DNA of 52,673 bases from Candidatus Woesearchaeota archaeon. GTDB lineage: Archaea; Nanobdellota; Nanobdellia; Pacearchaeales; GW2011-AR1. The notes below the pieces were generated by a model. The model worked only from the letters and a program-made list of their open reading frames with translations. It was not told the origin of the DNA and made no database searches. The stretch is taken from positions 1 through 52,673 of the forward strand of contig CAYUEW010000001.1 of assembly GCA_964444095.1 (NCBI GenBank), read 5' to 3'. Both the position numbers and the translations under genes were made by a program. This document shows, in pieces, positions 1 through 52,673 of this stretch. How positions within the stretch are numbered: position 1 is the stretch's first letter; each line of letters opens with the position of its first letter.

Positions 1-1
1 A

Positions 2-409
2 ATGTCTTCAAGATTATTTTCAGAAATAAGAGAAAAAAGAAACTTGGCTTATGCTGTGACCGGAGATTCCGATATTAATCAAGATTTTTCATATAATGTA
101 ATTTATGTTGGAACAACAGCAGAGAATGTGGATAAAATAAAAAAACTTATTTTAGAGGAATTTAAAAAAGTGGCAGAGGGATTGACTGAAAAGGAACTAA
201 ATCAAACCAAAGAGCAATTAGTAGGGAATTATAATATCTCTATGGAAGATTCACAAACGCAATTGCTTAATTTGTTAATAAATGAAATAAACGGAGATGC
301 AAAAGAGTTTTATGATTTTGTAAAAAATATTTCTGATGTTAAACTTAGTGACGTGAAAGATTTAGCAAAAATAAAAGACTATAGTTTCTTTGCATTGTTG
401 CCAGAGTAA
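2..409 (+). CDS. M16 (insulinase/pitrilysin) family peptidase, C-terminal fragment; 5' end lies outside the window
   Basis: ORF is open at the window edge. It has the SRLFxEIREKRxLAYAV block typical of the M16 peptidase C-terminal domain. Confidence 0.6.
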   Translation: MSSRLFSEIREKRNLAYAVTGDSDINQDFSYNVIYVGTTAENVDKIKKLILEEFKKVAEGLTEKELNQTKEQLVGNYNISMEDSQTQLLNLLINEINGDAKEFYDFVKNISDVKLSDVKDLAKIKDYSFFALLPE

Positions 410-440
410 AATCTAAAAACCTTCATTCTTAACGTTTTTT

Positions 441-1241
441 ATGTTAATTGTAAAAGTTCCGAGAATTAATGGATTGAATAAAACTGCTGGGTGCGAACGA
501 GCAGGAAATGCTATTTTGGAATCTTTGAAATCAATCGGTTCAAATGAGCAAGGAGTTCCAATTGATGTTAATCTTTTGGATTTAGAAGAGATTCATGTGG
601 ATAATTCTAATCTGGAAAAATCACAAGAGCTTATTTATAAAAATTCTTTGAAGATGTTTGAAACTCAACCAAAGACTATTTTTCTGGGAGGAGACCATTC
701 TATTAGTTATCCAATTGGAAAAGCCTTTTTAGAATATGCTCAACAGACAAATAAGAAACCTTGTCTTATTATTTTTGATGCCCATGCAGATTGTATGCCT
801 CCGATGAAAGAGCCCACACATGAAGAATGGCTTAGGGCGTTAATTGAAAATGGATTTCCTGCAGAAAATATTCTTCTTATTGGTGCAAGAAACATTTGGA
901 AAGACGAATTAAGATTTTTAACAGAAAAAGGAATTAAACAAATTAAAATCAATTCTGTAGTAGAAGATATTGATAATATTGCAGATACGATTATGGAGTT
1001 TGCTAATGGAAAGGAAACATATGTTTCTATTGACATAGATGTAATTGACCCGTCTTTTGCCCCAGCGACAGGTTATCCTTCTGCAGGGGGATTAACCAGT
1101 AGGCAAATGATTTATTTAATTCAGAGGATTAGGAAAATAAAAACATTGAAAGCAGTAGATATTGTTGAAATAAATTCAGAAAAAGATAAAGATAATTTGA
1201 CAGTACAATTAGGTGCAAAGATTTTGAGTGAATTAATATAG
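441..1241 (+). CDS. Ureohydrolase of the arginase/agmatinase family
   Basis: GGDHSISYP, IFDAHAD and SIDIDVIDPSFAPATGYP motifs match the Mn-binding signature of the arginase fold. Confidence 0.8.
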   Translation: MLIVKVPRINGLNKTAGCERAGNAILESLKSIGSNEQGVPIDVNLLDLEEIHVDNSNLEKSQELIYKNSLKMFETQPKTIFLGGDHSISYPIGKAFLEYAQQTNKKPCLIIFDAHADCMPPMKEPTHEEWLRALIENGFPAENILLIGARNIWKDELRFLTEKGIKQIKINSVVEDIDNIADTIMEFANGKETYVSIDIDVIDPSFAPATGYPSAGGLTSRQMIYLIQRIRKIKTLKAVDIVEINSEKDKDNLTVQLGAKILSELI

Positions 1242-1258
1242 TTATATCAAAAAATATG

Positions 1259-1960
1259 TTATTCAGAATAATAATGCTCAATGAGCTTTTTCAGACTTTC
1301 TGCTTTTTTTCCGAGAACTTTTTTTAATTCTTCTTCTGAAGCATTCATAACATTTTTTATTGTCTTGAATTTTTCTAAAAGTTTTCTCGCAGTTTTTGGT
1401 CCAATGCTTGGAAATCCTTCAAGGATAAATTGTAATTGTTCTTTTTGTGTTAATGATTTTTTAGTAACATTTAATGGGGGTTCGGTTTCTTTTTTATTTG
1501 CAAGGAGGTAAATGAACTTAGCAGTATCTTCTGCGTTTTTTGTGAAAATGATTGGAACTTTGTGTTTGAGTAAAATCGAAAGAAGAAATCCTCGCACAGA
1601 ATTTGGATTCATCCCAACCTTCTCTCCTGACTCTGTGTATAATTCTTGTTCATCAATACCTTCAATAATCAAAAGTTTGTCAGGATATTGTTGGAGTTCT
1701 TCTAATTGTTTGAGAAGCCGTCGGTTTATCATAGAATTAATAAAATCTGAAACAGTTTTCCTTTCTATAGCAACATTTTTCACAATATAATCTGCAACTT
1801 TTAATTCTTTGAATTCAACATTTAATCCGAGATTGATAAGTTCTGAAGGTACTAAACAATTTTTCTCTCGATAATCTACGAGCACAGTTGTTCTAATTTG
1901 TTCTTTTTGCGAATGTATCTTTTCTTTTTGTTCTGGAAAGATATTGAATATTTCTTTCAT
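1259..1960 (-). CDS. hef: XPF/ERCC4-type nuclease with C-terminal (HhH)2; nuclease half of Hef
   Basis: ERKTVSDFxxS...L..QL ERCC4 motif and a C-terminal GFPSIGPKTARKLLEKF helix-hairpin-helix. The ATG lies 1 nt after the helicase stop codon. Confidence 0.8.
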   Translation of the reverse strand: MKEIFNIFPEQKEKIHSQKEQIRTTVLVDYREKNCLVPSELINLGLNVEFKELKVADYIVKNVAIERKTVSDFINSMINRRLLKQLEELQQYPDKLLIIEGIDEQELYTESGEKVGMNPNSVRGFLLSILLKHKVPIIFTKNAEDTAKFIYLLANKKETEPPLNVTKKSLTQKEQLQFILEGFPSIGPKTARKLLEKFKTIKNVMNASEEELKKVLGKKAESLKKLIEHYYSE

Positions 1961-1961
1961 T

Positions 1962-3506
1962 TTATTTGAATAATGTTTTTTGTTTTTCTTTTTTATTGAA
2001 TAATTCTTCTTTTATTGAACTCATTGCAGAGTGCATGCTTTTTTCTTTTGCCCGAGAGACATAATAAAAAGTTTCATCTCTTGTTCCTTTGGTTATTAAC
2101 ATAATTAATTTTCCCTTCATTAATCTTGCAGTTCTACCACTTCGTTGTATCTTTCTTATTGCTGATGGAACTGGTTCGTAAAAAATTACTGTGTTAACTT
2201 CTGGGATATCTAAACCCTCTTCTCCAATGCTTGTTGCACAAAGCACATTTATTTCTCCAGAAGAAAATTTTGCAATAATTCTTTTTTGTTCTTTTTGACT
2301 TAATCCAACACCGTCTTTTTTTGTTTGTCCAATGAATACTTCTGATTTGAGTCCAGGTATTTGATTAAATTCATCAGAAATAAATTTGGCAGTGTCTCTG
2401 AATTGTGTAAACACAATAATTTTTGGATTTTCATATTGTGATTTTTCTTTTTGAATTATTTCTTTTATGACTTCTATTTTTGGATGTTCAACTTTTTTTG
2501 CTAAAAGTTCATTTGTTCGTATGAAGACAAAATTAAATTCTGGTTTTGCTACGAGCTTGACTACCCCCTTGCTCTTTTTTTGTCTTGCTTGATTAAATAA
2601 ATCTTTTAAGTATTTGTTAAAACTGAAAAGGGTTTGTGTTTCTAATAATTCTAATGCGTGTTGGATTTTAATTGCTTGTGCACAAGCACTTGCTCCGAGC
2701 ATATAATTATAATTTTTACTTCCTTTTGATAAATTCGTCATTATCTTTTTTTGGAGGTTGATGAGTCCTGTTTTGGAAGACGGGCCCCATAGAACTTTTC
2801 TAAATTTTAATTCTTCCACATACCTTTCAAAAAGTTCTTTGAGAATATGTCGAATCTCTTCAAATTCTGGCGGAAAAGTTACAAGAACTTTTTCGAAAGT
2901 TAATTCTTGTAAATATTCTTTTACGTCTGGACTATTTCGAGTTCTCACTTCAACAGCTTCTACGAAAAGGTTTCTGCAAATTTCTTTAATTTTAGATGTA
3001 TTACTTCCTGGCGACGCAGTAAGCCCCAAGATTTGAGGGTGGTTAGATTGTTGTTTATATTCTCTAGCTAAGTAATTGTAATCATAATTTCTTATACACC
3101 TATGAGCTTCATCTTCGACAAGTAAACAAACATCTTGTAAATTGTAAAGTCTTTTTCTCAAGTCATTTGCTACGCATTGAGGGGTAGAAAAAATAATGTC
3201 TGCGGTGTTCCAAATTTTTTGTCTTTGTTTGGCAGGAATTTTCCCAGTGAATAATTGTATGTCTGCAAATAAATCTGGAAGGTGTTTTGTGAATGTGGCT
3301 AAGTGTTGTTCTGCAAGTGGGCGCGTTGGCGCAACAAAAACTATCTTTTCTCCAGGGAATGTTTTCGACCTTTCAATAGCAATCATTAGAGCAATTAATG
3401 TTTTTCCTAATCCTGTTGGAAGCACAACTAAACAGTTTTTATCTTTGCATGTTTCAAAAATTTGTTCTTGGTATTCTCTTGGGGTAATTCCCTCTAAAAA
3501 TTTCAT
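1962..3506 (-). CDS. hef: SF2 helicase, Hef/FANCM-like helicase half
   Basis: Walker A LPTGLGKT, DEAH box (VEDEAHR) and motif VI QRSGRTAR. Confidence 0.85.
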   Translation of the reverse strand: MKFLEGITPREYQEQIFETCKDKNCLVVLPTGLGKTLIALMIAIERSKTFPGEKIVFVAPTRPLAEQHLATFTKHLPDLFADIQLFTGKIPAKQRQKIWNTADIIFSTPQCVANDLRKRLYNLQDVCLLVEDEAHRCIRNYDYNYLAREYKQQSNHPQILGLTASPGSNTSKIKEICRNLFVEAVEVRTRNSPDVKEYLQELTFEKVLVTFPPEFEEIRHILKELFERYVEELKFRKVLWGPSSKTGLINLQKKIMTNLSKGSKNYNYMLGASACAQAIKIQHALELLETQTLFSFNKYLKDLFNQARQKKSKGVVKLVAKPEFNFVFIRTNELLAKKVEHPKIEVIKEIIQKEKSQYENPKIIVFTQFRDTAKFISDEFNQIPGLKSEVFIGQTKKDGVGLSQKEQKRIIAKFSSGEINVLCATSIGEEGLDIPEVNTVIFYEPVPSAIRKIQRSGRTARLMKGKLIMLITKGTRDETFYYVSRAKEKSMHSAMSSIKEELFNKKEKQKTLFK

Positions 3507-3566
3507 GATGCCTCCTCATAGAATCTAATCAGATGTATACTCTTGCGGATTGGTTTTTAAATAATT

Positions 3567-4214
3567 TTATATGATAAGAATTGAAAGTAAAAATCCTAAG
3601 AGCGTTAAAGAAGCGATAAAACTCCAAAGAGTAATATTTCCGAAGAAAATTTTATTTCCATCTAAATCTGAGATAGGGATTATATTAAAGAGAGCATAAT
3701 AAATGTTTAATTGTGCAAACGTGTGAAATCCAGAGAGATAGCCCACAATTGCTAAAATAAGATTGATTATTATTCCTGTTGCAGCGATGAGTCCGATTTG
3801 ATATTCGGTTATTTCTGAGAAAGAATAAAGTCCGTGTTTTCTTGCAGCTCGATAAACCTTTGGTTTTATGTCGAATACAAGGGAAGCCATCCAGATAAAA
3901 CTAGCAAAAGGGAAGAAAAGCAATTTAGAAATTAATGGAAAAAAAGCTCCTGCGGGAAATGGTTTCTTGAAATGTTGTTCTGCTCTGAATCCGAATCTTT
4001 TAATTTCCCAAAGTTTTACTTCTATTTCTGAATCTAGATAATAAGCAAGGATTTTTTTTACAAATATATTTGCTCCGATAACTAGGAAGATAGATAAGAG
4101 AATTGTTAAGAAAGAATCCCAACTTTTGAGTAAACTTATTGTGAAAGAGAGAATTATAACTATGAGTGCAATTATAATGGCTTCCTTTTTGCTAAGCATG
4201 TTTTTCTTATGCAA
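3567..4214 (-). CDS. Polytopic membrane protein, M50 (site-2 protease)-like but without HExxH
   Basis: Multiple TM segments. The C-terminal NIIPISDLDGNKIF resembles the NxxPxxxLDG motif of M50. No HExxH occurs anywhere in the ORF. Confidence 0.4.
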   Translation of the reverse strand: MHKKNMLSKKEAIIIALIVIILSFTISLLKSWDSFLTILLSIFLVIGANIFVKKILAYYLDSEIEVKLWEIKRFGFRAEQHFKKPFPAGAFFPLISKLLFFPFASFIWMASLVFDIKPKVYRAARKHGLYSFSEITEYQIGLIAATGIIINLILAIVGYLSGFHTFAQLNIYYALFNIIPISDLDGNKIFFGNITLWSFIASLTLLGFLLSILII

Positions 4215-4284
4215 GGATTTTTTATAAAACTTGTTATCAAATTATCATGGAAAATTATTTAAAGAAGATATCCTATTTTTTATC

Positions 4285-4563
4285 ATGCGAATAAAAAAAA
4301 TAACAGAAGTTATGGGTAGTAAAGTTTATACCGATTCTGGAGAATTTTTCGGAGAGGTGGAAGAAGCGAATTTGTCTGAAAATAAGATTGATGGATGGAG
4401 AATTCGTGTCGGAGGAAGTGTTATGTCGTTGATTGGAGGAGCAAAGGGAGTTATAATTCCTCACCAATTTGTGAGAGCAATAAGTGATGTTTTTATAATA
4501 AATAAATCTGCTTTGCCAAGCCCAGATTCTGAGATACAAGAAATCCCAGAAGATTTGATATAA
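4285..4563 (+). CDS. PRC-barrel domain protein
   Basis: MRIKKITEVMGSKVYTDSGEFFGEVEEANL...IDGWRI pattern typical of small archaeal PRC-barrel proteins. The ATG at 4285 is preferred over the upstream TTG of the ORF track. Confidence 0.5.
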   Translation: MRIKKITEVMGSKVYTDSGEFFGEVEEANLSENKIDGWRIRVGGSVMSLIGGAKGVIIPHQFVRAISDVFIINKSALPSPDSEIQEIPEDLI

Positions 4564-4564
4564 G

Positions 4565-5065
4565 ATGCCAGATACGATTTTGCAAAGCCCAGTTTTAACA
4601 AGGTTTATCTTACCTTTTTTATTAGTTTTTTTCATAGTTTTTGCTATTCTTGAAAAAACAAAACTTTTTGGAGAGGGCAAGAAACAATTAAACGCACTCA
4701 TTTCTTTTGTGGTTGGATTGATCTTTGTAAGCGTACTTTATCCTACAGAAGTAGTAAGTAATTTAGTTTTGTTTTTAACAGTAGCATTAGTTTCAATTTT
4801 TGTTATCATGCTAATCTGGGGATTTATTTTTGGAGATGCGAAAGAGGGATTTAAACCTACAGGGTGGATGAAGATAGGACTAGCGATATTTGCAGGAATT
4901 GCATTTCTTGTTGCACTTGTATGGGCAACAGGTGTTTTTGGTAAACTTGGAGAATTATTATTTCAACAATCTTGGAGCGATGCTTTTTGGACAAATCTTG
5001 CGTTCATTGCAGTGATTGCAATTGCGTTGGCATTAATTCTTTCATCAAAGGCTAAGAGTAGTTAA
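4565..5065 (+). CDS. Integral membrane protein, paralog of 5120..5692
   Basis: 4-5 predicted TM helices. It shares the LPFLL(V/I)F..VF.IL.K.KLF block with the next gene and starts 2 nt after the PRC-barrel stop. Confidence 0.5.
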   Translation: MPDTILQSPVLTRFILPFLLVFFIVFAILEKTKLFGEGKKQLNALISFVVGLIFVSVLYPTEVVSNLVLFLTVALVSIFVIMLIWGFIFGDAKEGFKPTGWMKIGLAIFAGIAFLVALVWATGVFGKLGELLFQQSWSDAFWTNLAFIAVIAIALALILSSKAKSS

Positions 5066-5083
5066 TTTTATTTTTGATTTCAA

Positions 5084-5100
5084 CGAAACATATTTAAATA
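5084..5100 (+). promoter_or_regulatory. BRE/TATA-like promoter element (cgaaacatatttaaata)
   Basis: A/T-rich TATA-like box with an upstream purine-rich BRE-like cgaaa, ending 20 nt before the ATG at 5120. Confidence 0.45.
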
Positions 5101-5119
5101 TCTTCGTACAATTTCTTGT

Positions 5120-5692
5120 ATGTTAAAGGGGTTAATTTCATTGGTTTCTTATACTACTAATAGTGAAGGAGCGTTAGGAGAATTATTTACTCAATGGGAA
5201 CAGATTGGTTTCTTTAGTTATCTTTTGCCATTCTTATTAATTTTTGCTTTGGTTTTTGGAATTCTTGTAAAAGTTAAACTGTTCAAAGATAATAAAGCAA
5301 TAAATGGAATTATCGCTTTGGCCGTGGCATTGATGGCAGTGCAGTTTGATATGGTGCCTGCATTTTTTTCACAAATATTTCCAATGATGGGTGTTGCACT
5401 TGCAGTAATTTTAGCATTATTTATTTTGGTTGGTTTATTTATAGATCCTGCTCACCCCGTCATGACTTGGATTTTATTTGGAGTGGGAGCAATTATATTT
5501 ATTGTTGTTTTAGTTAGTGCAGCAGGCAATTTAGGATTGACTGCTGGAACTTGGTGGCAAGACAATTGGGTAACAATTATTGGAGTGGTAATTGTAATTT
5601 CATTGGTTATTGCAGTAATTGCTGGTTCTGCAGAGAAAACAAAGAATCATCCCAAATCAATTATTGCAAGAGAATTTTTAAGCGATAAATAA
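5120..5692 (+). CDS. Integral membrane protein, paralog of 4565..5065
   Basis: 5-6 TM helices and a shared N-terminal block with the preceding gene. Confidence 0.5.
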   Translation: MLKGLISLVSYTTNSEGALGELFTQWEQIGFFSYLLPFLLIFALVFGILVKVKLFKDNKAINGIIALAVALMAVQFDMVPAFFSQIFPMMGVALAVILALFILVGLFIDPAHPVMTWILFGVGAIIFIVVLVSAAGNLGLTAGTWWQDNWVTIIGVVIVISLVIAVIAGSAEKTKNHPKSIIAREFLSDK

Positions 5693-6373
5693 TTATTTTT
5701 TCTTAGCTTTTTTCTTTTGAGTTTTTGAAGGAGTGGTCTTGTGGATAATTTTGTGGTGTCCTGGGACTATTTTAGAAAAAGAATCTTCAATCATGGTCAT
5801 CTCTTTTTTTATGGTTTCTAAATTTTTACCGTAAGAACCAACTCTTTCAAGAATCGCTATTTGTAATTTATCCATTACAGATTCAATTCTTTTTAGTTTG
5901 TCTGTAGCATGTTCTGTTTGAGTTTGTAAAATTGTTTGAATTTCATTTAATTTGTCAATTTGTCTTTCTATTTTTTTTATTTTCTCACTGAAAACCTGTT
6001 CAGAAATTTCAATTATCATATCTGAGCTTTGTCCTGTTTCCATTGGCGGTGTGGCATATCCTTCTTGTTGATACATTTCTTGAGGAGCTGCATATTCTTG
6101 TTGGGGTGGGGCGGTGTATTCTTGTTGAGGGGCATAGTTCTCTTGAGCAACATCCTGAGTGTTAGGTGCATAGGGTGCTTCTACATTTTCTGGCATGGGC
6201 ATTGGTCCAGCAGGAGGGGCATGGGGATCATAAACAGCTTCTTTAATTTTAGATTGATTTAGTGCATCGTTTATATCTTTTGGAGAAACTCTTTGTTGTT
6301 GTAATCTACTCACAATTTCTTGTTCAGGTATCCCCTGACTTTTCATTTGTGAAACTTGTTCTAAAACACCCAT
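5693..6373 (-). CDS. Coiled-coil protein with a Pro/Gln-rich linker, function unknown
   Basis: Small N-terminal helical domain, a low-complexity PQQEY-type repeat region, heptad-like C-terminal half and a basic tail. Confidence 0.45.
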   Translation of the reverse strand: MGVLEQVSQMKSQGIPEQEIVSRLQQQRVSPKDINDALNQSKIKEAVYDPHAPPAGPMPMPENVEAPYAPNTQDVAQENYAPQQEYTAPPQQEYAAPQEMYQQEGYATPPMETGQSSDMIIEISEQVFSEKIKKIERQIDKLNEIQTILQTQTEHATDKLKRIESVMDKLQIAILERVGSYGKNLETIKKEMTMIEDSFSKIVPGHHKIIHKTTPSKTQKKKAKKK

Positions 6374-6415
6374 TTTATATTTTGTTTAGTCCTGGAAACT
6401 TTATAAAAATTCCCT

Positions 6416-6754
6416 TTATGTTAATATTTCTTTTTTTGTAGAAAATTTTGTTGGTCTAAACATTTTTGATTGTTTGTATAAAATTTCTAAATCTTCTTTT
6501 TTTGCGAATTTAGAAAATTCTGTAGATGCAGATTCTAAAAAGGAAATCATTCTTTCCATGCCGTTTTTTAATAATTCAATATCTTTTTTTATCTCTAGCA
6601 TTTTTTCATTTGTTTTTTCTTTCATTTCAATAAGATTTTGTCCAATTAAGAGTAGCCTATCTTTGAGAATTTTTTGTCTTTCTTCTAAACTTCTCACCTT
6701 AGAATTCATGTCTCCCATTTGCTGTCCAGCCTGAGGATTTGTTTCTTCCGCCAT
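6416..6754 (-). CDS. Small coiled-coil protein, function unknown
   Basis: 112 aa, almost entirely heptad-like charged helix. It is transcribed divergently from the pilus ATPase gene. Confidence 0.4.
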   Translation of the reverse strand: MAEETNPQAGQQMGDMNSKVRSLEERQKILKDRLLLIGQNLIEMKEKTNEKMLEIKKDIELLKNGMERMISFLESASTEFSKFAKKEDLEILYKQSKMFRPTKFSTKKEILT

Positions 6755-6836
6755 AAAATGAAGATGTTAAACAACTTTAAAATTGTTGTGTTTGTTTTAT
6801 ACAAAATATTTTAAACAGACGCCACTTTTTTTATTC

Positions 6837-9125
6837 ATGGAATTTGGACAGGAAACTCCTCTTTATTCTTCAGAGGTGCAAAGAGAAGGTGGTGAAGATG
6901 TTCTTTATATTAATTACCTTGGGGCACCTTATGTGCCGGGGTTAGCCGAGTCGCCAGAAGTTATGGGGAGGACGATTGACGCCCTTATAGAAAATCCAAA
7001 TGTGACGAGGATTGTTTTTGTTCAGCAAAAAAATTATAATTATGATTTTAAAGAAACGGCTTTGCTTTTAGAGGTAGCTCAACTTTATATTTATTTTTTA
7101 AAGCAAGAAGAAATTCTGTCTCAGGCAAAGTTAATTACAAATCAACCGCAATTTTTTACACAGCGTTATAATTCTGTATTTTCTTTTTTGTTTTTGTTGA
7201 AACAAGATCCAATTGCTTCCAGGAGTGAATTAGTGAAGTTAATTATTGAAGCAAGAATTCTTTTAGAGAAAATTGGGGTGGATGCGCAAGTAGACCAGAG
7301 GGGTTATATTCATTTTTTAGAAAGATTATTAAGTAAATTGGAATCAACAGGATTGATACAAGAAGCGCTCCCGCATTTAGAAACATATCAAAAAGGAAGT
7401 CGGGGAATTTATTCTAGAATTTTCCAAGCAGATATCATTCCGAATTTTACTTTTACAAGATTAGTTTCTGATTTGCCAGAAGATGTAGAGATTATTGACC
7501 AGTATGAAATTTCAGGAGATAAAGACGATAAGTCGTTTGTAACAATTTTGAAAAGAAAAAATGAATCCAAATTGGTTTATCATCTTAACCCCCCAGAAAA
7601 TACCTTGACAGAAGAGCAGGGAGTTTTGCTTAATCTTGCGAGGGGAGTTTTAATTGAGCACCAGCCCAAGGCAGAGGAGTTTGTTGATACAGAAAGAACA
7701 CGGCAAGTTTTTTTTAATATTTCTAAAGATTTGTTGCAAGATTTGGCTCAAGCGAAAGGGATTAAATTGGGATATTCTGATTTGAATAAGTTGGCTACTA
7801 TTTTGGTAAGGCACACTATTGGATTTGGATTGATTGAAGTTTTGCTTCAGGATAAAAAATTGCAGGATATTGTTTTGAATGCACCAATTCCATTGCTTAC
7901 AATCTTTGTAAGACATCAAGATTATGATGAATGTTCAACGAATATTTTGCCGAGTCAAGAGGATGTTGATTCTTGGGCTGCAAAGTTTAGAATGCTTTCT
8001 GGGCGCCCATTAGATGAAGCTAATCCGATTCTTGATACCCAATTAGAGATTGGAAAGATAAGGGCGAGAATTGCGATTATACAAAAGCCACTTTCTCCAG
8101 ATGGGTTGGCTTATGCTATTAGGAGACATAGAGATGAGCCTTGGACTTTGCCCCTTTTTGTGAAAAACAAAATGATTAATTCTTTTACTGCGGGTTTGTT
8201 AAGTTTTTTAATTGACGGTGCAAGAACACTTCTTGTTGCAGGAACGAGAAGTTCCGGGAAAACATCTTTATTAGGAAGTTTGTTGTTGGAGATTTCTCCA
8301 AAATCTAGAATTATTGTAATTGAAGATTCATTGGAATTGCCTGTAGAATCTTTGAGGAAATTAAAATATGATATTTTAAGAATGAAAGTTAGATCTGCTT
8401 TGTTGAAAACAACCACAGAAGTTTCTGCAGATGATGGAATAAGAACTAGTTTGAGGTTGGGTGATTCTTGTTTAATTATTGGTGAAGTTAGAAGTGTTGA
8501 AGCTAAGGCATTGTACGAAGCGATGAGAGTTGGGGCGTTGGCAAATGTGGTTGCAGGAACAATTCATGGTGCTTCTCCTTATGGGGTTTTTGATAGAGTT
8601 GTTAATGATTTAGGAGTTCCTGCTACGAGCTTTAAAGCTACAGATATTGTGGCGGTTTGTAATCCGATAAAATCCCCAGATGGTTTACATTCTTGGAGAC
8701 GACTTGTGCAATTAACTGAAGTGAGAAAGCATTGGCAAAAAGACCCCATGGAAGAAAAAGGATTTGTAGATTTATTAAAATATAATATTGATAAAGATGA
8801 GCTTGAACCGAGTGATGATTTGATTAATGGAGAGAGTGAAATAATTAAAAATGTGGCATCGAATGTTCGGGGTTGGGCAGGAAATTGGGATGCGGTCTAT
8901 GATAATATTCTTCTCAGAGGAAAAATTAAACAAGAATTAGTAGACACAGCTGAAAAAACAAAAGATTTTGATTTGCTTGAGGCTAAATTTAATACTCTTG
9001 CTAATCATGCATTTCATGAAATTTCTAGCGAAGTGATAGCAGAAACAGGTCTCCCTTTGAGTGAAGATGTTTATCCTAAATGGAAAGATTGGCTTTCTAA
9101 GCAGATTAAGGGTAGAAAGATTTAA
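6837..9125 (+). CDS. Type II/IV secretion-family ATPase (FlaI/PilB/VirB11-like) with a long N-terminal extension
   Basis: Walker A GTRSSGKTS, Asp box IIVIEDSLEL, Walker B-like CLIIGEVRSVEA and His box GTIHGAS. The ATG at 6837 (MEFGQE) is preferred over the TTG at 6783. Confidence 0.85.
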   Translation: MEFGQETPLYSSEVQREGGEDVLYINYLGAPYVPGLAESPEVMGRTIDALIENPNVTRIVFVQQKNYNYDFKETALLLEVAQLYIYFLKQEEILSQAKLITNQPQFFTQRYNSVFSFLFLLKQDPIASRSELVKLIIEARILLEKIGVDAQVDQRGYIHFLERLLSKLESTGLIQEALPHLETYQKGSRGIYSRIFQADIIPNFTFTRLVSDLPEDVEIIDQYEISGDKDDKSFVTILKRKNESKLVYHLNPPENTLTEEQGVLLNLARGVLIEHQPKAEEFVDTERTRQVFFNISKDLLQDLAQAKGIKLGYSDLNKLATILVRHTIGFGLIEVLLQDKKLQDIVLNAPIPLLTIFVRHQDYDECSTNILPSQEDVDSWAAKFRMLSGRPLDEANPILDTQLEIGKIRARIAIIQKPLSPDGLAYAIRRHRDEPWTLPLFVKNKMINSFTAGLLSFLIDGARTLLVAGTRSSGKTSLLGSLLLEISPKSRIIVIEDSLELPVESLRKLKYDILRMKVRSALLKTTTEVSADDGIRTSLRLGDSCLIIGEVRSVEAKALYEAMRVGALANVVAGTIHGASPYGVFDRVVNDLGVPATSFKATDIVAVCNPIKSPDGLHSWRRLVQLTEVRKHWQKDPMEEKGFVDLLKYNIDKDELEPSDDLINGESEIIKNVASNVRGWAGNWDAVYDNILLRGKIKQELVDTAEKTKDFDLLEAKFNTLANHAFHEISSEVIAETGLPLSEDVYPKWKDWLSKQIKGRKI

Positions 9126-9160
9126 GAAAATTTTTTAAAGAGGAAAAGACTTGATTGAAG

Positions 9161-9703
9161 ATGGCAAAACGTTATGGGATAGATATAGGAAATACGGGGT
9201 ATGAGGATGCTACTTCATTATACAGAGAAGCAGTATGGGATGCAAAAAAAAGTAAGCGGTCTATAAATGGGCCAGCACAGATAGATGTAATTAGAAAATT
9301 TACTGGTGCTGCAGGATTATTTGAGGAAGGAAAAAATTATTCTAAAGCACAAAAAGCTTTAGAAGGTGCTAAAAATTATTTAAGTGATTCTCATATTGGG
9401 GGGGAAATGAATATTCGGTTAGAAAAAAATATAGAAAGTAGGTTAAAAAAAATAGAAGGAAAGATGCCTTCTAAACGAAAAGGGATATTTGTAAATTCCC
9501 CTTTTGTCTTTGCAACTTTTGCAGTTGTTAGTTTGTTGAGCGCATTGTTTTTTATTTCATTTGATTTAACAGGAAATATTATTTTAGGAGATGCTCAAAC
9601 AAATTTGGGATTCTTGGCAGCAGGGTTATTTATGCTGGGTTTAGTGTTTGTATTCTTATATTTTAAAAGTAAAAACAAATTTTTAATTAAGAAATCCAAA
9701 TAA
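9161..9703 (+). CDS. Hypothetical protein: soluble helical N-domain plus two C-terminal TM helices
   Basis: ORF with an upstream aggaaaag RBS-like element. It sits between the ATPase and platform genes. Confidence 0.45.
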   Translation: MAKRYGIDIGNTGYEDATSLYREAVWDAKKSKRSINGPAQIDVIRKFTGAAGLFEEGKNYSKAQKALEGAKNYLSDSHIGGEMNIRLEKNIESRLKKIEGKMPSKRKGIFVNSPFVFATFAVVSLLSALFFISFDLTGNIILGDAQTNLGFLAAGLFMLGLVFVFLYFKSKNKFLIKKSK

Positions 9704-9710
9704 TTTTTCT

Positions 9711-9725
9711 AAACATTTATTAACC
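9711..9725 (+). promoter_or_regulatory. Promoter-like motif aaacatttattaacc (copy 1 of 4)
   Basis: Begins 8 nt after the stop codon of the preceding gene and ends 23 nt before the ATG at 9748. The core AACATTTATTAA recurs at 10071, 12269 and 14558. Confidence 0.5.
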
Positions 9726-9747
9726 TTTTATCCTTAATTTTAAAAAG

Positions 9748-10065
9748 ATGGTGAGCTGGGTTGGTTTTGCATGGCAAGTAGAAATTATTGCAGTAGCAAT
9801 TTTAATTTATGCTTTGGTAGTGTTTTTAAGAGCGATAATAAAATTAGATAAAGAATTTAGATTAGCTCTTTTATTGGTTTTAAGTTCTGTGATAATTAAT
9901 GTGGCTTTGGGGCTTATGATGGGGGTTTTCATAACTTCTGGAGCTGAATCAGAACAATTGATTGGGCTTTGGGTAATTCGTCCTATTGTTACTCTTGTTG
10001 TAGCAGTTTTAATTTTGTTCGGTGCAAGAAAATTTGTGTCTGCAATGAATACAAGAAACGAATAA
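9748..10065 (+). CDS. Small membrane protein (3 TM)
   Basis: Hydrophobic 105-aa ORF with its own promoter-like motif inside the pilus locus. Confidence 0.45.
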   Translation: MVSWVGFAWQVEIIAVAILIYALVVFLRAIIKLDKEFRLALLLVLSSVIINVALGLMMGVFITSGAESEQLIGLWVIRPIVTLVVAVLILFGARKFVSAMNTRNE

Positions 10066-10069
10066 TTCT

Positions 10070-10084
10070 AAACATTTATTAATT
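10070..10084 (+). promoter_or_regulatory. Promoter-like motif aaacatttattaatt (copy 2 of 4)
   Basis: Same core as copy 1, ending 29 nt before the ATG at 10113. Confidence 0.5.
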
Positions 10085-10112
10085 CTATTCTGATTTTATT
10101 TAAAAGAGGAAA

Positions 10113-12269
10113 ATGCCAAAGAAATTAACTGTTGAAGAGGTTCTTAGGAAGCATGGTGGAAAGATAGAGCGCCAGATTGGAGCGATGCCCAAGAAGACGA
10201 ATTATAGTCAAGAATATATTAAATTTAAAAAAGAAATTTCTCCAGAACTCGGGCGTTATGAAAAATGGTGTAGAAGTTTAGGGCAGATTATCAAACTTAA
10301 AGTTTCTAAAAAAGATGAAGATAAAATACGGAAACACCTTGAGATAGCACATTTGAATGTTGAACCTTGGCAATCTTTAACCCTTAGTGTAATGGGTTTT
10401 TTGGCAATGTTCTTGTTAAGTTTAATAATTTCCATAGCAATAACTTTTATTAATGGAAGTTTAGCAGCGTTTCCTTTTTCCTTTTTCATTTTAATGATTG
10501 TATTTTCAATTTTTATTTTTTATTTTGTGAATAATTATCCAGAAAGATTAGCAAATAAATGGCGTCTTAAAGCATCTTCTCAGATGGTTCCTGCAATTTT
10601 GTATATTGTAGTTTACATGCGACATACGCCAAATTTAGAGAGGGCTGTTGCTTTTGCATCGCAACATTTAGAGCCGCCTCTTGCATTGGACTTTAGGAAA
10701 ATTTTCTATAATGTAGAAGTGAGAAAGTTTTCAACGATTAAGGAAAGTTTAGATAATTATTTGGACTCTTGGAAAGATTATTCTCTGGAATTTGTGGAAG
10801 CTTTTCATTTGATTGAAAGTAGTTTATTTGAACCAGATAATGCTCGAAGAATTTCTACTCTTGAAAAAGCATTGCAAGTTGTATTGGATGGAGTTTATGA
10901 TAGGATGTTGAAGTTTACCCATGATGTTAGAAGTCCTTTGACAAATGTTTATATGTTGGGAGTTGTGTTACCTACCTTGGCTTTGGCATTATTACCTCTT
11001 GCATCTGCTATGCTTGGAGGATTATTAACAGGTTATCATATTTTTATTATGTTTAATCTTCTTGTTCCTTTTTTTGTATTTTATCTTACAGATAAAATAA
11101 TGTTGTTAAGACCGGGAGGTTATGGGGAAACAGAATTGTTGGAAAAGAATCAATTTTATGCAGAATATAAAGATAAAAAACATTATGGTAAGGCTTTGCT
11201 GATTTGTTTGCCTTTTTTACTTATTGGACTTTTGCCTTTGATTGCACAATATACGCCGATTATGGAATTGATGGGGTTGCAAAAAGATTTTACCTTTGCA
11301 GATATTGGACTGGGTTTATTTGGAGAGGAAAACTTTTTTGATTTTAAAGAAACTGCAATAGGAATTGTTGGACCTTTTGGGGTGGGTGCTTTGTTATTAG
11401 GAATGTTTATTCCAGTAGGAATGGCTTTATTTTTTATTATAGCATACAAAGATAAAACTAAAAAATTAATTCAAGCGAGGAGGAAGACAAAACAATTAGA
11501 AAAAGAATTTAATAATTCTCTTTTTCAATTAGGGAATCGGATAGGGAATGGTATGCCTCCTGAACTTGCTTTTGGTAGAGTTGCAGAATCTTCTAAGGGA
11601 TTAATGACTGCGGATTTTTTTAGAAGGGTGAATTATAATATTCAGCAAGGGGGATTGAGTGTTGAGAAAGCGATTTTTGATAAGAAGAGGGGAGCCATGG
11701 TTTTGTATCCTTCAAGTATTATTGCGACAAGTATGAGAATTTTGGTCGAGTCTTCGAAGAAAGGTTTGAAGATTGCAGCAATAAGTTTGATGAGCATTTC
11801 AGAGTATGTTAAGAATATGCAAAAGATTACTAACCGACTTAAGGATATGTTAGCAGAGATAGTTTCAGATATGAAAAGTAATATGACTTTCCTTGCACCG
11901 TTGCTTTCTGGGATTGTTGTGGGCTTAGCGTTTATGATTACTTCTATTTTAAACAAATTGAATCTTGCTAGTTTATCTGGGGGAGATGTAGGAATAGGAA
12001 ATCTCGGAAGTATTTTGAATATTTTTGATTTAACGAAAATGATTCCCCCTTATTTCTTGCAAATAATAATTGGTATTTACATAATCCAAATAGTTTTCAT
12101 TCTTACTGGAACTCTTGTTACAATAGATTCTGGAGAAGATAAATTAGAAAAGACCCACAAGGTTGGACAAAATTTGAAAAAAGGAATCTTACTTTACTTT
12201 GTCACAGCAGTTTTATCAACACTTGCGTTATTTGTTTTGAGTTCTGTTGTCTTGGGGAACTTAGGATAA
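10113..12269 (+). CDS. Large polytopic membrane protein, candidate FlaJ/PilC/TadC-like pilus platform
   Basis: 718 aa with two clusters of TM helices separated by soluble helical regions. Its position next to the secretion ATPase matches the canonical ATPase-platform gene pair. No sequence motif was verified by eye. Confidence 0.55.
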   Translation: MPKKLTVEEVLRKHGGKIERQIGAMPKKTNYSQEYIKFKKEISPELGRYEKWCRSLGQIIKLKVSKKDEDKIRKHLEIAHLNVEPWQSLTLSVMGFLAMFLLSLIISIAITFINGSLAAFPFSFFILMIVFSIFIFYFVNNYPERLANKWRLKASSQMVPAILYIVVYMRHTPNLERAVAFASQHLEPPLALDFRKIFYNVEVRKFSTIKESLDNYLDSWKDYSLEFVEAFHLIESSLFEPDNARRISTLEKALQVVLDGVYDRMLKFTHDVRSPLTNVYMLGVVLPTLALALLPLASAMLGGLLTGYHIFIMFNLLVPFFVFYLTDKIMLLRPGGYGETELLEKNQFYAEYKDKKHYGKALLICLPFLLIGLLPLIAQYTPIMELMGLQKDFTFADIGLGLFGEENFFDFKETAIGIVGPFGVGALLLGMFIPVGMALFFIIAYKDKTKKLIQARRKTKQLEKEFNNSLFQLGNRIGNGMPPELAFGRVAESSKGLMTADFFRRVNYNIQQGGLSVEKAIFDKKRGAMVLYPSSIIATSMRILVESSKKGLKIAAISLMSISEYVKNMQKITNRLKDMLAEIVSDMKSNMTFLAPLLSGIVVGLAFMITSILNKLNLASLSGGDVGIGNLGSILNIFDLTKMIPPYFLQIIIGIYIIQIVFILTGTLVTIDSGEDKLEKTHKVGQNLKKGILLYFVTAVLSTLALFVLSSVVLGNLG

Positions 12270-12280
12270 CATTTATTAAT
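12267..12280 (+). promoter_or_regulatory. Promoter-like motif taacatttattaat (copy 3 of 4)
   Basis: Overlaps the stop codon of the platform gene and ends 21 nt before the ATG at 12301. Confidence 0.5.
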
Positions 12281-12300
12281 TATCTGTTGCTTTTTGTTTT

Positions 12301-12504
12301 ATGAAAAAGAGGAGTAAAAATAAAAGATTTTCCTACTACAATTTTTTTCCAAAAAATCGCAAGGCAATTATTTCAGAGTATCTTCCCTGGCTGTTGATTG
12401 CCATTGCTGTTCTTGCAATCCTAATGATAACTATTTTTTTATTAAAGGGACAGGGAGTTTCTTTGATAGACAAGATTAAGGAGTTGCTTGGGGGAGGCAG
12501 ATGA
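12301..12504 (+). CDS. Small single-TM protein, possible atypical prepilin
   Basis: Basic leader ending NRKA, followed by IISEYLPWLLIAIAVLAILMITIFLL. Its stop overlaps the next start (ATGA). Confidence 0.4.
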   Translation: MKKRSKNKRFSYYNFFPKNRKAIISEYLPWLLIAIAVLAILMITIFLLKGQGVSLIDKIKELLGGGR

Positions 12505-13274
12505 CAGAGTTAACTACAAGTCAATTAATAAAAATCATTCTTGGAATTTTTGTTGTAGTTGCAGTAGTGATAGGAGTCTTTTTATTCTTTAAGGGAAATG
12601 TAATTGATTTTTTTAAGAATCTACCTGGAACAGAAGAACCCTCTGGGGGAGCTGGAGCTTCAAAAGAGATAGGAGAAGAAGTTGAGGGAGAGACTCTAGA
12701 AATTCCTGGAGAAGAAGGTGAAGAAGAAACTGATTTGTCTTGCGAAGAATCAGATTGTACTTCTACTCTTCCAGAAGAATTGAGTTGCAGACTTGGAAAT
12801 GTTTTTGGTTATTTGCATAAATGTTCTCGAGGAGAATGTGTTAGAACAAGGGTGAAAAAAAAGATTTATGATTGTGAATTTGGTTGTACTGATGGAGAAT
12901 GTGATGTTTCTAAAGAAGAAGAAGCTGAAGAAGAAATTCCTGAAGAAGAAGATGAAGAAGAAACTGATTTGTCTTGCGAAGAATCAGATTGTACTTCTAC
13001 TCTTCCAGAAGAATTGAGTTGCAGACTTGGAAATGTTTTTGGTTATTTGCATAAATGTTCTCGAGGAGAATGTGTTAGAACAAGGGTGAAAAAAAAGATT
13101 TATGATTGTGAATTTGGTTGTACTGATGGAGAATGTGATGCTTGTTTGCCTACTGGAACTATTATTGGAAAAAATGTTTTGGTGATTGGAACTCCCAGTG
13201 GGTCTTGTTGTGATGAAGCTTATTGTGCTGAAAGAGGGTTTTTGGGAATGTGTAAGGAATATAAGTGTGGATAA
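12501..13274 (+). CDS. N-terminally anchored, Cys-rich acidic protein containing a perfect tandem domain duplication
   Basis: N-terminal TM (IKIILGIFVVVAVVIGVFLFF). Two identical 62-aa Cys-rich units (EEETDLSCEESDC...CTDGECD) are joined by poly-Glu linkers, followed by a Cys-rich C-terminus. Confidence 0.6.
   Translation: MTELTTSQLIKIILGIFVVVAVVIGVFLFFKGNVIDFFKNLPGTEEPSGGAGASKEIGEEVEGETLEIPGEEGEEETDLSCEESDCTSTLPEELSCRLGNVFGYLHKCSRGECVRTRVKKKIYDCEFGCTDGECDVSKEEEAEEEIPEEEDEEETDLSCEESDCTSTLPEELSCRLGNVFGYLHKCSRGECVRTRVKKKIYDCEFGCTDGECDACLPTGTIIGKNVLVIGTPSGSCCDEAYCAERGFLGMCKEYKCG
12719..13140 (+). repeat. Direct duplication: 188 bp, identical by eye, at 12719-12906 and 12953-13140 (period 234 bp)
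   Basis: Base-by-base reading of both copies found no mismatch. The duplication is in-frame (78 codons). Confidence 0.85.
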
Positions 13275-13275
13275 A

Positions 13276-13707
13276 ATGAATAAAAAAGGATTTTTACTTG
13301 GAGAAGAAACTCTGAAAGTGGTGCTTGCGGTAATTGGTATTGGATTTTTAGTTTTTTTCTTAATGTCTCTTTATTATTCTTTTAATCGTAATAAGGATTT
13401 AGAACTTGCAGAATCTTCTTTAAATTATTTAATAGAACAAATTGAGTTAGAGAGCGAAGAAGCAGAAATTTACAATCCCGACAAATGGATATTGGCATCT
13501 TATAATAGGGGAGATATGCCTGAACTTTATTTGGGGAGGGATTGGGAAAATTGTATTTGTATTTGTGAAAAAGATTGTTCCAAAACTCAAAATACTGAAA
13601 TGGTTTGTGTAGAAAGCGAGTATTCTATTTCCCCCGCAAGCATTGAAATTGACTCGCCCTTGAATTTAGAAATTAATCCTATAAATAAAGTGATAACTAA
13701 AAAATAA
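13276..13707 (+). CDS. Pilin-like protein with class III signal (MNKKG|FLLGEE...)
   Basis: KKG followed by about 20 hydrophobic residues, with Glu at +5 relative to the predicted cleavage site. Cys-rich C-terminal part. The ATG at 13276 is 1 nt after the previous stop. Confidence 0.55.
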   Translation: MNKKGFLLGEETLKVVLAVIGIGFLVFFLMSLYYSFNRNKDLELAESSLNYLIEQIELESEEAEIYNPDKWILASYNRGDMPELYLGRDWENCICICEKDCSKTQNTEMVCVESEYSISPASIEIDSPLNLEINPINKVITKK

Positions 13708-13708
13708 A

Positions 13709-13810
13709 ATGGATATAGATGTTTTAATAAAATATTTAATGTGGATTGTTCTTTTTATCTTGGCTTTGACTGGATTATATTTTATGTTTAAAAAATTGGG
13801 GATTATGTAA
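13709..13810 (+). CDS. Small ORF (33 aa, single TM), absent from the ORF track
   Basis: MDIDVLIKYLMWIVLFILALTGLYFMFKKLGIM. It starts 1 nt after the upstream stop, and its TAA overlaps the next ATG (TAATG), so the packing suggests it is real. Confidence 0.35.
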   Translation: MDIDVLIKYLMWIVLFILALTGLYFMFKKLGIM

Positions 13811-14550
13811 TGAAAAAAATTAACAAAAAAGGGGAGATGACTTCTAAGCAAATAGTTACGCTTATAATTTTGATTACTAGTTTTGTGGTGCTCTTGATTT
13901 TATTTTTTAGATTGGATTTGGGGAGAGTAACTGATTCTGAAATTTGTCATAACTCTGTTGTTTTATCTGCTGCAGGTAAAAGTTTGGTAAGTGAACTTGA
14001 TTGTAAAACAGCATATGTTTGTATTTCTGGGGGAGAAGAATGTGAAGGAATTGTTCCGACAGAGACAGCTAAAATTAATATGAAAAAAGAAGAAAAAATC
14101 GTTAAGGAAGAAATTATGCAAGTTTTAGCTGATGAGATGGTAGATTGTTGGTGGATGTTTGGGGAGGGAGAATTAATTTATGCCCCTAACGCCGACGGGT
14201 ATCATTGTGCACTTTGTAATGTTGTGAAATTTGATTCTTCTATTCAAGAAAAATTTCCAGAATTAACTTATGCAGAATTTTATAATTATTTATCTATAAT
14301 AGAAAAAACAGAAAATAAAAATTATTTAGAATATCTTTATGGAACTTATAATTTGGAAATGGTGAAAGAAAAAAATAAGAAAATAAACATAGATACAGAT
14401 AAGATTTCTACTGCAGAAAAATTTGTCGTTCTCACAGGAATTGATCCTAGGATAGTATTGGTTGATAAAGTTATTTTTCCTTGGCTTGTAAAGTATGACC
14501 AGATAAAAACAAAAACAAAGTGTGAGGTTTTTGATATTACTCAAGCTTAA
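13810..14550 (+). CDS. Pilin-like protein with class III signal (MKKINKKG|EMTSKQIVTLIIL...)
   Basis: KKG plus a hydrophobic helix. The 246-aa ectodomain has several Cys pairs. Confidence 0.5.
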   Translation: MKKINKKGEMTSKQIVTLIILITSFVVLLILFFRLDLGRVTDSEICHNSVVLSAAGKSLVSELDCKTAYVCISGGEECEGIVPTETAKINMKKEEKIVKEEIMQVLADEMVDCWWMFGEGELIYAPNADGYHCALCNVVKFDSSIQEKFPELTYAEFYNYLSIIEKTENKNYLEYLYGTYNLEMVKEKNKKINIDTDKISTAEKFVVLTGIDPRIVLVDKVIFPWLVKYDQIKTKTKCEVFDITQA

Positions 14551-14555
14551 TTATG

Positions 14556-14570
14556 AAACATTTATTAATC
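14556..14570 (+). promoter_or_regulatory. Promoter-like motif gaaacatttattaat (copy 4 of 4)
   Basis: Same core as the other copies, ending 20 nt before the ATG at 14590. Confidence 0.5.
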
Positions 14571-14589
14571 TTATTTGGTTTTTTGTCTT

Positions 14590-14994
14590 ATGAGGAAACT
14601 TTCTAAAAAGGGGAATATTCTAACAGAGTATATTATTTTTATTGTCTTAAATTTATTTTTTGCAACAATTCTTATTTTATTTTTAGCTTCGCGGATGGGC
14701 GCGGGGGGGGTTTTGGAAGAGGGATATGCAAAGCAAATAGCATTAAGTTTGGATGCTGCAAAACCAGGGATGAGAATTTATATTGGAATGGAAGGTGCAT
14801 TTGAGGTAGCAAAAAAAGAATTGGGAGAGGGAAGCATTGGAGGATTGGTAGGAATTGAAGGGAATATTGTGACGGTGCGACTTCAGGAAGGTTTGGGATA
14901 TTCTTATTCTTTTTTTAATAATGTGGATGTTACAACTTATTTAGATCCTTCAACTAATTTGGGTTATATCTTTATTGTGGACGAAATAAAATGA
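14590..14994 (+). CDS. Pilin-like protein with class III signal (MRKLSKKG|NILTEYIIFIV...)
   Basis: KKG plus a hydrophobic helix, with Glu at +5. The ATG at 14590 is preferred over the TTG at 14575. Its stop overlaps the next start (ATGA). Confidence 0.55.
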   Translation: MRKLSKKGNILTEYIIFIVLNLFFATILILFLASRMGAGGVLEEGYAKQIALSLDAAKPGMRIYIGMEGAFEVAKKELGEGSIGGLVGIEGNIVTVRLQEGLGYSYSFFNNVDVTTYLDPSTNLGYIFIVDEIK

Positions 14995-16121
14995 AAAATA
15001 AAAAAGGAGATAAAATATTTTCAGCGTATTGGTTTATAATTCTTTTTGCAGTAGCTGCTGCTGTGGTTTATATGGTTTCTATTTTTTATGGGATGCCTTA
15101 TGATGCAAGGAATTTTGAAGCAGAAATACTAACAAACCAAATTGCAGATTGTTTATCCCAAGGAGGATATCTTAAAGGTAATTCTTTTTTGGGTTCTGAT
15201 TCTTTAAGCATGTTTTTAGAAGAATGTGATTTGACTTTTGATGTTGAAGATACTTATGGCTGGGAAGAACAAGGGCAATATTATGTAGAAGTTCATTTAT
15301 ATGATTTTGATGAAAATGCTTCAACAGGAATAGGGGAAGAAGTTTCTAATTTTATTGTGGGAAACAGTAACCTAAAAACTTCTTTCATGATGGAAATAGC
15401 AGCGCAAGAGAAAGGAAATAAGGAGTTGGTGGTGATTCATTATACTGCGGGGTATACTTTGGCAGGGGCAATAAATGAGTTTGATGGAAATGAGCATAAA
15501 AGTATTCATTATATTATAGATAGGGATGGAACAGTAGTAACGAGAAAAGATGAAGATAAAACTGCTTATCACGCTGGATGTGAATTTGGTAGACCTTATT
15601 GTGAAGAAGGTAATGATGTAACCCCTGCTCCTGGAGAAGATTGTTGTAGAAGGGGAACAAACTCAAGGTCTATTGGAATTGAGTTAATTAATCTGGGTTA
15701 TGCTTGTGGTTGGGAAAATAATAAAGAACTTTGTCAAAATTTAGGAGTGGTTGAGTTAGATTACTTTTTTCTTGAAGCAACATCTGACAAAGAAGGTTTT
15801 TGTGGAGTTAGTACAGGAATTTGGGAGGAATATTCTGATGAACAAATAGATGCTTTATCTACTTTAGTTGCAGGAGTGGTTTCCCAGAATAATATTCCCA
15901 TTGATAGAGAACATATAGTTGGGCATGATGAGATGGATCCTTGTCGGAAGAAAGATCCTGGTCCAGCATTTCCTTGGGAGGTATTTATGGGGAAAGTTAA
16001 GGAAAGAGCAAAATTAGACTCTTCTGTTGGAAGAAATTTTTATGTTTTAGATAGAGCAGGAAATCAGTATGTGGTTCAAATTTTAACAATTGTAGATAAA
16101 GTAGAAAAAAATGCTAAATAA
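14991..16121 (+). CDS. Prepilin-signal protein carrying an N-acetylmuramoyl-L-alanine amidase domain (Amidase_2 / AmpD / PGRP fold)
   Basis: N-terminus is MKNKKG|DKIFSAYWFIILFAVAAAVVYMV. Amidase motifs: VVIHYTAG, HYIIDRDGTVV, AYHAG, NSRSIGIELIN, EQIDAL..LV and IVGHDEMDPCRKKDPGPAFPW. The last compares with the AmpD block GHsDIaPgRKtDPGp.FpW. Confidence 0.8.
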   Translation: MKNKKGDKIFSAYWFIILFAVAAAVVYMVSIFYGMPYDARNFEAEILTNQIADCLSQGGYLKGNSFLGSDSLSMFLEECDLTFDVEDTYGWEEQGQYYVEVHLYDFDENASTGIGEEVSNFIVGNSNLKTSFMMEIAAQEKGNKELVVIHYTAGYTLAGAINEFDGNEHKSIHYIIDRDGTVVTRKDEDKTAYHAGCEFGRPYCEEGNDVTPAPGEDCCRRGTNSRSIGIELINLGYACGWENNKELCQNLGVVELDYFFLEATSDKEGFCGVSTGIWEEYSDEQIDALSTLVAGVVSQNNIPIDREHIVGHDEMDPCRKKDPGPAFPWEVFMGKVKERAKLDSSVGRNFYVLDRAGNQYVVQILTIVDKVEKNAK

Positions 16122-16647
16122 AATAAATTTAAAAAAAGCGTCAATCGGGGAAACAATGACTTGGGTAGTGGCAACAGCAATTGTCGTCGTCGTTTTGCTT
16201 GCTTCTGTATTTATTACTTCTCTTTTAGCAAAAACTAAATCTGTTGATAGGAATTTTTTATCTGGAGGAGGAGAAGATTTGGTGGTGACAAAATCTTTGT
16301 CTGCTTATTTGTTAACAGAAGAAAATGGAGAAAACGTTTTTGAGCAATTGATGGATAATAAAGATTCAGAAGATATTGGAGGAATTTTTGGAGAATTTAA
16401 TGGAAATTTAGCAGAAGATATTTTCTTGAAATTATATGTTGAAGATTATAGTGCAAGTAAAATTTGGTTAGGAACTTATTTGAAAGGATATGGTCATAGA
16501 GGAAATAGTTATTTTCGTACATCCCCAGTGGATTTTATTCTGGAATCTGGAATTCTGCTAATAGAAGTAAAAAAAGGGCAAACTTTTGTTGTGAATCAAA
16601 TAGAACTTGATGAAAAGAATTGGTTTGTGGTGGCGTTAACAAATTAA
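16111..16647 (+). CDS. Pilin-like protein with class III signal (MLNKINLKKA|SIGETMTWVVATAIVVVVLL...)
   Basis: KKA plus a hydrophobic helix. It overlaps the amidase gene by 11 nt. Confidence 0.5.
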   Translation: MLNKINLKKASIGETMTWVVATAIVVVVLLASVFITSLLAKTKSVDRNFLSGGGEDLVVTKSLSAYLLTEENGENVFEQLMDNKDSEDIGGIFGEFNGNLAEDIFLKLYVEDYSASKIWLGTYLKGYGHRGNSYFRTSPVDFILESGILLIEVKKGQTFVVNQIELDEKNWFVVALTN

Positions 16648-16648
16648 A

Positions 16649-16984
16649 ATGAAATTAAAAATGAAAAATAAAAAAGCAGATATTACGATTACAATTTTAG
16701 TAATATTGATTACTTCAATTTGTATTTTAACCATAACTAGTTTTCTTGTATCTAAGGAAAAAGTTCAATCAAATTATTTGGGGTTGGAACTTTTTGAAGG
16801 AATGAGTGCTGATGTAGAAACATTTTATTTTTATTTAAATGCAGGATTTACTGAAAGCGAAGCAGCAGAAAAAATTGGAGCAGAAATGGAAGGGAGCAAG
16901 TTGGTAATTGATAAAATTTTTAAAGAGAATAAAGATGATTTAGTTTCTGTGCATTATAACATGAGTGTCGTTAGAGGGTCCTAA
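16649..16984 (+). CDS. Pilin-like protein with class III signal (..MKNKKA|DITITILVILITSICIL...)
   Basis: KKA plus a hydrophobic helix. It starts 1 nt after the upstream stop. An alternative ATG exists at 16661. Confidence 0.5.
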   Translation: MKLKMKNKKADITITILVILITSICILTITSFLVSKEKVQSNYLGLELFEGMSADVETFYFYLNAGFTESEAAEKIGAEMEGSKLVIDKIFKENKDDLVSVHYNMSVVRGS

Positions 16985-17032
16985 AAATTGTTTAAGCAGA
17001 AGTTTTATAAATAAAATAATCTTAAATTGAAT

Positions 17033-17383
17033 ATGCAGAATAAAAGAGGGCAGGGGTTGAGTACTAATGCAATTATACTTATTGTTCTAGGAGTTGTAAT
17101 CTTGGTTGTGATGATAGTCGGATTTACTATGGGTTGGTCTAATATTGCACCGTGGATATCAAATGAAAATGTTGATACAATTGTTACTCAATGTCAAACA
17201 GCTTGTTCGACGATGAGCGTGTATGATTTCTGTACTAAAAAAAGAGAATTAACTGCAAGCGGTTTGCCTGAGGGTGAAAAGAGTGTTACTGAAGATTGTC
17301 AATTCTTTGCCGATACAGCAGGATATGAAAGTTATGGGATAGCAAAATGTCCTAGTTTAACTTGTCCTACAATAGTAAGTTAA
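17033..17383 (+). CDS. Small pilin with a canonical archaeal class III signal (MQNKRG|QGLSTNAIILIVLGVVILVV...); candidate major pilin
   Basis: KRGQ motif plus a hydrophobic helix. 116 aa with 8 Cys in the globular part. It has its own TATA-like box (gttttataaata) about 25 nt upstream. Confidence 0.6.
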   Translation: MQNKRGQGLSTNAIILIVLGVVILVVMIVGFTMGWSNIAPWISNENVDTIVTQCQTACSTMSVYDFCTKKRELTASGLPEGEKSVTEDCQFFADTAGYESYGIAKCPSLTCPTIVS

Positions 17384-17409
17384 TTAAATTAATTTCTTGT
17401 GTGTTGTTT

Positions 17410-17532
17410 ATGGATTATGCATTTTCTCAAAAAAGAAATAAAGGTAAAAGTAAAAAAAAGGAAAAGAAAAAACATCCATATAAAAAAGGTGGAAGTGCGA
17501 GGGTGAGATTGCCAAAAGAAAAATCAAAATAG
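17410..17532 (+). CDS. Possible small, very basic ORF (40 aa; MDYAFSQKRNKGKSKKKEKKKHPYKKGGSARVRLPKEKSK)
   Basis: ATG-to-TAG ORF in the 179-nt gap between the pilin and peptidase genes. It is A-rich and low-complexity, so it may be fortuitous. Confidence 0.15.
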   Translation: MDYAFSQKRNKGKSKKKEKKKHPYKKGGSARVRLPKEKSK

Positions 17533-17562
17533 TTTTATAAATTCCTTTTTCTAATTCTTATT

Positions 17563-18408
17563 ATGTTTGAGGTGATTTTTTTATGGGGTTTGGCTTTAGT
17601 TTGGATTATATTCGCAACAATTCAAGATTGGAAAAGTAGGGAGATTGCTAATTGGCTTAGTTTTTCTTTGATAGTTTTTGCATTGGGATTTAGATTTTTT
17701 TATTCATTGTTTATGGGGGGTAATTTTTCATTTTTTTATCAGGGATTGTTTGGATTAGGAATCTTTTTTGTATTAGGAAATATTTTTTATTATGGAAAAA
17801 TTTTTGCAGGAGGTGACGCAAAATTAATGTATGCCATGGGTGCTGTGTTGCCCATTTATGGAACCATTATAGAGAATGCTCAATTTTTTCTTACATTCTT
17901 ACTTTTATTCTTTTTCGCCGGTGCTGTTTATAGTTTGATTGTTAGTGGGGGGTTAGCGATAAGGAATTTTAAAAATTTTAAAAAAGAATTTGGTAAACAA
18001 TTTAAGAAAAATAAAAAATTATTTTATCTTACTTTGTGTGCTGGTTTAGGAATTATGCTTTTGGGTTTTGTTGAAGCTTCATTTTTTATGTTTGGAGTTT
18101 TGCTTTTTATTACAGCGTATTTATATATTTTTGCAAAAGCAGTTGATGAATCTTGTATGGTTAAGACGATGAATGTAAAAAAATTAACAGAAGGAGATTG
18201 GCTTTACTCTGATTTAAAATTCGGAAGGAAAAAAATCAAAGCAACATGGGACGGGCTCACAAAAAAAGATATAATTGCTATAAGAAAGAATTGTAAAAAT
18301 GTCAAAATAAAACAAGGAGTGCCTTTTACCCCTGCATTTTTGTTAAGTTTAATAATTTTATTTTTATTTTACTTATTGGATATTAATCTATGGGCTCTTT
18401 TGTTTTAA
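17563..18408 (+). CDS. A24-family prepilin/preflagellin peptidase (PibD/FlaK-like)
   Basis: Polytopic protein with the first catalytic Asp context ATIQDWKSREIANW and the second FAGGDAKLMYAMG (GxGD-type). Confidence 0.8.
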   Translation: MFEVIFLWGLALVWIIFATIQDWKSREIANWLSFSLIVFALGFRFFYSLFMGGNFSFFYQGLFGLGIFFVLGNIFYYGKIFAGGDAKLMYAMGAVLPIYGTIIENAQFFLTFLLLFFFAGAVYSLIVSGGLAIRNFKNFKKEFGKQFKKNKKLFYLTLCAGLGIMLLGFVEASFFMFGVLLFITAYLYIFAKAVDESCMVKTMNVKKLTEGDWLYSDLKFGRKKIKATWDGLTKKDIIAIRKNCKNVKIKQGVPFTPAFLLSLIILFLFYLLDINLWALLF

Positions 18409-18998
18409 GGAATCCTTTTTGGAAGCCAGAGCTTTTCTTTAATTTTTTTTAACATTGGTTTTTCTATTGGTTTTTTTGGTTCTGCTAAAATTTTTTTTAA
18501 AGAAGCTTCAAGTTCTTCTGATGAAGCTTTATGTCTCTCTGATTCTAAAGTTTCATTTTTGTAAACAGGAATAAGATTTATTATTCGATGTCCAAACAAA
18601 CTGGAAGGGGTAACTAAAACATCCTTGGGGTTTAATTTAGATTTTAATAACTTGGAAATTTCTTTTGCTAAGTCTGTTGCTGATTGGGGAATTTCTTCAG
18701 AATGTTTTTTTGGGAGAATTAAAACATGCCCTTCAGAAATAGGATTAATTTCAAGAATGGCAATTGCATCTTTGTTTTTTCCAACATTATAAGAGCTTGC
18801 TTCTCCAGAAATAATAGAGCAGAAAATACATTGTTGATCCTGCATGATGTTATTTTGTTTTAGAAATTCTTCTAATTGTGCTGCGTTCATAGCAGTAATC
18901 TGTTGTTTTGCAGATTCTTTTTTGTCTTCGGGAAAAGTTGTTTCTATTTGTTTTACTATTTGTTCTTTGATTTGGGTAATCTGTTCTGTAGGTAGCAT
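18405..18998 (-). CDS. HIT-superfamily protein with an N-terminal extension and a degenerate histidine triad
   Basis: CIFCSIISGE and SEGHVLILPKKH HIT-fold blocks. The triad position reads GHRIINLIP instead of HxHxHxx. Confidence 0.6.
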   Translation of the reverse strand: MLPTEQITQIKEQIVKQIETTFPEDKKESAKQQITAMNAAQLEEFLKQNNIMQDQQCIFCSIISGEASSYNVGKNKDAIAILEINPISEGHVLILPKKHSEEIPQSATDLAKEISKLLKSKLNPKDVLVTPSSLFGHRIINLIPVYKNETLESERHKASSEELEASLKKILAEPKKPIEKPMLKKIKEKLWLPKRIP

Positions 18999-19029
18999 AG
19001 AATAAGTTAGAAAAAGAGATTAATAAGTT

Positions 19030-19347
19030 TTATTGATTTGCGTGGATGTATTCTACATAATCGTGAAGGCTTTTCATTTCTCCCATTATTGCATCGGGTA
19101 TAGCTATTCCTAAGACTTCCTCAAAATTAAATCCTACTTCATATGTATCTAGGCTATCTAATCCATAACCTTCTTTCAATAAAATTTCTTCCTTAATATT
19201 TTCTGGATAATAATAACATTTTCCCCTTTCTTCTAAAGAAAGATGTTTTCCATGTAGCATCCCTGTCCTTTGGATATTATCATTTAAAACTTCTGCTATT
19301 TTTTCTTTTCCTACTTCTAATATTCTCTCTTTGTTAATTGTTCCCAT
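19030..19347 (-). CDS. Acyl-carrier-protein-like domain protein
   Basis: C-terminal GYGLDSLDTYEVGFNFEEVLGIAIPD....YVEYI aligns by eye with the bacterial ACP block [25 protein letters not shown]....AIDYI, including the DSL serine. Confidence 0.5.
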   Translation of the reverse strand: MGTINKERILEVGKEKIAEVLNDNIQRTGMLHGKHLSLEERGKCYYYPENIKEEILLKEGYGLDSLDTYEVGFNFEEVLGIAIPDAIMGEMKSLHDYVEYIHANQ

Positions 19348-19397
19348 ATAATTGTATGAGATTGCTTGTTTATAAAAATAATTCTTTTAGAAAATAT

Positions 19398-19670
19398 CTA
19401 TCCAAAAGCTCTTCGCATATCTAAAACTTCTACAGAATTAACGTTTTCCATTTTCCTTAATCCTTCTTCAATGGGGTCGAGAGGCGTTTCTTCATCAATA
19501 TCAAAAGAAGTAATTACTGCTTTTAATCCAAATGCGATTGGTTCTTCATCAAAAACACATTTTCTCCCTTGATTATTTTCAATTATTGTTTTTGCAGATT
19601 CTTTGATTTGCTCTAAGTCAACTTCTGGAGAGGTTGGCATAAGTTTCAATTTGATTAGTGTTGTTCCCAT
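19398..19670 (-). CDS. ef1b: Translation elongation factor aEF-1 beta
   Basis: 90 aa. Contains LKLMPTSPEVDLEQI...EEPIAFGLKAV....VEVLDMRRAFG, typical of aEF-1beta. Confidence 0.75.
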   Translation of the reverse strand: MGTTLIKLKLMPTSPEVDLEQIKESAKTIIENNQGRKCVFDEEPIAFGLKAVITSFDIDEETPLDPIEEGLRKMENVNSVEVLDMRRAFG

Positions 19671-19711
19671 GTTTTATTTTAATAAAATGAATTTATAAGG
19701 TTTGAGGTAGA

Positions 19712-20167
19712 TTAATTGTTAATAATATCTTCTTCCTTGAACCAAAGTTTTATTTCTTTTTCTGCATTTTCTGTTGAATCTGAGGCATGTATAACTGTTT
19801 CATAACATCCAGTTAAGCTATTTACGCAACCATACTTTCTCCTTAATGTTTTAAAATCAGCTTCATCTGGATTCGTTGCACCAGCAATCTTTCTTATTTT
19901 TTCTATTGCACTTTCTCCTTGATAAACCAATGCAATTACTGCTTCATTATTATGTAATTCTCCTGTTAGGTGTTTAACAAGTTCATTGAAAAAAGGTTTT
20001 TCCTTATGAACACCATAATGTGTTTCTGCAAGTTCTTTGGGAACTTTAACCATTTTCATTGCAATTAATTTTAAACTAAGATAATCTAATTCAGAGAGAA
20101 TGTTCCCTGCAAGCCCATTAGCCATTGCATCTGGTTTGATTAAAACTAAAGTTTGTTCATCTTTCAT
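19712..20167 (-). CDS. ndk: Nucleoside diphosphate kinase
   Basis: EQTLVLIKPDA, the active-site-region block VIHASDS and EIKLWF. Confidence 0.85.
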   Translation of the reverse strand: MKDEQTLVLIKPDAMANGLAGNILSELDYLSLKLIAMKMVKVPKELAETHYGVHKEKPFFNELVKHLTGELHNNEAVIALVYQGESAIEKIRKIAGATNPDEADFKTLRRKYGCVNSLTGCYETVIHASDSTENAEKEIKLWFKEEDIINN

Positions 20168-20254
20168 ATATAATTGGGTAACAAATCTTTTTTAAATTTT
20201 TTGGAAGAATTTTGCTATAACAATACTTAAAAACATCTAGCTTTTTTTCTAGAG

Positions 20255-21199
20255 ATGGTGGATAATTATGAGAGGGTTTTAGAAAAAATTGCTCAGATTT
20301 CTAAAGTAGAAAAAGAAGAGATTGAAAGAAAGGTGGAAGCAAAGCGAGCTAAACTTTCTGGACTCATTAGTAAAGAAGGGGCCGCTCAAGTAATTGCTGC
20401 TGAGTTAGGAATTTCTTTTGATAATGAAAGATTAAAAATTGAAGAATTACTACCTGGAATGAGAAAGGTCAATCTTATTGGAAAAGTAATTAATTTATCT
20501 CTAGTAAGAACATTTACAACAAAAAAAGGAGAGGAGGGAAAAGTTGTAAATATCTTTTTAGCAGATGAGACTTCAAACATAAAAGTTGTTTTATGGGATA
20601 CAAATCATATAGCTTTAATTGAAGAAGGAAAAATTAAAGAAGGGAGCATGGTAGAGATTGCAAATGGTGCAATGAGAGATGGGGAACTGCATTTGGGTAG
20701 TTTTTCAGAGATAAAACCAAGTGGAGAAGCAATTGAAAATGTTAAGACAGAAAAAATTGTTAAAGAGAAAGATATAGCTGATTTTAAAATTTCAGATAAC
20801 GCGGGAGTAAGGGCATTTATTGTACAAGCGTTTGAACCTCGATTTTTTCATGTGTGTCCAGAATGCAAGAAGAAAGTTATACCTGAAGGGGAAGGTTTTG
20901 TTTGTGGTGTGCATGGAACAGTTAGTCCTGAAAAAAGAGCAATCCTTAATCTGGTTATTGATGATGGGACAGAATCTATTCGTGCAGTATTATTCCATGA
21001 AACTATCTCTGGGTTGGGAATTTCGGATTTAGAAAATGCGGAAAAAATGATAGAACAGAAAAAAGAATTGTTGGGCAAAGAAATGTTTTTTTTAGGGAAT
21101 GTAAGAATGAATAGTTATTTTAATAATCAGGAATTTATAATTGAAAATGTAAAAAATATAGAGGTTGGAGAACTTATTGCAAAGTTGGAAGCAAATTAG
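20255..21199 (+). CDS. rpa: Replication protein A-like ssDNA-binding protein (OB folds plus zinc ribbon)
   Basis: Helical N-terminal region, an OB-fold block (VNLIGKVI...VVNIFLADETSNIKVVLWD) and a CPECKKKV...CGVHG zinc ribbon inside the second OB region. Confidence 0.7.
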   Translation: MVDNYERVLEKIAQISKVEKEEIERKVEAKRAKLSGLISKEGAAQVIAAELGISFDNERLKIEELLPGMRKVNLIGKVINLSLVRTFTTKKGEEGKVVNIFLADETSNIKVVLWDTNHIALIEEGKIKEGSMVEIANGAMRDGELHLGSFSEIKPSGEAIENVKTEKIVKEKDIADFKISDNAGVRAFIVQAFEPRFFHVCPECKKKVIPEGEGFVCGVHGTVSPEKRAILNLVIDDGTESIRAVLFHETISGLGISDLENAEKMIEQKKELLGKEMFFLGNVRMNSYFNNQEFIIENVKNIEVGELIAKLEAN

Positions 21200-21273
21200 A
21201 TTTCTGGGTGTATATTCTATCAGATATATGTTAGGCGAATAATCTTTATAAATAGGAAGTGGTTTTGTTTTTT

Positions 21274-22284
21274 ATGGTTATTAAGAAAGCTGAGAAGAAA
21301 AAAGAGGATGAAGAAGTTTCTGATACAAAAGAAGATTCTGGAGATCCAAAATTAACTGATTTACCTGGGATTGGGCCCGCAGTTTCAGCTAAATTAGAAT
21401 CAGCAGGGGTTTATGATATGATGAGTTTGGCAGTTATGGGGCCTACAGAATTAGGGGATGCTGCAGGAGTTAGTCCAGCTGTTGCAAGAAAAGCCATTCA
21501 AGCTGCAAGGAACATGTTGGATTTGGGATTCAGTGATGGTTTAGAATACGCAAAGAAAAGAGCTAATATTTCATATATCGCAACAGGAAGTCAAAGTTTT
21601 AATGAACTCTTGGGGGGAAAGGGTGTTCAGAGTAGAGCAGTAACAGAAGCGTTCGGTGCTTATGGTTCTGGTAAAACTCAACTGGGTTCTACATTAGCTG
21701 TTAATGTGCAACTTCCTACAGAACAAGGGGGAGCAAATGGTAAGTGTGTTTTTATTGATACAGAAGGAACTTTTAGACCGGCAAGAATAAGACAAATCGC
21801 GGAAAACTTGGGAGCGAATCCTGAAAAGGTTTTGAAAAATATTTTTGTTGCAAGAGCATTTAATTCAGACCACCAAATTTTATTATTGGAAAAAATTTCA
21901 GAAATGATTAAAGCAGGTGAGCCGATTAAGTTATTGATAGTTGATTCTTTGACGGCGCATTTTAGGGCAGAATTTGCTGGGCGAGGACAACTTGCAGATA
22001 GACAACAAAAGTTGAATAGATATATGCACAATTTAATGAAACTTGCAGAACAACATAATCTTGCAGTTTACGTAACCAATCAAGTGATGGCGAATCCTGC
22101 ACAGATGTTTGGTGATCCCACAACAGCAATTGGGGGGCACATAGTAGGACATGCATCAACTTATAGAATTTATTTGCGAAGAGGGAAGAAGGATTCTCGA
22201 GTTGCAAAATTAGTTGACAGTCCTGATTTGCCAGACAATGAAGCTATATTCTTTTTGAGTGACGCTGGTGTTATCGACGAGTAA
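21274..22284 (+). CDS. radA: DNA repair and recombination protein RadA
   Basis: N-terminal HhH (LTDLPGIGPAVSAKLESAG), Walker A GAYGSGKTQ and Walker B LLIVDSLTAHFR. A TATA-like ctttataaata lies about 20 nt upstream of the ATG at 21274. Confidence 0.9.
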   Translation: MVIKKAEKKKEDEEVSDTKEDSGDPKLTDLPGIGPAVSAKLESAGVYDMMSLAVMGPTELGDAAGVSPAVARKAIQAARNMLDLGFSDGLEYAKKRANISYIATGSQSFNELLGGKGVQSRAVTEAFGAYGSGKTQLGSTLAVNVQLPTEQGGANGKCVFIDTEGTFRPARIRQIAENLGANPEKVLKNIFVARAFNSDHQILLLEKISEMIKAGEPIKLLIVDSLTAHFRAEFAGRGQLADRQQKLNRYMHNLMKLAEQHNLAVYVTNQVMANPAQMFGDPTTAIGGHIVGHASTYRIYLRRGKKDSRVAKLVDSPDLPDNEAIFFLSDAGVIDE

Positions 22285-22405
22285 ATTACTTTTTTTACTT
22301 TTGTAATCCTTTTGATTGTAACCTTAAATTTATGAAAAAAAGAAAAAGATTTATAAACAATAAATTTTTATATCTAACATAGTTAGTTTAGCTATATAAA
22401 AAAAG

Positions 22406-24106
22406 ATGGTTGATAAGATTAGTAAAAAAACATTAATGAATGTATTCTTTGCAGTAACTTTAATATTACTTTTTGCAGTGTTTGTTTTTGCTACAACTGC
22501 TTTTTCAGCAAGTGTGGTAACTCGTGGAAATTATTCTGGGAGTATTTTTTTGAATGCTTCAACAACTCTTAATACAACATTAAATGATTATAATGCAACA
22601 TATTTTTATAATGCAAGTGGGGGTGCGACAGGCAGTAGCATGACTCTAGGTAATAATTTAACAAGGACACTTGGAAATGAATCTTCAACAGATAATGATT
22701 TTAATGTTACTATTGATATAACTTCATTAGGATTAGTTGATGCAATTATATATAATATATCTTGTTATGTTGATAATGGAACTAATCAGGAGTTTACTTC
22801 CGTTATCAATGTGACTTTTGATCAAACTCCTCCAAGCGTGAACTTTACAGATACAACTTCTTCAGTGGTAAATAATGGGAATTATACTTCTGCAGAATTA
22901 GGAACAATCAATATTAATATTAGTGCTTTAGATGTAATTGATAGACTTAAGGTAATTAATGGTTCTGGTTCTGTTTATATAAATGTTACTTATTTAAATG
23001 GAACATATGCCCCAATAGATAATTGGACGAGAGCATTAAATCTTTCTACAACAAACATATTTTTTAATACAAGTGTAAATGTTACTGATTATCCTGACGG
23101 GAAATATAACATCACTGTTTGGGCAAATGATACAATGAGTGATACTTTGCTTGCAACCCAGAATGTGAATAGTTCAGAGCACATTCAAATTACTATTGAT
23201 GACACTGCACCTAGTTCGGTTACTTTAACTCAATTAACATCTAATACTACAACAACCCAAAATGGCATAACTATTACTGCAGTAGATGTGACTAGCGGAA
23301 TTAATAATTGTATAATTGATGGGTTAGCAGGAGACACAATAACTGGAACGGGAAGTGGAGCCCAAACATTAATTCATGCTGGATTAAATTGTGGAACATC
23401 CTACTCTTATACTGTGACTTGTTATGATCAAGCAGGAAATGGATTATCTTCTTCTTCAACAAGTTTTTCTACAACTACTTGTGGGAGTTCATCTAGTGGA
23501 GGAAGTAGCACCACTACAACAACATCAACACTTGAAAAAGTTAATGTGATGAGCATAAGTTCTGGGAAGGAGGCAACAATTTCTAATTTTGCTGAAGAAA
23601 TGGGAGTAAAACAAATAAGAATTCAGGTAAGAGAAGAATCAAATAATGTAAGAGTTACTGTTAGGAAATTTGATAGTGAACCTGCAGAAATTACCACGTC
23701 AAAAACAGGGAATGTTCATAGATATTTTCAAGTTGAAACAGAGAATTTAGGTAATAAATTAGAAAGAGCAGTTCTTACAATTAGAGTACAGAAGAATTGG
23801 TTATTAGATAATACAATAGATAAAGCAAATATTGCTTTGTTTAGGTTTGATGAATCTGCAGGGACTTGGAATGAATTATCTACAGTATATACTGAAGAAG
23901 ATGAAGATTATTATTACTATGATGTTGAATTAGAATCATTTAGTTACTTCGCAATTAGTGAAAAAGCATTAGTCGGAGAAGAGGAAGAAGAAACTTCAGG
24001 AGGTTCTTTCTGGGATGCTCTTCCTTTGTGGTTATGGATTGTAATTGGAGTAGTAATCTTGGGCGCAGTAATTGGTGGTGGGGTTGCTACTAAAAAAAGA
24101 AGATAA
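22406..24106 (+). CDS. Cell-surface glycoprotein candidate with a C-terminal TM anchor
   Basis: N-terminal signal/anchor and a very high density of N-x-S/T sequons. Also a Ser/Thr-rich linker, a C-terminal beta-rich domain resembling the PGF-pre-PGF type, then LWLWIVIGVVILGAVIGGGV-ATKKRR. Confidence 0.6.
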   Translation: MVDKISKKTLMNVFFAVTLILLFAVFVFATTAFSASVVTRGNYSGSIFLNASTTLNTTLNDYNATYFYNASGGATGSSMTLGNNLTRTLGNESSTDNDFNVTIDITSLGLVDAIIYNISCYVDNGTNQEFTSVINVTFDQTPPSVNFTDTTSSVVNNGNYTSAELGTININISALDVIDRLKVINGSGSVYINVTYLNGTYAPIDNWTRALNLSTTNIFFNTSVNVTDYPDGKYNITVWANDTMSDTLLATQNVNSSEHIQITIDDTAPSSVTLTQLTSNTTTTQNGITITAVDVTSGINNCIIDGLAGDTITGTGSGAQTLIHAGLNCGTSYSYTVTCYDQAGNGLSSSSTSFSTTTCGSSSSGGSSTTTTTSTLEKVNVMSISSGKEATISNFAEEMGVKQIRIQVREESNNVRVTVRKFDSEPAEITTSKTGNVHRYFQVETENLGNKLERAVLTIRVQKNWLLDNTIDKANIALFRFDESAGTWNELSTVYTEEDEDYYYYDVELESFSYFAISEKALVGEEEEETSGGSFWDALPLWLWIVIGVVILGAVIGGGVATKKRR

Positions 24107-24136
24107 GTTTTTAACTTCTTATAATTTTTAATTTGT

Positions 24137-25351
24137 ATGGATACTAATTGGTTTATAGGAGATTTTCATATTCATTCTCGTTTTTCTAGAGCTTGTAGTC
24201 GTAATATAACTTTTGAAAATCTTGTAAAATGGGCAAAGATAAAAGGGTTGCATCTTCTTGGCACAGGAGATTTTACACATCCTATTTGGTTTTCTGAGAT
24301 TAAAGAGAAATTAGTAGAAAAAGATGGGCTTTATTATTATCAAAATTTTCCTTTTGTAATTACTGGAGAAATTTCATTAATTTATACTCAAGAGAAAGGG
24401 AGGAGAATTCATTTGGTTGTTTTAGTTCCTAATATTGAAATTGCAGAAAAAATTAATTCTTATTTTGATACTAAAGGTAGAAGAGATTATGATGGGAGAC
24501 CTATTTTTAAAATTCCAGGCGATGAATTTGTTAGAGATATGATGAATATTTCTAAAGATATAGAGATAATTCCTGCACACATTTGGACACCTTGGTTTGG
24601 TTTGTTTGGAAGTATGTCTGGGTTTGATAGTTTGAAAGAATGCTTTAAAGATCAAATTGAAAATATTCATGCGATTGAAACAGGAATTTCTTCAGATCCA
24701 GAAATGAACTGGAGAATTCAAGAATTAGAAGACAAAGCGATTGTGAGTTTTTCTGATGCACATAGTTTCTGGCCATTTCGATTGGGAAGGGAAGCAACTA
24801 TCTTTAAGAAAACAGATTCTTATCAAGGAATTATAGACCAAATAAGAAATAAAACTTTTCTTGCTACAATTGAAACAGACCCTGCTTATGGGAAATATCA
24901 TTGGGATGGGCATAGGAATTGTAATTTTTCTTGCGAACCTAGCAAAACTCGAGAGTTAGCAGGGGTTTGCCCCATTTGTCAAAAAAAGTTGATTGTGGGC
25001 GTGGAAAACAGGGTAGAACAACTTGCTACTAATGTGGTGGGAGTTAAACCAGAAAATGCAAAACCTTTTTTTAAAATTCTACCCCTACATGAATTAATAG
25101 CATTAGCTCTTTCTAGTGGGATGCAAAGCAAAAAGGTTTGGACAATATATGATTCCCTTATTGAATTATTTAAAACAGAGTTTAATATTCTCTTGGATGT
25201 TTCAGAAGAAGAATTGCATAAAAATAATGTAGATGCGAAATTAATCGAATTAATTTTGAGAAATAGAGCACAAAAAATTAAAGTTAAACCGGGATATGAT
25301 GGGGTTTATGGAGAAGCTTTGTTTAAAGAAACGCAAGCCACTTTAATTTAA
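24137..25351 (+). CDS. endoQ: Endonuclease Q-like PHP-domain nuclease
   Basis: N-terminal GDFHIHSRFSRA PHP motif, additional His/Asp blocks (HLLGTGDFTHP, SDAHS) and a C-terminal CNFSC...CPICQ zinc finger. About 400 aa. Confidence 0.65.
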   Translation: MDTNWFIGDFHIHSRFSRACSRNITFENLVKWAKIKGLHLLGTGDFTHPIWFSEIKEKLVEKDGLYYYQNFPFVITGEISLIYTQEKGRRIHLVVLVPNIEIAEKINSYFDTKGRRDYDGRPIFKIPGDEFVRDMMNISKDIEIIPAHIWTPWFGLFGSMSGFDSLKECFKDQIENIHAIETGISSDPEMNWRIQELEDKAIVSFSDAHSFWPFRLGREATIFKKTDSYQGIIDQIRNKTFLATIETDPAYGKYHWDGHRNCNFSCEPSKTRELAGVCPICQKKLIVGVENRVEQLATNVVGVKPENAKPFFKILPLHELIALALSSGMQSKKVWTIYDSLIELFKTEFNILLDVSEEELHKNNVDAKLIELILRNRAQKIKVKPGYDGVYGEALFKETQATLI

Positions 25352-26056
25352 TTACTTCGGGATAATTGAAAAAGAAATGTTTTCTTGTTTAGCTTTTTTT
25401 TCAATATTATTTAATATTTCTTTAAGTTGATTATCTGCTTCTTTAGCATTTTCAGATTCTGTTTTGATAAAATATTTTCCTGCAGATAAATATTTCACTT
25501 CAACATCTTTAATATCGCTTAAAATTTTTTTTATTCTTTCCACACCATTTGGTTCAACGGTGGTAAGGGAAAACTTTTTTTGAACGATTATTTTTTTTGA
25601 TTTTTGGGCGTTTAATATCTCTAATATTTTTTTGGCATCTTCTTTGCCGACGAGAGTTTCAAGTTCTGAAGGATTTTCTTTTGATTCTGTTAAAAAAGAA
25701 AATAAACTATCTTCAGTTAATATTTCTTGGATTATTTTCTCTGCTTTTTCTTTTAAAACACCCTTGAGAAGATTTGCATAACTTTTTTCTTGTTTGGCTT
25801 TTTCCAAGACTTCTTTTTTTTCTTTTAATGTTACTCTTCTCAAAGATAAGTCTATATTTCTATCAGACATTCTTAAGACCTTACAGACTATTTTCTTTTT
25901 TGGGACTACATAATCTCGTAGGTTTCTGATTCTTCCTGGAGCAATTTCACTCATTACAATGCTTCCTTCACCATATCCTTCTATGTGAACAAATACAATA
26001 GTTCCAACTATCCTATCAACAGTGCATAAGACAATATCTCCGACTTCTAATTCCAT
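25352..26056 (-). CDS. eif2a: Translation initiation factor aIF2 alpha subunit (short form)
   Basis: N-terminal S1 domain (VGDIVLCTVDRIVGTIVFVHIE...GSIVMSEIAPGRIRNLRDYV..KKIVCKVLRM...IDLSLRRV) followed by helical and alpha-beta domains. Confidence 0.7.
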   Translation of the reverse strand: MELEVGDIVLCTVDRIVGTIVFVHIEGYGEGSIVMSEIAPGRIRNLRDYVVPKKKIVCKVLRMSDRNIDLSLRRVTLKEKKEVLEKAKQEKSYANLLKGVLKEKAEKIIQEILTEDSLFSFLTESKENPSELETLVGKEDAKKILEILNAQKSKKIIVQKKFSLTTVEPNGVERIKKILSDIKDVEVKYLSAGKYFIKTESENAKEADNQLKEILNNIEKKAKQENISFSIIPK

Positions 26057-26080
26057 ATTGTATGGAGAAAAATGGGAGTT

Positions 26081-27424
26081 TTAAACTTTTACTAACTCAA
26101 TTTCTAAACTCTTTTTCAAACTTTCAATGAATTCGTTTTCTTTTGTTTGTTTTATCATTCCCCCTGCTGCTGCTTCATGTCCTCCGACTTCTCCCCCAAT
26201 TTTATCGATTACTGCAGATAACATTTGGCGTAAATTTCTTGTAGTTTCTCCCACATTTCTTGCTGAAATTTTTATGTTGTCTTCGTAATAAGCCATTGTC
26301 GTGATAATCGTGCCATCTGCGTATAATGCAGAGTTGGATAAGATACTTGCAATGGTTCCTATAATTGTATCTTTGATGTTATCTTTTGCATTGATGATTA
26401 CAAAACCTTTGCCTTCCACTCTTTCTGCATCTGCAACAAATTTTAGTCCAGAGATTATAAATTGTTTATATTTGACATGGATTGCTTCTGCTTCTTTTTT
26501 AGCTTGGGGGATTTCCATGCAGAGTTGAAGTGCGATGTCGCTTCTTCCAAGCCGAGAACAAGCATTAACCATAGCACTTAGTTCTCTTGCATCTTCAAGT
26601 TTATTGAAAAATTTTATTAAGAAAATATTCCCTACAATCCCCCGTCGTTTGGCTTGCGGGTTTCTTAACATAATTGAAGTTACTAATCTGGACATTTCTT
26701 CTTCATTTAATTCTATTAAACTTTTGTATCGCCCTTTTTCTGGGGTCAATCCTGCTTCTCGTAATAATTCGAATACCCCTTCTGAATTTCCTGTCACGCC
26801 AGGGATATAAGGATTGGAGCAATATTCTAAAGTTCGATTTAAGGGCCGTGTTGAAGGATACAAGAGCAATCCTCGTTTTTTCTGAATTTCTCCATCAATT
26901 AATACGTCATTATTTAGCCGATTTATGTTTTCATCCATAGAATCTCCCACCATCCCTAAAACTGCTAATTTTGCAAGTTCATTTGCATTAGGGATTAAAT
27001 GCTTGCAGAAAAGATAAGCTAAACAAGAAGCATTCATTTTATGGTCCCCATTTATTTCCGGATTTATAATATGGATTTCTTTTGGAATGTCTGAAGTTAT
27101 TTCATGATGGTCTATAATGAAAACTTCTTTTAATTCTGCTTTTGCAATGTGATGCAAACTTCCCGACGCTAAATCTAGAAATAAAATCAATTTATTTTTT
27201 GGAAGATTAGAAATGAATTTTTCATCCAAAGTTTTAACAATTTTCACAGAGAATTTTTTGTCAAGTTTTTTTAGAGTTTTAATTAGTATTGTTGCAGAAG
27301 TAATGCCGTCTGTGTCAAAATGACTGATGATATACACTTCTTGTCCCTCACTTTTTTCAATGAATAATTTTGCAACGTTTTCTATTTCAGATTCTAAATT
27401 GTTAACCCCTTCCCCTTTTTCCAT
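26081..27424 (-). CDS. recJ: DHH/DHHA1 phosphoesterase, archaeal RecJ/GAN (Cdc45-like)
   Basis: DHH motifs ISHFDTDGITSA, FLDLASG and FIIDHH, plus the DHHA1 block GGHEAAAGG. Confidence 0.75.
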   Translation of the reverse strand: MEKGEGVNNLESEIENVAKLFIEKSEGQEVYIISHFDTDGITSATILIKTLKKLDKKFSVKIVKTLDEKFISNLPKNKLILFLDLASGSLHHIAKAELKEVFIIDHHEITSDIPKEIHIINPEINGDHKMNASCLAYLFCKHLIPNANELAKLAVLGMVGDSMDENINRLNNDVLIDGEIQKKRGLLLYPSTRPLNRTLEYCSNPYIPGVTGNSEGVFELLREAGLTPEKGRYKSLIELNEEEMSRLVTSIMLRNPQAKRRGIVGNIFLIKFFNKLEDARELSAMVNACSRLGRSDIALQLCMEIPQAKKEAEAIHVKYKQFIISGLKFVADAERVEGKGFVIINAKDNIKDTIIGTIASILSNSALYADGTIITTMAYYEDNIKISARNVGETTRNLRQMLSAVIDKIGGEVGGHEAAAGGMIKQTKENEFIESLKKSLEIELVKV

Positions 27425-27439
27425 ATTTTAAATAGAAAT

Positions 27440-27769
27440 TTATACTTTCTTAAAGTATTTCTTGGCTCTTCGTAATTGAGCGAAAATTCTTACCTTTTCT
27501 CTCATAGCCCTTCTGTCTTTTTTGTTTTTTTCAGAGTGTTTCTTAACCCGTTTTAATTTTGTTTCAATGTTCTTTATATCTGGAATAATATATTTATCTC
27601 CAAGAATCTGAGATATCTTTTTTTTGTGTTCTTTCGGATGGATATTTTGTTTTCTTAATTCTTCTCCAATCTTTTCGCTAGTAAGTCCTTTCTCTGCTAG
27701 TTCTAGAACCTTTTTTTCAAATTCTTCTTGAGTTAATTTCTTTGATTTGTCTTTCGTTTTAGTAGGCAT
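27440..27769 (-). CDS. rps15p: 30S ribosomal protein uS15 (S15P/S13e), short form
   Basis: LAEKGLTSEKIGEELRKQ..IP, HSEKNKKDRRAMR and L....RRAKKYF blocks. The ATG at 27769 (MPTKTK) is preferred. Confidence 0.7.
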   Translation of the reverse strand: MPTKTKDKSKKLTQEEFEKKVLELAEKGLTSEKIGEELRKQNIHPKEHKKKISQILGDKYIIPDIKNIETKLKRVKKHSEKNKKDRRAMREKVRIFAQLRRAKKYFKKV

Positions 27770-27854
27770 TTTAGTAAATCGCAATTTAATCTTTTAAACT
27801 TTGCTATACCCTCTTTAATGAAAATTATTTAAACAATCTTTATTTTTGTATGCT

Positions 27855-28640
27855 ATGGGGATGACAATTGGGGTGTTGAGTCTGAAGGGAGGTGTTGGAA
27901 AAACTTCTGTTGTATCTTCTTTAGGAGACGCTTTGTCTGGTTTTGGAAGAAAAGTTTTATTGATTGATGGAAATGTTTCTGCTCCGAATCTTGGTTTGCA
28001 CTTGAATGTTATCGATCCAGAGGTGACTATTCATCATGTTCTTATGAGAAAAGCTAATGCCAACAAAGCAATTTACAAAGTAGATAACCTCGACGTGATT
28101 CCTGCGTCTTTGACAGAAAATCCAACTAATTTACTTAAATTAAGGAATAGAATAAGGAGTTTGAAAAAAAATTATGATGTCATTCTTATTGATTCGCCCC
28201 CTGCTTTGAATGAAGAAGCTATGGGAGTAATCCTTGCCTCTGATAAACTTCTTTTAGTAACTACACCAGATTACCCTGCTGTGAAAACTAGTATACAGAC
28301 TATTAAACTTGCTAAACAACAAGGATTGCCTATCATTGGAATGGTATTAAATAAGGTCCATAATAAAGAATTTGAGATAAATATAGGAGATATTGAAGAG
28401 ATGGCGCAGATTCCGGTAATGGCTATGATCCCTCACGATGTTAATATTTTGAAAGCGCTTTCAAACTTTATGCCTTCTACAAAATATAAGCCAAATTCTA
28501 ATGCGAGCAAAGAATATAGGAAATTAGCAGCAACTTTGATTGGAGAAAAATATTCTGGGCGTAGATTTAATTTTTTGAAGCAGACTCCTAAAAGGCATGA
28601 ACTTAATCGAGAAATTTATTATGAAAGAATTTTTAAATGA
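27855..28640 (+). CDS. MinD/ParA-family P-loop ATPase
   Basis: Deviant Walker A SLKGGVGKTS, Walker B-like ILIDSPP and a ParA-type fold. The start is ambiguous (27855 or 27861). Confidence 0.75.
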   Translation: MGMTIGVLSLKGGVGKTSVVSSLGDALSGFGRKVLLIDGNVSAPNLGLHLNVIDPEVTIHHVLMRKANANKAIYKVDNLDVIPASLTENPTNLLKLRNRIRSLKKNYDVILIDSPPALNEEAMGVILASDKLLLVTTPDYPAVKTSIQTIKLAKQQGLPIIGMVLNKVHNKEFEINIGDIEEMAQIPVMAMIPHDVNILKALSNFMPSTKYKPNSNASKEYRKLAATLIGEKYSGRRFNFLKQTPKRHELNREIYYERIFK

Positions 28641-28660
28641 TTAGCCATTAAATTTTTCAT

Positions 28661-28733
28661 AGCCCCATAGTACAGTGGTCAAGTATACTGCCCTTTGAAG
28701 GCAGTGACCCAGGTTCGAATCCTGGTGGGGCTA
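28661..28733 (+). tRNA. tRNA-Gln (anticodon UUG)
   Basis: Hand-folded cloverleaf: acceptor AGCCCCA/TGGGGCT, anticodon arm CTGCC-CTTTGAA-GGCAG, T arm CCAGG-TTCGAAT-CCTGG. Confidence 0.85.
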
Positions 28734-29354
28734 TTAATGCTTATATCTTCCTCTTTTTTCAACTGCTGTTAATCTTTCAAGGATTATTTTTGCGTCTGGA
28801 TTTTTTTTATAACCTTTAATGACTTCCTTAACTAGCGCTTCCCAGTGTTTGAAATGTTTTGCTTCGAGTGCTTGTTTTAGAAGATGTAAGTCAACGGCTT
28901 TGTCTTCGTATTTGTGGCTAATGAATCCCAATCCGAAATCAATAAAATGAATTTCTTTTTCTTTTAGAATCATATTGCTTGTTGTTAAGTCTCCGTGGAT
29001 TATATCTTGGCTGTGGAGTTTTGCAATGCTTTCTCCCATTTGTTTGCAGAGTTGTTTTTGTTTTGCAAGAGGAAATGAATCAAGATACTCGGAAAGTTTT
29101 TGTCCTTTGATGAACGGCATTTGAATTTGGAATTTATTTTCTTGAGAAGAATTAATTATTGGAGAAGGCGAGTTAATGAGTTTAGATGCTTTGTCTAAAA
29201 GTTTTGTTTCGCTTTTGGTTCGTCGTCTTCGGATTTGTTCGTCTAATTCTTTTAGGCGGTATGTTTTTGGAATTCTGTCTTTTGTGACAAGATTATCTAA
29301 GAGAAGTATTTTTGCTTCTGCTCCTTGGGCTATTAGTTTTTGTTGGGGAGTCAT
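28734..29354 (-). CDS. bud32: Bud32/PRPK-type atypical kinase (KEOPS subunit)
   Basis: GAEAKI, the catalytic loop IIHGDLTTSNMI, the IDFGLG motif and an RGRYK C-terminus. About 200 aa. Confidence 0.8.
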   Translation of the reverse strand: MTPQQKLIAQGAEAKILLLDNLVTKDRIPKTYRLKELDEQIRRRRTKSETKLLDKASKLINSPSPIINSSQENKFQIQMPFIKGQKLSEYLDSFPLAKQKQLCKQMGESIAKLHSQDIIHGDLTTSNMILKEKEIHFIDFGLGFISHKYEDKAVDLHLLKQALEAKHFKHWEALVKEVIKGYKKNPDAKIILERLTAVEKRGRYKH

Positions 29355-29452
29355 AGGAGAAAGAAGGAGAAGGAGATTTTAAGATCTTCTGATTTGATTT
29401 TACAAAGGATTTATTAAGAAAGTTTTATAAAATCTTTTATATTTAATTATCT

Positions 29453-29740
29453 ATGGTCAAAAAGAATTCTGGAATGGCTGTTGCATCATTAGTTCTTGGG
29501 CTTTGTTCTCTATTTTTATTTTGGACATTTGTTATCCCAGTTTTAGCAGTAGTATTTGGATTTGTGGGATTGAGCAATATCAAGCATAATCCTAATTTAG
29601 TTGGAAAAAAGATGGCGGTTTGGGGAATTTCTTTAGGAGCAATTTGGTTTATATTTTTTATAATTTTAATCTTGATTGGGGTTAGTTGGGCAGTTCTTAG
29701 GAATGTTTTAACAGCGGGATTTTTTCTTAGTCTTTTTTAA
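29453..29740 (+). CDS. Small membrane protein (DUF4190-like)
   Basis: 95 aa, 2-3 TM, with a GMAVASLVLGLCSLFL-type N-terminus. Confidence 0.45.
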   Translation: MVKKNSGMAVASLVLGLCSLFLFWTFVIPVLAVVFGFVGLSNIKHNPNLVGKKMAVWGISLGAIWFIFFIILILIGVSWAVLRNVLTAGFFLSLF

Positions 29741-31110
29741 AACTTCATCTTTTTTCCTTTACCAAACTTCTTTGCCATTTTCATTAATTGCTTTTGGCTT
29801 ATTCCTTGCGACATGTCCATAGTATTACCTGACTTCACCATCTCGTTCAACATTTTGTATTGTTTTAGTAAAGAACGAACATGACTTGTGCTAACTCCTG
29901 CACCATTGGCAACACGCGAAATCCTAGAAGTTTGTTTTTCTAATAATTCTGGATTATCTTTTTCTTCTTGAGTCATACTCTTTATAATGTGCTCCCATTT
30001 CGCAATCTTTTCTTCTTGTCCTTCCATCATGCCTTCTGGAACTTTTGCTTTTACTCCAGAAAGTCCTGGAATCATGCTCTTAATTTTGTCAAAACCACCA
30101 AGAGAGCCCATAGACTTCACCTGTTCAACAACATCTTCTAAAGATAATTTCCCTTCTTCAATTCTTTTTTGAGTTGCTTTTTGTGTATCCTCGTTTGTTA
30201 CAGATTTAATCTTTTCAATTAATGTTTGTAAGTCGCCCATGCCGAGAAGCCGTGACAAAAATGCTTCTGGATTGAATTCTTCTAAATCATTTACCTTTTC
30301 TCCTGTTCCAATAAAATAAACTGGTGCTTTGGCTTCTGCAGATGCAGTCAACGCTCCGCCAGCTTTAGCAGTTGAATCCATTCTCGTGATAATAACTCCA
30401 GAAATGTTCATAGCCTCTGTGAATTCTTGCGCTTGCTGTTTTGCTGCTTGTCCAATGTCTGCAGGCATAACCAAAATTGTCTCAGTCGGCTTAATCTCTT
30501 TGTTCAACTCTTTGATTTCTTTAATTAATTCTTTATCTAAAGTATGACGCCCAGCAGTATCAATCAAAATCAAGTTGTAATCTTTTAACTCCTTTTTATA
30601 TTTCTTCCAAATTTTTATAGGGTCTTTTTCAGCAGGTTCTATGAAGCAATTTAGTTTATGTTTTTCTGCAAGTTGTTTCAGCTGTTCTGGCGCTGCAGGA
30701 CGATGTACATCTAATCCAATCAACGCAACTTTGTTTCCCCTTTTAGCAAAATAATTCCCTATCTTTGAAATAGTGGTTGTTTTCCCTGCTCCGTAAAGTC
30801 CAAGCAACAAAATCCTATTCTGCCCCTTTTGCAATTTTAATTGTTTTTGCTCTCCAAGAATATGTATTAATTCATCATGAAGAATTTTTATAAGATGCTC
30901 TTTTTTCTCTATTCCCTTAATCCGCTCATCAAGTGCTTCTTTCTTAATTTTATCGCTCAATTGCTTAACAAGAATAACATTTACATCTGCTTCTATTAAA
31001 GCTCTTTGCAAATCCCGAATAATTGAATCTACTAAATCCTTATCTAAAAAGAGGCTGTTTGCTATCTTATTTGTTGCTTTTCTAAGAACCTCGCCTAGTT
31101 TTTCTAACAT
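29737..31110 (-). CDS. srp54: Signal recognition particle protein SRP54
   Basis: N and G domains (GLYGAGKTTT, DTAGR, TRMD) and a Met-rich M domain. Confidence 0.9.
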   Translation of the reverse strand: MLEKLGEVLRKATNKIANSLFLDKDLVDSIIRDLQRALIEADVNVILVKQLSDKIKKEALDERIKGIEKKEHLIKILHDELIHILGEQKQLKLQKGQNRILLLGLYGAGKTTTISKIGNYFAKRGNKVALIGLDVHRPAAPEQLKQLAEKHKLNCFIEPAEKDPIKIWKKYKKELKDYNLILIDTAGRHTLDKELIKEIKELNKEIKPTETILVMPADIGQAAKQQAQEFTEAMNISGVIITRMDSTAKAGGALTASAEAKAPVYFIGTGEKVNDLEEFNPEAFLSRLLGMGDLQTLIEKIKSVTNEDTQKATQKRIEEGKLSLEDVVEQVKSMGSLGGFDKIKSMIPGLSGVKAKVPEGMMEGQEEKIAKWEHIIKSMTQEEKDNPELLEKQTSRISRVANGAGVSTSHVRSLLKQYKMLNEMVKSGNTMDMSQGISQKQLMKMAKKFGKGKKMKF

Positions 31111-31132
31111 ATAAAAACAAGTGAATTAAGAA

Positions 31133-32149
31133 TTAATAAGGTTTTGGTTCGAAAATCTCATCAATAACTTCAAAATCATCAGAGATTAAATCAGCAAAAC
31201 TAGGATATTTATCTGCACCTGAATAATAAAATCTTATTGTATTTTTTTTAATTGGGATTGCCCCACAACCAAAAATTACATTTGGTACTTCTGGGAGATA
31301 ATCCCCTCTTCCAATTTCAAAATCTAATTCAGGTTTAATTAAAGGAGAAATAGACCTTTCCAAAATCTTTTTTGGATTTTTCTCATCTGCGAATATATAC
31401 CCCATTTTATAGGTGTTTGTTTTTTTATCTGCACCATGGTATAACATAAATAAAACTTTTCCATATTTTTTGTGTTCACATTTTATCGCAGGAGTGTTTA
31501 TTCCAACTCTTGCATCATCCCACATGTCTTTTCTTGGTAATAAATAATCTTTAAATTCTCCAAATTTTAGTGGATTTAAATTTTCTACTCTTGCTATTTG
31601 TGCACAAGGAGTTTCATTTGATTTTCCAATAAAGGGTCTGTCAATAATGAAGTTGTAAATTTCATTATTAAAAAATAAAGCATTTTTGTTTTCCTGTTTA
31701 TTATTTAAAATAATTTGCCTATCATAATATTCCTTGAAATTTTTTGTTTTTGCTAATCCTGTTCTTATAACGTTTTTGTTGTTTTCAACTCCCTTGTATG
31801 CTGTGAAAGTTATAAAATATTCATTACCTATTTGAGTTATTCTTGCATCTTCAGTAGCAGTTTTGGCATCCTCATCCAATTCAATAAAAGGTTTTTTTTC
31901 TAATTCAAAATCTTTCCCATTTTTACTCCATGCTAAAAATAAACCACTATTTTCTGAATTATATCTTATAGTGTATAACAATCCTATTTTGTTCTCATAA
32001 AGGAATGCAGCAGGGTTTCTTATTGAAGAATAACCTTCTTGAACAAGATTTAATATTGGTTTTCCAAATTTATGAACCTCAATTGAAGTTAAGGTATTTT
32101 CTAAATTAGAATTCTTTGTGTTAATAAAATCAGGACATCCCTTTTCCAT
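31133..32149 (-). CDS. GH130/DUF377-like beta-propeller glycosidase or phosphorylase
   Basis: NPAAFLYENKIGLLYTIR and TEDARITQIGNEYFITFTAY blocks resemble the GH130 family (by eye). Confidence 0.5.
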   Translation of the reverse strand: MEKGCPDFINTKNSNLENTLTSIEVHKFGKPILNLVQEGYSSIRNPAAFLYENKIGLLYTIRYNSENSGLFLAWSKNGKDFELEKKPFIELDEDAKTATEDARITQIGNEYFITFTAYKGVENNKNVIRTGLAKTKNFKEYYDRQIILNNKQENKNALFFNNEIYNFIIDRPFIGKSNETPCAQIARVENLNPLKFGEFKDYLLPRKDMWDDARVGINTPAIKCEHKKYGKVLFMLYHGADKKTNTYKMGYIFADEKNPKKILERSISPLIKPELDFEIGRGDYLPEVPNVIFGCGAIPIKKNTIRFYYSGADKYPSFADLISDDFEVIDEIFEPKPY

Positions 32150-32254
32150 TACAAAATGTTCAGTTATTTGGGGTTCTTAAGCATATGTTATATAGGAAAT
32201 TGACATCAGAATAATTTGAGGGTAAAGAAGAAATTATTAAGTTTTTGGGTATGT

Positions 32255-33361
32255 TTATAGTCCTAATCTTTGGATGAATTTTTCTTTGTCAAAAGGTTCT
32301 ATCTTATCATATGCCTGCCCTGTTCCGAGATAGTAAATTGGTTTCTTTGTTATATAGCCTACAGACAATGCTGTGCCACCTTTTTCATCAATGTCTGCTT
32401 TTGTTAGAACAATTCCATCAATCCCAATTGCCCAATCAAAACTTTTGACCTGCTCTATTGCATCGTTCCCAGTTATACTTTCTCCAACAAAAAGTTTTAA
32501 GTCTGGTTTGCAAACTCTTGAAATCTTTTCGATTTCTTTCAAAAGGTTTTTTTCAGTATACATCCTTCCTGCAGTATCTATTAAGACACAATCAATAAAA
32601 TTCTTTTTTGCATATTTAATCGCGTCAAATCCTACTGCGGCAGGGTCTGCTCCATATTCATGTGTGATAACCTTCACTCCAATTTTTTCTCCATGTTCTT
32701 TTAATTGTTCTATTGAAGCTGCTCGAAACGTGTCAGCAGCAGCGAGAACGCAAGAGTTTCCTACACTTTTCAAATGCTCTGCAATTTTCGCGATTGTGGT
32801 AGTTTTACCTGAACCGTTTATTCCGCAAAAGAGTATAACATAAGGGTCTTTTGATTGGTCCAAAAGTTTTTCTTTTATTTGCTTTGTTAAGTTTGGCGTG
32901 TCAACGAGGATTCTACGAATGATGTCTTTGAATATGTCTTTTATTTCATCTTCAATTTCTTTTTTTAACAATTCTTTTCCCACAATATTTTCTTTAAGTT
33001 CTTGAATCATTTTTTCAGCTACTTCTAAAGCAACATTGTTTTCCAAGAGCAACATTTCAAGTTCTTCTGCGTAAACCTCAAACGCTTTTTCAGAAATCTT
33101 AATCTTTGAGCCCTTTGTTTTTAATTTATTAAAAAAAGATTCTTTTCCCTCTGATTCCTCTTTAATTTCTTCTTTTGTGATTTCTTCAAGTTTCTCTAAA
33201 TCTGGTTCATATTTTTTTGCGCCAGCATTAAATTTCATGGGAAGTTCTACTTCTTTGATTTCTTTTTTAGTTTCTTTTATTTCTGGAGTCTCTTCTATTT
33301 CTTCTGAAATTTTCTTTGTCCAGCTTTTGATTTTGTCTTTTAACTTCCCAAACATATTCAT
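32255..33361 (-). CDS. ftsY: SRP receptor FtsY
   Basis: Acidic N-terminal region and an NG domain with GINGSGKTTT, DTAGR and TKAD. Confidence 0.9.
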   Translation of the reverse strand: MNMFGKLKDKIKSWTKKISEEIEETPEIKETKKEIKEVELPMKFNAGAKKYEPDLEKLEEITKEEIKEESEGKESFFNKLKTKGSKIKISEKAFEVYAEELEMLLLENNVALEVAEKMIQELKENIVGKELLKKEIEDEIKDIFKDIIRRILVDTPNLTKQIKEKLLDQSKDPYVILFCGINGSGKTTTIAKIAEHLKSVGNSCVLAAADTFRAASIEQLKEHGEKIGVKVITHEYGADPAAVGFDAIKYAKKNFIDCVLIDTAGRMYTEKNLLKEIEKISRVCKPDLKLFVGESITGNDAIEQVKSFDWAIGIDGIVLTKADIDEKGGTALSVGYITKKPIYYLGTGQAYDKIEPFDKEKFIQRLGL

Positions 33362-33432
33362 CTGATGCCCGAGAGATTTATAATATTTTTCATTAACTAA
33401 ATTTTTATAAAGAAGAAGGGTATATTAAAGAC

Positions 33433-34674
33433 ATGAAGGGAATACTGGTTATTATTGATGGAATGGGTGATTTGCCTTGTAAGCAATTGGGGGATAAAAC
33501 TCCTTTGGAAGCAGCAAATACGCCTAACATGGATTTTTTTGCTACGCGTGGAGAGATGGGTTACATGTATCCAGTGAGGCCTAGTTTTATTCCAGAATCA
33601 GATGAAGCGATTGTTTCAATTTTTGGCAATGAATTGATTTCAAGTACTCGGGGACAATTAGAAGTAAGGGGAACAGATCTTAATTTGACAAGAGGAGATT
33701 TGGCTTTGAGAGTTAATTTTGCTACAATAGATTCATTAGAAAAAGGAAATGTGATTGATAGACGAGCAGGGAGAACCTTAACAAATGTAGAAGCAGAATC
33801 CTTAGCAAAGGCAATTAATAATATAAAATTGCCATGTGATTTTGTTTTTGAACCCACAATTCAGCACAGAGCAGTATTAGTTTTTAGGGGGGGCTTTTCA
33901 GATAATATTTCTGGAAATGATTTAACTTACAATCAGGGTAAATCCGCGGAGATAAATAAAATAAAATTATGTGAACCCTTAGATGAAGAGGAGAATTCTC
34001 AGTATACTGCTAATTTGGTGAATGAATTTTTAGAAAGAGTGCATGAAATTTTAGAGAAACATCCAGTAAATGAAGCAAGAAGAAAGAGAGGGTTGTTACC
34101 TGCAAATTATTTGTTTGTAAGGGGCGCAGGAATTGAACCGCCGAAATTGAAATTGTATAAAAAATGGATTTCTACTAATTATATGCCTTTAGAAATTGGT
34201 TTTTCAAGAGTTTGTGGGATGAAAAATTTTGCATTTGAATACCCTTCCTTGAAGAGTTTAGATGCTTATGCAAATCTTCATGAAGGATTGGCAAAAGCTT
34301 GCAAGTTCACAATTAAAATTTTGAAGAAACACCATAAACAAGCAGATTATGCATATATTCATCTTAAAGAAACAGATTTGGCAGGACATGACAATAAACC
34401 TTTTGAAAAAAAGGGAATGATAGAATATATTGATAAAACAGTATTTAAATTTTTAAAGAAATTTGCTCCTCCGAACAAAATTAAAATAGTTGTAACCGCA
34501 GACCATTCTACTCCTTGTAAGTTAAAGAAACATTCTGCAGATCCTGTGCCTGTTCTTTTTTATAATGATTCTGCATTAAAAGAAAAAAAGTTTTGTGAAC
34601 GAGAAGCAAGAAGGGGCACGCTTGGGCGAATGACTGGGAAAGAATTATTGACAAAAGTGGGATTTGTGAAGTAG
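33433..34674 (+). CDS. apgM: Cofactor-independent phosphoglycerate mutase, archaeal type (ApgM)
   Basis: GILVIIDGMGD N-terminus, the metal-binding blocks TDLAGHD and VVTADHSTP, and about 410 aa. Confidence 0.8.
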   Translation: MKGILVIIDGMGDLPCKQLGDKTPLEAANTPNMDFFATRGEMGYMYPVRPSFIPESDEAIVSIFGNELISSTRGQLEVRGTDLNLTRGDLALRVNFATIDSLEKGNVIDRRAGRTLTNVEAESLAKAINNIKLPCDFVFEPTIQHRAVLVFRGGFSDNISGNDLTYNQGKSAEINKIKLCEPLDEEENSQYTANLVNEFLERVHEILEKHPVNEARRKRGLLPANYLFVRGAGIEPPKLKLYKKWISTNYMPLEIGFSRVCGMKNFAFEYPSLKSLDAYANLHEGLAKACKFTIKILKKHHKQADYAYIHLKETDLAGHDNKPFEKKGMIEYIDKTVFKFLKKFAPPNKIKIVVTADHSTPCKLKKHSADPVPVLFYNDSALKEKKFCEREARRGTLGRMTGKELLTKVGFVK

Positions 34675-34745
34675 AAATTAGGGTGTTTTTATGAGGTGTA
34701 TTTTACTATAGTAATGATTAAATATCTTCTAATTTTAGGTTTTCT

Positions 34746-35303
34746 ATGATAATATATAGTGACATTTATGAGGCAGCAAGAAAGGAGAGATATTCTGAGC
34801 AATTACAAAAACTATCTAAAAGTTTCATTAAAGACGTTGCAATTTATATGCAAGAGAAAAAAGGAATTGCTGCTAAGGAAGATGATTCTTTTTCAGAAGT
34901 AATAATTAAAACTAAGAAACAATTAGAGAATGCTACGACTTTATTTAAGGAGCTTGTAACAAGACGAAGAAAAAAGATTTTGAATTTGGTTTTAATTGCT
35001 GCGGAAACAGGAATTGCCAAACAAGATTTTGAAAATATGTTTGTTTTTGAGAAAAAATTATTTGAAGAGTTAATGAAATGTATAGATATATCAGATAAAG
35101 AATTGGGAGTTATGTTTAATGGAGGGAAGATTCAAGAAGCGCAGAAGAATGATATGATTGTTTTTAATGAGGATGTTGAAGAATTTGTGGGATTGGATGG
35201 GGAAAAAATGGGGGGATTTGAAAAAGGGCAAATCGTGAATATCCCTAAAGAAATTGCAAATATTTTAATTGAAGACAAGAAGGCAGAAAAGGTTGAAGAA
35301 TAG
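34746..35303 (+). CDS. GINS subunit-like protein (Gins51/Gins15 type)
   Basis: 185 aa. The N-terminal pattern ...ARKERYSEQLQKLSKSFIKDVAIYM... and RRRKKILNLVLIAA resemble archaeal GINS A-domains. This is a by-eye assignment. Confidence 0.45.
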   Translation: MIIYSDIYEAARKERYSEQLQKLSKSFIKDVAIYMQEKKGIAAKEDDSFSEVIIKTKKQLENATTLFKELVTRRRKKILNLVLIAAETGIAKQDFENMFVFEKKLFEELMKCIDISDKELGVMFNGGKIQEAQKNDMIVFNEDVEEFVGLDGEKMGGFEKGQIVNIPKEIANILIEDKKAEKVEE

Positions 35304-35318
35304 TTTTGAATAGGTATG

Positions 35319-35333
35319 CGAAACATTTAAATA
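35319..35333 (+). promoter_or_regulatory. BRE/TATA-like promoter element (cgaaacatttaaata)
   Basis: Same consensus as the element at 5084. It ends 55 nt upstream of the ATG at 35388, implying a leader that contains the two inverted repeats. Confidence 0.45.
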
Positions 35334-35336
35334 GTC

Positions 35337-35376
35337 TTATGAATAAGTATTCATAATTAAATATGTGCTTAGCACA
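35337..35376 (+). promoter_or_regulatory. Two inverted repeats in the operon leader (ttatgaat-aagt-attcataa; tgtgct-t-agcaca)
   Basis: Perfect 8-4-8 repeat at 35337-35356 and perfect 6-1-6 repeat at 35364-35376, between the TATA-like box and the GGAG RBS. Confidence 0.4.
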
Positions 35377-35387
35377 GGAGAAATAAA

Positions 35388-35648
35388 ATGCCAGGATACG
35401 ATAGAACAGGACCACAAGGAGAAGGTCCTAAAACCGGAAGAGGAATGGGATATTGCGAAACAAATGTTCCAAGAGGAGTTGGTAGAGGTAGAGGAAATAG
35501 ATTCGGACAAGGTTTAGGACAAGGTTTTGGACGAGGATTTGGACGAAGAAACGTGCCTTACCAAAAGATGACAGCGGAACAGGAAAAAGCAATCTTAGAG
35601 CAAAACCACCAGTATATAGAGAAAAGGTTAAAAGAACTCGAAGAGTAA
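35388..35648 (+). CDS. DUF5320-family small protein (Gly/Arg-rich N-terminus, coiled-coil C-terminus)
   Basis: MPGYDRTGPQGEGPKTGRGMGYC N-terminus characteristic of DUF5320, with RG-rich repeats. Confidence 0.6.
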   Translation: MPGYDRTGPQGEGPKTGRGMGYCETNVPRGVGRGRGNRFGQGLGQGFGRGFGRRNVPYQKMTAEQEKAILEQNHQYIEKRLKELEE

Positions 35649-35655
35649 ATATAAG

Positions 35656-36120
35656 ATGCCAAGACCAAGAAGATGTAGGAGAATTCAGTTTGAACCAAAT
35701 GTGACTCATTTTAGACCAGTTGGCGTTGATTTGAGAAATCTTGATGAATGGATTTTAACGCGTGATGAATTAGAATCTATGAGGCTTGTTGATCATGAAG
35801 GAATTGAGCAGAATGAAGCAGGAAAAAAAATGAAGATTTCTCAACCAACATTTTCTCGACTTTTGAAAAGTGCAAGAAAAAAAGTTGTAGAAGCTTTGGT
35901 TCATGGTAATTCTATAAAAATACAAGGAGGTAATTTTAAGATGGTTCAACCGAGAAGAGAAATTCAAAATGGAAGAGGAAGAATGAGCGGATCTGCTGCT
36001 GGAGGGCTTGGAGGGATATGTAAATGTCCTAAATGTGGGCATGAAGAAGCTCATGAAAGAGCAGTTCCTTGCAATAAAAAAAATTGTTCTAAATGCGGTG
36101 CAAGTATGGTTAGAGGATAA
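35656..36120 (+). CDS. DUF134 (UPF0251) predicted DNA-binding protein with a C-terminal zinc ribbon
   Basis: MPRPRRCRRI..EP....F.P N-terminus, an HTH-like MRLVDHEGIEQNEAGKKMKISQPTFSRLL and a C-terminal CPKCG...CSKCG. Confidence 0.65.
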   Translation: MPRPRRCRRIQFEPNVTHFRPVGVDLRNLDEWILTRDELESMRLVDHEGIEQNEAGKKMKISQPTFSRLLKSARKKVVEALVHGNSIKIQGGNFKMVQPRREIQNGRGRMSGSAAGGLGGICKCPKCGHEEAHERAVPCNKKNCSKCGASMVRG

Positions 36121-36144
36121 TTAAATTACAGGAGGTTTATAAAA

Positions 36145-36516
36145 ATGAAAATAGCAATAAGTTCAATAGGAAAAAATTTAGAAAGTGAAGTAGATGCAAG
36201 ATTTGGCAGATGTGATTATTTTTTAATTGTAGAAATTGAAGATAAGAAAGTAAAAGGTTTTAAAGCAATTGAAAATACAGCAAAAGCACAAACAGGCGGA
36301 GCAGGTATCACAGCAGGAGAGATTGTTGCAAATGAAAAGGTAGATGCAATTATCACTACAAATTTAGGTCCAAGGGCATTTTCTGTTTTTGAACAATTTG
36401 AAATAAAAATTTATCAAGGACAGGGAAAAATTAAAGATGTTGTAGAACAATTTGTTGAAGGAAAATTAAAAGAATTAACAAATGCAACTGGTCCGCAGCA
36501 TAGAGGTTTGAAATAA
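36145..36516 (+). CDS. NifB/NifX-type (dinitrogenase FeMo-cofactor-binding fold) domain protein
   Basis: MKIAISS.G..L.S.VD.RFGRC.YFLIVE N-terminus typical of PF02579-like proteins. Confidence 0.6.
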   Translation: MKIAISSIGKNLESEVDARFGRCDYFLIVEIEDKKVKGFKAIENTAKAQTGGAGITAGEIVANEKVDAIITTNLGPRAFSVFEQFEIKIYQGQGKIKDVVEQFVEGKLKELTNATGPQHRGLK

Positions 36517-36539
36517 AGCAAAACTTTGTAAAAATTAAA

Positions 36540-37412
36540 ATGAAAATAGCAGTAACAGGAGGTAAAGGAGGAACTGGGAAGTCAACAGTGGCAACTTCTT
36601 TAGCTATAGAATTTTCAAGAGAAAAGAAAACTCTTTTGATTGATGCAGATGTTGAATGTCCAAATGATCATTTATTATTAAATGTAAAAAGAAAAAAATA
36701 TTCTAACGTTTATCAACCAATTCCAAAATGGGACTTTAGCAAATGTACCAAATGTGGGAAATGTGCTTCTGTTTGTAAACAAAATGCAATAGTTTTTGTT
36801 AAAGATAAATTTCCAGCTTTTGTAAAAGAAGTTTGCATTGGTTGTAAAGCCTGTATGGTTGCTTGTCCAAATGGTGCTATTTCTATGACCCAAAAACAAA
36901 TAGGAACAATTTATACGGGAAAAAATTATGGAGTAGATTTGGTTATTGGTGAACTTAAAATTGGAGAGTTGGCTTCGGGAGAAATTGTTTCTGCAGTAAG
37001 AGAAAAATCTGAAGAGATTTCAAAAAAATTAAAATCTGAAATAATCCTAATTGATTCTGCTGCGGGAATTGGGTGCCCAGTGATTGCTTCATTGGTTGGC
37101 ACAGATTATATTGTTGCGGTTACAGAACCAACTCCTTCGGCATTACATGATTTAAAACGAGTTTTGTATCTTGCTAGACATTTTAATATCCCCCACGGAA
37201 TTATAATCAATAAATTTGATTTGGAAAAAAGTTTTTGTTCTAAAATTGAATCTTTTGCTAAAAAGAATAAGATTCCAATAATTGGTTATCTGCCTTATAA
37301 AAGAGATTTTGTGGATTCTACAATAAAAATGAAACCGATTGCTGAAATAAATCCGAAATATAAAAAAATATTTGCAGAAATAATTAAGCATATTGGTGTT
37401 GAAGAAAAATGA
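36540..37412 (+). CDS. MinD-superfamily P-loop ATPase with an inserted 2x[4Fe-4S] ferredoxin domain
   Basis: Walker A GGKGGTGKST plus two Cys clusters, CTKCGKCASVC and CIGCKACMVACP. Confidence 0.75.
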   Translation: MKIAVTGGKGGTGKSTVATSLAIEFSREKKTLLIDADVECPNDHLLLNVKRKKYSNVYQPIPKWDFSKCTKCGKCASVCKQNAIVFVKDKFPAFVKEVCIGCKACMVACPNGAISMTQKQIGTIYTGKNYGVDLVIGELKIGELASGEIVSAVREKSEEISKKLKSEIILIDSAAGIGCPVIASLVGTDYIVAVTEPTPSALHDLKRVLYLARHFNIPHGIIINKFDLEKSFCSKIESFAKKNKIPIIGYLPYKRDFVDSTIKMKPIAEINPKYKKIFAEIIKHIGVEEK

Positions 37413-37834
37413 ATAAATCAAAGATAGTTTCAGCTTTAATTAAATCAGGAAGAGCGTTGTTTAACTCAGTTCCTTTAATCTTTGGGACTGTTTTACTTAT
37501 TAGTCTATTTATAAAATTAGTTCCTCCATCTTTTTACCTTAAAATTTTTACAAATAATGTTCTTTTTGATTCTTTTATTGGGAGTTTAGTCGGAAGTGTG
37601 TCTGCTGGAACACCACTCACAAGTTATCTTATTGGAGGAGAATTATTAAAAGGAGGTGTCGGATTGATTGCGGTTACTGCGTTTATTGTTGCATGGGTTA
37701 CTGTGGGGATTGTGCAACTTCCTGCAGAGTCTATGGTTCTTGGGAAAAAATTCGCGTTAATTAGAAATCTTTTGAGTTTTATTTTTGCAATTATCGTAGC
37801 TATATTAACTGTTTTAATCTTGGGGGCAATTTAA
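37409..37834 (+). CDS. Membrane protein, first half of a split permease-like pair
   Basis: 4 TM. The start overlaps the upstream stop (ATGA). Confidence 0.45.
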   Translation: MNKSKIVSALIKSGRALFNSVPLIFGTVLLISLFIKLVPPSFYLKIFTNNVLFDSFIGSLVGSVSAGTPLTSYLIGGELLKGGVGLIAVTAFIVAWVTVGIVQLPAESMVLGKKFALIRNLLSFIFAIIVAILTVLILGAI

Positions 37835-38338
37835 ATGGATTTTAAAAAAATTCCTGGTTCTTGGTATTTTTTATTAATTGTTATTCTTTCTTATCTTTTC
37901 TTATTTATATTTCATCCTGAAATATATCATTCTTGCTTGGAATTTTTTGCCAAGATTATTTCAGAAATCCTTCCTATCTTTGTTTTAATTTTTGTTTTAA
38001 TGGTGATAACAAATCTTTTGTTTGATTCTAAATTTATTTCTAAGCATATTCAAAAAGAAAAAGGAATTGGAAAATGGATATTTGTGGTAATGGGGGGAAT
38101 TTTATCTACCGGCCCAATTTATATGTGGTATCCTTTGCTTGCAAATTTAAAAGAGAAAGGATTGTCTCAAGGATTAATTGCTACTTTCCTTTACAATCGG
38201 GCAATTAAACTTCCTTTTCTTCCTTTAATGATTTTTTATTTTGGTGTTAAATATGTGTTGGTGTTGGGTTTAGTTATGATTTTTTTGTCTGTTATTCAAG
38301 GAAAAATTATAAATAAATTCATGGAGGTTAAAAAATGA
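37835..38338 (+). CDS. Membrane protein, second half of a split permease-like pair
   Basis: 4-5 TM. It starts immediately after the upstream stop, and its stop overlaps the next start. Confidence 0.45.
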   Translation: MDFKKIPGSWYFLLIVILSYLFLFIFHPEIYHSCLEFFAKIISEILPIFVLIFVLMVITNLLFDSKFISKHIQKEKGIGKWIFVVMGGILSTGPIYMWYPLLANLKEKGLSQGLIATFLYNRAIKLPFLPLMIFYFGVKYVLVLGLVMIFLSVIQGKIINKFMEVKK

Positions 38339-38625
38339 AAATTGCAATTGCTTCAGAAGGAAAAGAAGAAACGTCAGAGATTAGTTTAAAAGGTGCAAGG
38401 GCTCCTTATTATCTTTTGTTCAAAGAAAAGAAACTATTAGAAGTAATAAAAAATCCTTTTGCTGTGGGAGGAGGCGGTGCTGGTTGGTCTGTTGCGCATA
38501 TGTTAGCAGAGAAAAAAATTGATTTAGTTATTGCAGGGAGAATCGGGTCGAATATGGAATCTGCTTTGAAAGAAAAAAAGTTGAAATGTAAAGAAGCTAA
38601 TGGGAAAGTTCAAAGTGTTTTGTAG
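38335..38625 (+). CDS. Second NifB/NifX-type domain protein (short)
   Basis: MKIAIASEG......G.RAPYYLLF N-terminus, paralogous to 36145..36516. Confidence 0.55.
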   Translation: MKIAIASEGKEETSEISLKGARAPYYLLFKEKKLLEVIKNPFAVGGGGAGWSVAHMLAEKKIDLVIAGRIGSNMESALKEKKLKCKEANGKVQSVL

Positions 38626-38658
38626 TTAATTTTATTAATCCCTTTACTATCTACTTTT

Positions 38659-38862
38659 ATGTCAAAAAACACGAAAATTATTGGAGTGATAATTACTTTG
38701 GTTGGAATAGCACTTAGCATGGTTTATTTGTTTTCTCTTTTTGAAGGTTCTTTTGTACTTTTGATTTATGGCATTCCTCTTTTTATTATTGGAATAATTA
38801 TATTACTTAATAGAAAAGAAGATGTGATTGAGCAAATAAAATCAACAGGAGGTAAAAAATGA
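38659..38862 (+). CDS. Small membrane protein (2 TM)
   Basis: 67-aa hydrophobic ORF whose stop overlaps the start of the YbjQ-like gene. Confidence 0.4.
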   Translation: MSKNTKIIGVIITLVGIALSMVYLFSLFEGSFVLLIYGIPLFIIGIIILLNRKEDVIEQIKSTGGKK

Positions 38863-39182
38863 GTAATGTTATTGTAACAACTGCAAATGAAATTCCAAAT
38901 AAGAAAGTAGTTGAAGTTTTAGGAATTGTGAAGGGAAACACTGTGCGAGCGAGAAATATTGGAAGAGATCTTGGTGCTGGTTTCAAAAGCATGGTTGGTG
39001 GAGAAATAAAAACTTACACGGATATGATTGGTCATTCAAGAGAAGAAGCTTACAACCGAATGATTAACCAAGCAATTGATTTGAAAGCAGATGCAATTGT
39101 TGGAGTTAGATTTATGACTTCAATGATAATGCAAGGTGCTTCAGAAATGTTGGCTTACGGAACTGCTGTTAAGGTGAAGTAG
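38859..39182 (+). CDS. YbjQ/UPF0145 family protein
   Basis: VTTANEIPNKKVVEVLGIVKGNTVRARNIGRDLGAGFKSMVGGEI..Y pattern typical of UPF0145. Confidence 0.75.
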   Translation: MSNVIVTTANEIPNKKVVEVLGIVKGNTVRARNIGRDLGAGFKSMVGGEIKTYTDMIGHSREEAYNRMINQAIDLKADAIVGVRFMTSMIMQGASEMLAYGTAVKVK

Positions 39183-39187
39183 AAGGA

Positions 39188-41647
39188 TTATTTTTTCTTT
39201 TTTATTCTAACTTTTCTTATTTTTGGACTTCTTACAGGGTGTTTTTTTCTTTTTATTTCTCTTTTTAATTCAAGTCTGTTTAGTTTCTTTTGCATTCTAC
39301 TAATGTGTGTATCGTGATTAAATTTAGGACGGTGAGGGTCGTTTCCAAATTGGATTTCTCCTCGGATATTTAAGGTTTTGAATAATATTATTGTAAAACC
39401 CACAATTGCTCCAATCAAAATTAAATCTCTGATTAAAGGATCTTGCATGAATGAGGTATTCAATGAAATTGGTTTTATGTTTTTGTAAATATATGCGATT
39501 AAGGCAATTCCTGCAGAAATTCCTATCAAGATAAATCCTGATTTGAATATTATTCTAAATGATTCTCTTAAATTTATTTTTGAAATTGTTTTTTGATGAG
39601 GAGCACATTTCTTTTTTTGTCTAAGAAATAGAATTAGTAAGACAATAATTCCAATAAGTGCAATTAGTTCTATACAAATAATAATTGGATTTGTTTCTGG
39701 ATTGAACGGATTTATTTTTTTGATTATGTCCTCTATTTTTTTCTTGATTTCATCAATTCCGCTTTCCTCTTCTTCATCCACTACTCCTCCTGTTATTCCT
39801 GCTGCAGAACCCCCCCCTTTAGGGGGACTTGTTGATGCGGTAAATGTATCATAGAAACTGTCTCTTCTGCTTCCGAGGTTATAATAATCTGCATGGCATT
39901 GTAAAACATAAGAAGTTCCATCTGTGAATGTTGAAGGGACTGCAAAGGCTCTGGTTATTGAAACAGCACTTTTCGTAATCATTTGATTAAAATTAACAGA
40001 ACTATATTGATATGTTCCATCGGAAATATAACAAGTGAAGTCTATTTCTTTTTGCATTGTTTGAGATTCTTCAACATAGGCTGTCAGGATACAATTCATA
40101 TCTGTTCCAATTGTTCCTGTTGAAGGGCAGGCCACATCTAAATGAAATGTTCCTGTTTTGTTTTCTATTCCTTCGAGGGCGAGGGCGCTTCTTAATTCTG
40201 TATCATAAAAATCAAAAGAGATGTTAAACCAATTTTGACTTAAATTTCTATCCCTTAACTCTAGTTCAATATATCCATCTTCTAAAAATTCTAATTCATA
40301 ATCTGTATGTTGAGTTAAGGTATCTGTTAAATTTTCTACAGTTATGTTTGATAAGATATTGCTTATTTCAAAAATATTTTTTATGTTGAATCCTTGTCCG
40401 AAACTTAATCTCACATCTATGTTGCCTATTCCTGTGCCATTGATATCTACGAAAGACGATAAATTCACGATTGAGTTAATCGTTGTATCGCTTGTCCATT
40501 GCCAATCTAATTCTATATTTATTTCATCTGAAGTAATATTGAAACTAGGGGAGGTTGTAAAATATCCTACAAGTTCTGTGTGAGAGTCGTCTAGCACCCA
40601 CACATTTGTTGAAGCATAACATTCTGATGTTTGTCCCATAAGATATTGTTCTTCTGGAATTGTGAATTTCCTACATTGCATTTGTGTGGTGTTTGTTGAA
40701 ATCCCTCTTATATCTGAGTCTTCTTCTGTATTGTATGCTATTAAAATCCTATCTAAATCAGCATTATTGTCTGTTCCCTTGCTACATCTGACTTGGTAAT
40801 TTATATGGAGAGGAATTCTATTTGAGTAGGCTACATTTGTTACATTTGCGCAAATAAAGATTTCTTTTTTTAATTCATAATTTGATTTACCTGTGACTGT
40901 ATTTACTTCAAGCCAGCTTGATGTTGTGAAGAAACCTTTTGCAAAACCAATTGAATCTACTACGGATATGCCATCTTCATCAATACATTCTGTTCCACTT
41001 GTGTCGCTTCCACAATAGCAAATAATTTTGTAAGCATAATCTGTGGCTTCATCAAATCTTGTAGGGTGCAGAATATCTGAAACTTTCACTTCCCCGTTAA
41101 CCATTCTGGTGTCGTGATACAATAACATTTTTGTTTCATCATTGCTCCAACCAGAAATTTTACAGAATCCTCCTGTAATCTTTTTTCCGTTTTCATCTTT
41201 TACTATCCCTTGCATTGAACCTACTAGTCCTAAGAATCCTCCTCCAAAAGTTGAGTTTGTTATTATGAGGGTGCTTGCAGCGAATCCAGTGGAGGTTACA
41301 TTTGCTGTAGCATTTTGAAGAACAGCAAGACCAGTACCGTTTAGAGAAACATTTAGGAAAATTCCATTTGGCCAAGTCGTTGGGATTGTAAAAGATTGGT
41401 AGAATAATTGGTTTTTTACTGCAGAAGTTGTTCCATAGTCTAACTCAAATTGATATCCTGAAGAATTTGTCCAATTCACATTGTAGGGGGTGTTTTTTTC
41501 ACCAGGTTCTGAACAAGACATTGCGGATGTTGCTGTTTCTCCTGCTAAATAATCTGTTTTATCTAATGTAATTGTACAAGAGGCGTAGACTAATGGTAAG
41601 AGGAATAAAATGAATATCGCAATTAAAGAAAAGTATTTGGCTTTCAT
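39188..41647 (-). CDS. Large surface protein: Sec signal, about 640-aa sequon-rich ectodomain, 3 C-terminal TM helices, basic tail
   Basis: MKAKYFSLIAIFILFLLPLVYASC signal with a lipobox-like ASC, many N-x-S/T sites, an acidic stalk, TM helices and a KRKKHPVRSPKIRKVRIKKKK tail. Confidence 0.6.
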   Translation of the reverse strand: MKAKYFSLIAIFILFLLPLVYASCTITLDKTDYLAGETATSAMSCSEPGEKNTPYNVNWTNSSGYQFELDYGTTSAVKNQLFYQSFTIPTTWPNGIFLNVSLNGTGLAVLQNATANVTSTGFAASTLIITNSTFGGGFLGLVGSMQGIVKDENGKKITGGFCKISGWSNDETKMLLYHDTRMVNGEVKVSDILHPTRFDEATDYAYKIICYCGSDTSGTECIDEDGISVVDSIGFAKGFFTTSSWLEVNTVTGKSNYELKKEIFICANVTNVAYSNRIPLHINYQVRCSKGTDNNADLDRILIAYNTEEDSDIRGISTNTTQMQCRKFTIPEEQYLMGQTSECYASTNVWVLDDSHTELVGYFTTSPSFNITSDEINIELDWQWTSDTTINSIVNLSSFVDINGTGIGNIDVRLSFGQGFNIKNIFEISNILSNITVENLTDTLTQHTDYELEFLEDGYIELELRDRNLSQNWFNISFDFYDTELRSALALEGIENKTGTFHLDVACPSTGTIGTDMNCILTAYVEESQTMQKEIDFTCYISDGTYQYSSVNFNQMITKSAVSITRAFAVPSTFTDGTSYVLQCHADYYNLGSRRDSFYDTFTASTSPPKGGGSAAGITGGVVDEEEESGIDEIKKKIEDIIKKINPFNPETNPIIICIELIALIGIIVLLILFLRQKKKCAPHQKTISKINLRESFRIIFKSGFILIGISAGIALIAYIYKNIKPISLNTSFMQDPLIRDLILIGAIVGFTIILFKTLNIRGEIQFGNDPHRPKFNHDTHISRMQKKLNRLELKREIKRKKHPVRSPKIRKVRIKKKK

Positions 41648-41841
41648 TGTTTGTCCTCCCAGAAATATATTTTTGCCATACCTACTTTTCTTATTTTAAC
41701 TTTTTCTGCTCCTTCTAAAAATGCGAAACAGTTAGAAATTGTTTGCCTCGATAAATTTAATTTTTTGGATAATTCAGAAATCGTGAACCCATTTGAATTT
41801 TTCTTTAATTCTTTTATGATTATTTCTCTGTTTTTATCCAT
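41644..41841 (-). CDS. Small winged-HTH DNA-binding protein (65 aa)
   Basis: FTISELSKKLNLSRQTISNCFAFLEGAEKVKIRKVGMAKIY is a classic HTH-plus-wing pattern. The stop overlaps the ATG of the 819-aa gene (ATGA). The ORF-track N-terminal extension overlaps tRNA-Thr and is rejected. Confidence 0.6.
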   Translation of the reverse strand: MDKNREIIIKELKKNSNGFTISELSKKLNLSRQTISNCFAFLEGAEKVKIRKVGMAKIYFWEDKQ

Positions 41842-41849
41842 TCTATTGT

Positions 41850-41887
41850 AAATCAATATTGATTTCTTTATTAAATACAATATTGTA
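41850..41887 (-). promoter_or_regulatory. Twin palindromes sharing a CAATATTG core (aaatcaatattgattt at 41850-41865; tacaatattgta at 41876-41887)
   Basis: Both are perfect palindromes by hand check. They bracket the TATA-like tatttaataaa of the wHTH gene, and the proximal one lies 9-24 nt upstream of the ATG. Confidence 0.5.
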
Positions 41888-41936
41888 AAGCAATAAATAG
41901 TATTTAAGAGTTTTGTTTTAGAAGATTGAGAAGAAA

Positions 41937-42008
41937 AGCCTGCGGAGAGATTTGAACTCCCGACCCTCTGCTTACAAGGCAGATGCTCTACCACTGAGCT
42001 ACACAGGC
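41937..42008 (-). tRNA. tRNA-Thr (anticodon UGU)
   Basis: Hand fold: acceptor GCCTGTG/CGCAGGC, anticodon arm TCTGC-CTTGTAA-GCAGA, T arm GGGAG-TTCAAAT-CTCTC. Confidence 0.85.
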
Positions 42009-42045
42009 ATAGAGTTATGAAGAATTAATTGCTTTAAAAGATTTC

Positions 42046-42582
42046 TTATTCTTTGTTTTTAACTTGAAAGATTCTAATTTCACAAAGAGCAAGAGGATAA
42101 ATTTTCTTAAGTTTTAAACTCAAAATTTTTTGAATTCTATTCTTGATTATGTCGTTAAAGACTTCATCAGATTCTTTATCTTTTACATAATTTGTTAATT
42201 CTTCTTTAGCTTTGTCTCTCAAAGCTTTTTTCACAGCCCTTGAAACTCTTCTTCTTGTAACTAAGAAAGGTTTTATTTGTACTTGGACATTTTTACAAGG
42301 AGCAAAAAAAGAATCTTCTACATAATTAGTTCCTTTCCTTACCATTCTTTTTAGAAAGTATGGCATTAACATTACTTTCTGAGGATAAGCAACTGCCTTA
42401 TCCCCTTCAAGTTTTATTTTGGTGGTTAAAAGCATACTTTTTCCTCTTAAGAATCGTGTTAGATCATATTTGATGAATCTTCCTTCTAAGTCTTCAAGAG
42501 CATATGCTTGTGATTGAGTTACTTTCTCAATGATTGGAATTTCCACGTCAAAAAATTTCTTTTTTCGTTTTGCTTTTGCCAT
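42046..42582 (-). CDS. rps3ae: 30S ribosomal protein S3Ae (eS1)
   Basis: MAKAKRKKKFFDVEIP N-terminus and overall pattern. About 180 aa. Confidence 0.8.
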   Translation of the reverse strand: MAKAKRKKKFFDVEIPIIEKVTQSQAYALEDLEGRFIKYDLTRFLRGKSMLLTTKIKLEGDKAVAYPQKVMLMPYFLKRMVRKGTNYVEDSFFAPCKNVQVQIKPFLVTRRRVSRAVKKALRDKAKEELTNYVKDKESDEVFNDIIKNRIQKILSLKLKKIYPLALCEIRIFQVKNKE

Positions 42583-42583
42583 T

Positions 42584-42895
42584 TTATTCTTGTATTACTT
42601 TACCTGCCCTTTTACCTTTTTTCTGATATTTTGATTTGCCACATTCACTACAAATATACATGATATTTGTCTTCTTATTAGTCTTTACTTTTCTCTTGAA
42701 TTTGCTTACTGCTGGTTTAGAACCCCATTTCCCCTTATTTCCGATACCTATCCCGAGCCCTCTCCCTTTAGCTCTAGCGATGCTCCCTCTTGTTAAGGTT
42801 CCTCTCTTTGCTCCAGTAGACACTACCTTTATTTTTTGTTCTGTTCTTTTTTTACAATATGGACAAAATCTCTTTGTTGTCTTAGGAATTTTCAT
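42584..42895 (-). CDS. rpl44e: 50S ribosomal protein L44e (eL42)
   Basis: MKIPKTTKRFCPYCKKRTEQKIK and a distal CSECGKS form the zinc ribbon. Highly basic, about 100 aa. Confidence 0.75.
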   Translation of the reverse strand: MKIPKTTKRFCPYCKKRTEQKIKVVSTGAKRGTLTRGSIARAKGRGLGIGIGNKGKWGSKPAVSKFKRKVKTNKKTNIMYICSECGKSKYQKKGKRAGKVIQE

Positions 42896-42935
42896 AATGG
42901 AAAAAGAGGATTTGGGTTTTTAAAGTTAATTAAAG

Positions 42936-43007
42936 TGGTCCTGCGCAGAATCGGACTGCGGTTACTTCCACGTCAAGGAAGCGTCTTAACCACTGGACTA
43001 CAGGACC
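42936..43007 (-). tRNA. tRNA-Val (anticodon GAC)
   Basis: Hand fold: acceptor GGTCCTG/CAGGACC, anticodon arm CTTCC-TTGACGT-GGAAG, T arm CGCAG-TCCGATT-CTGCG with a non-canonical T loop. Confidence 0.75.
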
Positions 43008-43059
43008 GTGCATTTAGATGCGAAGAAATATTTAAATAGTTTCTTTTGCAATTTTACTT

Positions 43060-43257
43060 ATGAGAAAAGGAGGAATGGTAATTGCGTTTGTGTATTTAAT
43101 TTTTGGGTTATATTTTATTAATTCTGCTCTTAATTTTATAACTTTACCTTCTTTAATAGGAAGTCTTGACAAATGGATAACTTTTGGGGGAGGATTGTTG
43201 ATTCTTCTTGGGGGATTTAGTTTTTGGAAAATACGTAGAGAAAAATTTAGATATTAA
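43060..43257 (+). CDS. Small membrane protein (2 TM)
   Basis: 65-aa hydrophobic ORF preceded by the TATA-like gaaatatttaaatag element at about 43025-43039. Confidence 0.4.
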   Translation: MRKGGMVIAFVYLIFGLYFINSALNFITLPSLIGSLDKWITFGGGLLILLGGFSFWKIRREKFRY

Positions 43258-43277
43258 TATTGATTATTTTTTATTAC

Positions 43278-43296
43278 TAACTTACTAAGTAAGTTA
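43278..43296. promoter_or_regulatory. Perfect 9-1-9 inverted repeat taacttact-a-agtaagtta
   Basis: Hand-verified reverse-complementary arms. It lies 21 nt after the stop of 43060..43257 and about 12 nt upstream of the TATA-like ttttatata that precedes the ORF at 43340. Confidence 0.4.
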
Positions 43297-43339
43297 ATTA
43301 TTAAGAAGTTTTATATACTTAATTTTATTATACAGACTG

Positions 43340-43477
43340 ATGAAGAAATACTTGCTTCTTATAGAGGATGAGAAACTTTGGGGTAAATTTAAAGAAAGTA
43401 TAGAAAAAGATATTAATAGTGAAATTTTAAAATTGATAAAGGAGAAAGTAAATCCAGAGGTGACCAATGAAAAATAA
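43340..43477 (+). CDS. Small ORF (45 aa) with a ribbon-helix-helix-like pattern, absent from the ORF track
   Basis: MKKYLLLIEDEKLWGKFKESIEKDINSEILKLIKEKVNPEVTNEK reads as a short beta strand followed by two helices. It overlaps the start of the 611-aa gene by 11 nt, and a TATA-like box lies about 25 nt upstream. Confidence 0.4.
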   Translation: MKKYLLLIEDEKLWGKFKESIEKDINSEILKLIKEKVNPEVTNEK

Positions 43478-45302
43478 ACGAGGACAAATTACAATTTTTA
43501 TTATTATCGCGATAGTTTTAGTGGCAGGAGTGGCTGTTTTTTTTGTATTTAGAGATAGTCTGGGATTTACAAAGATTCCTGCAAATATTGAACCAGCATA
43601 TAATTCTTTTTTAACTTGTTTAGAAGATGAAGCTAGTATTGGAGTAGAAGTTTTAGGAAGCCAGGGGGGCTATATTGAATTACCAGACTTTGAACCCGGC
43701 TCTGTTTACATGCCTTTTTCTTCTCAGCTTAATTTTATGGGAAGCCCAATTCCCTATTGGTATTATGTTTCTAGTAATGGTGGGGAAGAAGAACAAGTTC
43801 CGTCACAAACAGAAATGGAAAGGCAGTTGCAAATATTTGTTGAAGAAAGAATAAAGAATTGCAATTTAGAAAGATATTATGAAGAAGGTTTTGAAATAGA
43901 ATTTGGAGAGCCAGAAGCAAAAGTGGATATTTCAAATAAAAGGGTGGAGGTGAGATTAACAATGCAGGTAGAGATGAGAAAGAATGAAGACTCTGCTTTA
44001 ATTAAAACGCATAAAATTTCAGTGGATTCAAAATTAGGGAAGCTCTATAATTCTGCCAAAAAGATTTATGAGAAAGAACAAAAGAATTTGTTTTTGGAAA
44101 ATTATGCTGTGGATACATTAAGACTTTATGCTCCTGTTGACGGGGTAGAGATTACTTGTTCCCCTTTAATCTGGGATACAAATGAGATTTTTGATTCCTT
44201 AGAAGAAGCAATTGAAGTGAATACTTTTGCCTTAAGAACTGATGAAGATTTCCTTACGCAAGAGCAAGAGTATTTTGTTGTGGATGTGGATGTTGATGAA
44301 GAAGTGAGATTTATAACCTCAAATACTTGGCCTCATTCTTTTGAAGTGTTGCCTTCAGATGGAAATGTCCTCTTAGCAAATCCTGTTGGAAATCAGCCGG
44401 GTTTAGGAGCATTGGGTTTTTGTTATGTGCCATATCATTTTGTATATAATGTAAACTATCCTGTATTGGTTCAAGTATCTTCTGGAGAAGAACTTTTCCA
44501 ATTCCCTTTTGCAGTAGTAATTCAAGGTAACAAACCAAGAGAATCATTAAATGCTGCTGCAAGTACGGTTGATATTGAATTATGTAAATATAAGAATACA
44601 CCAGTTTCGGTGAAGGTTTATGATGCTTTTATGAATCCCATTGAAGCAGAAATTTCTTACAAATGTTTTGGAGAAAAATGTAATATGGGAACTACAGATG
44701 AAGGGGTATTAAACACAGAATTTCCTCAATGTGTTAATGGATATGTGATTGCTAGAGCAGAAGGGTTTAATAATAAGAAACAAATTTTATCGACGACAAA
44801 TGCAGGAAGTGTGAGTTTAATGATGGATAAACTTTATGAGACGGACATTAATTTAAAATTAGATGGAAGTAATTATGATAAAGAAGCAATAATTTATTTT
44901 ATATCTGCAGATGAAACAAAAACTGTTGTTTACCCCGAGCAAAATTCTGTAGAATTAGTAGAAGGGCAATATGAAGTTCAAGTTTATATTTTTGATAATT
45001 CAGAAATAAAATTACCTGAGACAAATTATGAAGAGTGTGTTGAGGCAAGTAGGTCTGGAATTGGGGGTTTATTTGGTATGACAGAACAAAATTGTTTTGA
45101 TGTGTCTATTCCTGCACAAGTTATTTCTAATGCTCTTATAGGAGGAGGGAAGCAAGAACAGTATATTTTAGAATCTGAATTGCAAGAATCTAATTCAATA
45201 GAAATTCTTGCAGAGAGTTTAACAGCTCCTAAAACATTAGATGATTTACAAAATAATTATCTTTTATTTGAAGATAAAAAATTAGATATATATTTCACAT
45301 GA
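43467..45302 (+). CDS. Large (611 aa) protein with a canonical archaeal class III signal (MKNKRG|QITIFIIIAIVLVAGVAVFFVF); candidate pilus-associated adhesin
   Basis: KRGQ plus a hydrophobic helix identical in type to the small pilin at 17033. The stop overlaps the ATG of the giant gene (ATGA). Confidence 0.6.
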   Translation: MKNKRGQITIFIIIAIVLVAGVAVFFVFRDSLGFTKIPANIEPAYNSFLTCLEDEASIGVEVLGSQGGYIELPDFEPGSVYMPFSSQLNFMGSPIPYWYYVSSNGGEEEQVPSQTEMERQLQIFVEERIKNCNLERYYEEGFEIEFGEPEAKVDISNKRVEVRLTMQVEMRKNEDSALIKTHKISVDSKLGKLYNSAKKIYEKEQKNLFLENYAVDTLRLYAPVDGVEITCSPLIWDTNEIFDSLEEAIEVNTFALRTDEDFLTQEQEYFVVDVDVDEEVRFITSNTWPHSFEVLPSDGNVLLANPVGNQPGLGALGFCYVPYHFVYNVNYPVLVQVSSGEELFQFPFAVVIQGNKPRESLNAAASTVDIELCKYKNTPVSVKVYDAFMNPIEAEISYKCFGEKCNMGTTDEGVLNTEFPQCVNGYVIARAEGFNNKKQILSTTNAGSVSLMMDKLYETDINLKLDGSNYDKEAIIYFISADETKTVVYPEQNSVELVEGQYEVQVYIFDNSEIKLPETNYEECVEASRSGIGGLFGMTEQNCFDVSIPAQVISNALIGGGKQEQYILESELQESNSIEILAESLTAPKTLDDLQNNYLLFEDKKLDIYFT

Positions 45303-48300
45303 AACAAAAAAGAATGATAAAATTGAGTATTGTTTTCTTATTCTTACTTTTAGTACTACCCCTTGTCTCTTCTGCTACTCGTTCAAATCCCCAATATACA
45401 CAATATATGGGGCAAGGAGAATCTTCTAATGATTCTGTATGTCGAGAAGGACAGGACTTTCTTATTCAAATTGCTCCGTTTGGTTGCACTCCTGCCGTGG
45501 TGAGAAGTGATTTGTTGGAAGAACAGAATGTTCCTGTTTTTTGTCAATTGAGTGCTACAAAAGTTAATCCATTAATAGATGTTGAAGCAATTGATAGCAT
45601 ATCTTTTTCAGGGGAATATCCTCTAGAAGTAGAAGGACTTGCATTTCACCCTGCGCAAGCAGCACTTGGGTTAGAAGGAAATTTGAATAGTCCTGTATTA
45701 AATAATATTGGTTATGTAGTTATTGTTTTAAAAAAGCAAGCAAATTCTTCTGCAATGCCTGAGTATGTTTCGGGGAATCTTACAGCTAAGGTAAAATATG
45801 ATGTACAGAGCACCCTTGGTATAGGAAAAGCAAATTTTTATTTACCCGAATTAACAGACGCTGATTGGGAAAAGAGCCAATATCAATATAGTTTTTGGGA
45901 AGGCAAAGGAACAGTAAGAGCAGAAAATATAGATGAAAATAAAGTTTCTCTCTCAATTTATTCAAAAGGGAATAAGGTTTCTAGTGTTACTCTTAATGAA
46001 GGTGGAGAATCTGAAAAGATTTATCTTCCTGGTTTTGATTGTTTAGCAAGTTTGCAAGTTAAACTTAATGGCTTGGAAAATCCTAGTACCCGAGCACTTC
46101 TTCGAGTGAATGCAGATGTGGTAGAGGTTGCAGATGGAGAGAAATTTTTAGAGAATAAATGTCAAGTTACTAGTTTAAAAAAACAAGGATTGACACAAAA
46201 TGTGAAAATAAAATGTATAGAAGATGAGGGAGTAAATAGTTTTAATTTAATTATTAGTCCGAGGGTTAATTTGAGTATTGATGGTGTTGAAAATGAATTT
46301 GGTTTAGGAGATTCTCTTTATGATATTGATGAGGGAAAAAAATCTGTTTACTTGGCGTATATTGGAGCTAAGGGAGATTCACAGGATGTAAATAATTTAT
46401 TTGTTTTTCTTATGTCTAGTCCAGAACATAAAGAAAGATTAAGTGAAAGTGAATTAGCCAGATATAATTTTCTTGTAGGAGATTTGTTAGAAAAGAATTC
46501 TGGTTGGGATGGAGCAATTGATGAAGGTTCTAACCTTGTAAAAAAGATTCCAGGGATTTTGCCCTTGCTCGCTAATTTTGTTATACGAGGAGAAGAGTTT
46601 CATTGGGTTAATTATGGTGGTGTTGGAAGGGGATTTGCTGATTTAGTGATTGTTAACGGATTTGTTAATCCTCAAGATAAAATTTTAAGTGGAGACCCCA
46701 AAAAATATTATGGTTTAGCAACAGCAGATTATGAAACAATTGCAGAAAGTTTTTCTGGAGAGAGATACACACCTAAGATAGCTATTCCGCTTGATGAAGA
46801 AGCATTATATAAGAAGATTCTTTTTTCTTGGAGTTTGCAGCAGAAAGCAACTGTTTTGGAATTATGTGGTGAATTTAAGAATTTGTATTCTAATTCAGAT
46901 AAAGAATTAGAGAAATATTGTGATGATGAATATAAACTTTCAAATCAAGAAACAGCTTCAGTATATGTTACTATAAATGGGAATGTAAAAGAAATTATTT
47001 TTGATGGAATCTATGAGCCAAGTGCGCAAGAATATGGTGCGAAAATTTTTGTTAGCAATACTCTCCCAGCTTATGATGGAGAAAAAGATTTAAGAAAGAA
47101 TCAAGAAGTTTATGTTTCTGCTACTGAATCAATTATATTAAAAGAACTTGAAGAAGATTATGCGATTTTTGACGTTAGTAAAATTAATTATGAGAACATT
47201 AAAGAGATTACTTATAATCCTAAAAACTTGAAAATAGAATTAGGAGATTATGCAGTTATTGGTGAGAATAATTATAAGATAAATTTGGAAGGTATAAATC
47301 TTAAGAAATTTGCAAAGGTTTCTATTTCTCCTGGTTTTGAAGATTCAGGAACAACTGCAGATTTTGGTTTTAATATTGGAATTGAACAACGTGCAATTGA
47401 ATTATCCCCTGAAGTGATAGCAGGAAAAATTGAAAATTTAGATTCGGAGCTTGGGACATGGCAGAATATTTCTGATGGGCTTGAAACAGTTGTTAAGGGA
47501 TTGAAAGTCGCATGTATTGCAACAGGAGCTGCCTTGACGATTAAAAATCTTTTAGCAAATGCCGGAGGAGAAGGAATTGCTCGAAATTATGTTATGCGTG
47601 GTGCAGGAGGCTGGTATGAAAGGTGTGCAGATATGGTTGGGAGTGGAACTTATATTTCTCAAGAACAATGTTTAATTAAAAAAGCAGTTAATATTGATGC
47701 AGATGTTAGCACTCTTTCTGGTTTGATAAGTAAGCAGAATGAGAAGATACAAGAAATAGAAAAGGCGACGGTGAAAACAGAAACATTTGGTAATACTGTT
47801 GTAGATACTAAAGAGTTCATGATAGACTATTCTGAACAGGTTATTTCTTCCTTGGATAGCGAACAACTTGGAGAATTAGATCCATATAATACTGGAAAAA
47901 CAATTAACATGGAAGATATGAAAATAAGTTTATCTATTGGTGGCTGGGAAGAGGGAAATTATAATAAGGAACAATTAAGAGAAATTGAACTTTATTCAAA
48001 TGTTTTAAAAGAAGATTCAGGTGCGACAGATGAATTAAGAAGCATTGCAGAAAAAGAACTTTATTCTACTCTCTTGGATGTTCAAACGACTGCAGGAAGC
48101 TTTGTGGAAAGAACGACTATTGCGGGCACATTAGGGATTGATCCAGGAAAAATCGGTCTTTATGAGACTAAGGATACAAAGAAAATTAAGTATGAAGAAG
48201 TTACTTATGGGGATATAGCAGGAGAAGTGCCAATAGGCGGTTTAAATCCAGAGACACCAATTCAAGTAATACAATATGAAGGAGGAACATATGTGGTTGT

Positions 48301-51300
48301 TTTAGATGATTCTTCAGGAACAGGGATTTTGCCAATAAAACGTATTAATGAAGGCGAGGAAATGGTTTCTTCTGGGAATTTTCAAATATATGATTTAAAT
48401 GGAAAATTGGTTGAAGATCCTGAGGAACATGTGGCTGGATTAAAAAATATTTATTTTCAAAAATATGATAGTTTAACTTATGAGAATGAATATAAAAATG
48501 CAGAATTGCAATATTATGAGACAGAACCATATAAAGGACTTCCAGCAATTGTTCCTTTTGATGAAGATGAGGGGTGGTATGTTGCAACAAAACAAACTTT
48601 GCCAGTGTTAGGAAATGTGGGGGCATATGATGATTCTGGAGCAGCAAATAGTTTTTGGATATGTAATGTGGGTAAGAATGGTTTAGAAGAGAATATTGGA
48701 GGAGATGATAGTTGTCAAATGATTAATTTGGGAACAAGACAACCATTTGATCAATTTGGCGGACTTGATCCTGCTACTGCAGAAAAACTTGTAAGCCAAG
48801 CAGAAAAAGCAGTTGCTCAAGCATCTAGTGCTTATGGTTCGAATATGCCAAAGAAAGTTGATATTTTGGGAACTGCATTTGAAGTGGGGGCCCCTGCAGC
48901 TAATTTGTTAGGGATAGAATGTGCGGATTTAATGTCTCCTAAAGATTGTCAGTTATTGTTTAATGTTTGTGATCCGGTAATTTGTCCGTCGAGTAGGTGT
49001 GATTTGGGAGGCGCTTATCCTGTGAGAGATGTTGTTCAAACAGGAGTCATAGGAAGTTTGGTTTTGTGTTTACCTAATATTCAAGAAGGAATTTTTATGC
49101 CTATTTGTTTAACAGGAGTAAAAGCAGGAATTGATGGTTGGATTTCTGTAAGGATGTCATATAGAGATTGCTTGCAGAATGCATTAGACACGGGAGAGAT
49201 GGTTGGAATTTGTGATGAGATTTATAGTATTTATATTTGTGAATTTTTTTGGAGACAAGCATTACCTTTGGCAAATTTAGCAATACCCCAACTTGTTAGT
49301 GCAGTGATGGGGCAAAATGCGCGAGGAGGAGGAGAATATCTTTCTGTAGAAAATGCTTGGAAAACAGCAGGAGATTCGGTTACTTATTTCACTCAATATT
49401 ATGGAGCAAATGCTCTTGAAGCATTTAAATCTAGGACATCAGAAGAAGTCGGAACTGAAATTTGTAAGGTTTCTATTTCTGCAGTTTATGCTAGTGGAGC
49501 AGATTTGTTAGATACAATATCTGAACCAGATTCTCCTTCGCAGTTCCATGGGAGGTTTGATGAAATTCCTTTCTCTTCGGCAACAGTGCCTGCAACTTCA
49601 CAATACAAAGTATTTTATCATATTTATGCTGGACAAGATGCAGGAGCATATTATCAAGTTTATCTTCAGGGGATACCTGAAAGTAGTTATTATCAAGACT
49701 CTTCAGCGACGCTGACTGTTGCTTCTGGTTATATTGAAGCAGGAGGGTATGCTACAGAAACAGTGGACCAGACCGCAGTTTCAGGTTATCAAGAATTATG
49801 TATTAATGTTGATGGACAAGAAGAATGTGGGTTCGGAGAAGTTTCAACTTCTTTTGCAATAGATTATGCTACAGATATTTATGTAGCAAGTCAAGTAGAT
49901 GATGTAGAGATTAGCAAAGAATCAAAATGTGTTGGAGATAGTAATCTTGGAATAATTCGAGTTTGTGCAACATATAATCCTGGAGAAGGTTCAGACCCTT
50001 ATGTTGGAACAGAAAATTCAAGATGGAAAGAGGTGGGTTATTGTGGAGTGGAAGAAATTTTATGCTGGTTAGACACAGATAGTGTTGGAGATGCAATTGA
50101 AGTTGCTACCATTGAAGCAGATGCGTTGGGCAATGTTACACAAAATTATTTAGATATTTTAAGAGAGAAAGAAGGTTATCTTACAGAGGAAGAATTTGTT
50201 TCAAAAGTAGAAAAGATTAATAAAGAGGGAAAGATTTTTCGTAAGTTAGTTTTGATAGAAGAGATTTTTGATAAAGTTTTCTTAAACAAAGAAAAAGCTT
50301 ATTTGTATTTGTTAAGAGGAAATGCTTATGCGATGTTCTTGGGAGGAGATTTAGATGAGGACTTGGTAGAAGCAGGAGAAGAGACAGAAGAGGACCCTTT
50401 TATTGCTCGATATAAAAAAGTAGAAGGAGAATTTCCAGACGGATTGTTTGAATATTATGCTAAAGAAAATAAACCAACTGATTGGGGAAAAAATAGATTT
50501 AAAGGATTGTTGGTAGCAATTGCAGAAAGACAGAGTAATTTAGGAGATCCTGATCCAACTTGGATAATGGAATATGGTAATCGTGAAGAAATGTATGAAG
50601 GAGCAGAAAATCAAGTTAAATTTGCTTCGTCTACGTTGAAGTTAGCACTAAATAAAGTAAGTCCTGAAGGAAGTAATTATAAAGTGTGTGAAGGGAAAGC
50701 GGATACGGATTTATTACTTTGTGTAGTAAGTGTTTATCTCACTGGACAAGATGATGAAGAAGGAAGAGTTTATGCTCAAGAAGTTATTGATAGAATAAGT
50801 TTCTGGGAGAATTATTTTGATAAGAATGGAGAACAAATAGCAATAACGTTTGCCGAGGCAAGGGCAGCGTGTGGTTCTCCTTCTGATTTTAGGTATGAGG
50901 AATGTATGGCGATATTTGGTGTTGAAGAAGGAGATGAAGAAGAGGAGAAAGATGAAGAAGAAGGAGAACGAGAACAATGTGGAGATGGAGAATGTACTCG
51001 GGGAGAGATTTGTGGAAGTGTAGATATCCCTCCGCAATGCAAATCAGATTGTGGAGAGTGCGGGGATGATGAAGAAGTAATAGCTCCTGAGGAAGTTATT
51101 CAAAGATATTTGAAAATTGAGGAAGAGTTTAAGGTAAATGGGTGGTCCTTGTTTGAATATTATTCTGCAAAGAATAAACCAGATATTTTAACTAAAGAAA
51201 GGTTTAAGGCTTTGTTAGTTGCAATTGCAGAAAAACAAAGTAATCTTGGATATCCTGAAGGAAAGTATGATTCAGCTTGGTTAATGGAATATGGATATAA

Positions 51301-51589
51301 ATATGCAGGTACTCAAAGAGTAGATGAATCTGAAGGAGCAATAAAACAAGTAGCTTTAGCTTCAGAAGTATTGAATGTAGCATTAAATGGAGATAGGGAT
51401 TCAGAAAGTCCTTATTATGAATGTAGGAACAAATGGAAAATTAGAGATATTCGGTTAACTTGTGTAGTAGAAGTTTATTTAACTAATGATGAATCAAAAC
51501 CTCTTGATGTTTCTTTTGGGGAGCAATATGCTGAAGAGATTATAGATAGGATGGATTTTTGGGAAGAATATTTTATTGAGAATCAATAA
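45299..51589 (+). CDS. Giant (2096 aa) secreted protein with a Cys-rich central region and a duplicated C-terminal domain
   Basis: Uninterrupted ORF with the Sec-type signal MKQKRMIKLSIVFLFLLLVLPLVSSA. No C-terminal TM. Two related units of about 145-160 aa lie at the C-terminus, separated by an acidic linker and a CGDGEC...CGEC module. Confidence 0.7.
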   Translation: MKQKRMIKLSIVFLFLLLVLPLVSSATRSNPQYTQYMGQGESSNDSVCREGQDFLIQIAPFGCTPAVVRSDLLEEQNVPVFCQLSATKVNPLIDVEAIDSISFSGEYPLEVEGLAFHPAQAALGLEGNLNSPVLNNIGYVVIVLKKQANSSAMPEYVSGNLTAKVKYDVQSTLGIGKANFYLPELTDADWEKSQYQYSFWEGKGTVRAENIDENKVSLSIYSKGNKVSSVTLNEGGESEKIYLPGFDCLASLQVKLNGLENPSTRALLRVNADVVEVADGEKFLENKCQVTSLKKQGLTQNVKIKCIEDEGVNSFNLIISPRVNLSIDGVENEFGLGDSLYDIDEGKKSVYLAYIGAKGDSQDVNNLFVFLMSSPEHKERLSESELARYNFLVGDLLEKNSGWDGAIDEGSNLVKKIPGILPLLANFVIRGEEFHWVNYGGVGRGFADLVIVNGFVNPQDKILSGDPKKYYGLATADYETIAESFSGERYTPKIAIPLDEEALYKKILFSWSLQQKATVLELCGEFKNLYSNSDKELEKYCDDEYKLSNQETASVYVTINGNVKEIIFDGIYEPSAQEYGAKIFVSNTLPAYDGEKDLRKNQEVYVSATESIILKELEEDYAIFDVSKINYENIKEITYNPKNLKIELGDYAVIGENNYKINLEGINLKKFAKVSISPGFEDSGTTADFGFNIGIEQRAIELSPEVIAGKIENLDSELGTWQNISDGLETVVKGLKVACIATGAALTIKNLLANAGGEGIARNYVMRGAGGWYERCADMVGSGTYISQEQCLIKKAVNIDADVSTLSGLISKQNEKIQEIEKATVKTETFGNTVVDTKEFMIDYSEQVISSLDSEQLGELDPYNTGKTINMEDMKISLSIGGWEEGNYNKEQLREIELYSNVLKEDSGATDELRSIAEKELYSTLLDVQTTAGSFVERTTIAGTLGIDPGKIGLYETKDTKKIKYEEVTYGDIAGEVPIGGLNPETPIQVIQYEGGTYVVVLDDSSGTGILPIKRINEGEEMVSSGNFQIYDLNGKLVEDPEEHVAGLKNIYFQKYDSLTYENEYKNAELQYYETEPYKGLPAIVPFDEDEGWYVATKQTLPVLGNVGAYDDSGAANSFWICNVGKNGLEENIGGDDSCQMINLGTRQPFDQFGGLDPATAEKLVSQAEKAVAQASSAYGSNMPKKVDILGTAFEVGAPAANLLGIECADLMSPKDCQLLFNVCDPVICPSSRCDLGGAYPVRDVVQTGVIGSLVLCLPNIQEGIFMPICLTGVKAGIDGWISVRMSYRDCLQNALDTGEMVGICDEIYSIYICEFFWRQALPLANLAIPQLVSAVMGQNARGGGEYLSVENAWKTAGDSVTYFTQYYGANALEAFKSRTSEEVGTEICKVSISAVYASGADLLDTISEPDSPSQFHGRFDEIPFSSATVPATSQYKVFYHIYAGQDAGAYYQVYLQGIPESSYYQDSSATLTVASGYIEAGGYATETVDQTAVSGYQELCINVDGQEECGFGEVSTSFAIDYATDIYVASQVDDVEISKESKCVGDSNLGIIRVCATYNPGEGSDPYVGTENSRWKEVGYCGVEEILCWLDTDSVGDAIEVATIEADALGNVTQNYLDILREKEGYLTEEEFVSKVEKINKEGKIFRKLVLIEEIFDKVFLNKEKAYLYLLRGNAYAMFLGGDLDEDLVEAGEETEEDPFIARYKKVEGEFPDGLFEYYAKENKPTDWGKNRFKGLLVAIAERQSNLGDPDPTWIMEYGNREEMYEGAENQVKFASSTLKLALNKVSPEGSNYKVCEGKADTDLLLCVVSVYLTGQDDEEGRVYAQEVIDRISFWENYFDKNGEQIAITFAEARAACGSPSDFRYEECMAIFGVEEGDEEEEKDEEEGEREQCGDGECTRGEICGSVDIPPQCKSDCGECGDDEEVIAPEEVIQRYLKIEEEFKVNGWSLFEYYSAKNKPDILTKERFKALLVAIAEKQSNLGYPEGKYDSAWLMEYGYKYAGTQRVDESEGAIKQVALASEVLNVALNGDRDSESPYYECRNKWKIRDIRLTCVVEVYLTNDESKPLDVSFGEQYAEEIIDRMDFWEEYFIENQ

Positions 51590-51673
51590 TGCGGAGACAA
51601 GGATTCGAACCTTGGTAAGCACTAAGCTAACAGGTCCTAAACCTGTCCCGTTTGACCACTCCGGCATCCCCGC
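51590..51673 (-). tRNA. tRNA-Leu (anticodon UAG), class II with a long variable arm
   Basis: Hand fold: acceptor GCGGGGA/TCTCCGC, anticodon arm ACAGG-TTTAGGA-CCTGT, long variable arm, T arm CAAGG-TTCGAAT-CCTTG. Confidence 0.85.
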
Positions 51674-51797
51674 ACAGGAATACAATTATTTTTCCCTATA
51701 AAAAACTTTAGACACAGTTTTTCGGATAAACTTTTTGTTATCCCTAAAAAGGAAGAACACTCAGAAGATTTATAAACTTGGAAATTCTTGAATTTTT

Positions 51798-52313
51798 ATG
51801 AAACAAGAAAAAATTGATGATAATTTAATCAAGAAAAAAATCTATGATCTCTTGAGTTCGAAAGAAACTCGTTTAGCTGAGCTTTTCAAAAAGCATGAGC
51901 AAGATATTCATTATTATAATGACTCTAAATCTGAAGGATGTGGGAAATATTGCCATTGTAATGGAAAGATTTTTATTAATCTTAACTTGCCTGACAAAAG
52001 AAAAATTAAAAATTTTTCTCTTGCGAACTCTGTTATGAAAACTTTTCATGAAATAGGTCACAAACTTGATACTAAATCCAGATACTATTTCCAAAGCGAA
52101 TTAAGAGCAAGAAAATTTGAATACAATGTTGCTAAAAGACTTGGTGGCTCTTTTTTAGAATTTTCCAGTTCTGATTTTATGACTTTAGCAGCAGCAAAAG
52201 GAGATTATAATACTTTTGGTCAATTATTTAATTTACATACATTTTATAGAAAACAAGTAGGTATGCCTTGTTCCAATTATCACAAATTGTTTAATGCAAA
52301 AAATGCCAATTAA
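51798..52313 (+). CDS. Hypothetical protein with an HExxH motif (possible small zinc metallopeptidase)
   Basis: FHEIGHKLD motif in a 171-aa soluble protein. No other recognisable family signature. Confidence 0.35.
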   Translation: MKQEKIDDNLIKKKIYDLLSSKETRLAELFKKHEQDIHYYNDSKSEGCGKYCHCNGKIFINLNLPDKRKIKNFSLANSVMKTFHEIGHKLDTKSRYYFQSELRARKFEYNVAKRLGGSFLEFSSSDFMTLAAAKGDYNTFGQLFNLHTFYRKQVGMPCSNYHKLFNAKNAN

Positions 52314-52324
52314 TTTTAGAATTA

Positions 52325-52673
52325 TTACCTTTCTTTTTCTTTAATTTTATCTTCGAGTTTTAATCTTTCTATTAATTCCTTATATCGATTTCGAATTGTT
52401 ACTTCTGTTATTCCTGCAATATCTGCAACTTCTCTTTGAGTTTTCTTTTCATCATTGATTAACGCAGCGACGTAAAGTGCTGCGGCAGCAATTCCTGCAG
52501 GACCTCTTCCCGAAGTTAATTCAACTTTTTCTGCTTGTTTTAAAATATTCAATGCATCATTTTGTGTTCGAGGAGAAAGTTTCAAAACAGAAGAAAATCT
52601 TGAGATATAATCTTTTGGAGAACTTTGTTTCACTTTAATTCCTAATTTTCTAATTATAAATCTATAAGTTCTA
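52325..52673 (-). CDS. tfb: Transcription initiation factor TFB (TFIIB), C-terminal part; 5' end outside the window
   Basis: Cyclin-repeat blocks DYISRF...L.LS, GRGPAGIAAAALYVAA and REVADIAGITEVTIRNRYKEL. The reading frame stays open to the window edge beyond the GTG at 52633. Confidence 0.85.
   Translation of the reverse strand, partial: RTYRFIIRKLGIKVKQSSPKDYISRFSSVLKLSPRTQNDALNILKQAEKVELTSGRGPAGIAAAALYVAALINDEKKTQREVADIAGITEVTIRNRYKELIERLKLEDKIKEKER

What the first reader, a model, noticed from the sequence alone, without database searches (positions are those of the whole stretch)
6837..18408. Self-contained type IV pilus-like locus with an unusually large, Cys-rich set of prepilin-signal proteins
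Seen directly: a secretion ATPase (Walker A GTRSSGKTS, IIVIEDSLEL, GEVRSVEA, GTIHGAS) and a 718-aa polytopic protein in the platform position. There is also an A24 peptidase with both Asp motifs (IQDWKSREI; AGGDAKLM). Between them lie about ten short ORFs packed with ATGA/TAATG overlaps. Seven of these begin M-x(2-8)-[KR][KR]-[GA] immediately followed by about 20 hydrophobic residues: KKG|FLLGE, KKG|EMTS, KKG|NILTE, KKG|DKIF, KKA|SIGE, KKA|DITI and KRG|QGLS. Two have Glu at +5 as in bacterial type IV pilins, which is not the usual archaeal pattern. No archaellin (FlaB) or FlaF/G/H/C/D/E-like genes are present, so this is a pilus or pseudopilus rather than an archaellum. Apart from the amidase, none of the ectodomains resembles anything I recognise.
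Basis: partly seen in the sequence, partly recalled or inferred. Interest (0 to 1): 0.7.

Follow-up and report, generated by a model that had tools for sequence, protein, structure and literature searches.

The report
Pacearchaeal type IV pilus gene cluster
This stretch is a complete, conserved gene set for a type IV pilus in a tiny symbiotic (DPANN, Pacearchaeota-type) archaeon; standard annotation misses most of it, and one pilus subunit carries an enzyme that cuts bacterial cell walls, hinting that these archaea attach to or feed on bacteria.

Summary
Window 6837-18408 (+ strand) encodes four kinds of component.

- **ATPase:** a FlaI/TadA/CpaF-family secretion ATPase.
- **Platform:** a 718-aa polytopic protein. 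It is a very divergent T2SSF/FlaJ-type platform, shown by family-level Pfam hits and fold, not by its own Pfam score.
- **Peptidase:** a FlaK/TadV-type A24 prepilin peptidase with both catalytic Asp residues.
- **Prepilin-like proteins:** nine, not seven, with [KR][KR][GA] followed by a hydrophobic helix.

The gene order and every prepilin motif are kept one-to-one in the five fully covered related loci from Pacearchaeota/Woesearchaeota genomes. This is a chromosomal core locus, not a chance pattern or a mobile element.

- Glu at +5 already occurs in Methanococcus pilins.
- The 22-Cys protein (257 aa) has no prepilin motif. Its Cys-rich part is a variable add-on with a 234-bp tandem duplication.
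- A 67-aa Flp-like prepilin was missed.
- The amidase is a domain inserted into a conserved minor pilin in only one subclade (about 28 protein clusters). All AmpD-type catalytic residues are invariant.

Best reading: a host-contact pilus whose modular minor pilin presents a peptidoglycan amidase. It is a new variant of a known kind. None of the prepilin-like proteins matches a Pfam family, the major-pilin family is unnamed, and I found no description in the literature searched.

The parts
6837..9125 (+). Secretion ATPase, 762 aa, FlaI/TadA/CpaF/afGspE family. It has a roughly 280-aa N-terminal extension.
   Evidence: Pfam T2SSE 1.8e-15. NCBIfam TadA-family 1.7e-37 and FlaI 2.4e-35, both below the equivalog cut-offs. 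PDB matches: afGspE 2oap 1e-26, CpaF 4.6e-23, FlaI 5e-14. 74-83% identical in orthologous loci.
9155..9703 (+). 182-aa protein with a soluble N-terminal part and C-terminal TM helices. Variable accessory gene, not part of the conserved core.
   Evidence: No family hit. Absent from most orthologous loci; only a weak 31% match in L008, located elsewhere.
9748..10065 (+). 105-aa membrane protein with three TM helices. Accessory, found only in the closest relative.
   Evidence: Three hydrophobic segments. 73% identical orthologue in L005 only.
10113..12269 (+). Platform protein, 718 aa. Very divergent T2SSF/FlaJ/TadB-C-type polytopic membrane protein.
   Evidence: No Pfam hit at default thresholds. 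More than 3000 homologues, the top 120 at least 70% identical. 1079 cluster representatives at 50% identity. 23 of 46 diverse members hit PF00482. Profile against PDB finds EpsF only. AF2 pLDDT 85, with Foldseek matches to EpsF/OutF/PilC at probability 0.97-1.0. Weak in-register N-half/C-half similarity.
12301..12504 (+). 67-aa Flp-like small prepilin (…NRKA|IISEYLPW…). Second candidate for the major subunit.
   Evidence: Motif and hydrophobic core. Orthologues of 49-53 aa carry KRG|IVADY, KKA|IVADY or KKG|IISDY. A TATA-like TTTATTAAT lies 29 nt upstream.
12501..13274 (+). 257-aa bitopic membrane protein without a prepilin motif. The N-terminal TM helix is conserved; the Cys-rich C-terminal part (22 Cys) is variable.
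   Evidence: Orthologues are 53-56 aa (TM helix only) in L006, L009 and L013, 121 aa in L005, and 270-348 aa in L007 and L012. Strain variants of 179 aa occur in L002 and L004.
12698..13140 (+). Tandem duplication, 234 bp x 1.9 copies at 99% identity. It duplicates a 78-aa, 8-Cys module of the 257-aa protein.
   Evidence: TRF. Single-copy forms occur in independent assemblies.
13276..13707 (+). 143-aa prepilin-like protein, MNKKG|FLLGEE. Phe at +1 and Glu at +5 as in bacterial pilins. 5 Cys.
   Evidence: All orthologues have [GA]|FLL[AG]EE and 6-7 Cys. 31-48% identity.
13810..14550 (+). 246-aa prepilin-like protein, KKG|EMTS, 8 Cys. Putative minor pilin.
   Evidence: Orthologues have [KR][KR][GA]|E[ILM]T[ST], and 8 Cys in six of the seven loci. 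No Pfam hit.
14590..14994 (+). 134-aa prepilin-like protein, KKG|NILTE, no Cys. First gene of a transcription unit.
   Evidence: TTTATTAAT lies 29 nt upstream.
14991..16121 (+). 376-aa modular minor pilin, KKG|DKIFS. The pilin module is split by an inserted Amidase_2 domain.
   Evidence: Alignment with amidase-free orthologues of 152-191 aa. 28 full-length fusion homologues. AF2 model: N-terminal helix, two beta-strands, the amidase, then two closing beta-strands.
15423..15965 (+). Amidase_2 (N-acetylmuramoyl-L-alanine amidase, AmpD/AmpDh2 type) domain, residues 145-325 of the 376-aa protein.
   Evidence: Pfam 4.7e-24, 85.6 bits against a cut-off of 26. PDB AmpDh2 2.4e-11. Foldseek AmpDh2/AmpD/endolysin amidases 1e-8, probability 1.0. 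H150, E231, H312 and D322 are invariant and K320 is at least 90% conserved in 28 sequences.
16111..16647 (+). 178-aa prepilin-like protein, KKA|SIGET, no Cys. Putative minor pilin.
   Evidence: Orthologues have [KR][KR][AS]|Q I [SP][DE]T.
16649..16984 (+). 111-aa prepilin-like protein, KKA|DITIT. Putative minor pilin.
   Evidence: Orthologues have K[KR][GA]|[DN]IPI.
17033..17383 (+). 116-aa prepilin (MQNKRG|QGLSTNAIILI), 6 invariant Cys. Best candidate for the major pilin.
   Evidence: The most conserved of the pilin-like set, 44-68% identity. 383 homologues, all unnamed and without a Pfam domain. G6|Q7 and six Cys are invariant. It has its own TATA-like box 29 nt upstream.
17410..17532 (+). 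40-aa highly basic peptide, conserved between the major pilin gene and the peptidase gene. Role unknown.
   Evidence: Orthologues in L005, L006, L009 and L013. No Pfam hit.
17563..18408 (+). A24 prepilin peptidase, 281 aa, FlaK/TadV type (no methyltransferase domain).
   Evidence: Pfam 2e-11. NCBIfam FlaK 3.3e-11. PDB FlaK 3s0x 2.4e-7 with both Asp motifs aligned. D22 and D85 present.
17004..17012 (+). TATA-box-like TTTATAAAT. One of five such motifs in the locus; the others are at 10075, 12272, 14561 and 17534.
   Evidence: Four of them lie exactly 29 nt before an ATG. 18 matches in the window against 9.3 expected. That these are promoters of leaderless mRNAs is inference from the general archaeal TATA position.

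Best explanation
**What it is.** This is the chromosomal type IV pilus (type IV filament) gene cluster of a Pacearchaeota/Woesearchaeota-type DPANN archaeon.

**How it most likely works.**
1. The FlaK/TadV-type A24 peptidase removes the short basic leader after the [KR][KR][GA] site of nine prepilin-like proteins.
2. The FlaI/TadA-like ATPase, docked on the divergent T2SSF-type platform, extracts the processed subunits from the membrane. It polymerises them through their N-terminal hydrophobic helices.
3. The shaft is most likely built from the 116-aa disulfide-bonded pilin (17033-17383). The 67-aa Flp-like protein is the alternative.
4. The other seven prepilin-like proteins are each kept as a single orthologue in fixed order. 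They act as minor pilins that prime and cap the filament.
5. In this lineage one minor pilin (14991-16121) is a modular pilin. A catalytically intact AmpD/AmpDh2-type peptidoglycan amidase is inserted into its beta-sheet. The filament, probably its tip, would therefore present a cell-wall-cutting enzyme to bacterial cells for attachment, local wall opening or feeding.

**Shown:** the identities of the components, the prepilin motifs, their conservation, the domain insertion and the intact catalytic residues.

**Inferred:** processing, filament formation, which subunit is major, tip location and the bacterial target.
For: **Core components.** ATPase. Platform. Peptidase.

**Prepilin-like proteins.** Nine N-termini clustered in 5.1 kb. 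Each is kept in the orthologues. The complete gene order is kept in the five fully covered loci, L005, L006, L008, L009 and L013.

**Chromosomal core.** The locus has housekeeping neighbours (Hef, EF-1beta, NDK, RadA, SRP54), which are also syntenic, and even GC content.

**Major pilin candidate.** Invariant G|Q site and three Cys pairs. It is the most conserved of the set and has its own TATA-like box.

**Amidase.** It is an insertion into a conserved pilin. The fusion is kept in 28 protein clusters with invariant H150, E231, H312 and D322. The fold matches AmpDh2 and AmpD.

**Context from the literature.**
- Pacearchaeota are enriched in the >2.5 um size fraction, read as host attachment (bioRxiv 10.1101/2020.05.14.094862).
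- Pacearchaeota and Woesearchaeota carry other murein-degrading proteins, suggesting bacterial hosts (PMC8204110; PMC12352652).
- Grafting functional modules on pilins is established in bacteria, and GspK has a domain inserted in the pilin beta-sheet (PMC8179133).
Against: - No pilin family profile (Pfam Class_IIIsignal, Pilin_N, N_methyl) matches any of the nine proteins, even at E<=10.
- No signal-peptide predictor was available, so cleavage is inferred from motif, context and conservation only.
- The window platform protein alone is not significant against T2SSF (E=0.019).
- There is no expression, proteomic or imaging evidence for a filament.
- The amidase is absent from most orthologous loci. 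It is therefore an add-on, not the core function.
- Whether the amidase sits at the tip, or is even incorporated into the filament, is untested.
- In a relative with a 40% identical platform, the ATPase-platform pair stands without pilin genes nearby.
Confidence: 0.8

Rival explanations
1. A DNA-uptake pseudopilus, working like the ComG system of monoderm bacteria. A short filament made by the same machinery captures environmental DNA as a nucleotide source for an organism with minimal biosynthesis.
For: The gene order (ATPase, platform, a row of pilin genes) resembles a comG operon. The ATPase gives a weak ComGA hit, 1.5e-11. Pacearchaeota are proposed to live on scavenged nucleotides (PMC8204110).
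Against: No ComEA, ComEC or DprA-like protein was detected among the large ORFs of the window that were scanned, or in the locus. The ATPase is much closer to TadA, CpaF, FlaI and afGspE than to ComGA. A peptidoglycan amidase on a pilin has no obvious role in DNA uptake. The two functions are not mutually exclusive.
Confidence: 0.1
2. A bindosome-like surface assembly, as in the Sulfolobus Bas system. The class III signals serve to anchor enzymes and binding proteins in a cell-surface structure rather than to build a long pilus.
For: An enzyme (the amidase) carries a class-III-like signal. A 611-aa protein elsewhere in the window also starts MKNKRG|QITIF. The ATPase gives a BasE hit of 6e-20.
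Against: The BasE score is 71 bits against a cut-off of 1000, far below the TadA and FlaI hits. No substrate-binding-protein domains are present. Eight of the nine prepilin-like proteins are small and domain-less, as pilins are. The set is kept one-to-one in the related loci, as minor-pilin sets are.
Confidence: 0.07
3. The short ORFs are ordinary signal-anchored or Sec-secreted membrane proteins. Their resemblance to prepilins is a consequence of AT-rich, Lys-rich coding.
For: No pilin profile matches them. The genome is 32% GC, so Lys-rich N-termini are common.
Against: The [KR][GA] residue pair sits immediately before the hydrophobic helix in all nine proteins. It is kept in the orthologues although the ectodomains have diverged to 30-50% identity. 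The genes lie between an ATPase-platform pair and an A24 peptidase, whose only known substrates are such signals. The motif is strongly clustered: 8-9 of 13 filter hits lie in 10% of the window.
Confidence: 0.03
4. A reduced archaellum, that is, a rotary swimming organelle.
For: The ATPase hits the FlaI model (2.4e-35) and the peptidase hits FlaK.
Against: No archaellin and no FlaC/D/E, FlaF, FlaG, FlaH or FlaX homologues. The FlaI score is 122 bits against an equivalog cut-off of 550.
Confidence: 0.01

Closest known systems
Archaeal type IV pili of the Epd type (Methanococcus maripaludis) and the uncharacterised archaeal FlaI/FlaJ-plus-pilin loci catalogued by Makarova, Koonin and Albers 2016 (PMC4858521)
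   Same: - FlaI-like ATPase, FlaJ/TadC-like platform, dedicated A24 peptidase without a methyltransferase domain.
- Several small pilins with short basic leaders ending in G/A.
- Gln at +1 in the putative major pilin.
- A small major pilin plus several minor pilins (PMC3875500).
   Different: - No DUF361/Class_IIIsignal profile match.
- All nine prepilin genes, the ATPase, the platform and the peptidase lie in one conserved array.
- The platform is about 150 aa longer than typical FlaJ and is not detected by Pfam.
- The putative major pilin has three conserved disulfides and no Glu at +5.
- The lineage (Pacearchaeota) is not covered by that census.
Bacterial Tad/Flp (type IVc) pilus
   Same: - The ATPase's best family and structure matches include TadA and CpaF.
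- Truncated TadV-like peptidase.
- A 67-aa (about 45 aa mature) pilin-like protein with an acidic-Tyr pair just after the cleavage site, like the Flp E5-Y6 (PMC3244431).
   Different: - The motif is [GA]xxx[DE]Y, one residue shorter than Flp G/xxxxEY.
- No TadZ, RcpA secretin, RcpB/C, TadD or TadE/F/G profile hits.
- A single fused platform protein instead of TadB plus TadC.
Modular type IV pilins of bacteria (S. sanguinis PilB/PilC; GspK with a domain inserted in the pilin beta-sheet) (PMC8179133)
   Same: A functional module is grafted on a small pilin module. As in GspK, the module is inserted within the beta-sheet rather than appended. The expected location is the filament tip.
   Different: The organism is archaeal. 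The module is an Amidase_2 peptidoglycan hydrolase; the paper's main text does not mention amidase, hydrolase or peptidoglycan modules, and the only enzymatic module it names in the passages read is a peptidase. There is no bacterial N-methylation motif (IPR012902).
AmpDh2/AmpD/AmiD and phage Amidase_2 endolysins
   Same: Same fold (Foldseek 1e-8, probability 1.0). Zn ligands His-His-Asp plus catalytic Glu and Lys are conserved.
   Different: The domain is embedded in a pilin scaffold and has extra Cys-rich loops (residues about 197-225 and 238-275). There is no separate peptidoglycan-binding domain. The host organism has no peptidoglycan of its own as far as is known for archaea (general knowledge).
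Secreted peptidoglycan hydrolases of archaea (PMC12352652) and the giant murein-transglycosylase proteins of Pacearchaeota/Woesearchaeota (PMC8204110)
   Same: An archaeal enzyme aimed at bacterial cell wall, in the same lineages. It supports the idea of bacterial partners or prey.
   Different: Those enzymes are Sec/Tat-secreted or giant surface proteins. Here the enzyme is delivered as a subunit of a type IV filament, an export route not reported in those surveys, whose signal-peptide results cover Sec and Tat only.

Membership tests
Type IV filament superfamily (archaeal type IV pilus) | PilB/GspE/FlaI/TadA-family hexameric ATPase with Walker A, Walker B, Asp and His boxes | tested here: met
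   Pfam T2SSE 56.9 bits against a cut-off of 24.9. PDB afGspE 1e-26, CpaF 4.6e-23, FlaI 5e-14. The motifs can be read in the sequence.
Type IV filament superfamily (archaeal type IV pilus) | Polytopic platform protein with T2SSF (GspF/PilC/FlaJ/TadB-C) domains | tested here: met
   The window protein alone is sub-threshold (E=0.019, 15.4 bits against 25.2). However, 23 of 46 family members hit PF00482, best 3.2e-10. The family profile finds only EpsF in the PDB. The AF2 model matches the EpsF, OutF and PilC cytoplasmic domains at probability 0.97-1.0 and TM 0.65-0.75. The second (N-terminal) repeat is supported only weakly (hhalign E=0.012).
Type IV filament superfamily (archaeal type IV pilus) | A24 prepilin peptidase with two catalytic aspartates | tested here: met
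   Pfam 44.7 bits against 26.5. D22 and D85 (GGD) align with the FlaK active-site motifs.
Type IV filament superfamily (archaeal type IV pilus) | Subunits with class III signal peptides: short basic leader, G/A at -1, then about 20 hydrophobic residues | tested here: met
   Met at motif level in nine ORFs and kept in the orthologues. No dedicated predictor (FlaFind, PilFind, SignalP 6) was available, and no pilin Pfam profile hits.
Type IV filament superfamily (archaeal type IV pilus) | Leader actually cleaved and subunits polymerised into a filament | not testable with these tools
   Needs N-terminal proteomics and microscopy.
Archaellum | Archaellin (FlaB/ArlB) genes and FlaF/G/H plus FlaX or FlaC/D/E accessory genes | tested here: not met
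   No such Pfam or NCBIfam hits for any ORF of the locus. The FlaI equivalog score is 122 bits against a cut-off of 550.
Bacterial Tad/Flp pilus | Flp pilin of about 60 aa with G/xxxxEY | tested here: inconclusive
   The 67-aa protein and its 49-53-aa orthologues carry [GA]xxx[DE]Y, one residue short of the Flp spacing. The Flp definition is taken from PMC3244431.
Bacterial Tad/Flp pilus | TadZ, RcpA secretin, TadD and TadE/F/G pseudopilins | tested here: not met
   No hits. TadA TIGR03819 scores 129 bits against a cut-off of 373.
Amidase_2 (N-acetylmuramoyl-L-alanine amidase, AmpD/T7-lysozyme type) | Pfam PF01510 above the gathering score, and the fold | tested here: met
   85.6 bits against 26. 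Foldseek AmpDh2 1.4e-8, AmpD 5e-8, LysC TM 0.72.
Amidase_2 (N-acetylmuramoyl-L-alanine amidase, AmpD/T7-lysozyme type) | Zn ligands His, His, Asp and catalytic Glu/Lys | tested here: met
   H150, H312, D322 and E231 are invariant and K320 is at least 90% conserved in 28 fusion proteins. They align with AmpDh2. The assignment of residue roles rests on general knowledge of AmpD.
Amidase_2 (N-acetylmuramoyl-L-alanine amidase, AmpD/T7-lysozyme type) | Hydrolysis of the MurNAc-L-Ala bond of peptidoglycan | not testable with these tools
   Needs an enzyme assay.
Modular pilins (sensu Raynaud et al. 2021) | N-terminal pilin module plus an extra functional module not specific to pilus biology | tested here: met
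   Amidase-free orthologues of 152-191 aa define the pilin module. The amidase is inserted between its beta-strands.
Modular pilins (sensu Raynaud et al. 2021) | Bacterial N-terminal methylation motif IPR012902 / Pfam N_methyl | tested here: not met
   No N_methyl hit. This is expected for an archaeal class III signal.
Sulfolobus bindosome (Bas) system | BasE/BasF equivalogs and sugar-binding proteins with class III signals | tested here: not met
   BasE scores 71 bits against a cut-off of 1000. No substrate-binding-protein domains are present.

The most novel reading that the evidence does not exclude
A DPANN archaeon uses a type IV pilus as a delivery device for a cell-wall enzyme. A minor pilin carrying an active peptidoglycan amidase sits at the pilus tip and opens the sacculus of a bacterial host. 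That would make this Pacearchaeota subclade cross-domain episymbionts or predators of bacteria. The wider cluster, unmatched by Pfam except for its ATPase, peptidase and amidase domains, would be the long-sought attachment organelle of the Pacearchaeota/Woesearchaeota radiation. One study stated that these organisms lack type IV pilus components.
Probability: 0.3. Interest if true: 0.8.

Novelty: new variant of a known kind. Interest (0 to 1): 0.55.

Why it matters
- **Unknown hosts.** Pacearchaeota and Woesearchaeota are abundant, uncultivated, host-dependent archaea. Their hosts and attachment machinery are unknown.
- **A literature statement this contradicts.** A groundwater cryo-TEM study assigned pili-bearing ultra-small cells to CPR bacteria, on the grounds that type IV pilus components are 'missing in DPANN genomes'. 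This locus shows that a complete and highly conserved pilus system is present (platform at least 70% identical across the 120 best-matching protein clusters). It goes unnoticed because the platform and all the pilins fall outside current profiles.
- **A testable clue to the partner.** An archaeon has no obvious use for a MurNAc-L-Ala amidase other than on bacterial walls. The amidase-bearing pilin therefore points to a bacterial partner or prey for one subclade. It also extends the 'modular pilin' principle to archaea and to a lytic enzyme.
- **Usable markers.** The nine conserved families and the platform family could be turned into profiles to annotate thousands of DPANN genomes.

Tried and rejected
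1. **Default Pfam and NCBIfam scans** of the platform and all small ORFs gave nothing useful. A relaxed scan at E<=10 still gave no pilin family.
2. **Sequence profiles against the PDB.** The platform family profile gave only EpsF at E=0.47. The major-pilin profile gave only a non-significant archaeal Pilin_N hit at E about 1.
3. **Global Foldseek E-values** for the 718-aa model were poor (best 0.28). Only the domain-level matches to EpsF, OutF and PilC are informative.
4. **Origin of the amidase.** I tried to name its closest non-pilin relatives (Polysacc_deac_1 + Amidase_2 proteins). Cluster look-up gave no names, and one contig gave no clear taxon. The origin is left open.
5. **Distant platform homologues** gave short contigs or an ATPase-platform pair without pilin genes. 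The age of the full array is therefore bounded only to the Pacearchaeota-type clade.
6. **Mobile element or virus:** rejected because of housekeeping synteny and even GC content.
7. **Archaellum:** rejected (see the membership test).
8. **The 2096-aa giant protein** as the murein-transglycosylase family described for these lineages: no Pfam support.
9. **Literature searches** for a prior description of this locus in Pacearchaeota found none.

Full report
**Observation.** Window 6837-18408 carries an uninterrupted + strand array of 15 ORFs. The quoted motifs are all present.
- The 762-aa product of 6837-9125 has the Walker A, Walker B, Asp-box and His-box strings. It matches Pfam T2SSE (1.8e-15), NCBIfam TadA-family and FlaI models (1.7e-37 and 2.4e-35, both below the equivalog cut-offs), and the solved ATPases afGspE, CpaF and FlaI.
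- The 281-aa product of 17563-18408 is an A24 peptidase. Its D22 and D85 align with the catalytic motifs of FlaK.
- A strict home-made filter finds 13 class-III-like N-termini among 156 ORFs of at least 50 aa in the whole window. Eight lie within 12301-17383, and the ninth (KKG|FLLGEE) fails only on charged residues at +6 and +9.

**Source organism.**
- The window is 30-34% GC throughout.
- It is flanked by archaeal housekeeping genes: Hef helicase/nuclease, EF-1beta, NDK, RadA, SRP54 and FtsY.
- It is identical to part of a 100-kb metagenome contig.
- Homologues of the 718-aa protein come from MAGs named Pacearchaeota, Woesearchaeota or Nanoarchaeota.

**The platform protein.** The 718-aa protein has no Pfam or NCBIfam hit at normal thresholds. 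It is nevertheless one of the best-conserved proteins of the lineage.
- It has more than 3000 homologues, and the top 120 are at least 70% identical over the full length. There are 1079 cluster representatives at 50% identity.
- In an alignment of 46 diverse members (A1), 23 hit PF00482 T2SSF individually, best 3.2e-10. The window protein reaches E=0.019 at residues 472-584.
- The family profile's only PDB match is the cytoplasmic domain of GspF/EpsF.
- The AlphaFold model (pLDDT 85, pTM 0.83) matches the EpsF, OutF and PilC cytoplasmic domains with probability 0.97-1.00 and target TM 0.65-0.75. Its top-ranked hit is the PilC chain of the T4aP machine model.
- The N- and C-terminal halves align weakly but in register, as expected for the duplicated T2SSF architecture.

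I conclude that it is a divergent FlaJ/TadB-C-type platform.

**Conservation of the array.** Five loci from other species that cover the region (L005, L006, L008, L009, L013) keep the same order. That order is ATPase, platform, 67-aa, 257-aa-type, 143, 246, 134, 376-type, 178, 111 and 118-aa proteins, a 40-aa basic peptide, the A24 peptidase, and a convergent HIT gene.
- In these five loci every orthologue keeps the [KR][KR/N][GA] site directly before the hydrophobic helix, with only one or two exceptions at the -1 residue. This holds although the ectodomains are only 30-55% identical.
- The two partial, more distant loci (L007, L012) match only some of the genes. Their N-termini mostly show the same motif.
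It is Flp-like in size, with an acidic-Tyr pair one residue closer to the cleavage site than in Flp.
- The 116-aa protein (MQNKRG|QGLSTNAIILI) has 383 homologues, all unnamed and without a Pfam domain. G|Q and six Cys are invariant. It is the most conserved of the set.
- The 9-mer TTTATWAAT lies exactly 29 nt before the ATGs of the 67-, 134- and 116-aa genes and of the peptidase gene, and 38 nt before the platform gene. I read these as TATA boxes of mostly leaderless transcription units (inference). In other genomes, unrelated genes are inserted at just these unit borders.

**The amidase.**
- Residues 145-325 of the 376-aa protein are Amidase_2 (4.7e-24).
- Orthologues in most genomes are 152-191 aa and lack this domain. 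The alignment shows the amidase inserted between the N-terminal two-thirds and the last two beta-strands of a conserved pilin module. The model shows the same arrangement.
- The fusion occurs in about 28 protein clusters.
- H150, E231, H312 and D322 are invariant and K320 is nearly so. These are the AmpD-type Zn and catalytic residues.
- The fold matches AmpDh2, AmpD and phage amidase endolysins.
- It is therefore a modular pilin in the sense established for bacteria (PMC8179133), with an insertion topology like that of GspK.

**The Cys-rich 257-aa protein.**
- It has no prepilin motif.
- Only its N-terminal TM helix is conserved. Orthologues range from 53 to 348 aa.
- The window copy carries a 234-bp tandem duplication at 99% identity, which is single-copy in two other assemblies.
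- This is either real strain polymorphism or an assembly collapse. I cannot tell which.

**Mechanism.**
- Shown: all core parts of a type IV filament system, nine substrates with conserved cleavage-site motifs, and an intact amidase built into one of them.
- Inferred: the peptidase trims the leaders; the ATPase and platform polymerise a shaft of the 116-aa pilin (or the 67-aa Flp-like protein); the other seven form a priming or tip complex; and the amidase is displayed on the filament and acts on bacterial peptidoglycan.

Three literature points fit a host-contact role.
- Pacearchaeota behave as strongly host-attached in size fractionation.
- The same lineages encode other murein-degrading proteins.
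- He et al. stated that type IV pilus components are missing in DPANN genomes. This locus contradicts that statement for this clade.

**Comparison with known systems.** The locus meets the defining features of an archaeal type IV pilus. It fails those of an archaellum, a bacterial Tad system and the Sulfolobus bindosome (see the membership table).
- Glu at +5 is not un-archaeal, because Methanococcus pilins have it.
- The system is closest in design to Epd/Tad-type pili.
- It differs in four ways: its all-in-one conserved array, its divergent long platform, its disulfide-rich pilins that match no profile, and its amidase-bearing modular pilin.

**Verdict.** This is a new variant of a known kind: ordinary in principle (an archaeal type IV pilus), but undescribed for this large lineage. 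The amidase pilin is a new and testable feature. Interest 0.55.

Noticed in passing
window 43467-45302 and 45299-51589 (+): A 611-aa protein begins MKNKRG|QITIFIIIAIVLV, a class-III-like signal much like that of the putative major pilin. Its gene overlaps the start of a 2096-aa, 42-Cys protein with a Sec-type signal. Neither has any Pfam hit. They may be further substrates of, or partners for, the pilus system, or host-interaction surface proteins.
   Followed up: partly
window 17410-17532 (+): A 40-aa, extremely basic peptide (…KKKEKKKHPYKKGG…) is conserved between the putative major pilin gene and the A24 peptidase gene in L005, L006, L009 and L013. It has no family match and its function is unknown.
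   Followed up: partly
window 12698-13140 (+): A 234-bp tandem duplication (1.9 copies, 99% identical) duplicates an 8-Cys module of the 257-aa membrane protein. Other assemblies of the same population (L002, L004) encode a 179-aa single-copy form. This is either strain polymorphism or an assembly collapse.
   Followed up: partly
window 12272, 14561, 17004, 17534, 21245 (+): TTTATWAAT starts exactly 29 nt upstream of the ATG of four pilus genes. It has the same spacing before the publicly called start (about 21274) of the RadA-like gene. This suggests TATA boxes and leaderless mRNAs as the rule in this genome. There are 18 matches in the window against 9.3 expected.
   Followed up: partly
window 4565-6754 (both strands): Two small polytopic membrane proteins (166 and 190 aa, + strand) and two coiled-coil proteins (226 and 112 aa, - strand, divergent from the ATPase gene) keep their position next to the ATPase in L006, L008 and L013. 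L017 (41% platform identity) has genes of matching size, strand and order there. They could be unrecognised parts of the machinery.
   Followed up: no
L013 (DATKUW010000085.1): A contig labelled 'Bacillota bacterium' carries the complete archaeal pilus locus with 67% platform identity. The MAG is probably mis-binned or mislabelled.
   Followed up: no
L006 7056-9987 and 13930-15345, 17391-21129; L008 9231-9935 and 14146-16477; L005 13995-14867: In other genomes, unrelated genes are inserted at three fixed junctions of the locus: ATPase|platform, 246|134 and 111|118. These junctions coincide with the predicted transcription-unit borders. From their N-terminal sequences (not profile-tested), the inserted genes look like an HTH-regulator pair, a methyltransferase, a glycosyltransferase and secreted proteins.
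   Followed up: partly
window 39188-41647 (-) and 22406-24106 (+): There are further large proteins with no significant Pfam match (the 566-aa one has only a sub-threshold fn3 hit, E=0.023), apparently secreted or anchored. One is an 819-aa protein with a Sec-type signal, 16 Cys and a poly-basic C-terminal tail. The other is a 566-aa Asn/Thr-rich protein with a C-terminal TM anchor. Together with the pilus locus, a large share of this window encodes uncharacterised surface proteins.
   Followed up: no
L020 (ENA ERZ23510489 NODE_213): In a relative whose platform is 40% identical, the ATPase-platform pair stands alone, with no pilin or peptidase genes within 10 kb. The all-in-one array is therefore specific to the Pacearchaeota-type clade of the window.
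   Followed up: partly

What the first reader, a model, noticed from the sequence alone, without database searches (positions are those of the whole stretch)
14991..16121. Peptidoglycan amidase (Amidase_2/AmpD/PGRP fold) fused to an archaeal prepilin-type signal inside a pilus operon
Seen directly: the 376-aa ORF begins MKNKKG followed by a 23-residue hydrophobic helix, the same [KR][KR][GA]+helix architecture as its six neighbours. From about 15421 to 15990 it carries VVIHYTAG, HYIIDRDGTVV, AYHAG, NSRSIGIELIN and IVGHDEMDPCRKKDPGPAFPW. By established knowledge these are the zinc-ligand and substrate blocks of N-acetylmuramoyl-L-alanine amidases (T7 lysozyme, AmpD, PGRP). The putative Zn ligands appear intact: the His of IHYTAG, the His of GHDE and the Asp of DPGP. 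A Cys-rich insertion (GCEFGRPYCEEGNDVTPAPGEDCCRRG) sits between AYHAG and NSRSIGIEL. The genomic context is archaeal, and archaea do not make murein. Inference: a murein-cleaving enzyme is processed by the A24 peptidase at 17563 and displayed or delivered by a type IV pilus-like fibre. That would be a contact-dependent tool for breaching bacterial cell walls, for attachment, predation or parasitism on a bacterium, or for DNA or nutrient uptake. I do not know of a characterised pilin-amidase fusion of this type.
Basis: partly seen in the sequence, partly recalled or inferred. Interest (0 to 1): 0.88.

Follow-up and report, generated by a model that had tools for sequence, protein, structure and literature searches.

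The report
Archaeal pilus subunit carrying murein amidase
A tiny DPANN archaeon (Pacearchaeota-like), which makes no bacterial-type cell wall, has a working-looking bacterial cell-wall-cutting enzyme built into one conserved subunit of its pilus-like machine. Relatives carry a different wall-cutting enzyme in the same subunit, which points to a device aimed at bacteria.

Summary
ORF 14991-16121 (376 aa) has an Amidase_2 domain (Pfam E=5e-24). Foldseek matches AmpDh2/AmpD. The His-His-Asp zinc ligands and the catalytic Glu are invariant, and the catalytic Lys nearly so, across 28 homologs.

The ORF lies in a type IV pilus-like operon with an archaeal GspE/FlaI-type ATPase, a large membrane protein, about nine proteins with [KR][GA]+hydrophobic N-termini, and an A24 peptidase. 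The surrounding genes are archaeal.

The new point is that the amidase is not simply fused to a signal. It is a ~200-aa insertion in a loop of a conserved ~170-aa operon subunit. That subunit has 1151 representatives, named Candidatus Pacearchaeota where named, and most lack any insert.

In other lineages the same subunit carries an SLT lytic transglycosylase at a different loop. The same amidase lineage has also moved to the C-terminus of the neighbouring subunit, and other DPANN pilin-like proteins end in Amidase_2. One related operon adds an M23 peptidase.

So murein hydrolases have been grafted onto this machine repeatedly. Cleavage by the peptidase, incorporation into a fibre and the bacterial target remain inferred. 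The scaffold shows no significant fold match to solved pilins.

I rate it a new variant of known kinds (modular pilins, archaeal peptidoglycan hydrolases).

The parts
6783..9125 (+). Assembly ATPase of the type IV pilus-like system (archaeal GspE/CpaF/FlaI type; gene callers start it about 18 codons later)
   Evidence: Pfam T2SSE E=1.9e-15. Best PDB hits are A. fulgidus GspE 2oap at 1e-26, CpaF at 5e-23 and FlaI at 5e-14.
10113..12269 (+). 718-aa polytopic membrane protein at the position of the platform (TadC/FlaJ-like) protein; identity not confirmed by any profile
   Evidence: It always follows the ATPase in L001, L004, L006-L009 and L014. It has no Pfam, NCBIfam or PDB hit.
12301..12504 (+). 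Subunit 1, small pilin-like protein (NRKA|IISEYLPWLLIAIAVL)
   Evidence: ortholog N-termini are conserved in L008 and L014
12501..13274 (+). Subunit 2, hydrophobic N-terminus without a [KR][GA] motif, plus a lineage-specific Cys-rich extension holding a 234-bp tandem duplication
13273..13707 (+). Subunit 3, pilin-like (MNKKG|FLLGEETLKVVLAVIG; Glu at +5)
13810..14550 (+). Subunit 4, pilin-like (NKKG|EMTSKQIVTLIILI), 246 aa
14575..14994 (+). Subunit 5, pilin-like (SKKG|NILTEYIIFIVLNL; Glu at +5); its stop overlaps the amidase start (ATGA)
14991..16121 (+). Subunit 6: the 376-aa scaffold protein with the inserted Amidase_2 domain (the finding)
14991..15092 (+). Class III-like leader MKNKKG (residues 1-6) and hydrophobic helix (residues 7-34)
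   Evidence: The motif N-K-[KR]-[GA]-([GAT])-[DE]-K-I-I-S-V-Y-W-F is conserved in 142 family members. The model shows a helix at 5-34.
15093..15416 (+). N-terminal part of the scaffold's globular domain (helix 39-57, strands 97-106 and 114-124, helix 126-139)
15417..16004 (+). Inserted Amidase_2 domain (residues 143-338). Zn ligands are H150 (15438-15440), H312 (15924-15926) and D322 (15954-15956). Catalytic residues are E231 (15681-15683) and K320 (15948-15950). The Cys-rich sub-insertion spans residues 197-220.
16005..16118 (+). C-terminal part of the scaffold (strands 348-353 and 359-368; GRNFYVLD...QYVVQILTIVDKVEKN), which aligns with the C-terminus of the insert-free 170-aa homologs
16111..16647 (+). 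Subunit 7, pilin-like (LKKA|SIGETMTWVVATAIVVVV); overlaps the amidase gene by 11 nt. In locus L011 the protein at this position (assigned by gene order and N-terminal motif) carries the amidase at its C-terminus.
16649..16984 (+). Subunit 8, pilin-like (NKKA|DITITILVILITS)
17027..17383 (+). Subunit 9, 118-aa Cys-rich protein (NKRG|QGLSTNAIILIVLGVVIL); candidate major pilin
   Evidence: the 'major pilin' role is an inference
17563..18408 (+). Prepilin (A24) peptidase, 281 aa; a GGD motif is visible in the sequence
   Evidence: Pfam Peptidase_A24 E=2e-11, 44.7 bits against a cut-off of 26.5; sequence

Best explanation
The protein is subunit 6 of a type IV pilus-like machine that is conserved in Pacearchaeota-like DPANN archaea.

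Its ancestral form is a ~170-aa protein with four parts. These are a short basic leader ending in Gly/Ala, one long hydrophobic helix, a small alpha/beta domain, and a disulfide-type loop.

In one sub-group an AmpDh2/AmiD-like zinc N-acetylmuramoyl-L-alanine amidase of bacterial origin was inserted into that loop and has been kept with an intact active site.

The protein is exported with its N-terminus in the membrane. It is probably cut after Gly6 by the operon's A24 peptidase and assembled with the other pilin-like subunits. Its position would most plausibly be like that of a tip or minor pilin, comparable to GspK, which also has a domain inserted in its pilin sheet.

The amidase would then sit outside the cell on the machine. 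Because the archaeon has no murein, the substrate would be the sacculus of a bacterium in contact with it. Removing stem peptides from the glycan strands would locally un-crosslink the wall. That would allow attachment, penetration of the fibre, or access to the bacterial membrane and its contents.

Shown here: the domain identity, the conserved catalytic residues, the insertion architecture, the operon membership, and the repeated grafting of murein hydrolases. Inferred: cleavage, position in the fibre, enzymatic activity, and a bacterial target.
For: Amidase identity and intact site. The closest solved relatives are the periplasmic AmpDh2/AmpDh3/AmiD rather than cytosolic AmpD. AmpDh2/3 act in cell-wall turnover and AmpDh3 hydrolyses the cell-wall peptidoglycan of prey bacteria (PMC12494544).

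Insertion architecture: a search with the amidase deleted found at least 378 proteins. Most are 165-175 aa and cover 100% of the deleted construct at 45-52% identity. The alignment places the insert in the GNxNLK-FC...P.C loop. The insert-free form occupies exactly the same operon position.

Family size: 1151 representatives at E<=1e-3. About 19 of the best 150 carry inserts.

Convergence:
- An SLT (PF01464) domain is inserted at another loop of the same subunit in P0310, P0339 and P0356, with E between 4e-8 and 6e-12. Three relatives share the QES/GxMQI/GYNGWG motifs. P0356 lies in an orthologous operon.
- The same amidase lineage is fused to the C-terminus of the next subunit in L011, while that locus's scaffold lacks it. 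In the domain tree it is nested inside the scaffold-amidase clade.
- A separate amidase lineage sits at the C-terminus of pilin-like proteins in another DPANN pilus locus.
- An M23 peptidase-like gene lies in the L007 operon.

Class III-like N-terminus: it is conserved in 142 members and shared with 7-8 operon neighbours. The A24 peptidase is in the operon.

Translational coupling: overlapping start and stop codons with both neighbours.

Literature: Pacearchaeota and Woesearchaeota are already suspected to be episymbionts of bacteria because of large lytic-transglycosylase proteins (PMC8204110). Archaeal peptidoglycan hydrolases can kill bacteria (PMC12352652).
Against: No pilin family profile matches the scaffold or its neighbours.

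Foldseek of the scaffold model (pLDDT 81) finds no solved pilin. The best hit has E=0.035 and is a ribosomal protein.

The predicted mature N-terminus would begin with Asp-Lys, which is atypical for archaeal class III substrates (my recollection of the FlaFind pattern). The helix is followed by an invariant Gly-x-Pro break. An uncleaved signal anchor would look the same.

The membrane 'platform' protein is not recognisable as TadC/FlaJ.

No enzymatic, localisation or host data exist. The absence of murein synthesis in this organism is assumed from general knowledge of archaea and was not checked genome-wide. Most members of the scaffold family have no hydrolase, so the machine's core role does not require one.
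Confidence: 0.6

Rival explanations
1. Subunit 6 is not a pilin but an uncleaved bitopic membrane protein of the assembly apparatus, analogous in role to PilN/PilO/GspM-type components. The amidase would then sit on the archaeal cell surface at the base of the machine. It would act only where the archaeal membrane is pressed against a bacterium, or on soluble wall fragments.
For: Foldseek gives no pilin fold match. The secondary-structure order after the membrane helix is alpha-beta-beta-alpha-beta-beta. An invariant Gly-x-Pro break lies between the membrane helix and the globular domain. Charged Asp-Lys residues directly follow the putative cleavage site.
Against: No PilO/GspM-type structure appears among the top 50 Foldseek hits either. 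A small Gly/Ala residue after the basic leader is kept in all 142 members examined, which a plain anchor does not need. Seven to eight neighbours share the same motif, some with Glu at +5. Archaeal pilins have short N-terminal helices followed directly by a globular domain (my knowledge).
Confidence: 0.25
2. The enzyme is mainly a nutrient-scavenging or antibacterial tool rather than an attachment or penetration device. It would strip stem peptides from murein debris or from competitors' walls. The link to the pilus operon would serve only for export and co-regulation.
For: AmpDh2/AmiD-type enzymes process both sacculi and muropeptides (PMC12494544). DPANN archaea lack many biosynthetic pathways (PMC9723730). 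Archaeal peptidoglycan hydrolases act as secreted bactericidal agents (PMC12352652).
Against: A diffusible weapon or scavenger would more simply use a Sec or Tat signal, as the characterised archaeal enzymes do. Here the domain is embedded inside a structural subunit. It was re-attached to another structural subunit when it moved, and SLT took the same host protein. This argues that physical coupling to the machine is selected.
Confidence: 0.12
3. The domain serves as a non-catalytic murein-binding adhesin, like receptor-type PGRPs. It would give the pilus a grip on bacterial walls without cutting them.
For: The Amidase_2/PGRP fold includes non-enzymatic binders (PMC1383489 abstract). Modular pilins usually carry adhesive modules (PMC8179133).
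Against: All three zinc ligands and the catalytic Glu are invariant, and the Lys is >=90% conserved, across homologs as low as 40% identical. Receptor PGRPs typically lose these residues (my knowledge). The alternative insert, SLT, keeps its catalytic Glu-Ser motif in five of six members.
Confidence: 0.06
4. The amidase remodels a wall of the archaeon itself, or a pseudomurein wall of an archaeal host, so that the pilus can pass. This would parallel the dedicated lytic enzymes of bacterial trans-envelope machines.
For: Bacterial secretion and pilus systems often carry their own wall hydrolases (my knowledge).
Against: Murein-type hydrolases are reported as normally absent in archaea, and in these lineages they are interpreted as directed at bacteria (PMC8204110). 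Only 2 of the archaeal peptidoglycan hydrolase homologs in that survey come from pseudomurein-making classes (PMC12352652). Most members of the scaffold family lack any hydrolase, so the machine assembles without one.
Confidence: 0.03

Closest known systems
Modular type IV pilins of bacteria (S. sanguinis PilB/PilC; T2SS minor pseudopilin GspK with a domain inserted in the pilin beta-sheet) - Raynaud et al. 2021, PMC8179133
   Same: A small N-terminal carrier module with a class III-type leader is encoded in a type IV filament operon and has a functional module grafted on. As in GspK, the extra domain is inserted within the carrier's sheet region rather than appended.
   Different: The host is an archaeon and the carrier has no detectable similarity to known pilins. 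The module is a murein amidase, or SLT in relatives. No amidase or lysozyme architecture was found in that paper's text or in its held supplement text. Display in a filament is untested.
AmpDh2 / AmpDh3 / AmiD (periplasmic or outer-membrane Amidase_2 enzymes of Gram-negative bacteria)
   Same: These are the best sequence and fold matches. They share the same zinc site and the same HYT / GIE / GH..K.DPGP blocks. They act on polymeric wall material, and AmpDh3 hydrolyses the wall of prey bacteria (PMC12494544).
   Different: They are lipoproteins or soluble periplasmic proteins with their own C-terminal binding domains. The archaeal domain has two extra Cys-rich sub-insertions, lacks those binding domains, and is nested in another protein.
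Secreted archaeal peptidoglycan hydrolases (Woldo/Danwoldo of Halogranum salarium; survey in PMC12352652)
   Same: They are archaeal proteins with bacterial-type murein hydrolase domains, enriched in Nanoarchaeota, and are interpreted as directed at bacteria.
   Different: Those are modular enzymes with a catalytic domain plus a peptidoglycan-binding domain, exported by Sec or Tat and diffusible. This one has no known binding domain, has a class III-like N-terminus, and is built into a pilus-operon subunit.
Large extracellular lytic-transglycosylase proteins of Pacearchaeota/Woesearchaeota (fam00969; Castelle et al. 2021, PMC8204110)
   Same: They come from the same archaeal lineages and carry the same inferred purpose of binding or degrading bacterial walls.
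   Different: Those are proteins of up to 3000 aa and are not linked to the pilus operon. The 2096-aa protein of this window shows no SLT hit. Here small hydrolase domains (amidase, SLT) are embedded in a 170-aa pilus-operon subunit.
Sulfolobus bindosome (sugar-binding proteins with class III signal peptides processed by PibD)
   Same: It is an archaeal precedent for functional, non-structural proteins that use the prepilin pathway (PMC4858521, notes PibD substrates include substrate-binding proteins).
   Different: Those are binding proteins rather than enzymes, belong to a different lineage, and have no inserted-domain architecture.

Membership tests
Amidase_2 (PF01510; AmpD/AmiD/T7 lysozyme/PGRP fold) | Profile match above the curated threshold | tested here: met
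   85.6 bits against a cut-off of 26, E=4.7e-24, residues 145-325 covering profile positions 6-131 of 131. PHROG amidase and endolysin families match down to E=5e-15.
Amidase_2 (PF01510; AmpD/AmiD/T7 lysozyme/PGRP fold) | Zinc-binding triad His-His-Asp (Cys in T7 lysozyme) | tested here: met
   H150, H312 and D322 are invariant in 28 homologs. They align with the corresponding His, His and Asp blocks of AmpDh2/AmpDh3/AmiD. The geometry in the model could not be inspected.
Amidase_2 (PF01510; AmpD/AmiD/T7 lysozyme/PGRP fold) | Catalytic Glu (GIE block) and Lys (K-x-DPGP) | tested here: met
   E231 is invariant and K320 is >=90% conserved, and both are aligned. Equating them with AmpD Glu116/Lys162 rests on my knowledge.
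Amidase_2 (PF01510; AmpD/AmiD/T7 lysozyme/PGRP fold) | Three-dimensional fold | tested here: met
   Foldseek: 4bj4 (AmpDh2) E=1.4e-8, 2y28 (AmpD) 5e-8, 6ssc (LysC) 2.4e-5, and a PGRP (2r2k) 5e-3. The model pLDDT is 76.
Amidase_2 (PF01510; AmpD/AmiD/T7 lysozyme/PGRP fold) | Hydrolysis of the MurNAc-L-Ala amide bond | not testable with these tools
   This needs an enzyme assay.
Type IV pilin / class III signal peptide protein | Short basic leader ending in Gly/Ala, followed by a ~20-residue hydrophobic stretch | tested here: met
   MKNKKG|DKIFSAYWFIILFAVAAAVVYMVSIFYG. The motif is conserved in 142 members. It departs from the usual pattern by having Asp-Lys at +1/+2.
Type IV pilin / class III signal peptide protein | Encoded together with the assembly ATPase, platform protein, other pilins and a prepilin peptidase | tested here: met
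   The platform protein is assigned by position only.
Type IV pilin / class III signal peptide protein | Pilin fold (N-terminal helix packed on a beta-sheet) recognisable against solved pilins or pilin profiles | tested here: inconclusive
   The model has an N-terminal helix plus a four-stranded sheet. Foldseek finds no pilin, with best E=0.035. No Pfam or NCBIfam pilin family matches.
Type IV pilin / class III signal peptide protein | Cleavage by the prepilin peptidase and incorporation into a filament | not testable with these tools
   This needs biochemistry or imaging.
Modular pilins (carrier pilin module plus grafted functional module) | The carrier module exists on its own in relatives, and the extra module is a separable domain of known function | tested here: met
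   Insert-free 165-175-aa homologs occupy the same operon position. The inserts are Amidase_2 or SLT.
Secreted modular peptidoglycan hydrolases of archaea (PMC12352652) | Catalytic domain joined to a recognised peptidoglycan-binding domain, with a Sec or Tat signal | tested here: not met
   Amidase_2 is the only Pfam domain found. The hydrophobic segment of 26-28 residues is too long for a Sec signal peptide (my judgement).

The most novel reading that the evidence does not exclude
Pacearchaeota-like archaea build a type IV filament whose minor or tip subunit is a swappable carrier for murein-cutting enzymes: amidase, lytic transglycosylase, and possibly others. The filament would be a cross-domain wall-breaching organelle that lets an archaeon attach to, pierce, or feed on living bacteria. 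If so, it would be an archaeal pilus with an enzymatic subunit, something I found no description of. It would also be direct molecular evidence that this very abundant, uncultured lineage has bacterial hosts.
Probability: 0.35. Interest if true: 0.9.

Novelty: new variant of a known kind. Interest (0 to 1): 0.75.

Why it matters
Pacearchaeota and their relatives are among the most widespread uncultured archaea, and what they live on is an open question. Genomic hints at bacterial hosts have so far rested on giant, poorly understood proteins.

This finding gives a small, expressible protein with a clear predicted chemistry, tied by gene order to a defined surface machine. It also shows the same carrier subunit acquiring two unrelated murein hydrolases. 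That turns the idea that some DPANN archaea target bacteria into direct experiments: an enzyme assay on sacculi, a cleavage test with the cognate peptidase, and antibody or cryo-ET localisation.

It also extends the 'modular pilin' idea from bacteria to archaea, and from adhesive modules to enzymatic ones. The scaffold family (1151 representatives) could serve as a marker for surveying which lineages carry wall-degrading modules.

Tried and rejected
- Pfam and NCBIfam scans of all operon neighbours and of 60 scaffold homologs found no pilin family. There were only stray sub-threshold hits, including DUF7287 at 19 bits in one member.
- Foldseek of the insert-free scaffold model against the PDB gave nothing significant. 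The pilin fold is therefore neither confirmed nor excluded.
- The 718-aa membrane protein gave no T2SSF/TadC hit by Pfam, NCBIfam or PDB sequence search. It is called a platform protein by position only.
- P0255 has a ~190-aa insert at the amidase site. It got no Pfam, PHROG or PDB hit. From the sequence I suspected a Cys/His peptidase, but that is unsupported.
- P0356 (SLT insert) has no PDB sequence hit. The SLT assignment rests on Pfam and motifs.
- In a neighbour-joining tree of close homologs, 28 of 29 amidase-bearing scaffolds formed one clade. With the more divergent 50%-identity representatives they fall into a 38-leaf subtree mixed with insert-free forms, and the SLT forms scatter. 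The number of gains and losses is therefore unresolved. Only the amidase-domain tree supports a single amidase lineage.
- The giant 2096-aa neighbour was checked for the published lytic-transglycosylase domain and none was found.
- A literature search for a pilin-amidase fusion found none. The held supplements of the modular-pilin paper are short and may be incomplete.
- A chimeric contig or recent transfer was rejected on synteny and composition.
Full report
OBSERVATION

The ORF 14991-16121 (+) encodes 376 aa. It starts MKNKKG and is followed by a long hydrophobic helix.

Several results establish the amidase domain:
- Pfam places Amidase_2 (PF01510) on residues 145-325 at E=4.7e-24, 85.6 bits against a cut-off of 26.
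- PDB sequence searches return AmpDh2, AmpDh3, AmiD and AmpD. With the family profile AmpDh2 reaches E=8e-20.
- An AlphaFold2 model built on 28 homologs has pLDDT 76. Foldseek matches it to AmpDh2 (E=1.4e-8), AmpD, clostridial and staphylococcal amidase endolysins and a PGRP.
- In the alignment of 28 full-length homologs (40-57% identical), H150, E231, H312 and D322 are invariant and K320 is at least 90% conserved. These residues sit in the HYT, GIE and GH..K.DPGP blocks that align with AmpDh2/AmiD.
- The Cys-rich sub-insertion after AYHAG is real. It is variable and absent from P0026/P0027.

CONTEXT

The window is archaeal. It holds RadA, EF-1beta, eIF2alpha, NDK, an RPA-like OB protein, SRP54 and FtsY, a Hef helicase with an XPF nuclease, and a Cdc45-like DHH protein.

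The finding lies in a compact co-directional gene block with these members:
- An ATPase whose best solved relatives are A. fulgidus GspE, CpaF and FlaI.
- A 718-aa polytopic membrane protein.
- About nine small proteins.
- An A24 prepilin peptidase.

Seven of the eleven [KR][GA]+hydrophobic N-termini found among 192 ORFs of the window fall within 12.3-17.4 kb. An eighth, MNKKG|FLLGEE, was missed only because of its charged residues. Two of the subunits have Glu at +5.

The amidase gene overlaps both neighbours, by an ATGA overlap upstream and by 11 nt downstream.

The same gene order, including the flanking HIT, EF-1beta, RPA and RadA genes, recurs in independent assemblies of the same sequence. 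It also recurs in loci whose amidase protein is only 43-50% identical, one of them on a 601-kb contig labelled Candidatus Nanoarchaeia. The composition of the insert matches the host, with GC3 of 0.21 against 0.15-0.27 for the operon genes. The contig is neither bacterial nor chimeric.

WHAT THE PROTEIN REALLY IS

The family alignment showed a conserved tail (GRxFYVLD..NQYxIKIL.IVGK.EKN) after the amidase. I deleted the amidase from the alignment and searched again.

That search returned at least 378 proteins. Most are 165-175 aa, cover 100% of the deleted construct at 45-52% identity, and are named Candidatus Pacearchaeota archaeon where they have a name.

A joint alignment shows the amidase as a ~200-aa insertion in the loop GNxNLK-FC...P.C, which is bounded by two cysteines in the short form. 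The short form sits at exactly the same position of the same operon.

The finding is therefore not a signal peptide fused to an enzyme. It is a conserved operon subunit, here called subunit 6, with an enzyme nested in one of its loops.

An exhaustive profile search finds 1151 representatives of this scaffold at E<=1e-3 and 668 at E<=1e-10.

REPEATED GRAFTING OF WALL HYDROLASES

About 19 of the best 150 representatives are 330-420 aa with two matched stretches.

- Eleven of these carry Amidase_2: the four family members already known (P0001, P0012, P0018, P0021) and seven newly scanned ones.
- Three (P0310, P0339, P0356) carry an SLT lytic-transglycosylase domain, with E between 4e-8 and 6e-12. 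Three more (P0316, P0334, P0342) align with these. All six share the GxMQI and GYNGWG motifs; five have the QES motif and P0342 has KEA in its place. All six have the insert at a different site, between the second helix and the first strand.
- P0356 lies in an orthologous operon whose neighbouring subunits have recognisably the same N-termini.
- One member (P0255) has an unidentified insert at the amidase site.

Other architectures point the same way:
- In locus L011 the scaffold lacks the amidase. The next subunit, at the position of window ORF 16111 and with an N-terminus RKAQIGTTLTW against KKASIGETMTW in the window, carries the same amidase lineage at its C-terminus. That amidase is 44% identical and has the same Cys-rich insert.
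- In a rough domain tree this copy nests inside the scaffold-amidase clade, which suggests a secondary relocation.
- A different amidase lineage ends pilin-like proteins such as KKG|QVLLYG and KKG|VIFEA. In L013 this occurs in another DPANN pilus-like locus next to the RPA-like gene.
- One related operon (L007) has an added M23 metallopeptidase-like gene.

The nearest non-archaeal relatives of the amidase are bacterial lipoproteins that combine a polysaccharide deacetylase with Amidase_2. This fits acquisition from bacteria.

MECHANISM

Archaea of this group are not known to make murein, so the substrate should be foreign.

The closest solved relatives, AmpDh2 and AmpDh3, are periplasmic enzymes of cell-wall turnover. 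AmpDh3 hydrolyses the cell-wall peptidoglycan of prey bacteria (PMC12494544).

The most economical reading has several steps. The scaffold is exported N-terminus first and probably cut by the operon's peptidase. It then assembles with the other pilin-like subunits, so the enzyme is held on the machine. There it removes stem peptides from a bacterial sacculus at the point of contact.

Embedding inside a structural subunit, re-attachment to another structural subunit after relocation, and SLT choosing the same host all argue that physical coupling is selected, not mere co-expression.

This agrees with published suggestions that Pacearchaeota and Woesearchaeota may be episymbionts of bacteria (PMC8204110; PMC9723730). 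It also agrees with the demonstration that archaeal peptidoglycan hydrolases can kill bacteria (PMC12352652).

WHAT IS NOT SHOWN

- The scaffold has no profile or fold similarity to known pilins.
- Its putative mature N-terminus starts Asp-Lys. An invariant Gly-x-Pro separates the membrane helix from the globular part.
- An uncleaved anchor at the base of the machine therefore remains a serious rival.
- Enzyme activity, the location of the protein, the bacterial partner and the genome-wide absence of murein synthesis were not testable here.
- Neighbour-joining trees do not resolve how many times inserts were gained or lost.

COMPARISON AND NOVELTY

The closest concept is the bacterial modular pilin. 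That includes GspK, whose extra domain is inserted in the pilin sheet (PMC8179133).

The closest enzymes are AmpDh2, AmpDh3 and AmiD. The closest archaeal precedents are secreted Sec/Tat peptidoglycan hydrolases and the giant lytic-transglycosylase proteins of the same lineages.

I found no paper that describes a murein hydrolase built into an archaeal pilus-operon subunit.

I rate it a new variant of known kinds, with high practical interest because it makes the DPANN-bacteria hypothesis directly testable.

Noticed in passing
window 12501-13274 (repeat at 12698-13140): Operon subunit 2 carries a lineage-specific ~200-aa extension absent from its orthologs, which are only 49-58 aa in L008, L004 and L014. 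The extension contains a 234-bp tandem duplication (1.9 copies, 99% identical) that encodes two copies of a 62-aa Cys-rich module. This may be another grafted module on a pilus subunit. It has no family hit.
   Followed up: partly
window 43467-45302 and 45299-51589: A 611-aa ORF has a class III-like N-terminus (MKNKRG|QITIFIIIAIVLVAGVAVFFVF). It overlaps by 4 nt the start of a 2096-aa ORF with a Sec-like signal. Neither has a Pfam hit, and no SLT domain was detected in the giant protein.
   Followed up: partly
window 17362-17532 (also L001 12420-12542, L008 11810-11929, L006 12472-12594): A very basic 36-56-aa ORF (for example ...KRNKGKSKKKEKKKHPYKKGGSARVR...) is conserved between the candidate major pilin gene and the A24 peptidase gene in several loci. 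Its function is unknown.
   Followed up: no
L007 4433-5566: A 377-aa ORF with an M23 metallopeptidase-like C-terminal domain lies right after the platform gene of an orthologous operon. Pfam gives 28.2 bits against a cut-off of 28.7, and a PHROG metallo-endopeptidase family matches at E=2e-8. This is a third type of wall hydrolase linked to this machine.
   Followed up: partly
P0255 (scaffold family member, 367 aa): This member has an unidentified ~190-aa insert at the same loop as the amidase, with no Pfam, PHROG or PDB match. It groups next to an amidase-bearing member in the tree, so it may represent a module swap.
   Followed up: partly
L007 16423-20430; L009 16331-18817; L006 19211-21215: In related loci the RadA genes (L007, L009) and an MJ0043_C-domain gene (L006) contain intein or LAGLIDADG insertions. 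The window's RadA (21259-22284) has none.
   Followed up: no
window 31133-32149 (-): A GH130 (beta-1,4-mannooligosaccharide phosphorylase family) gene lies between the SRP54 and FtsY genes. It is a carbohydrate-scavenging enzyme in an otherwise informational gene neighbourhood.
   Followed up: no

Follow-up and report, generated by a model that had tools for sequence, protein, structure and literature searches.

An overlapping three-gene module

Three genes lie head to tail on the forward strand of the window, the 52,673 nt stretch of archaeal DNA analysed here. The first gene of the operon is a 45-aa ORF (43340-43477) for a cytoplasmic mini-protein. It shares 11 nt (GTGACCAATGAAAAATAA) with a 611-aa ORF (43467-45302), whose product is a surface protein bearing a prepilin-type (class III) signal, and the stop codon of this ORF shares the 4 nt ATGA (ACATGAAAC) with the start codon of a 2096-aa ORF (45299-51589) for a Sec-exported, anchorless giant protein. 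All three ORFs and both overlaps of the original prediction were reproduced. An SD-like GAGGTGA (43457-43463) stands 3 nt ahead of the 611-aa ATG, and the overlaps between stop and start codons imply that translation is coupled. In an ENA assembly of the same strain, made independently, the giant ORF is likewise intact and called as one uninterrupted 2096-aa gene, and contigs from JGI and Logan carry identical partial copies. A putative archaeal TATA box read by eye (TTTATATA, 43310-43317, + strand) is centred ~26 nt before the 45-aa ATG, and we infer that a leaderless transcript spanning the 45-aa, 611-aa and giant genes would result.

The 45-aa ORF, proposed as a gene missed by ORF calling, is genuine. 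It has 2549 homologues in a database of 5.8 billion proteins, nearly all of 43-48 aa among the 120 matches listed. Homologues occupy the same position in 40 of 86 loci (58-83% identical, mostly 42-46 aa) and frequently share 4 or 11 nt with the gene that follows. The family consensus is MKKYLLLIEDEKLWEKFKxxIxKDINTEIIxLIKKKI, with 16 invariant residues in alignment A5. The RHH label first given to this protein found no support in HMM, PDB-profile or hhalign comparisons; a beta-alpha-alpha RHH-like pattern is seen by eye only.

Upstream of the module lies a further ORF that had been overlooked, termed tm2 (43060-43257, + strand). It encodes a 65-aa membrane mini-protein with two hydrophobic segments and is preceded by a putative promoter, the TATA-like TTTAAATA (43031-43038, also read by eye). 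The ORF immediately precedes the 611-aa gene in 62 of 86 loci, at 30-59% identity by tblastn (orthologues were read in loci L004 and L006), and its product gave no match in Pfam and PHROG searches.

Domains of the 611-aa and giant proteins

The 611-aa protein begins with the leader MKNKRG (43467-43484, + strand), followed by a conserved hydrophobic helix, QITIFIIIAIVLVAGVAVFFVF (43485-43550, + strand). With a slash at the predicted cleavage site, its N-terminus reads MKNKRG/QITIF, and that of the small pilin (17027/17033) NKRG/QGLST. The proposal that the two carry the same canonical class III-type signal is borne out by the shared NKRG/Q and by a family motif, [KR][GAS]/QVTIFIIIAI, in which Q+1, T+3 and F+5 are invariant in all 78 sequences, position -1 is G, A or S, and position -2 is K or R in 65 of the 78. 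The family comprises 2341 full-length homologues, of which the best 120 are 57-72% identical; neither the window protein nor these 120 contain a Pfam domain.

The AF2 model of the 611-aa protein (pLDDT 74) is without a clear pilin fold. Its N-terminal helix (26 residues, 4-29) is joined by a low-confidence linker (pLDDT <50) to a predicted alpha/beta ectodomain (residues ~42-360), and the C-terminus is modelled as tandem Ig-like/CnaB-like beta-sandwiches (44583-45299, + strand; residues ~373-611; pLDDT 80-93). In Foldseek searches of the PDB this stalk matched, at the level of single domains only and with query TM-scores of 0.13-0.15, Bacillus anthracis TIE (6fwv, E 3e-7), Gram-positive pilins (4oq1, 7vcr and 5hts) and SlaB (8qox_B, E 3.8e-5).

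The giant carries a predicted Sec-type signal peptide (45299-45376, + strand; residues 1-26) of typical n-h-c form, read from the sequence as cleaved after VSSA (PLVSSA/TRS), and a leader that ends in SA/Y..SNPQ is retained in the family consensus. A hydrophobicity scan of the giant and of 106 homologue tails revealed no second strongly hydrophobic segment, bar one marginal mid-tail segment, in agreement with the earlier description of a Sec-exported protein without a membrane anchor. The family-defining core (45377-50368, + strand; residues 27-1690) is covered by all 120 homologues listed at 43-61% identity, and region 1041-1690 alone retrieves 1077 clusters at 50% identity, of which 910 reach E<=1e-30. 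This core has no match in Pfam, NCBIfam or PHROGs, the family profile has none among PDB sequences at E<=1, and the Foldseek comparison that had been recommended yielded no more than weak matches to Ig-like sandwiches.

Conservation in the giant is highest (column identity 0.63-0.83) in a Cys-dense central region (48902-49534, + strand; residues ~1202-1412) that holds 11 of 17 invariant cysteines. These 17 span residues 1208-1589, and every cysteine in that range is invariant. Of the original description of the centre as hydrophobic and Cys-dense, the second part stands; its hydrophobicity is mild, with a Kyte-Doolittle maximum of 1.46 that is below the usual TM threshold. AF2 is unconfident exactly where conservation peaks, and because it gives long helices at pLDDT 25-49 the model of the centre is not trustworthy.

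Among the 120 homologues listed, the core is constant and the C-terminal tails are variable. In the window the tail consists of a tandem duplication, overlooked at first reading, of a ~165-aa domain whose copies are 47% identical (BLASTP E 2e-36). Copy 1 (50378-50830, + strand; residues 1694-1844) is an all-alpha domain of ~150 aa with the motifs LLVAIAERQS, WIMEYG and VYLTG, modelled by AF2 mostly at pLDDT 70-95 and without a match in Pfam, PDB or Foldseek searches. An acidic, Cys-rich linker (50831-51073) separates it from the all-alpha copy 2 (51074-51586, + strand; residues 1926-2096). A profile of the domain recovers both copies (hmmsearch E 3e-54 and 2e-57), and the domain is present in 33 of 247 giants.

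The tails of relatives carry Pfam SLT, Glucosaminidase, DUF1615, TPM and trypsin domains. By Pfam, SLT occurs in ~5 of the 120 listed homologues, 110 of which have no Pfam domain at all, and by motif (ES...GLMQ) in 16 of 106 tails; the window giant has no SLT or other peptidoglycan-hydrolase domain detectable by Pfam. Its cassette contains a lysozyme-like motif with Gln where nine of 37 family copies have Glu. Gln replaces the catalytic Glu of that motif, and the window cassette more likely binds than cleaves. A lysozyme-like identity for the C-terminal domain is sub-significant (hhalign probability 3.7-7.7%; best PDB profile match E 0.21) and without backing from Foldseek against PDB and BFVD.

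Conservation of the locus and the pilus genes of the same genome

The gene module is real and is conserved in a lineage of tiny Pacearchaeota-type archaea, with relatives in 330 GTDB species genomes. Its head-to-tail genes encode the 45-aa protein (in about half of the lineage), the 611-aa protein and a giant of ~2000-3000 aa. The 611-aa and giant genes are syntenic in 84 of 86 loci, the remaining two being contig ends, and their ATGA overlap recurs in 39 of 78. The triad that had been postulated is not universal, the 45-aa gene being present at only 40 of the 86 loci. Most loci are alike in their flanks, with ribosomal-protein genes (rpS3Ae/rpL44e) on one side of the pair and TFIIB on the other.

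Type IV pilus machinery is encoded elsewhere in the window (6783-18408). This locus holds a T2SSE ATPase, a putative PilC-like platform ORF (10113-12269, no significant Pfam match), about six pilin-like genes and a prepilin peptidase (17563-18408, + strand; Peptidase_A24, Pfam PF01478, E 2e-11). The peptidase gene is present where it had been placed, ~25 kb from the 611-aa gene, and is presumed, from the signal motif of the 611-aa protein, to encode the enzyme that processes it. The pilus operon also includes a pilin-like N-acetylmuramoyl-L-alanine amidase (Amidase_2). The idea that the module forms a second arm of the pilus system found no support across relatives: in none of the 86 loci does a pilus ATPase, platform, peptidase or pilin gene lie within 10 kb of the pair.

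A proposed surface complex and related systems

We propose, at roughly even odds, that the locus specifies a cell-surface complex of two components, inherited vertically and found across the lineage, by which Pacearchaeota/Woesearchaeota-type archaea contact bacterial walls. The class III signal would direct export of the 611-aa protein, and the A24 peptidase would cleave the protein after Gly6. Its conserved hydrophobic N-terminal helix would retain it, in the membrane or as part of a short pilus-like stem, with its beta-sandwich stalk projecting. The giant would be exported by Sec and, being anchorless, would depend on the 611-aa protein to stay at the surface. It is modular, and its 1690-aa disulfide-rich core may act as a constant machine to which exchangeable C-terminal cassettes are joined; the complex would touch the walls of bacteria, whether partners or prey, and bind or open them locally. 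An anchor-plus-giant complex is suggested by the coupled genes and their conserved synteny, the class III motif and the genome-encoded A24 peptidase, by the resemblance of the beta-sandwich region to surface stalk and pilin domains including those of SlaB, and by a giant that lacks an anchor and combines a constant core with varying tails. Contact with bacterial walls is suggested by the hydrolase tails of relatives, the separate amidase of the pilus operon, and published proposals that these large proteins attach to or attack such walls (PMC8204110, PMC9723730).

A less likely reading, although one with several points in its favour, is a pilus-tip complex in which the 611-aa protein serves as a bulky minor or 'modular' pilin on the T4P tip and presents the giant as adhesin or enzyme. 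Bacterial minor pilins present PilY1 at the type IV pilus tip, and both there and in 'modular pilins', as in the window, a prepilin-type-signal protein adjoins a large Sec-exported anchorless protein. The required ATPase, platform, peptidase and pilin-like genes are encoded, an enzyme fusion (pilin-like/Amidase_2) already resides in the pilus operon, the NKRG/Q motif is identical to that of the small pilin at 17027, and conservation of the first ten mature residues suggests specific helix packing, beyond mere membrane anchoring. Large adhesin-like or PilY-like proteins have also been reported in archaeal TFF loci (preprint 10.64898/2026.04.22.720090). However, the window proteins lack homology to the minor-pilin/PilY1 system, the giant resembles neither PilY1 nor any other solved protein, no pilus gene neighbours the pair within 10 kb in the 86 loci, and AF2 puts a disordered linker between the helix and a globular part in which a pilin fold is not recognisable.

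Class III signals, moreover, are also found on surface proteins encoded outside TFF loci, such as bindosome binding proteins (10.64898/2026.04.22.720090). Like these Sulfolobus sugar-binding proteins, the 611-aa protein combines such a signal with a large non-pilin ectodomain and is encoded away from the filament locus; unlike them, it has no substrate-binding domain or adjacent ABC transporter and is coupled to a giant.

Somewhat less probable still is an S-layer or envelope scaffold, with the 611-aa protein as membrane stalk, the giant as canopy and the enzyme domains as decoration. The wide distribution and fixed housekeeping neighbourhood of the module would suit this role, as would the logic of a small anchor adjoining a large anchorless partner: SlaB and SlaA of Sulfolobales are likewise encoded by adjacent genes for a beta-sandwich stalk of ~0.5 kaa and an anchorless partner of >1.4 kaa. 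The SlaB match of the stalk domains, however, is to a generic beta-sandwich (query TM-score 0.13), and the anchor topology is reversed, since SlaB is anchored by a C-terminal TM and the 611-aa protein by an N-terminal helix. The giant also has invariant cysteines, 17 in all, and enzymatic tails that can be swapped; for an S-layer protein it is unusually conserved (43-61% overall, rising to ~80% column identity in its Cys-rich centre), and it shows no similarity to SlaA or any other solved S-layer protein.

We consider it improbable that the giant is released as a diffusible exoprotein, bacteriolytic or toxin-like, which the 611-aa protein only serves as an export, maturation or immunity helper: the anchorless giant, its conserved N-terminal ~80% and the C-terminal cassettes shuffled among relatives, hydrolases included, do recall polymorphic toxins and contact-dependent effectors, but its 1690-aa disulfide-rich body far exceeds a delivery tag and shows no similarity to RHS, CdiA or MafB-type bodies, its modules are cell-wall-hydrolase-like or unassigned with no recognisable toxin/immunity pair, its variable end is followed in the window by a tRNA (and by TFIIB downstream in 50 of 86 loci) and not by an immunity-like small gene, and strict 1:1 translational coupling with a surface-anchored partner favours a complex.

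The surface complex that we favour includes a giant for which the original prediction could name no family, yet the literature does so: a 'large murein transglycosylase' protein family was reported by Castelle 2021 (PMC8204110), and a 'large lytic murein transglycosylase' by Vigneron et al. 2022 (PMC9723730). Judging from its sequence, the window giant is a candidate member of fam00969. In the searchable literature on these large proteins there is no account of the conserved core or of the obligatory 611-aa partner, nor of the 45-aa gene and the fixed position in the genome. The window giant shares with the reported proteins its lineage, size class (~1900-3600 aa) and signal peptide, and it shares its whole 1690-aa core (43-61%, E = 0) with SLT-bearing, transglycosylase-annotated proteins; it differs in having no detectable SLT, which is one of several alternative cassettes. 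The giant family is known, and the coupled 611-aa/giant module appears to be undescribed; the module, though only partly new, is a good candidate for a role in host contact.

Layout and conservation of the locus

The module comprises three ORFs on the + strand, encoding proteins of 45 aa (43340-43477), 611 aa (43467-45302) and 2096 aa (45299-51589). These positions agree with the original prediction, as do the junctions: the first two ORFs overlap by 11 nt, and the 611-aa ORF overlaps that of the giant protein as ATGA. A Shine-Dalgarno-like GAGGTGA lies 3 nt 5′ of the 611-aa ATG. The GC content of the window is about 32%, archaeal genes for ribosomal proteins S3Ae and L44e and for TFIIB are present, and the block lies between genes for tRNA-Val and tRNA-Leu that are read from the other strand. 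The tRNA-Leu (TAG) gene (51589-51674, − strand) has base 51589 in common with the end of the giant ORF and leaves no space for a terminator between the two. The giant ORF is uninterrupted, as proposed, being a single 2096-aa call on an ENA contig from the same strain, and identical partial copies are found in JGI and Logan assemblies. It is therefore not an assembly artefact.

Relatives of the 611-aa protein occur in 330 genomes when one genome per GTDB species is scanned. For the survey of synteny, 80 loci were fetched from such a scan, giving 86 loci in total. The core of the giant (residues ~27-1690) is encoded 3′ of the 611-aa gene in 84 of the 86, the other two being truncated by contig ends. 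Thus, the pair within the triad that had been postulated is syntenic, whereas the 45-aa gene is present in only 40 loci. The ATGA overlap is retained in 39 of 78 loci, and the remainder mostly have gaps of a few bases. Upstream, rpS3Ae/rpL44e flank the pair in 68-72 of the 86 loci; on the downstream side, TFIIB is found in 50. The related contigs bear the names Pacearchaeota, Woesearchaeota or Nanoarchaeota, and the 80 GTDB loci carry these labels or that of an unclassified archaeon, bar one probably misbinned MAG. A locus deposited as a ‘Bacillota bacterium’ MAG (DATKUW010000047.1) has the archaeal neighbourhood in full, with rpS3Ae, rpL44e, the 45-aa protein, the 611-aa protein, the giant and TFIIB, and misbinning of a Pacearchaeota-type contig is almost certainly the explanation; the Bacillota label is also attached to one homologue of the 45-aa protein. 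An apparent second, paralogous module on one contig was rejected, as the two 100057-long contigs concerned represent different assemblies and organisms.

The 45-aa ORF had at one stage been taken as strain-specific, two related loci (L004 and L006) being without it, a view overturned by the 86-locus survey. Its copies in 40 loci are 58-83% identical, are mostly 42-46 aa long and often overlap the start of the gene that follows, by 4 or 11 nt; the family alignment has 16 invariant residues, and a large protein database holds 2549 homologues, of which those listed are nearly all 43-48 aa and unannotated. Distribution, invariant residues and homologues together establish that this is a real gene. 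Its designation as a ribbon-helix-helix (RHH) protein found no support in profile searches. No RHH family was matched in Pfam scans of 22 family members, a profile search of the PDB with the family returned no significant match and no RHH protein, and hhalign against CopG gave a probability of 0.5%. Length and helix pattern fit a beta-alpha-alpha RHH layout by eye only, and the putative strand, KKYLLLI, is almost entirely hydrophobic, which would be odd for a DNA-reading strand. A second small gene, overlooked originally, encodes a 65-aa protein with two transmembrane segments (43060-43257) and is conserved upstream in 62 of 86 loci. TATA-like boxes located ~26 nt 5′ of the ATG of both small ORFs may point to leaderless transcripts.

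Several other features lie nearby. Between the giant gene and TFIIB is a 171-aa ORF (51798-52313, + strand) with an HExxH-type motif, FHEIGHKL, and no Pfam match. Of the 86 loci only L001 has it, this being the sole same-strain locus that reaches that far; the ORF may represent an insertion specific to the strain, and its product a small protein of metalloprotease-like type. On the opposite side, an 819-aa secreted protein (39188-41647, − strand) has a lipobox-like leader end (…LVYAS followed by C) and no Pfam domain; found in 4 of 86 related loci, it is a further variable surface protein near the module. The adjoining 116-aa ORF (41644-41994, − strand) is probably over-extended, since it overlaps tRNA-Thr (41937-42008, − strand) and gene callers place a 65-aa HTH_11-type protein at this site instead (8178-8375 of L001).

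The 611-aa protein and the constant core of the giant

The 611-aa protein begins with MKNKRG followed by QITIFIIIAIVLVAGVAVFFVF, and it carries, as had been claimed, a class III signal as defined at the sequence level: a short basic leader, [KR][GA] at positions −2/−1 and a hydrophobic helix of ~20 residues, all at the extreme N-terminus. A FlaFind-like regular expression matches 60 of 78 homologues. In the full set of 78, position −1 is G in 57, A in 15 and S in 6, and K or R precedes it at −2 in 65. Leader length differs among homologues, and the start of the mature protein, QVTIFIIIAI, is near-invariant, with Q+1, T+3 and F+5 in 78 of 78. There are 2341 full-length homologues, of which the best 120 listed are 57-72% identical to the window protein.

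The AF2 model of this protein (pLDDT 74, pTM 0.46) is usable at the domain level only. It consists of a helix (residues 4-29), a linker with pLDDT <50, a second helix (42-65), an alpha/beta region and, from residue ~373 to 611, tandem beta-sandwiches that are well predicted. Only the sandwiches gave matches in Foldseek, to a TIE protein, Gram-positive pilins and SlaB, at query TM-scores of 0.13-0.15; the pilins in question are sortase-type Gram-positive sandwiches, not type IV pilins. A profile of the family has no significant match among PDB sequences, and none of the four module proteins has one in Pfam, NCBIfam or PHROGs. From its sequence and predicted structure, we consider that the 611-aa protein is a stalk-like surface protein with a prepilin-type N-terminus.

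The giant was predicted to lack an anchor, and indeed it has a Sec-type leader and otherwise no strongly hydrophobic segment. Its homologues number at least 791 and are about 1900-3600 aa long. Each of the 120 listed homologues spans residues 1 to ~1690, and the sequences diverge beyond this point. A search with residues 1041-1690 found 1077 clusters (50% identity), of which 910 had E≤1e-30, and the family looks sharply bounded. The central stretch had been described as both hydrophobic and Cys-dense. The second attribute holds, whereas the hydropathy maximum of 1.46 is under the transmembrane range, and for that reason the reading of this stretch as a transmembrane segment or fusion peptide was rejected. 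It is the best-conserved part of the giant, with a column identity of about 0.8, and all 17 Cys of residues 1208-1589 are invariant. The AF2 model of residues 1041-2096 has a pLDDT of 60.6, and of only 25-49 in the Cys-rich centre; Foldseek comparison of this model with the PDB and BFVD gave only weak Ig-like sandwich matches. The core resembles no entry in Pfam, NCBIfam, PHROGs or PDB sequences, and the full family profile likewise has no significant match to PDB sequences.

C-terminal cassettes and candidate functions of the module

The variable tails of giant homologues, with a median of about 470 aa, contain Pfam domains that include SLT, Glucosaminidase, DUF1615, TPM and trypsin. The ES...GLMQ motif is present in 16 of 106 tails, and annotation based on SLT detects only a small minority of the giant family. 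The commonest cassette of the relatives (‘KIWQAA’ type), in about 35 of 106 tails, has two modules with Cys…His motifs, for example NVCTRFV…GDIVMFG…QHIIIF, in which the Cys is apparently substituted in many copies. By eye these tails look papain- or NlpC/P60/CHAP-like, and the only Pfam match, a sub-threshold one, is to Amidase_5 (E 0.037).

The tail of the window giant is of another kind, consisting of two copies of an all-alpha domain of ~150-165 aa that are 47% identical (E 2e-36); this domain was found in 33 of 247 giants. Its motifs, in order LLVAIAxRQS (QS/ES), W[IL]M[EG]Y, VYxTG and YAxEV, parallel those of lysozyme-like transglycosylases, and the Q/E position aligns with the catalytic Glu in three independent comparisons, none of them significant. 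Classification of the repeats as a divergent SLT domain was not accepted: the motif order fits, but all statistics are sub-threshold. Alignment with SLT tails by hhalign gave probabilities of 7.7% and 3.7%; a profile of the Glu-bearing subfamily reached E 0.21, not significant, with its best PDB match, a ‘phage cell wall hydrolase’ (8yxk). A profile of the tail domain (A1) had no significant match and no lysozyme among PDB sequences, Pfam gave none, Foldseek of the giant model against the PDB and BFVD returned no lysozyme-like fold, and iterated HMM searches made no bridge to the SLT tails. Gln stands at the position of the catalytic Glu (motif I, …A-I-x-x-x-E-S/T…) in each of the two copies of the window giant (AIAERQS, AIAEKQS); in 37 family copies Gln occurs in ~21, Glu in 9 (e.g. 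LLVAISQQESGVG) and other residues in 5. If lysozyme-like, the window copies are probably non-catalytic. The linker between the repeats (50831-51073, + strand; residues ~1845-1925) is extremely acidic (EEGDEEEEKDEEEGERE) and is followed by a Cys cluster, CGDGECTRGEICGSVDIPPQCKSDCGECG, that resembles a mini disulfide or metal knot; this linker is nearly without counterpart, with an occupancy of about 0.1 among 120 aligned homologues.

Overall, the original prediction stands as an observation, with corrections, and its interpretation is borne out in part. Of the possible readings the best supported, at about even odds, is that the module forms a two-component surface complex. The 611-aa protein would serve as a prepilin-type anchored stalk that retains the anchorless giant at the surface, and the exchangeable cassette points to interaction with bacterial peptidoglycan. 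Independent support for such a target comes from the pilus operon of the window, which encodes an amidase with a pilin-like N-terminus. This 376-aa protein (14991-16121, + strand) begins MKNKKG followed by DKIFSAYWFIILFAVAAAVVYMV and matches Pfam Amidase_2 (N-acetylmuramoyl-L-alanine amidase) over residues 145-325 with E 4.7e-24. That an archaeal peptidoglycan amidase should carry a prepilin-type signal suggests a wall-cutting enzyme delivered by the pilus.

Alternatively, the complex could sit at a pilus tip, a rival to be taken seriously although we regard it as fairly unlikely. The window does encode a T2SSE ATPase, Peptidase_A24 and about six pilin-like genes within 6783-18408, with the A24 peptidase gene at 17563-18408 (PF01478, E 2e-11), and a 2026 preprint on archaea (10.64898/2026.04.22.720090) states that filament loci often include large adhesin-like proteins. 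The same preprint notes that proteins with class III signals can be encoded outside filament loci. In the 86 loci, the 10 kb on either side of the pair contain no homologue of an ATPase, PilC-like platform, A24 peptidase or pilin; the proposal that the pair is a second arm of the pilus system thus finds no backing in co-encoding with the ATPase and platform of type IV filament-type machinery.

An S-layer-like scaffold, with the two proteins in the roles of SlaA and SlaB, is distinctly improbable. Likeness to SlaB is limited to the beta-sandwiches of the 611-aa protein (query TM-score 0.13), and this protein is anchored N-terminally, in contrast to the C-terminally anchored coiled-coil stalk that defines the SlaB type; the giant has no match to a PDB sequence or fold, and hence none to SlaA. 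Release of the giant as a polymorphic effector would suit an anchorless protein with variable tails, and is very doubtful for one encoded so consistently beside a putative stalk.

The two-component surface complex can be extended to a more daring reading, to which we give little credence, in which the pair is a host-contact organelle of Pacearchaeota-type DPANN archaea, with a prepilin-anchored stalk, a giant centre that inserts into or opens envelopes and a cassette matched to the partner's wall. The invariant, disulfide-locked and mildly hydrophobic centre would enter or open the partner envelope. Because the cassettes are peptidoglycan enzymes, the archaea would live on bacteria, in cross-domain episymbiosis. 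If this were true, host type would be predictable from cassette type.

We know of no cultured member of the Pacearchaeota or Woesearchaeota. For cultured DPANN archaea, the proteins of the attachment organelle are explicitly described as unidentified (PMC11420986). The module, with its prepilin-like partner, constant 1690-aa core, exchangeable cassette and two small accessory genes, offers concrete subjects for biochemistry, for metaproteomics and for labelling in cryo-ET, and host range could be tested by asking which bacteria co-occur with each type of cassette. As host-contact machinery of this uncultured lineage of archaea, the module is a strong candidate and open to experiment, although we infer every functional step.

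Relation to known large proteins

The original prediction could name no family for the giant. In fact, it belongs to a large transglycosylase family noted in the literature, by homology across the whole core: residues 1 to ~1690 are 44-48% identical (E = 0) to four homologous proteins (P0172, P0205, P0213 and P0236), all of which are positive for PF01464 (SLT). The window giant itself has no match to an SLT/GH23 domain in Pfam or NCBIfam, even at E≤1. As the whole core is common to both, the giant is a member of the homologous family of the SLT-bearing proteins, minus the name-giving domain. For such large proteins, attachment to bacterial walls is proposed by Castelle et al. 2021 (PMC8204110), and the proposal is repeated by Vigneron et al. 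2022 (PMC9723730) and in an mBio 2024 article (PMC10936187). Our full-text literature search returned no account of the partner of 611 aa, of a conserved core combined with exchangeable cassettes, of the small genes or of the fixed place in the genome.

The giant resembles the fam00969-type large proteins in size (these reach ~3000 aa) and in restriction to Pacearchaeota/Woesearchaeota, and differs from them in having no lytic transglycosylase domain. The ‘large murein transglycosylase’, previously annotated sporadically in a few genomes, now appears as a fixed-position module across the lineage. The family of the giant is already in the literature, and the coupled module, conserved lineage-wide, appears to be a variant not described before.
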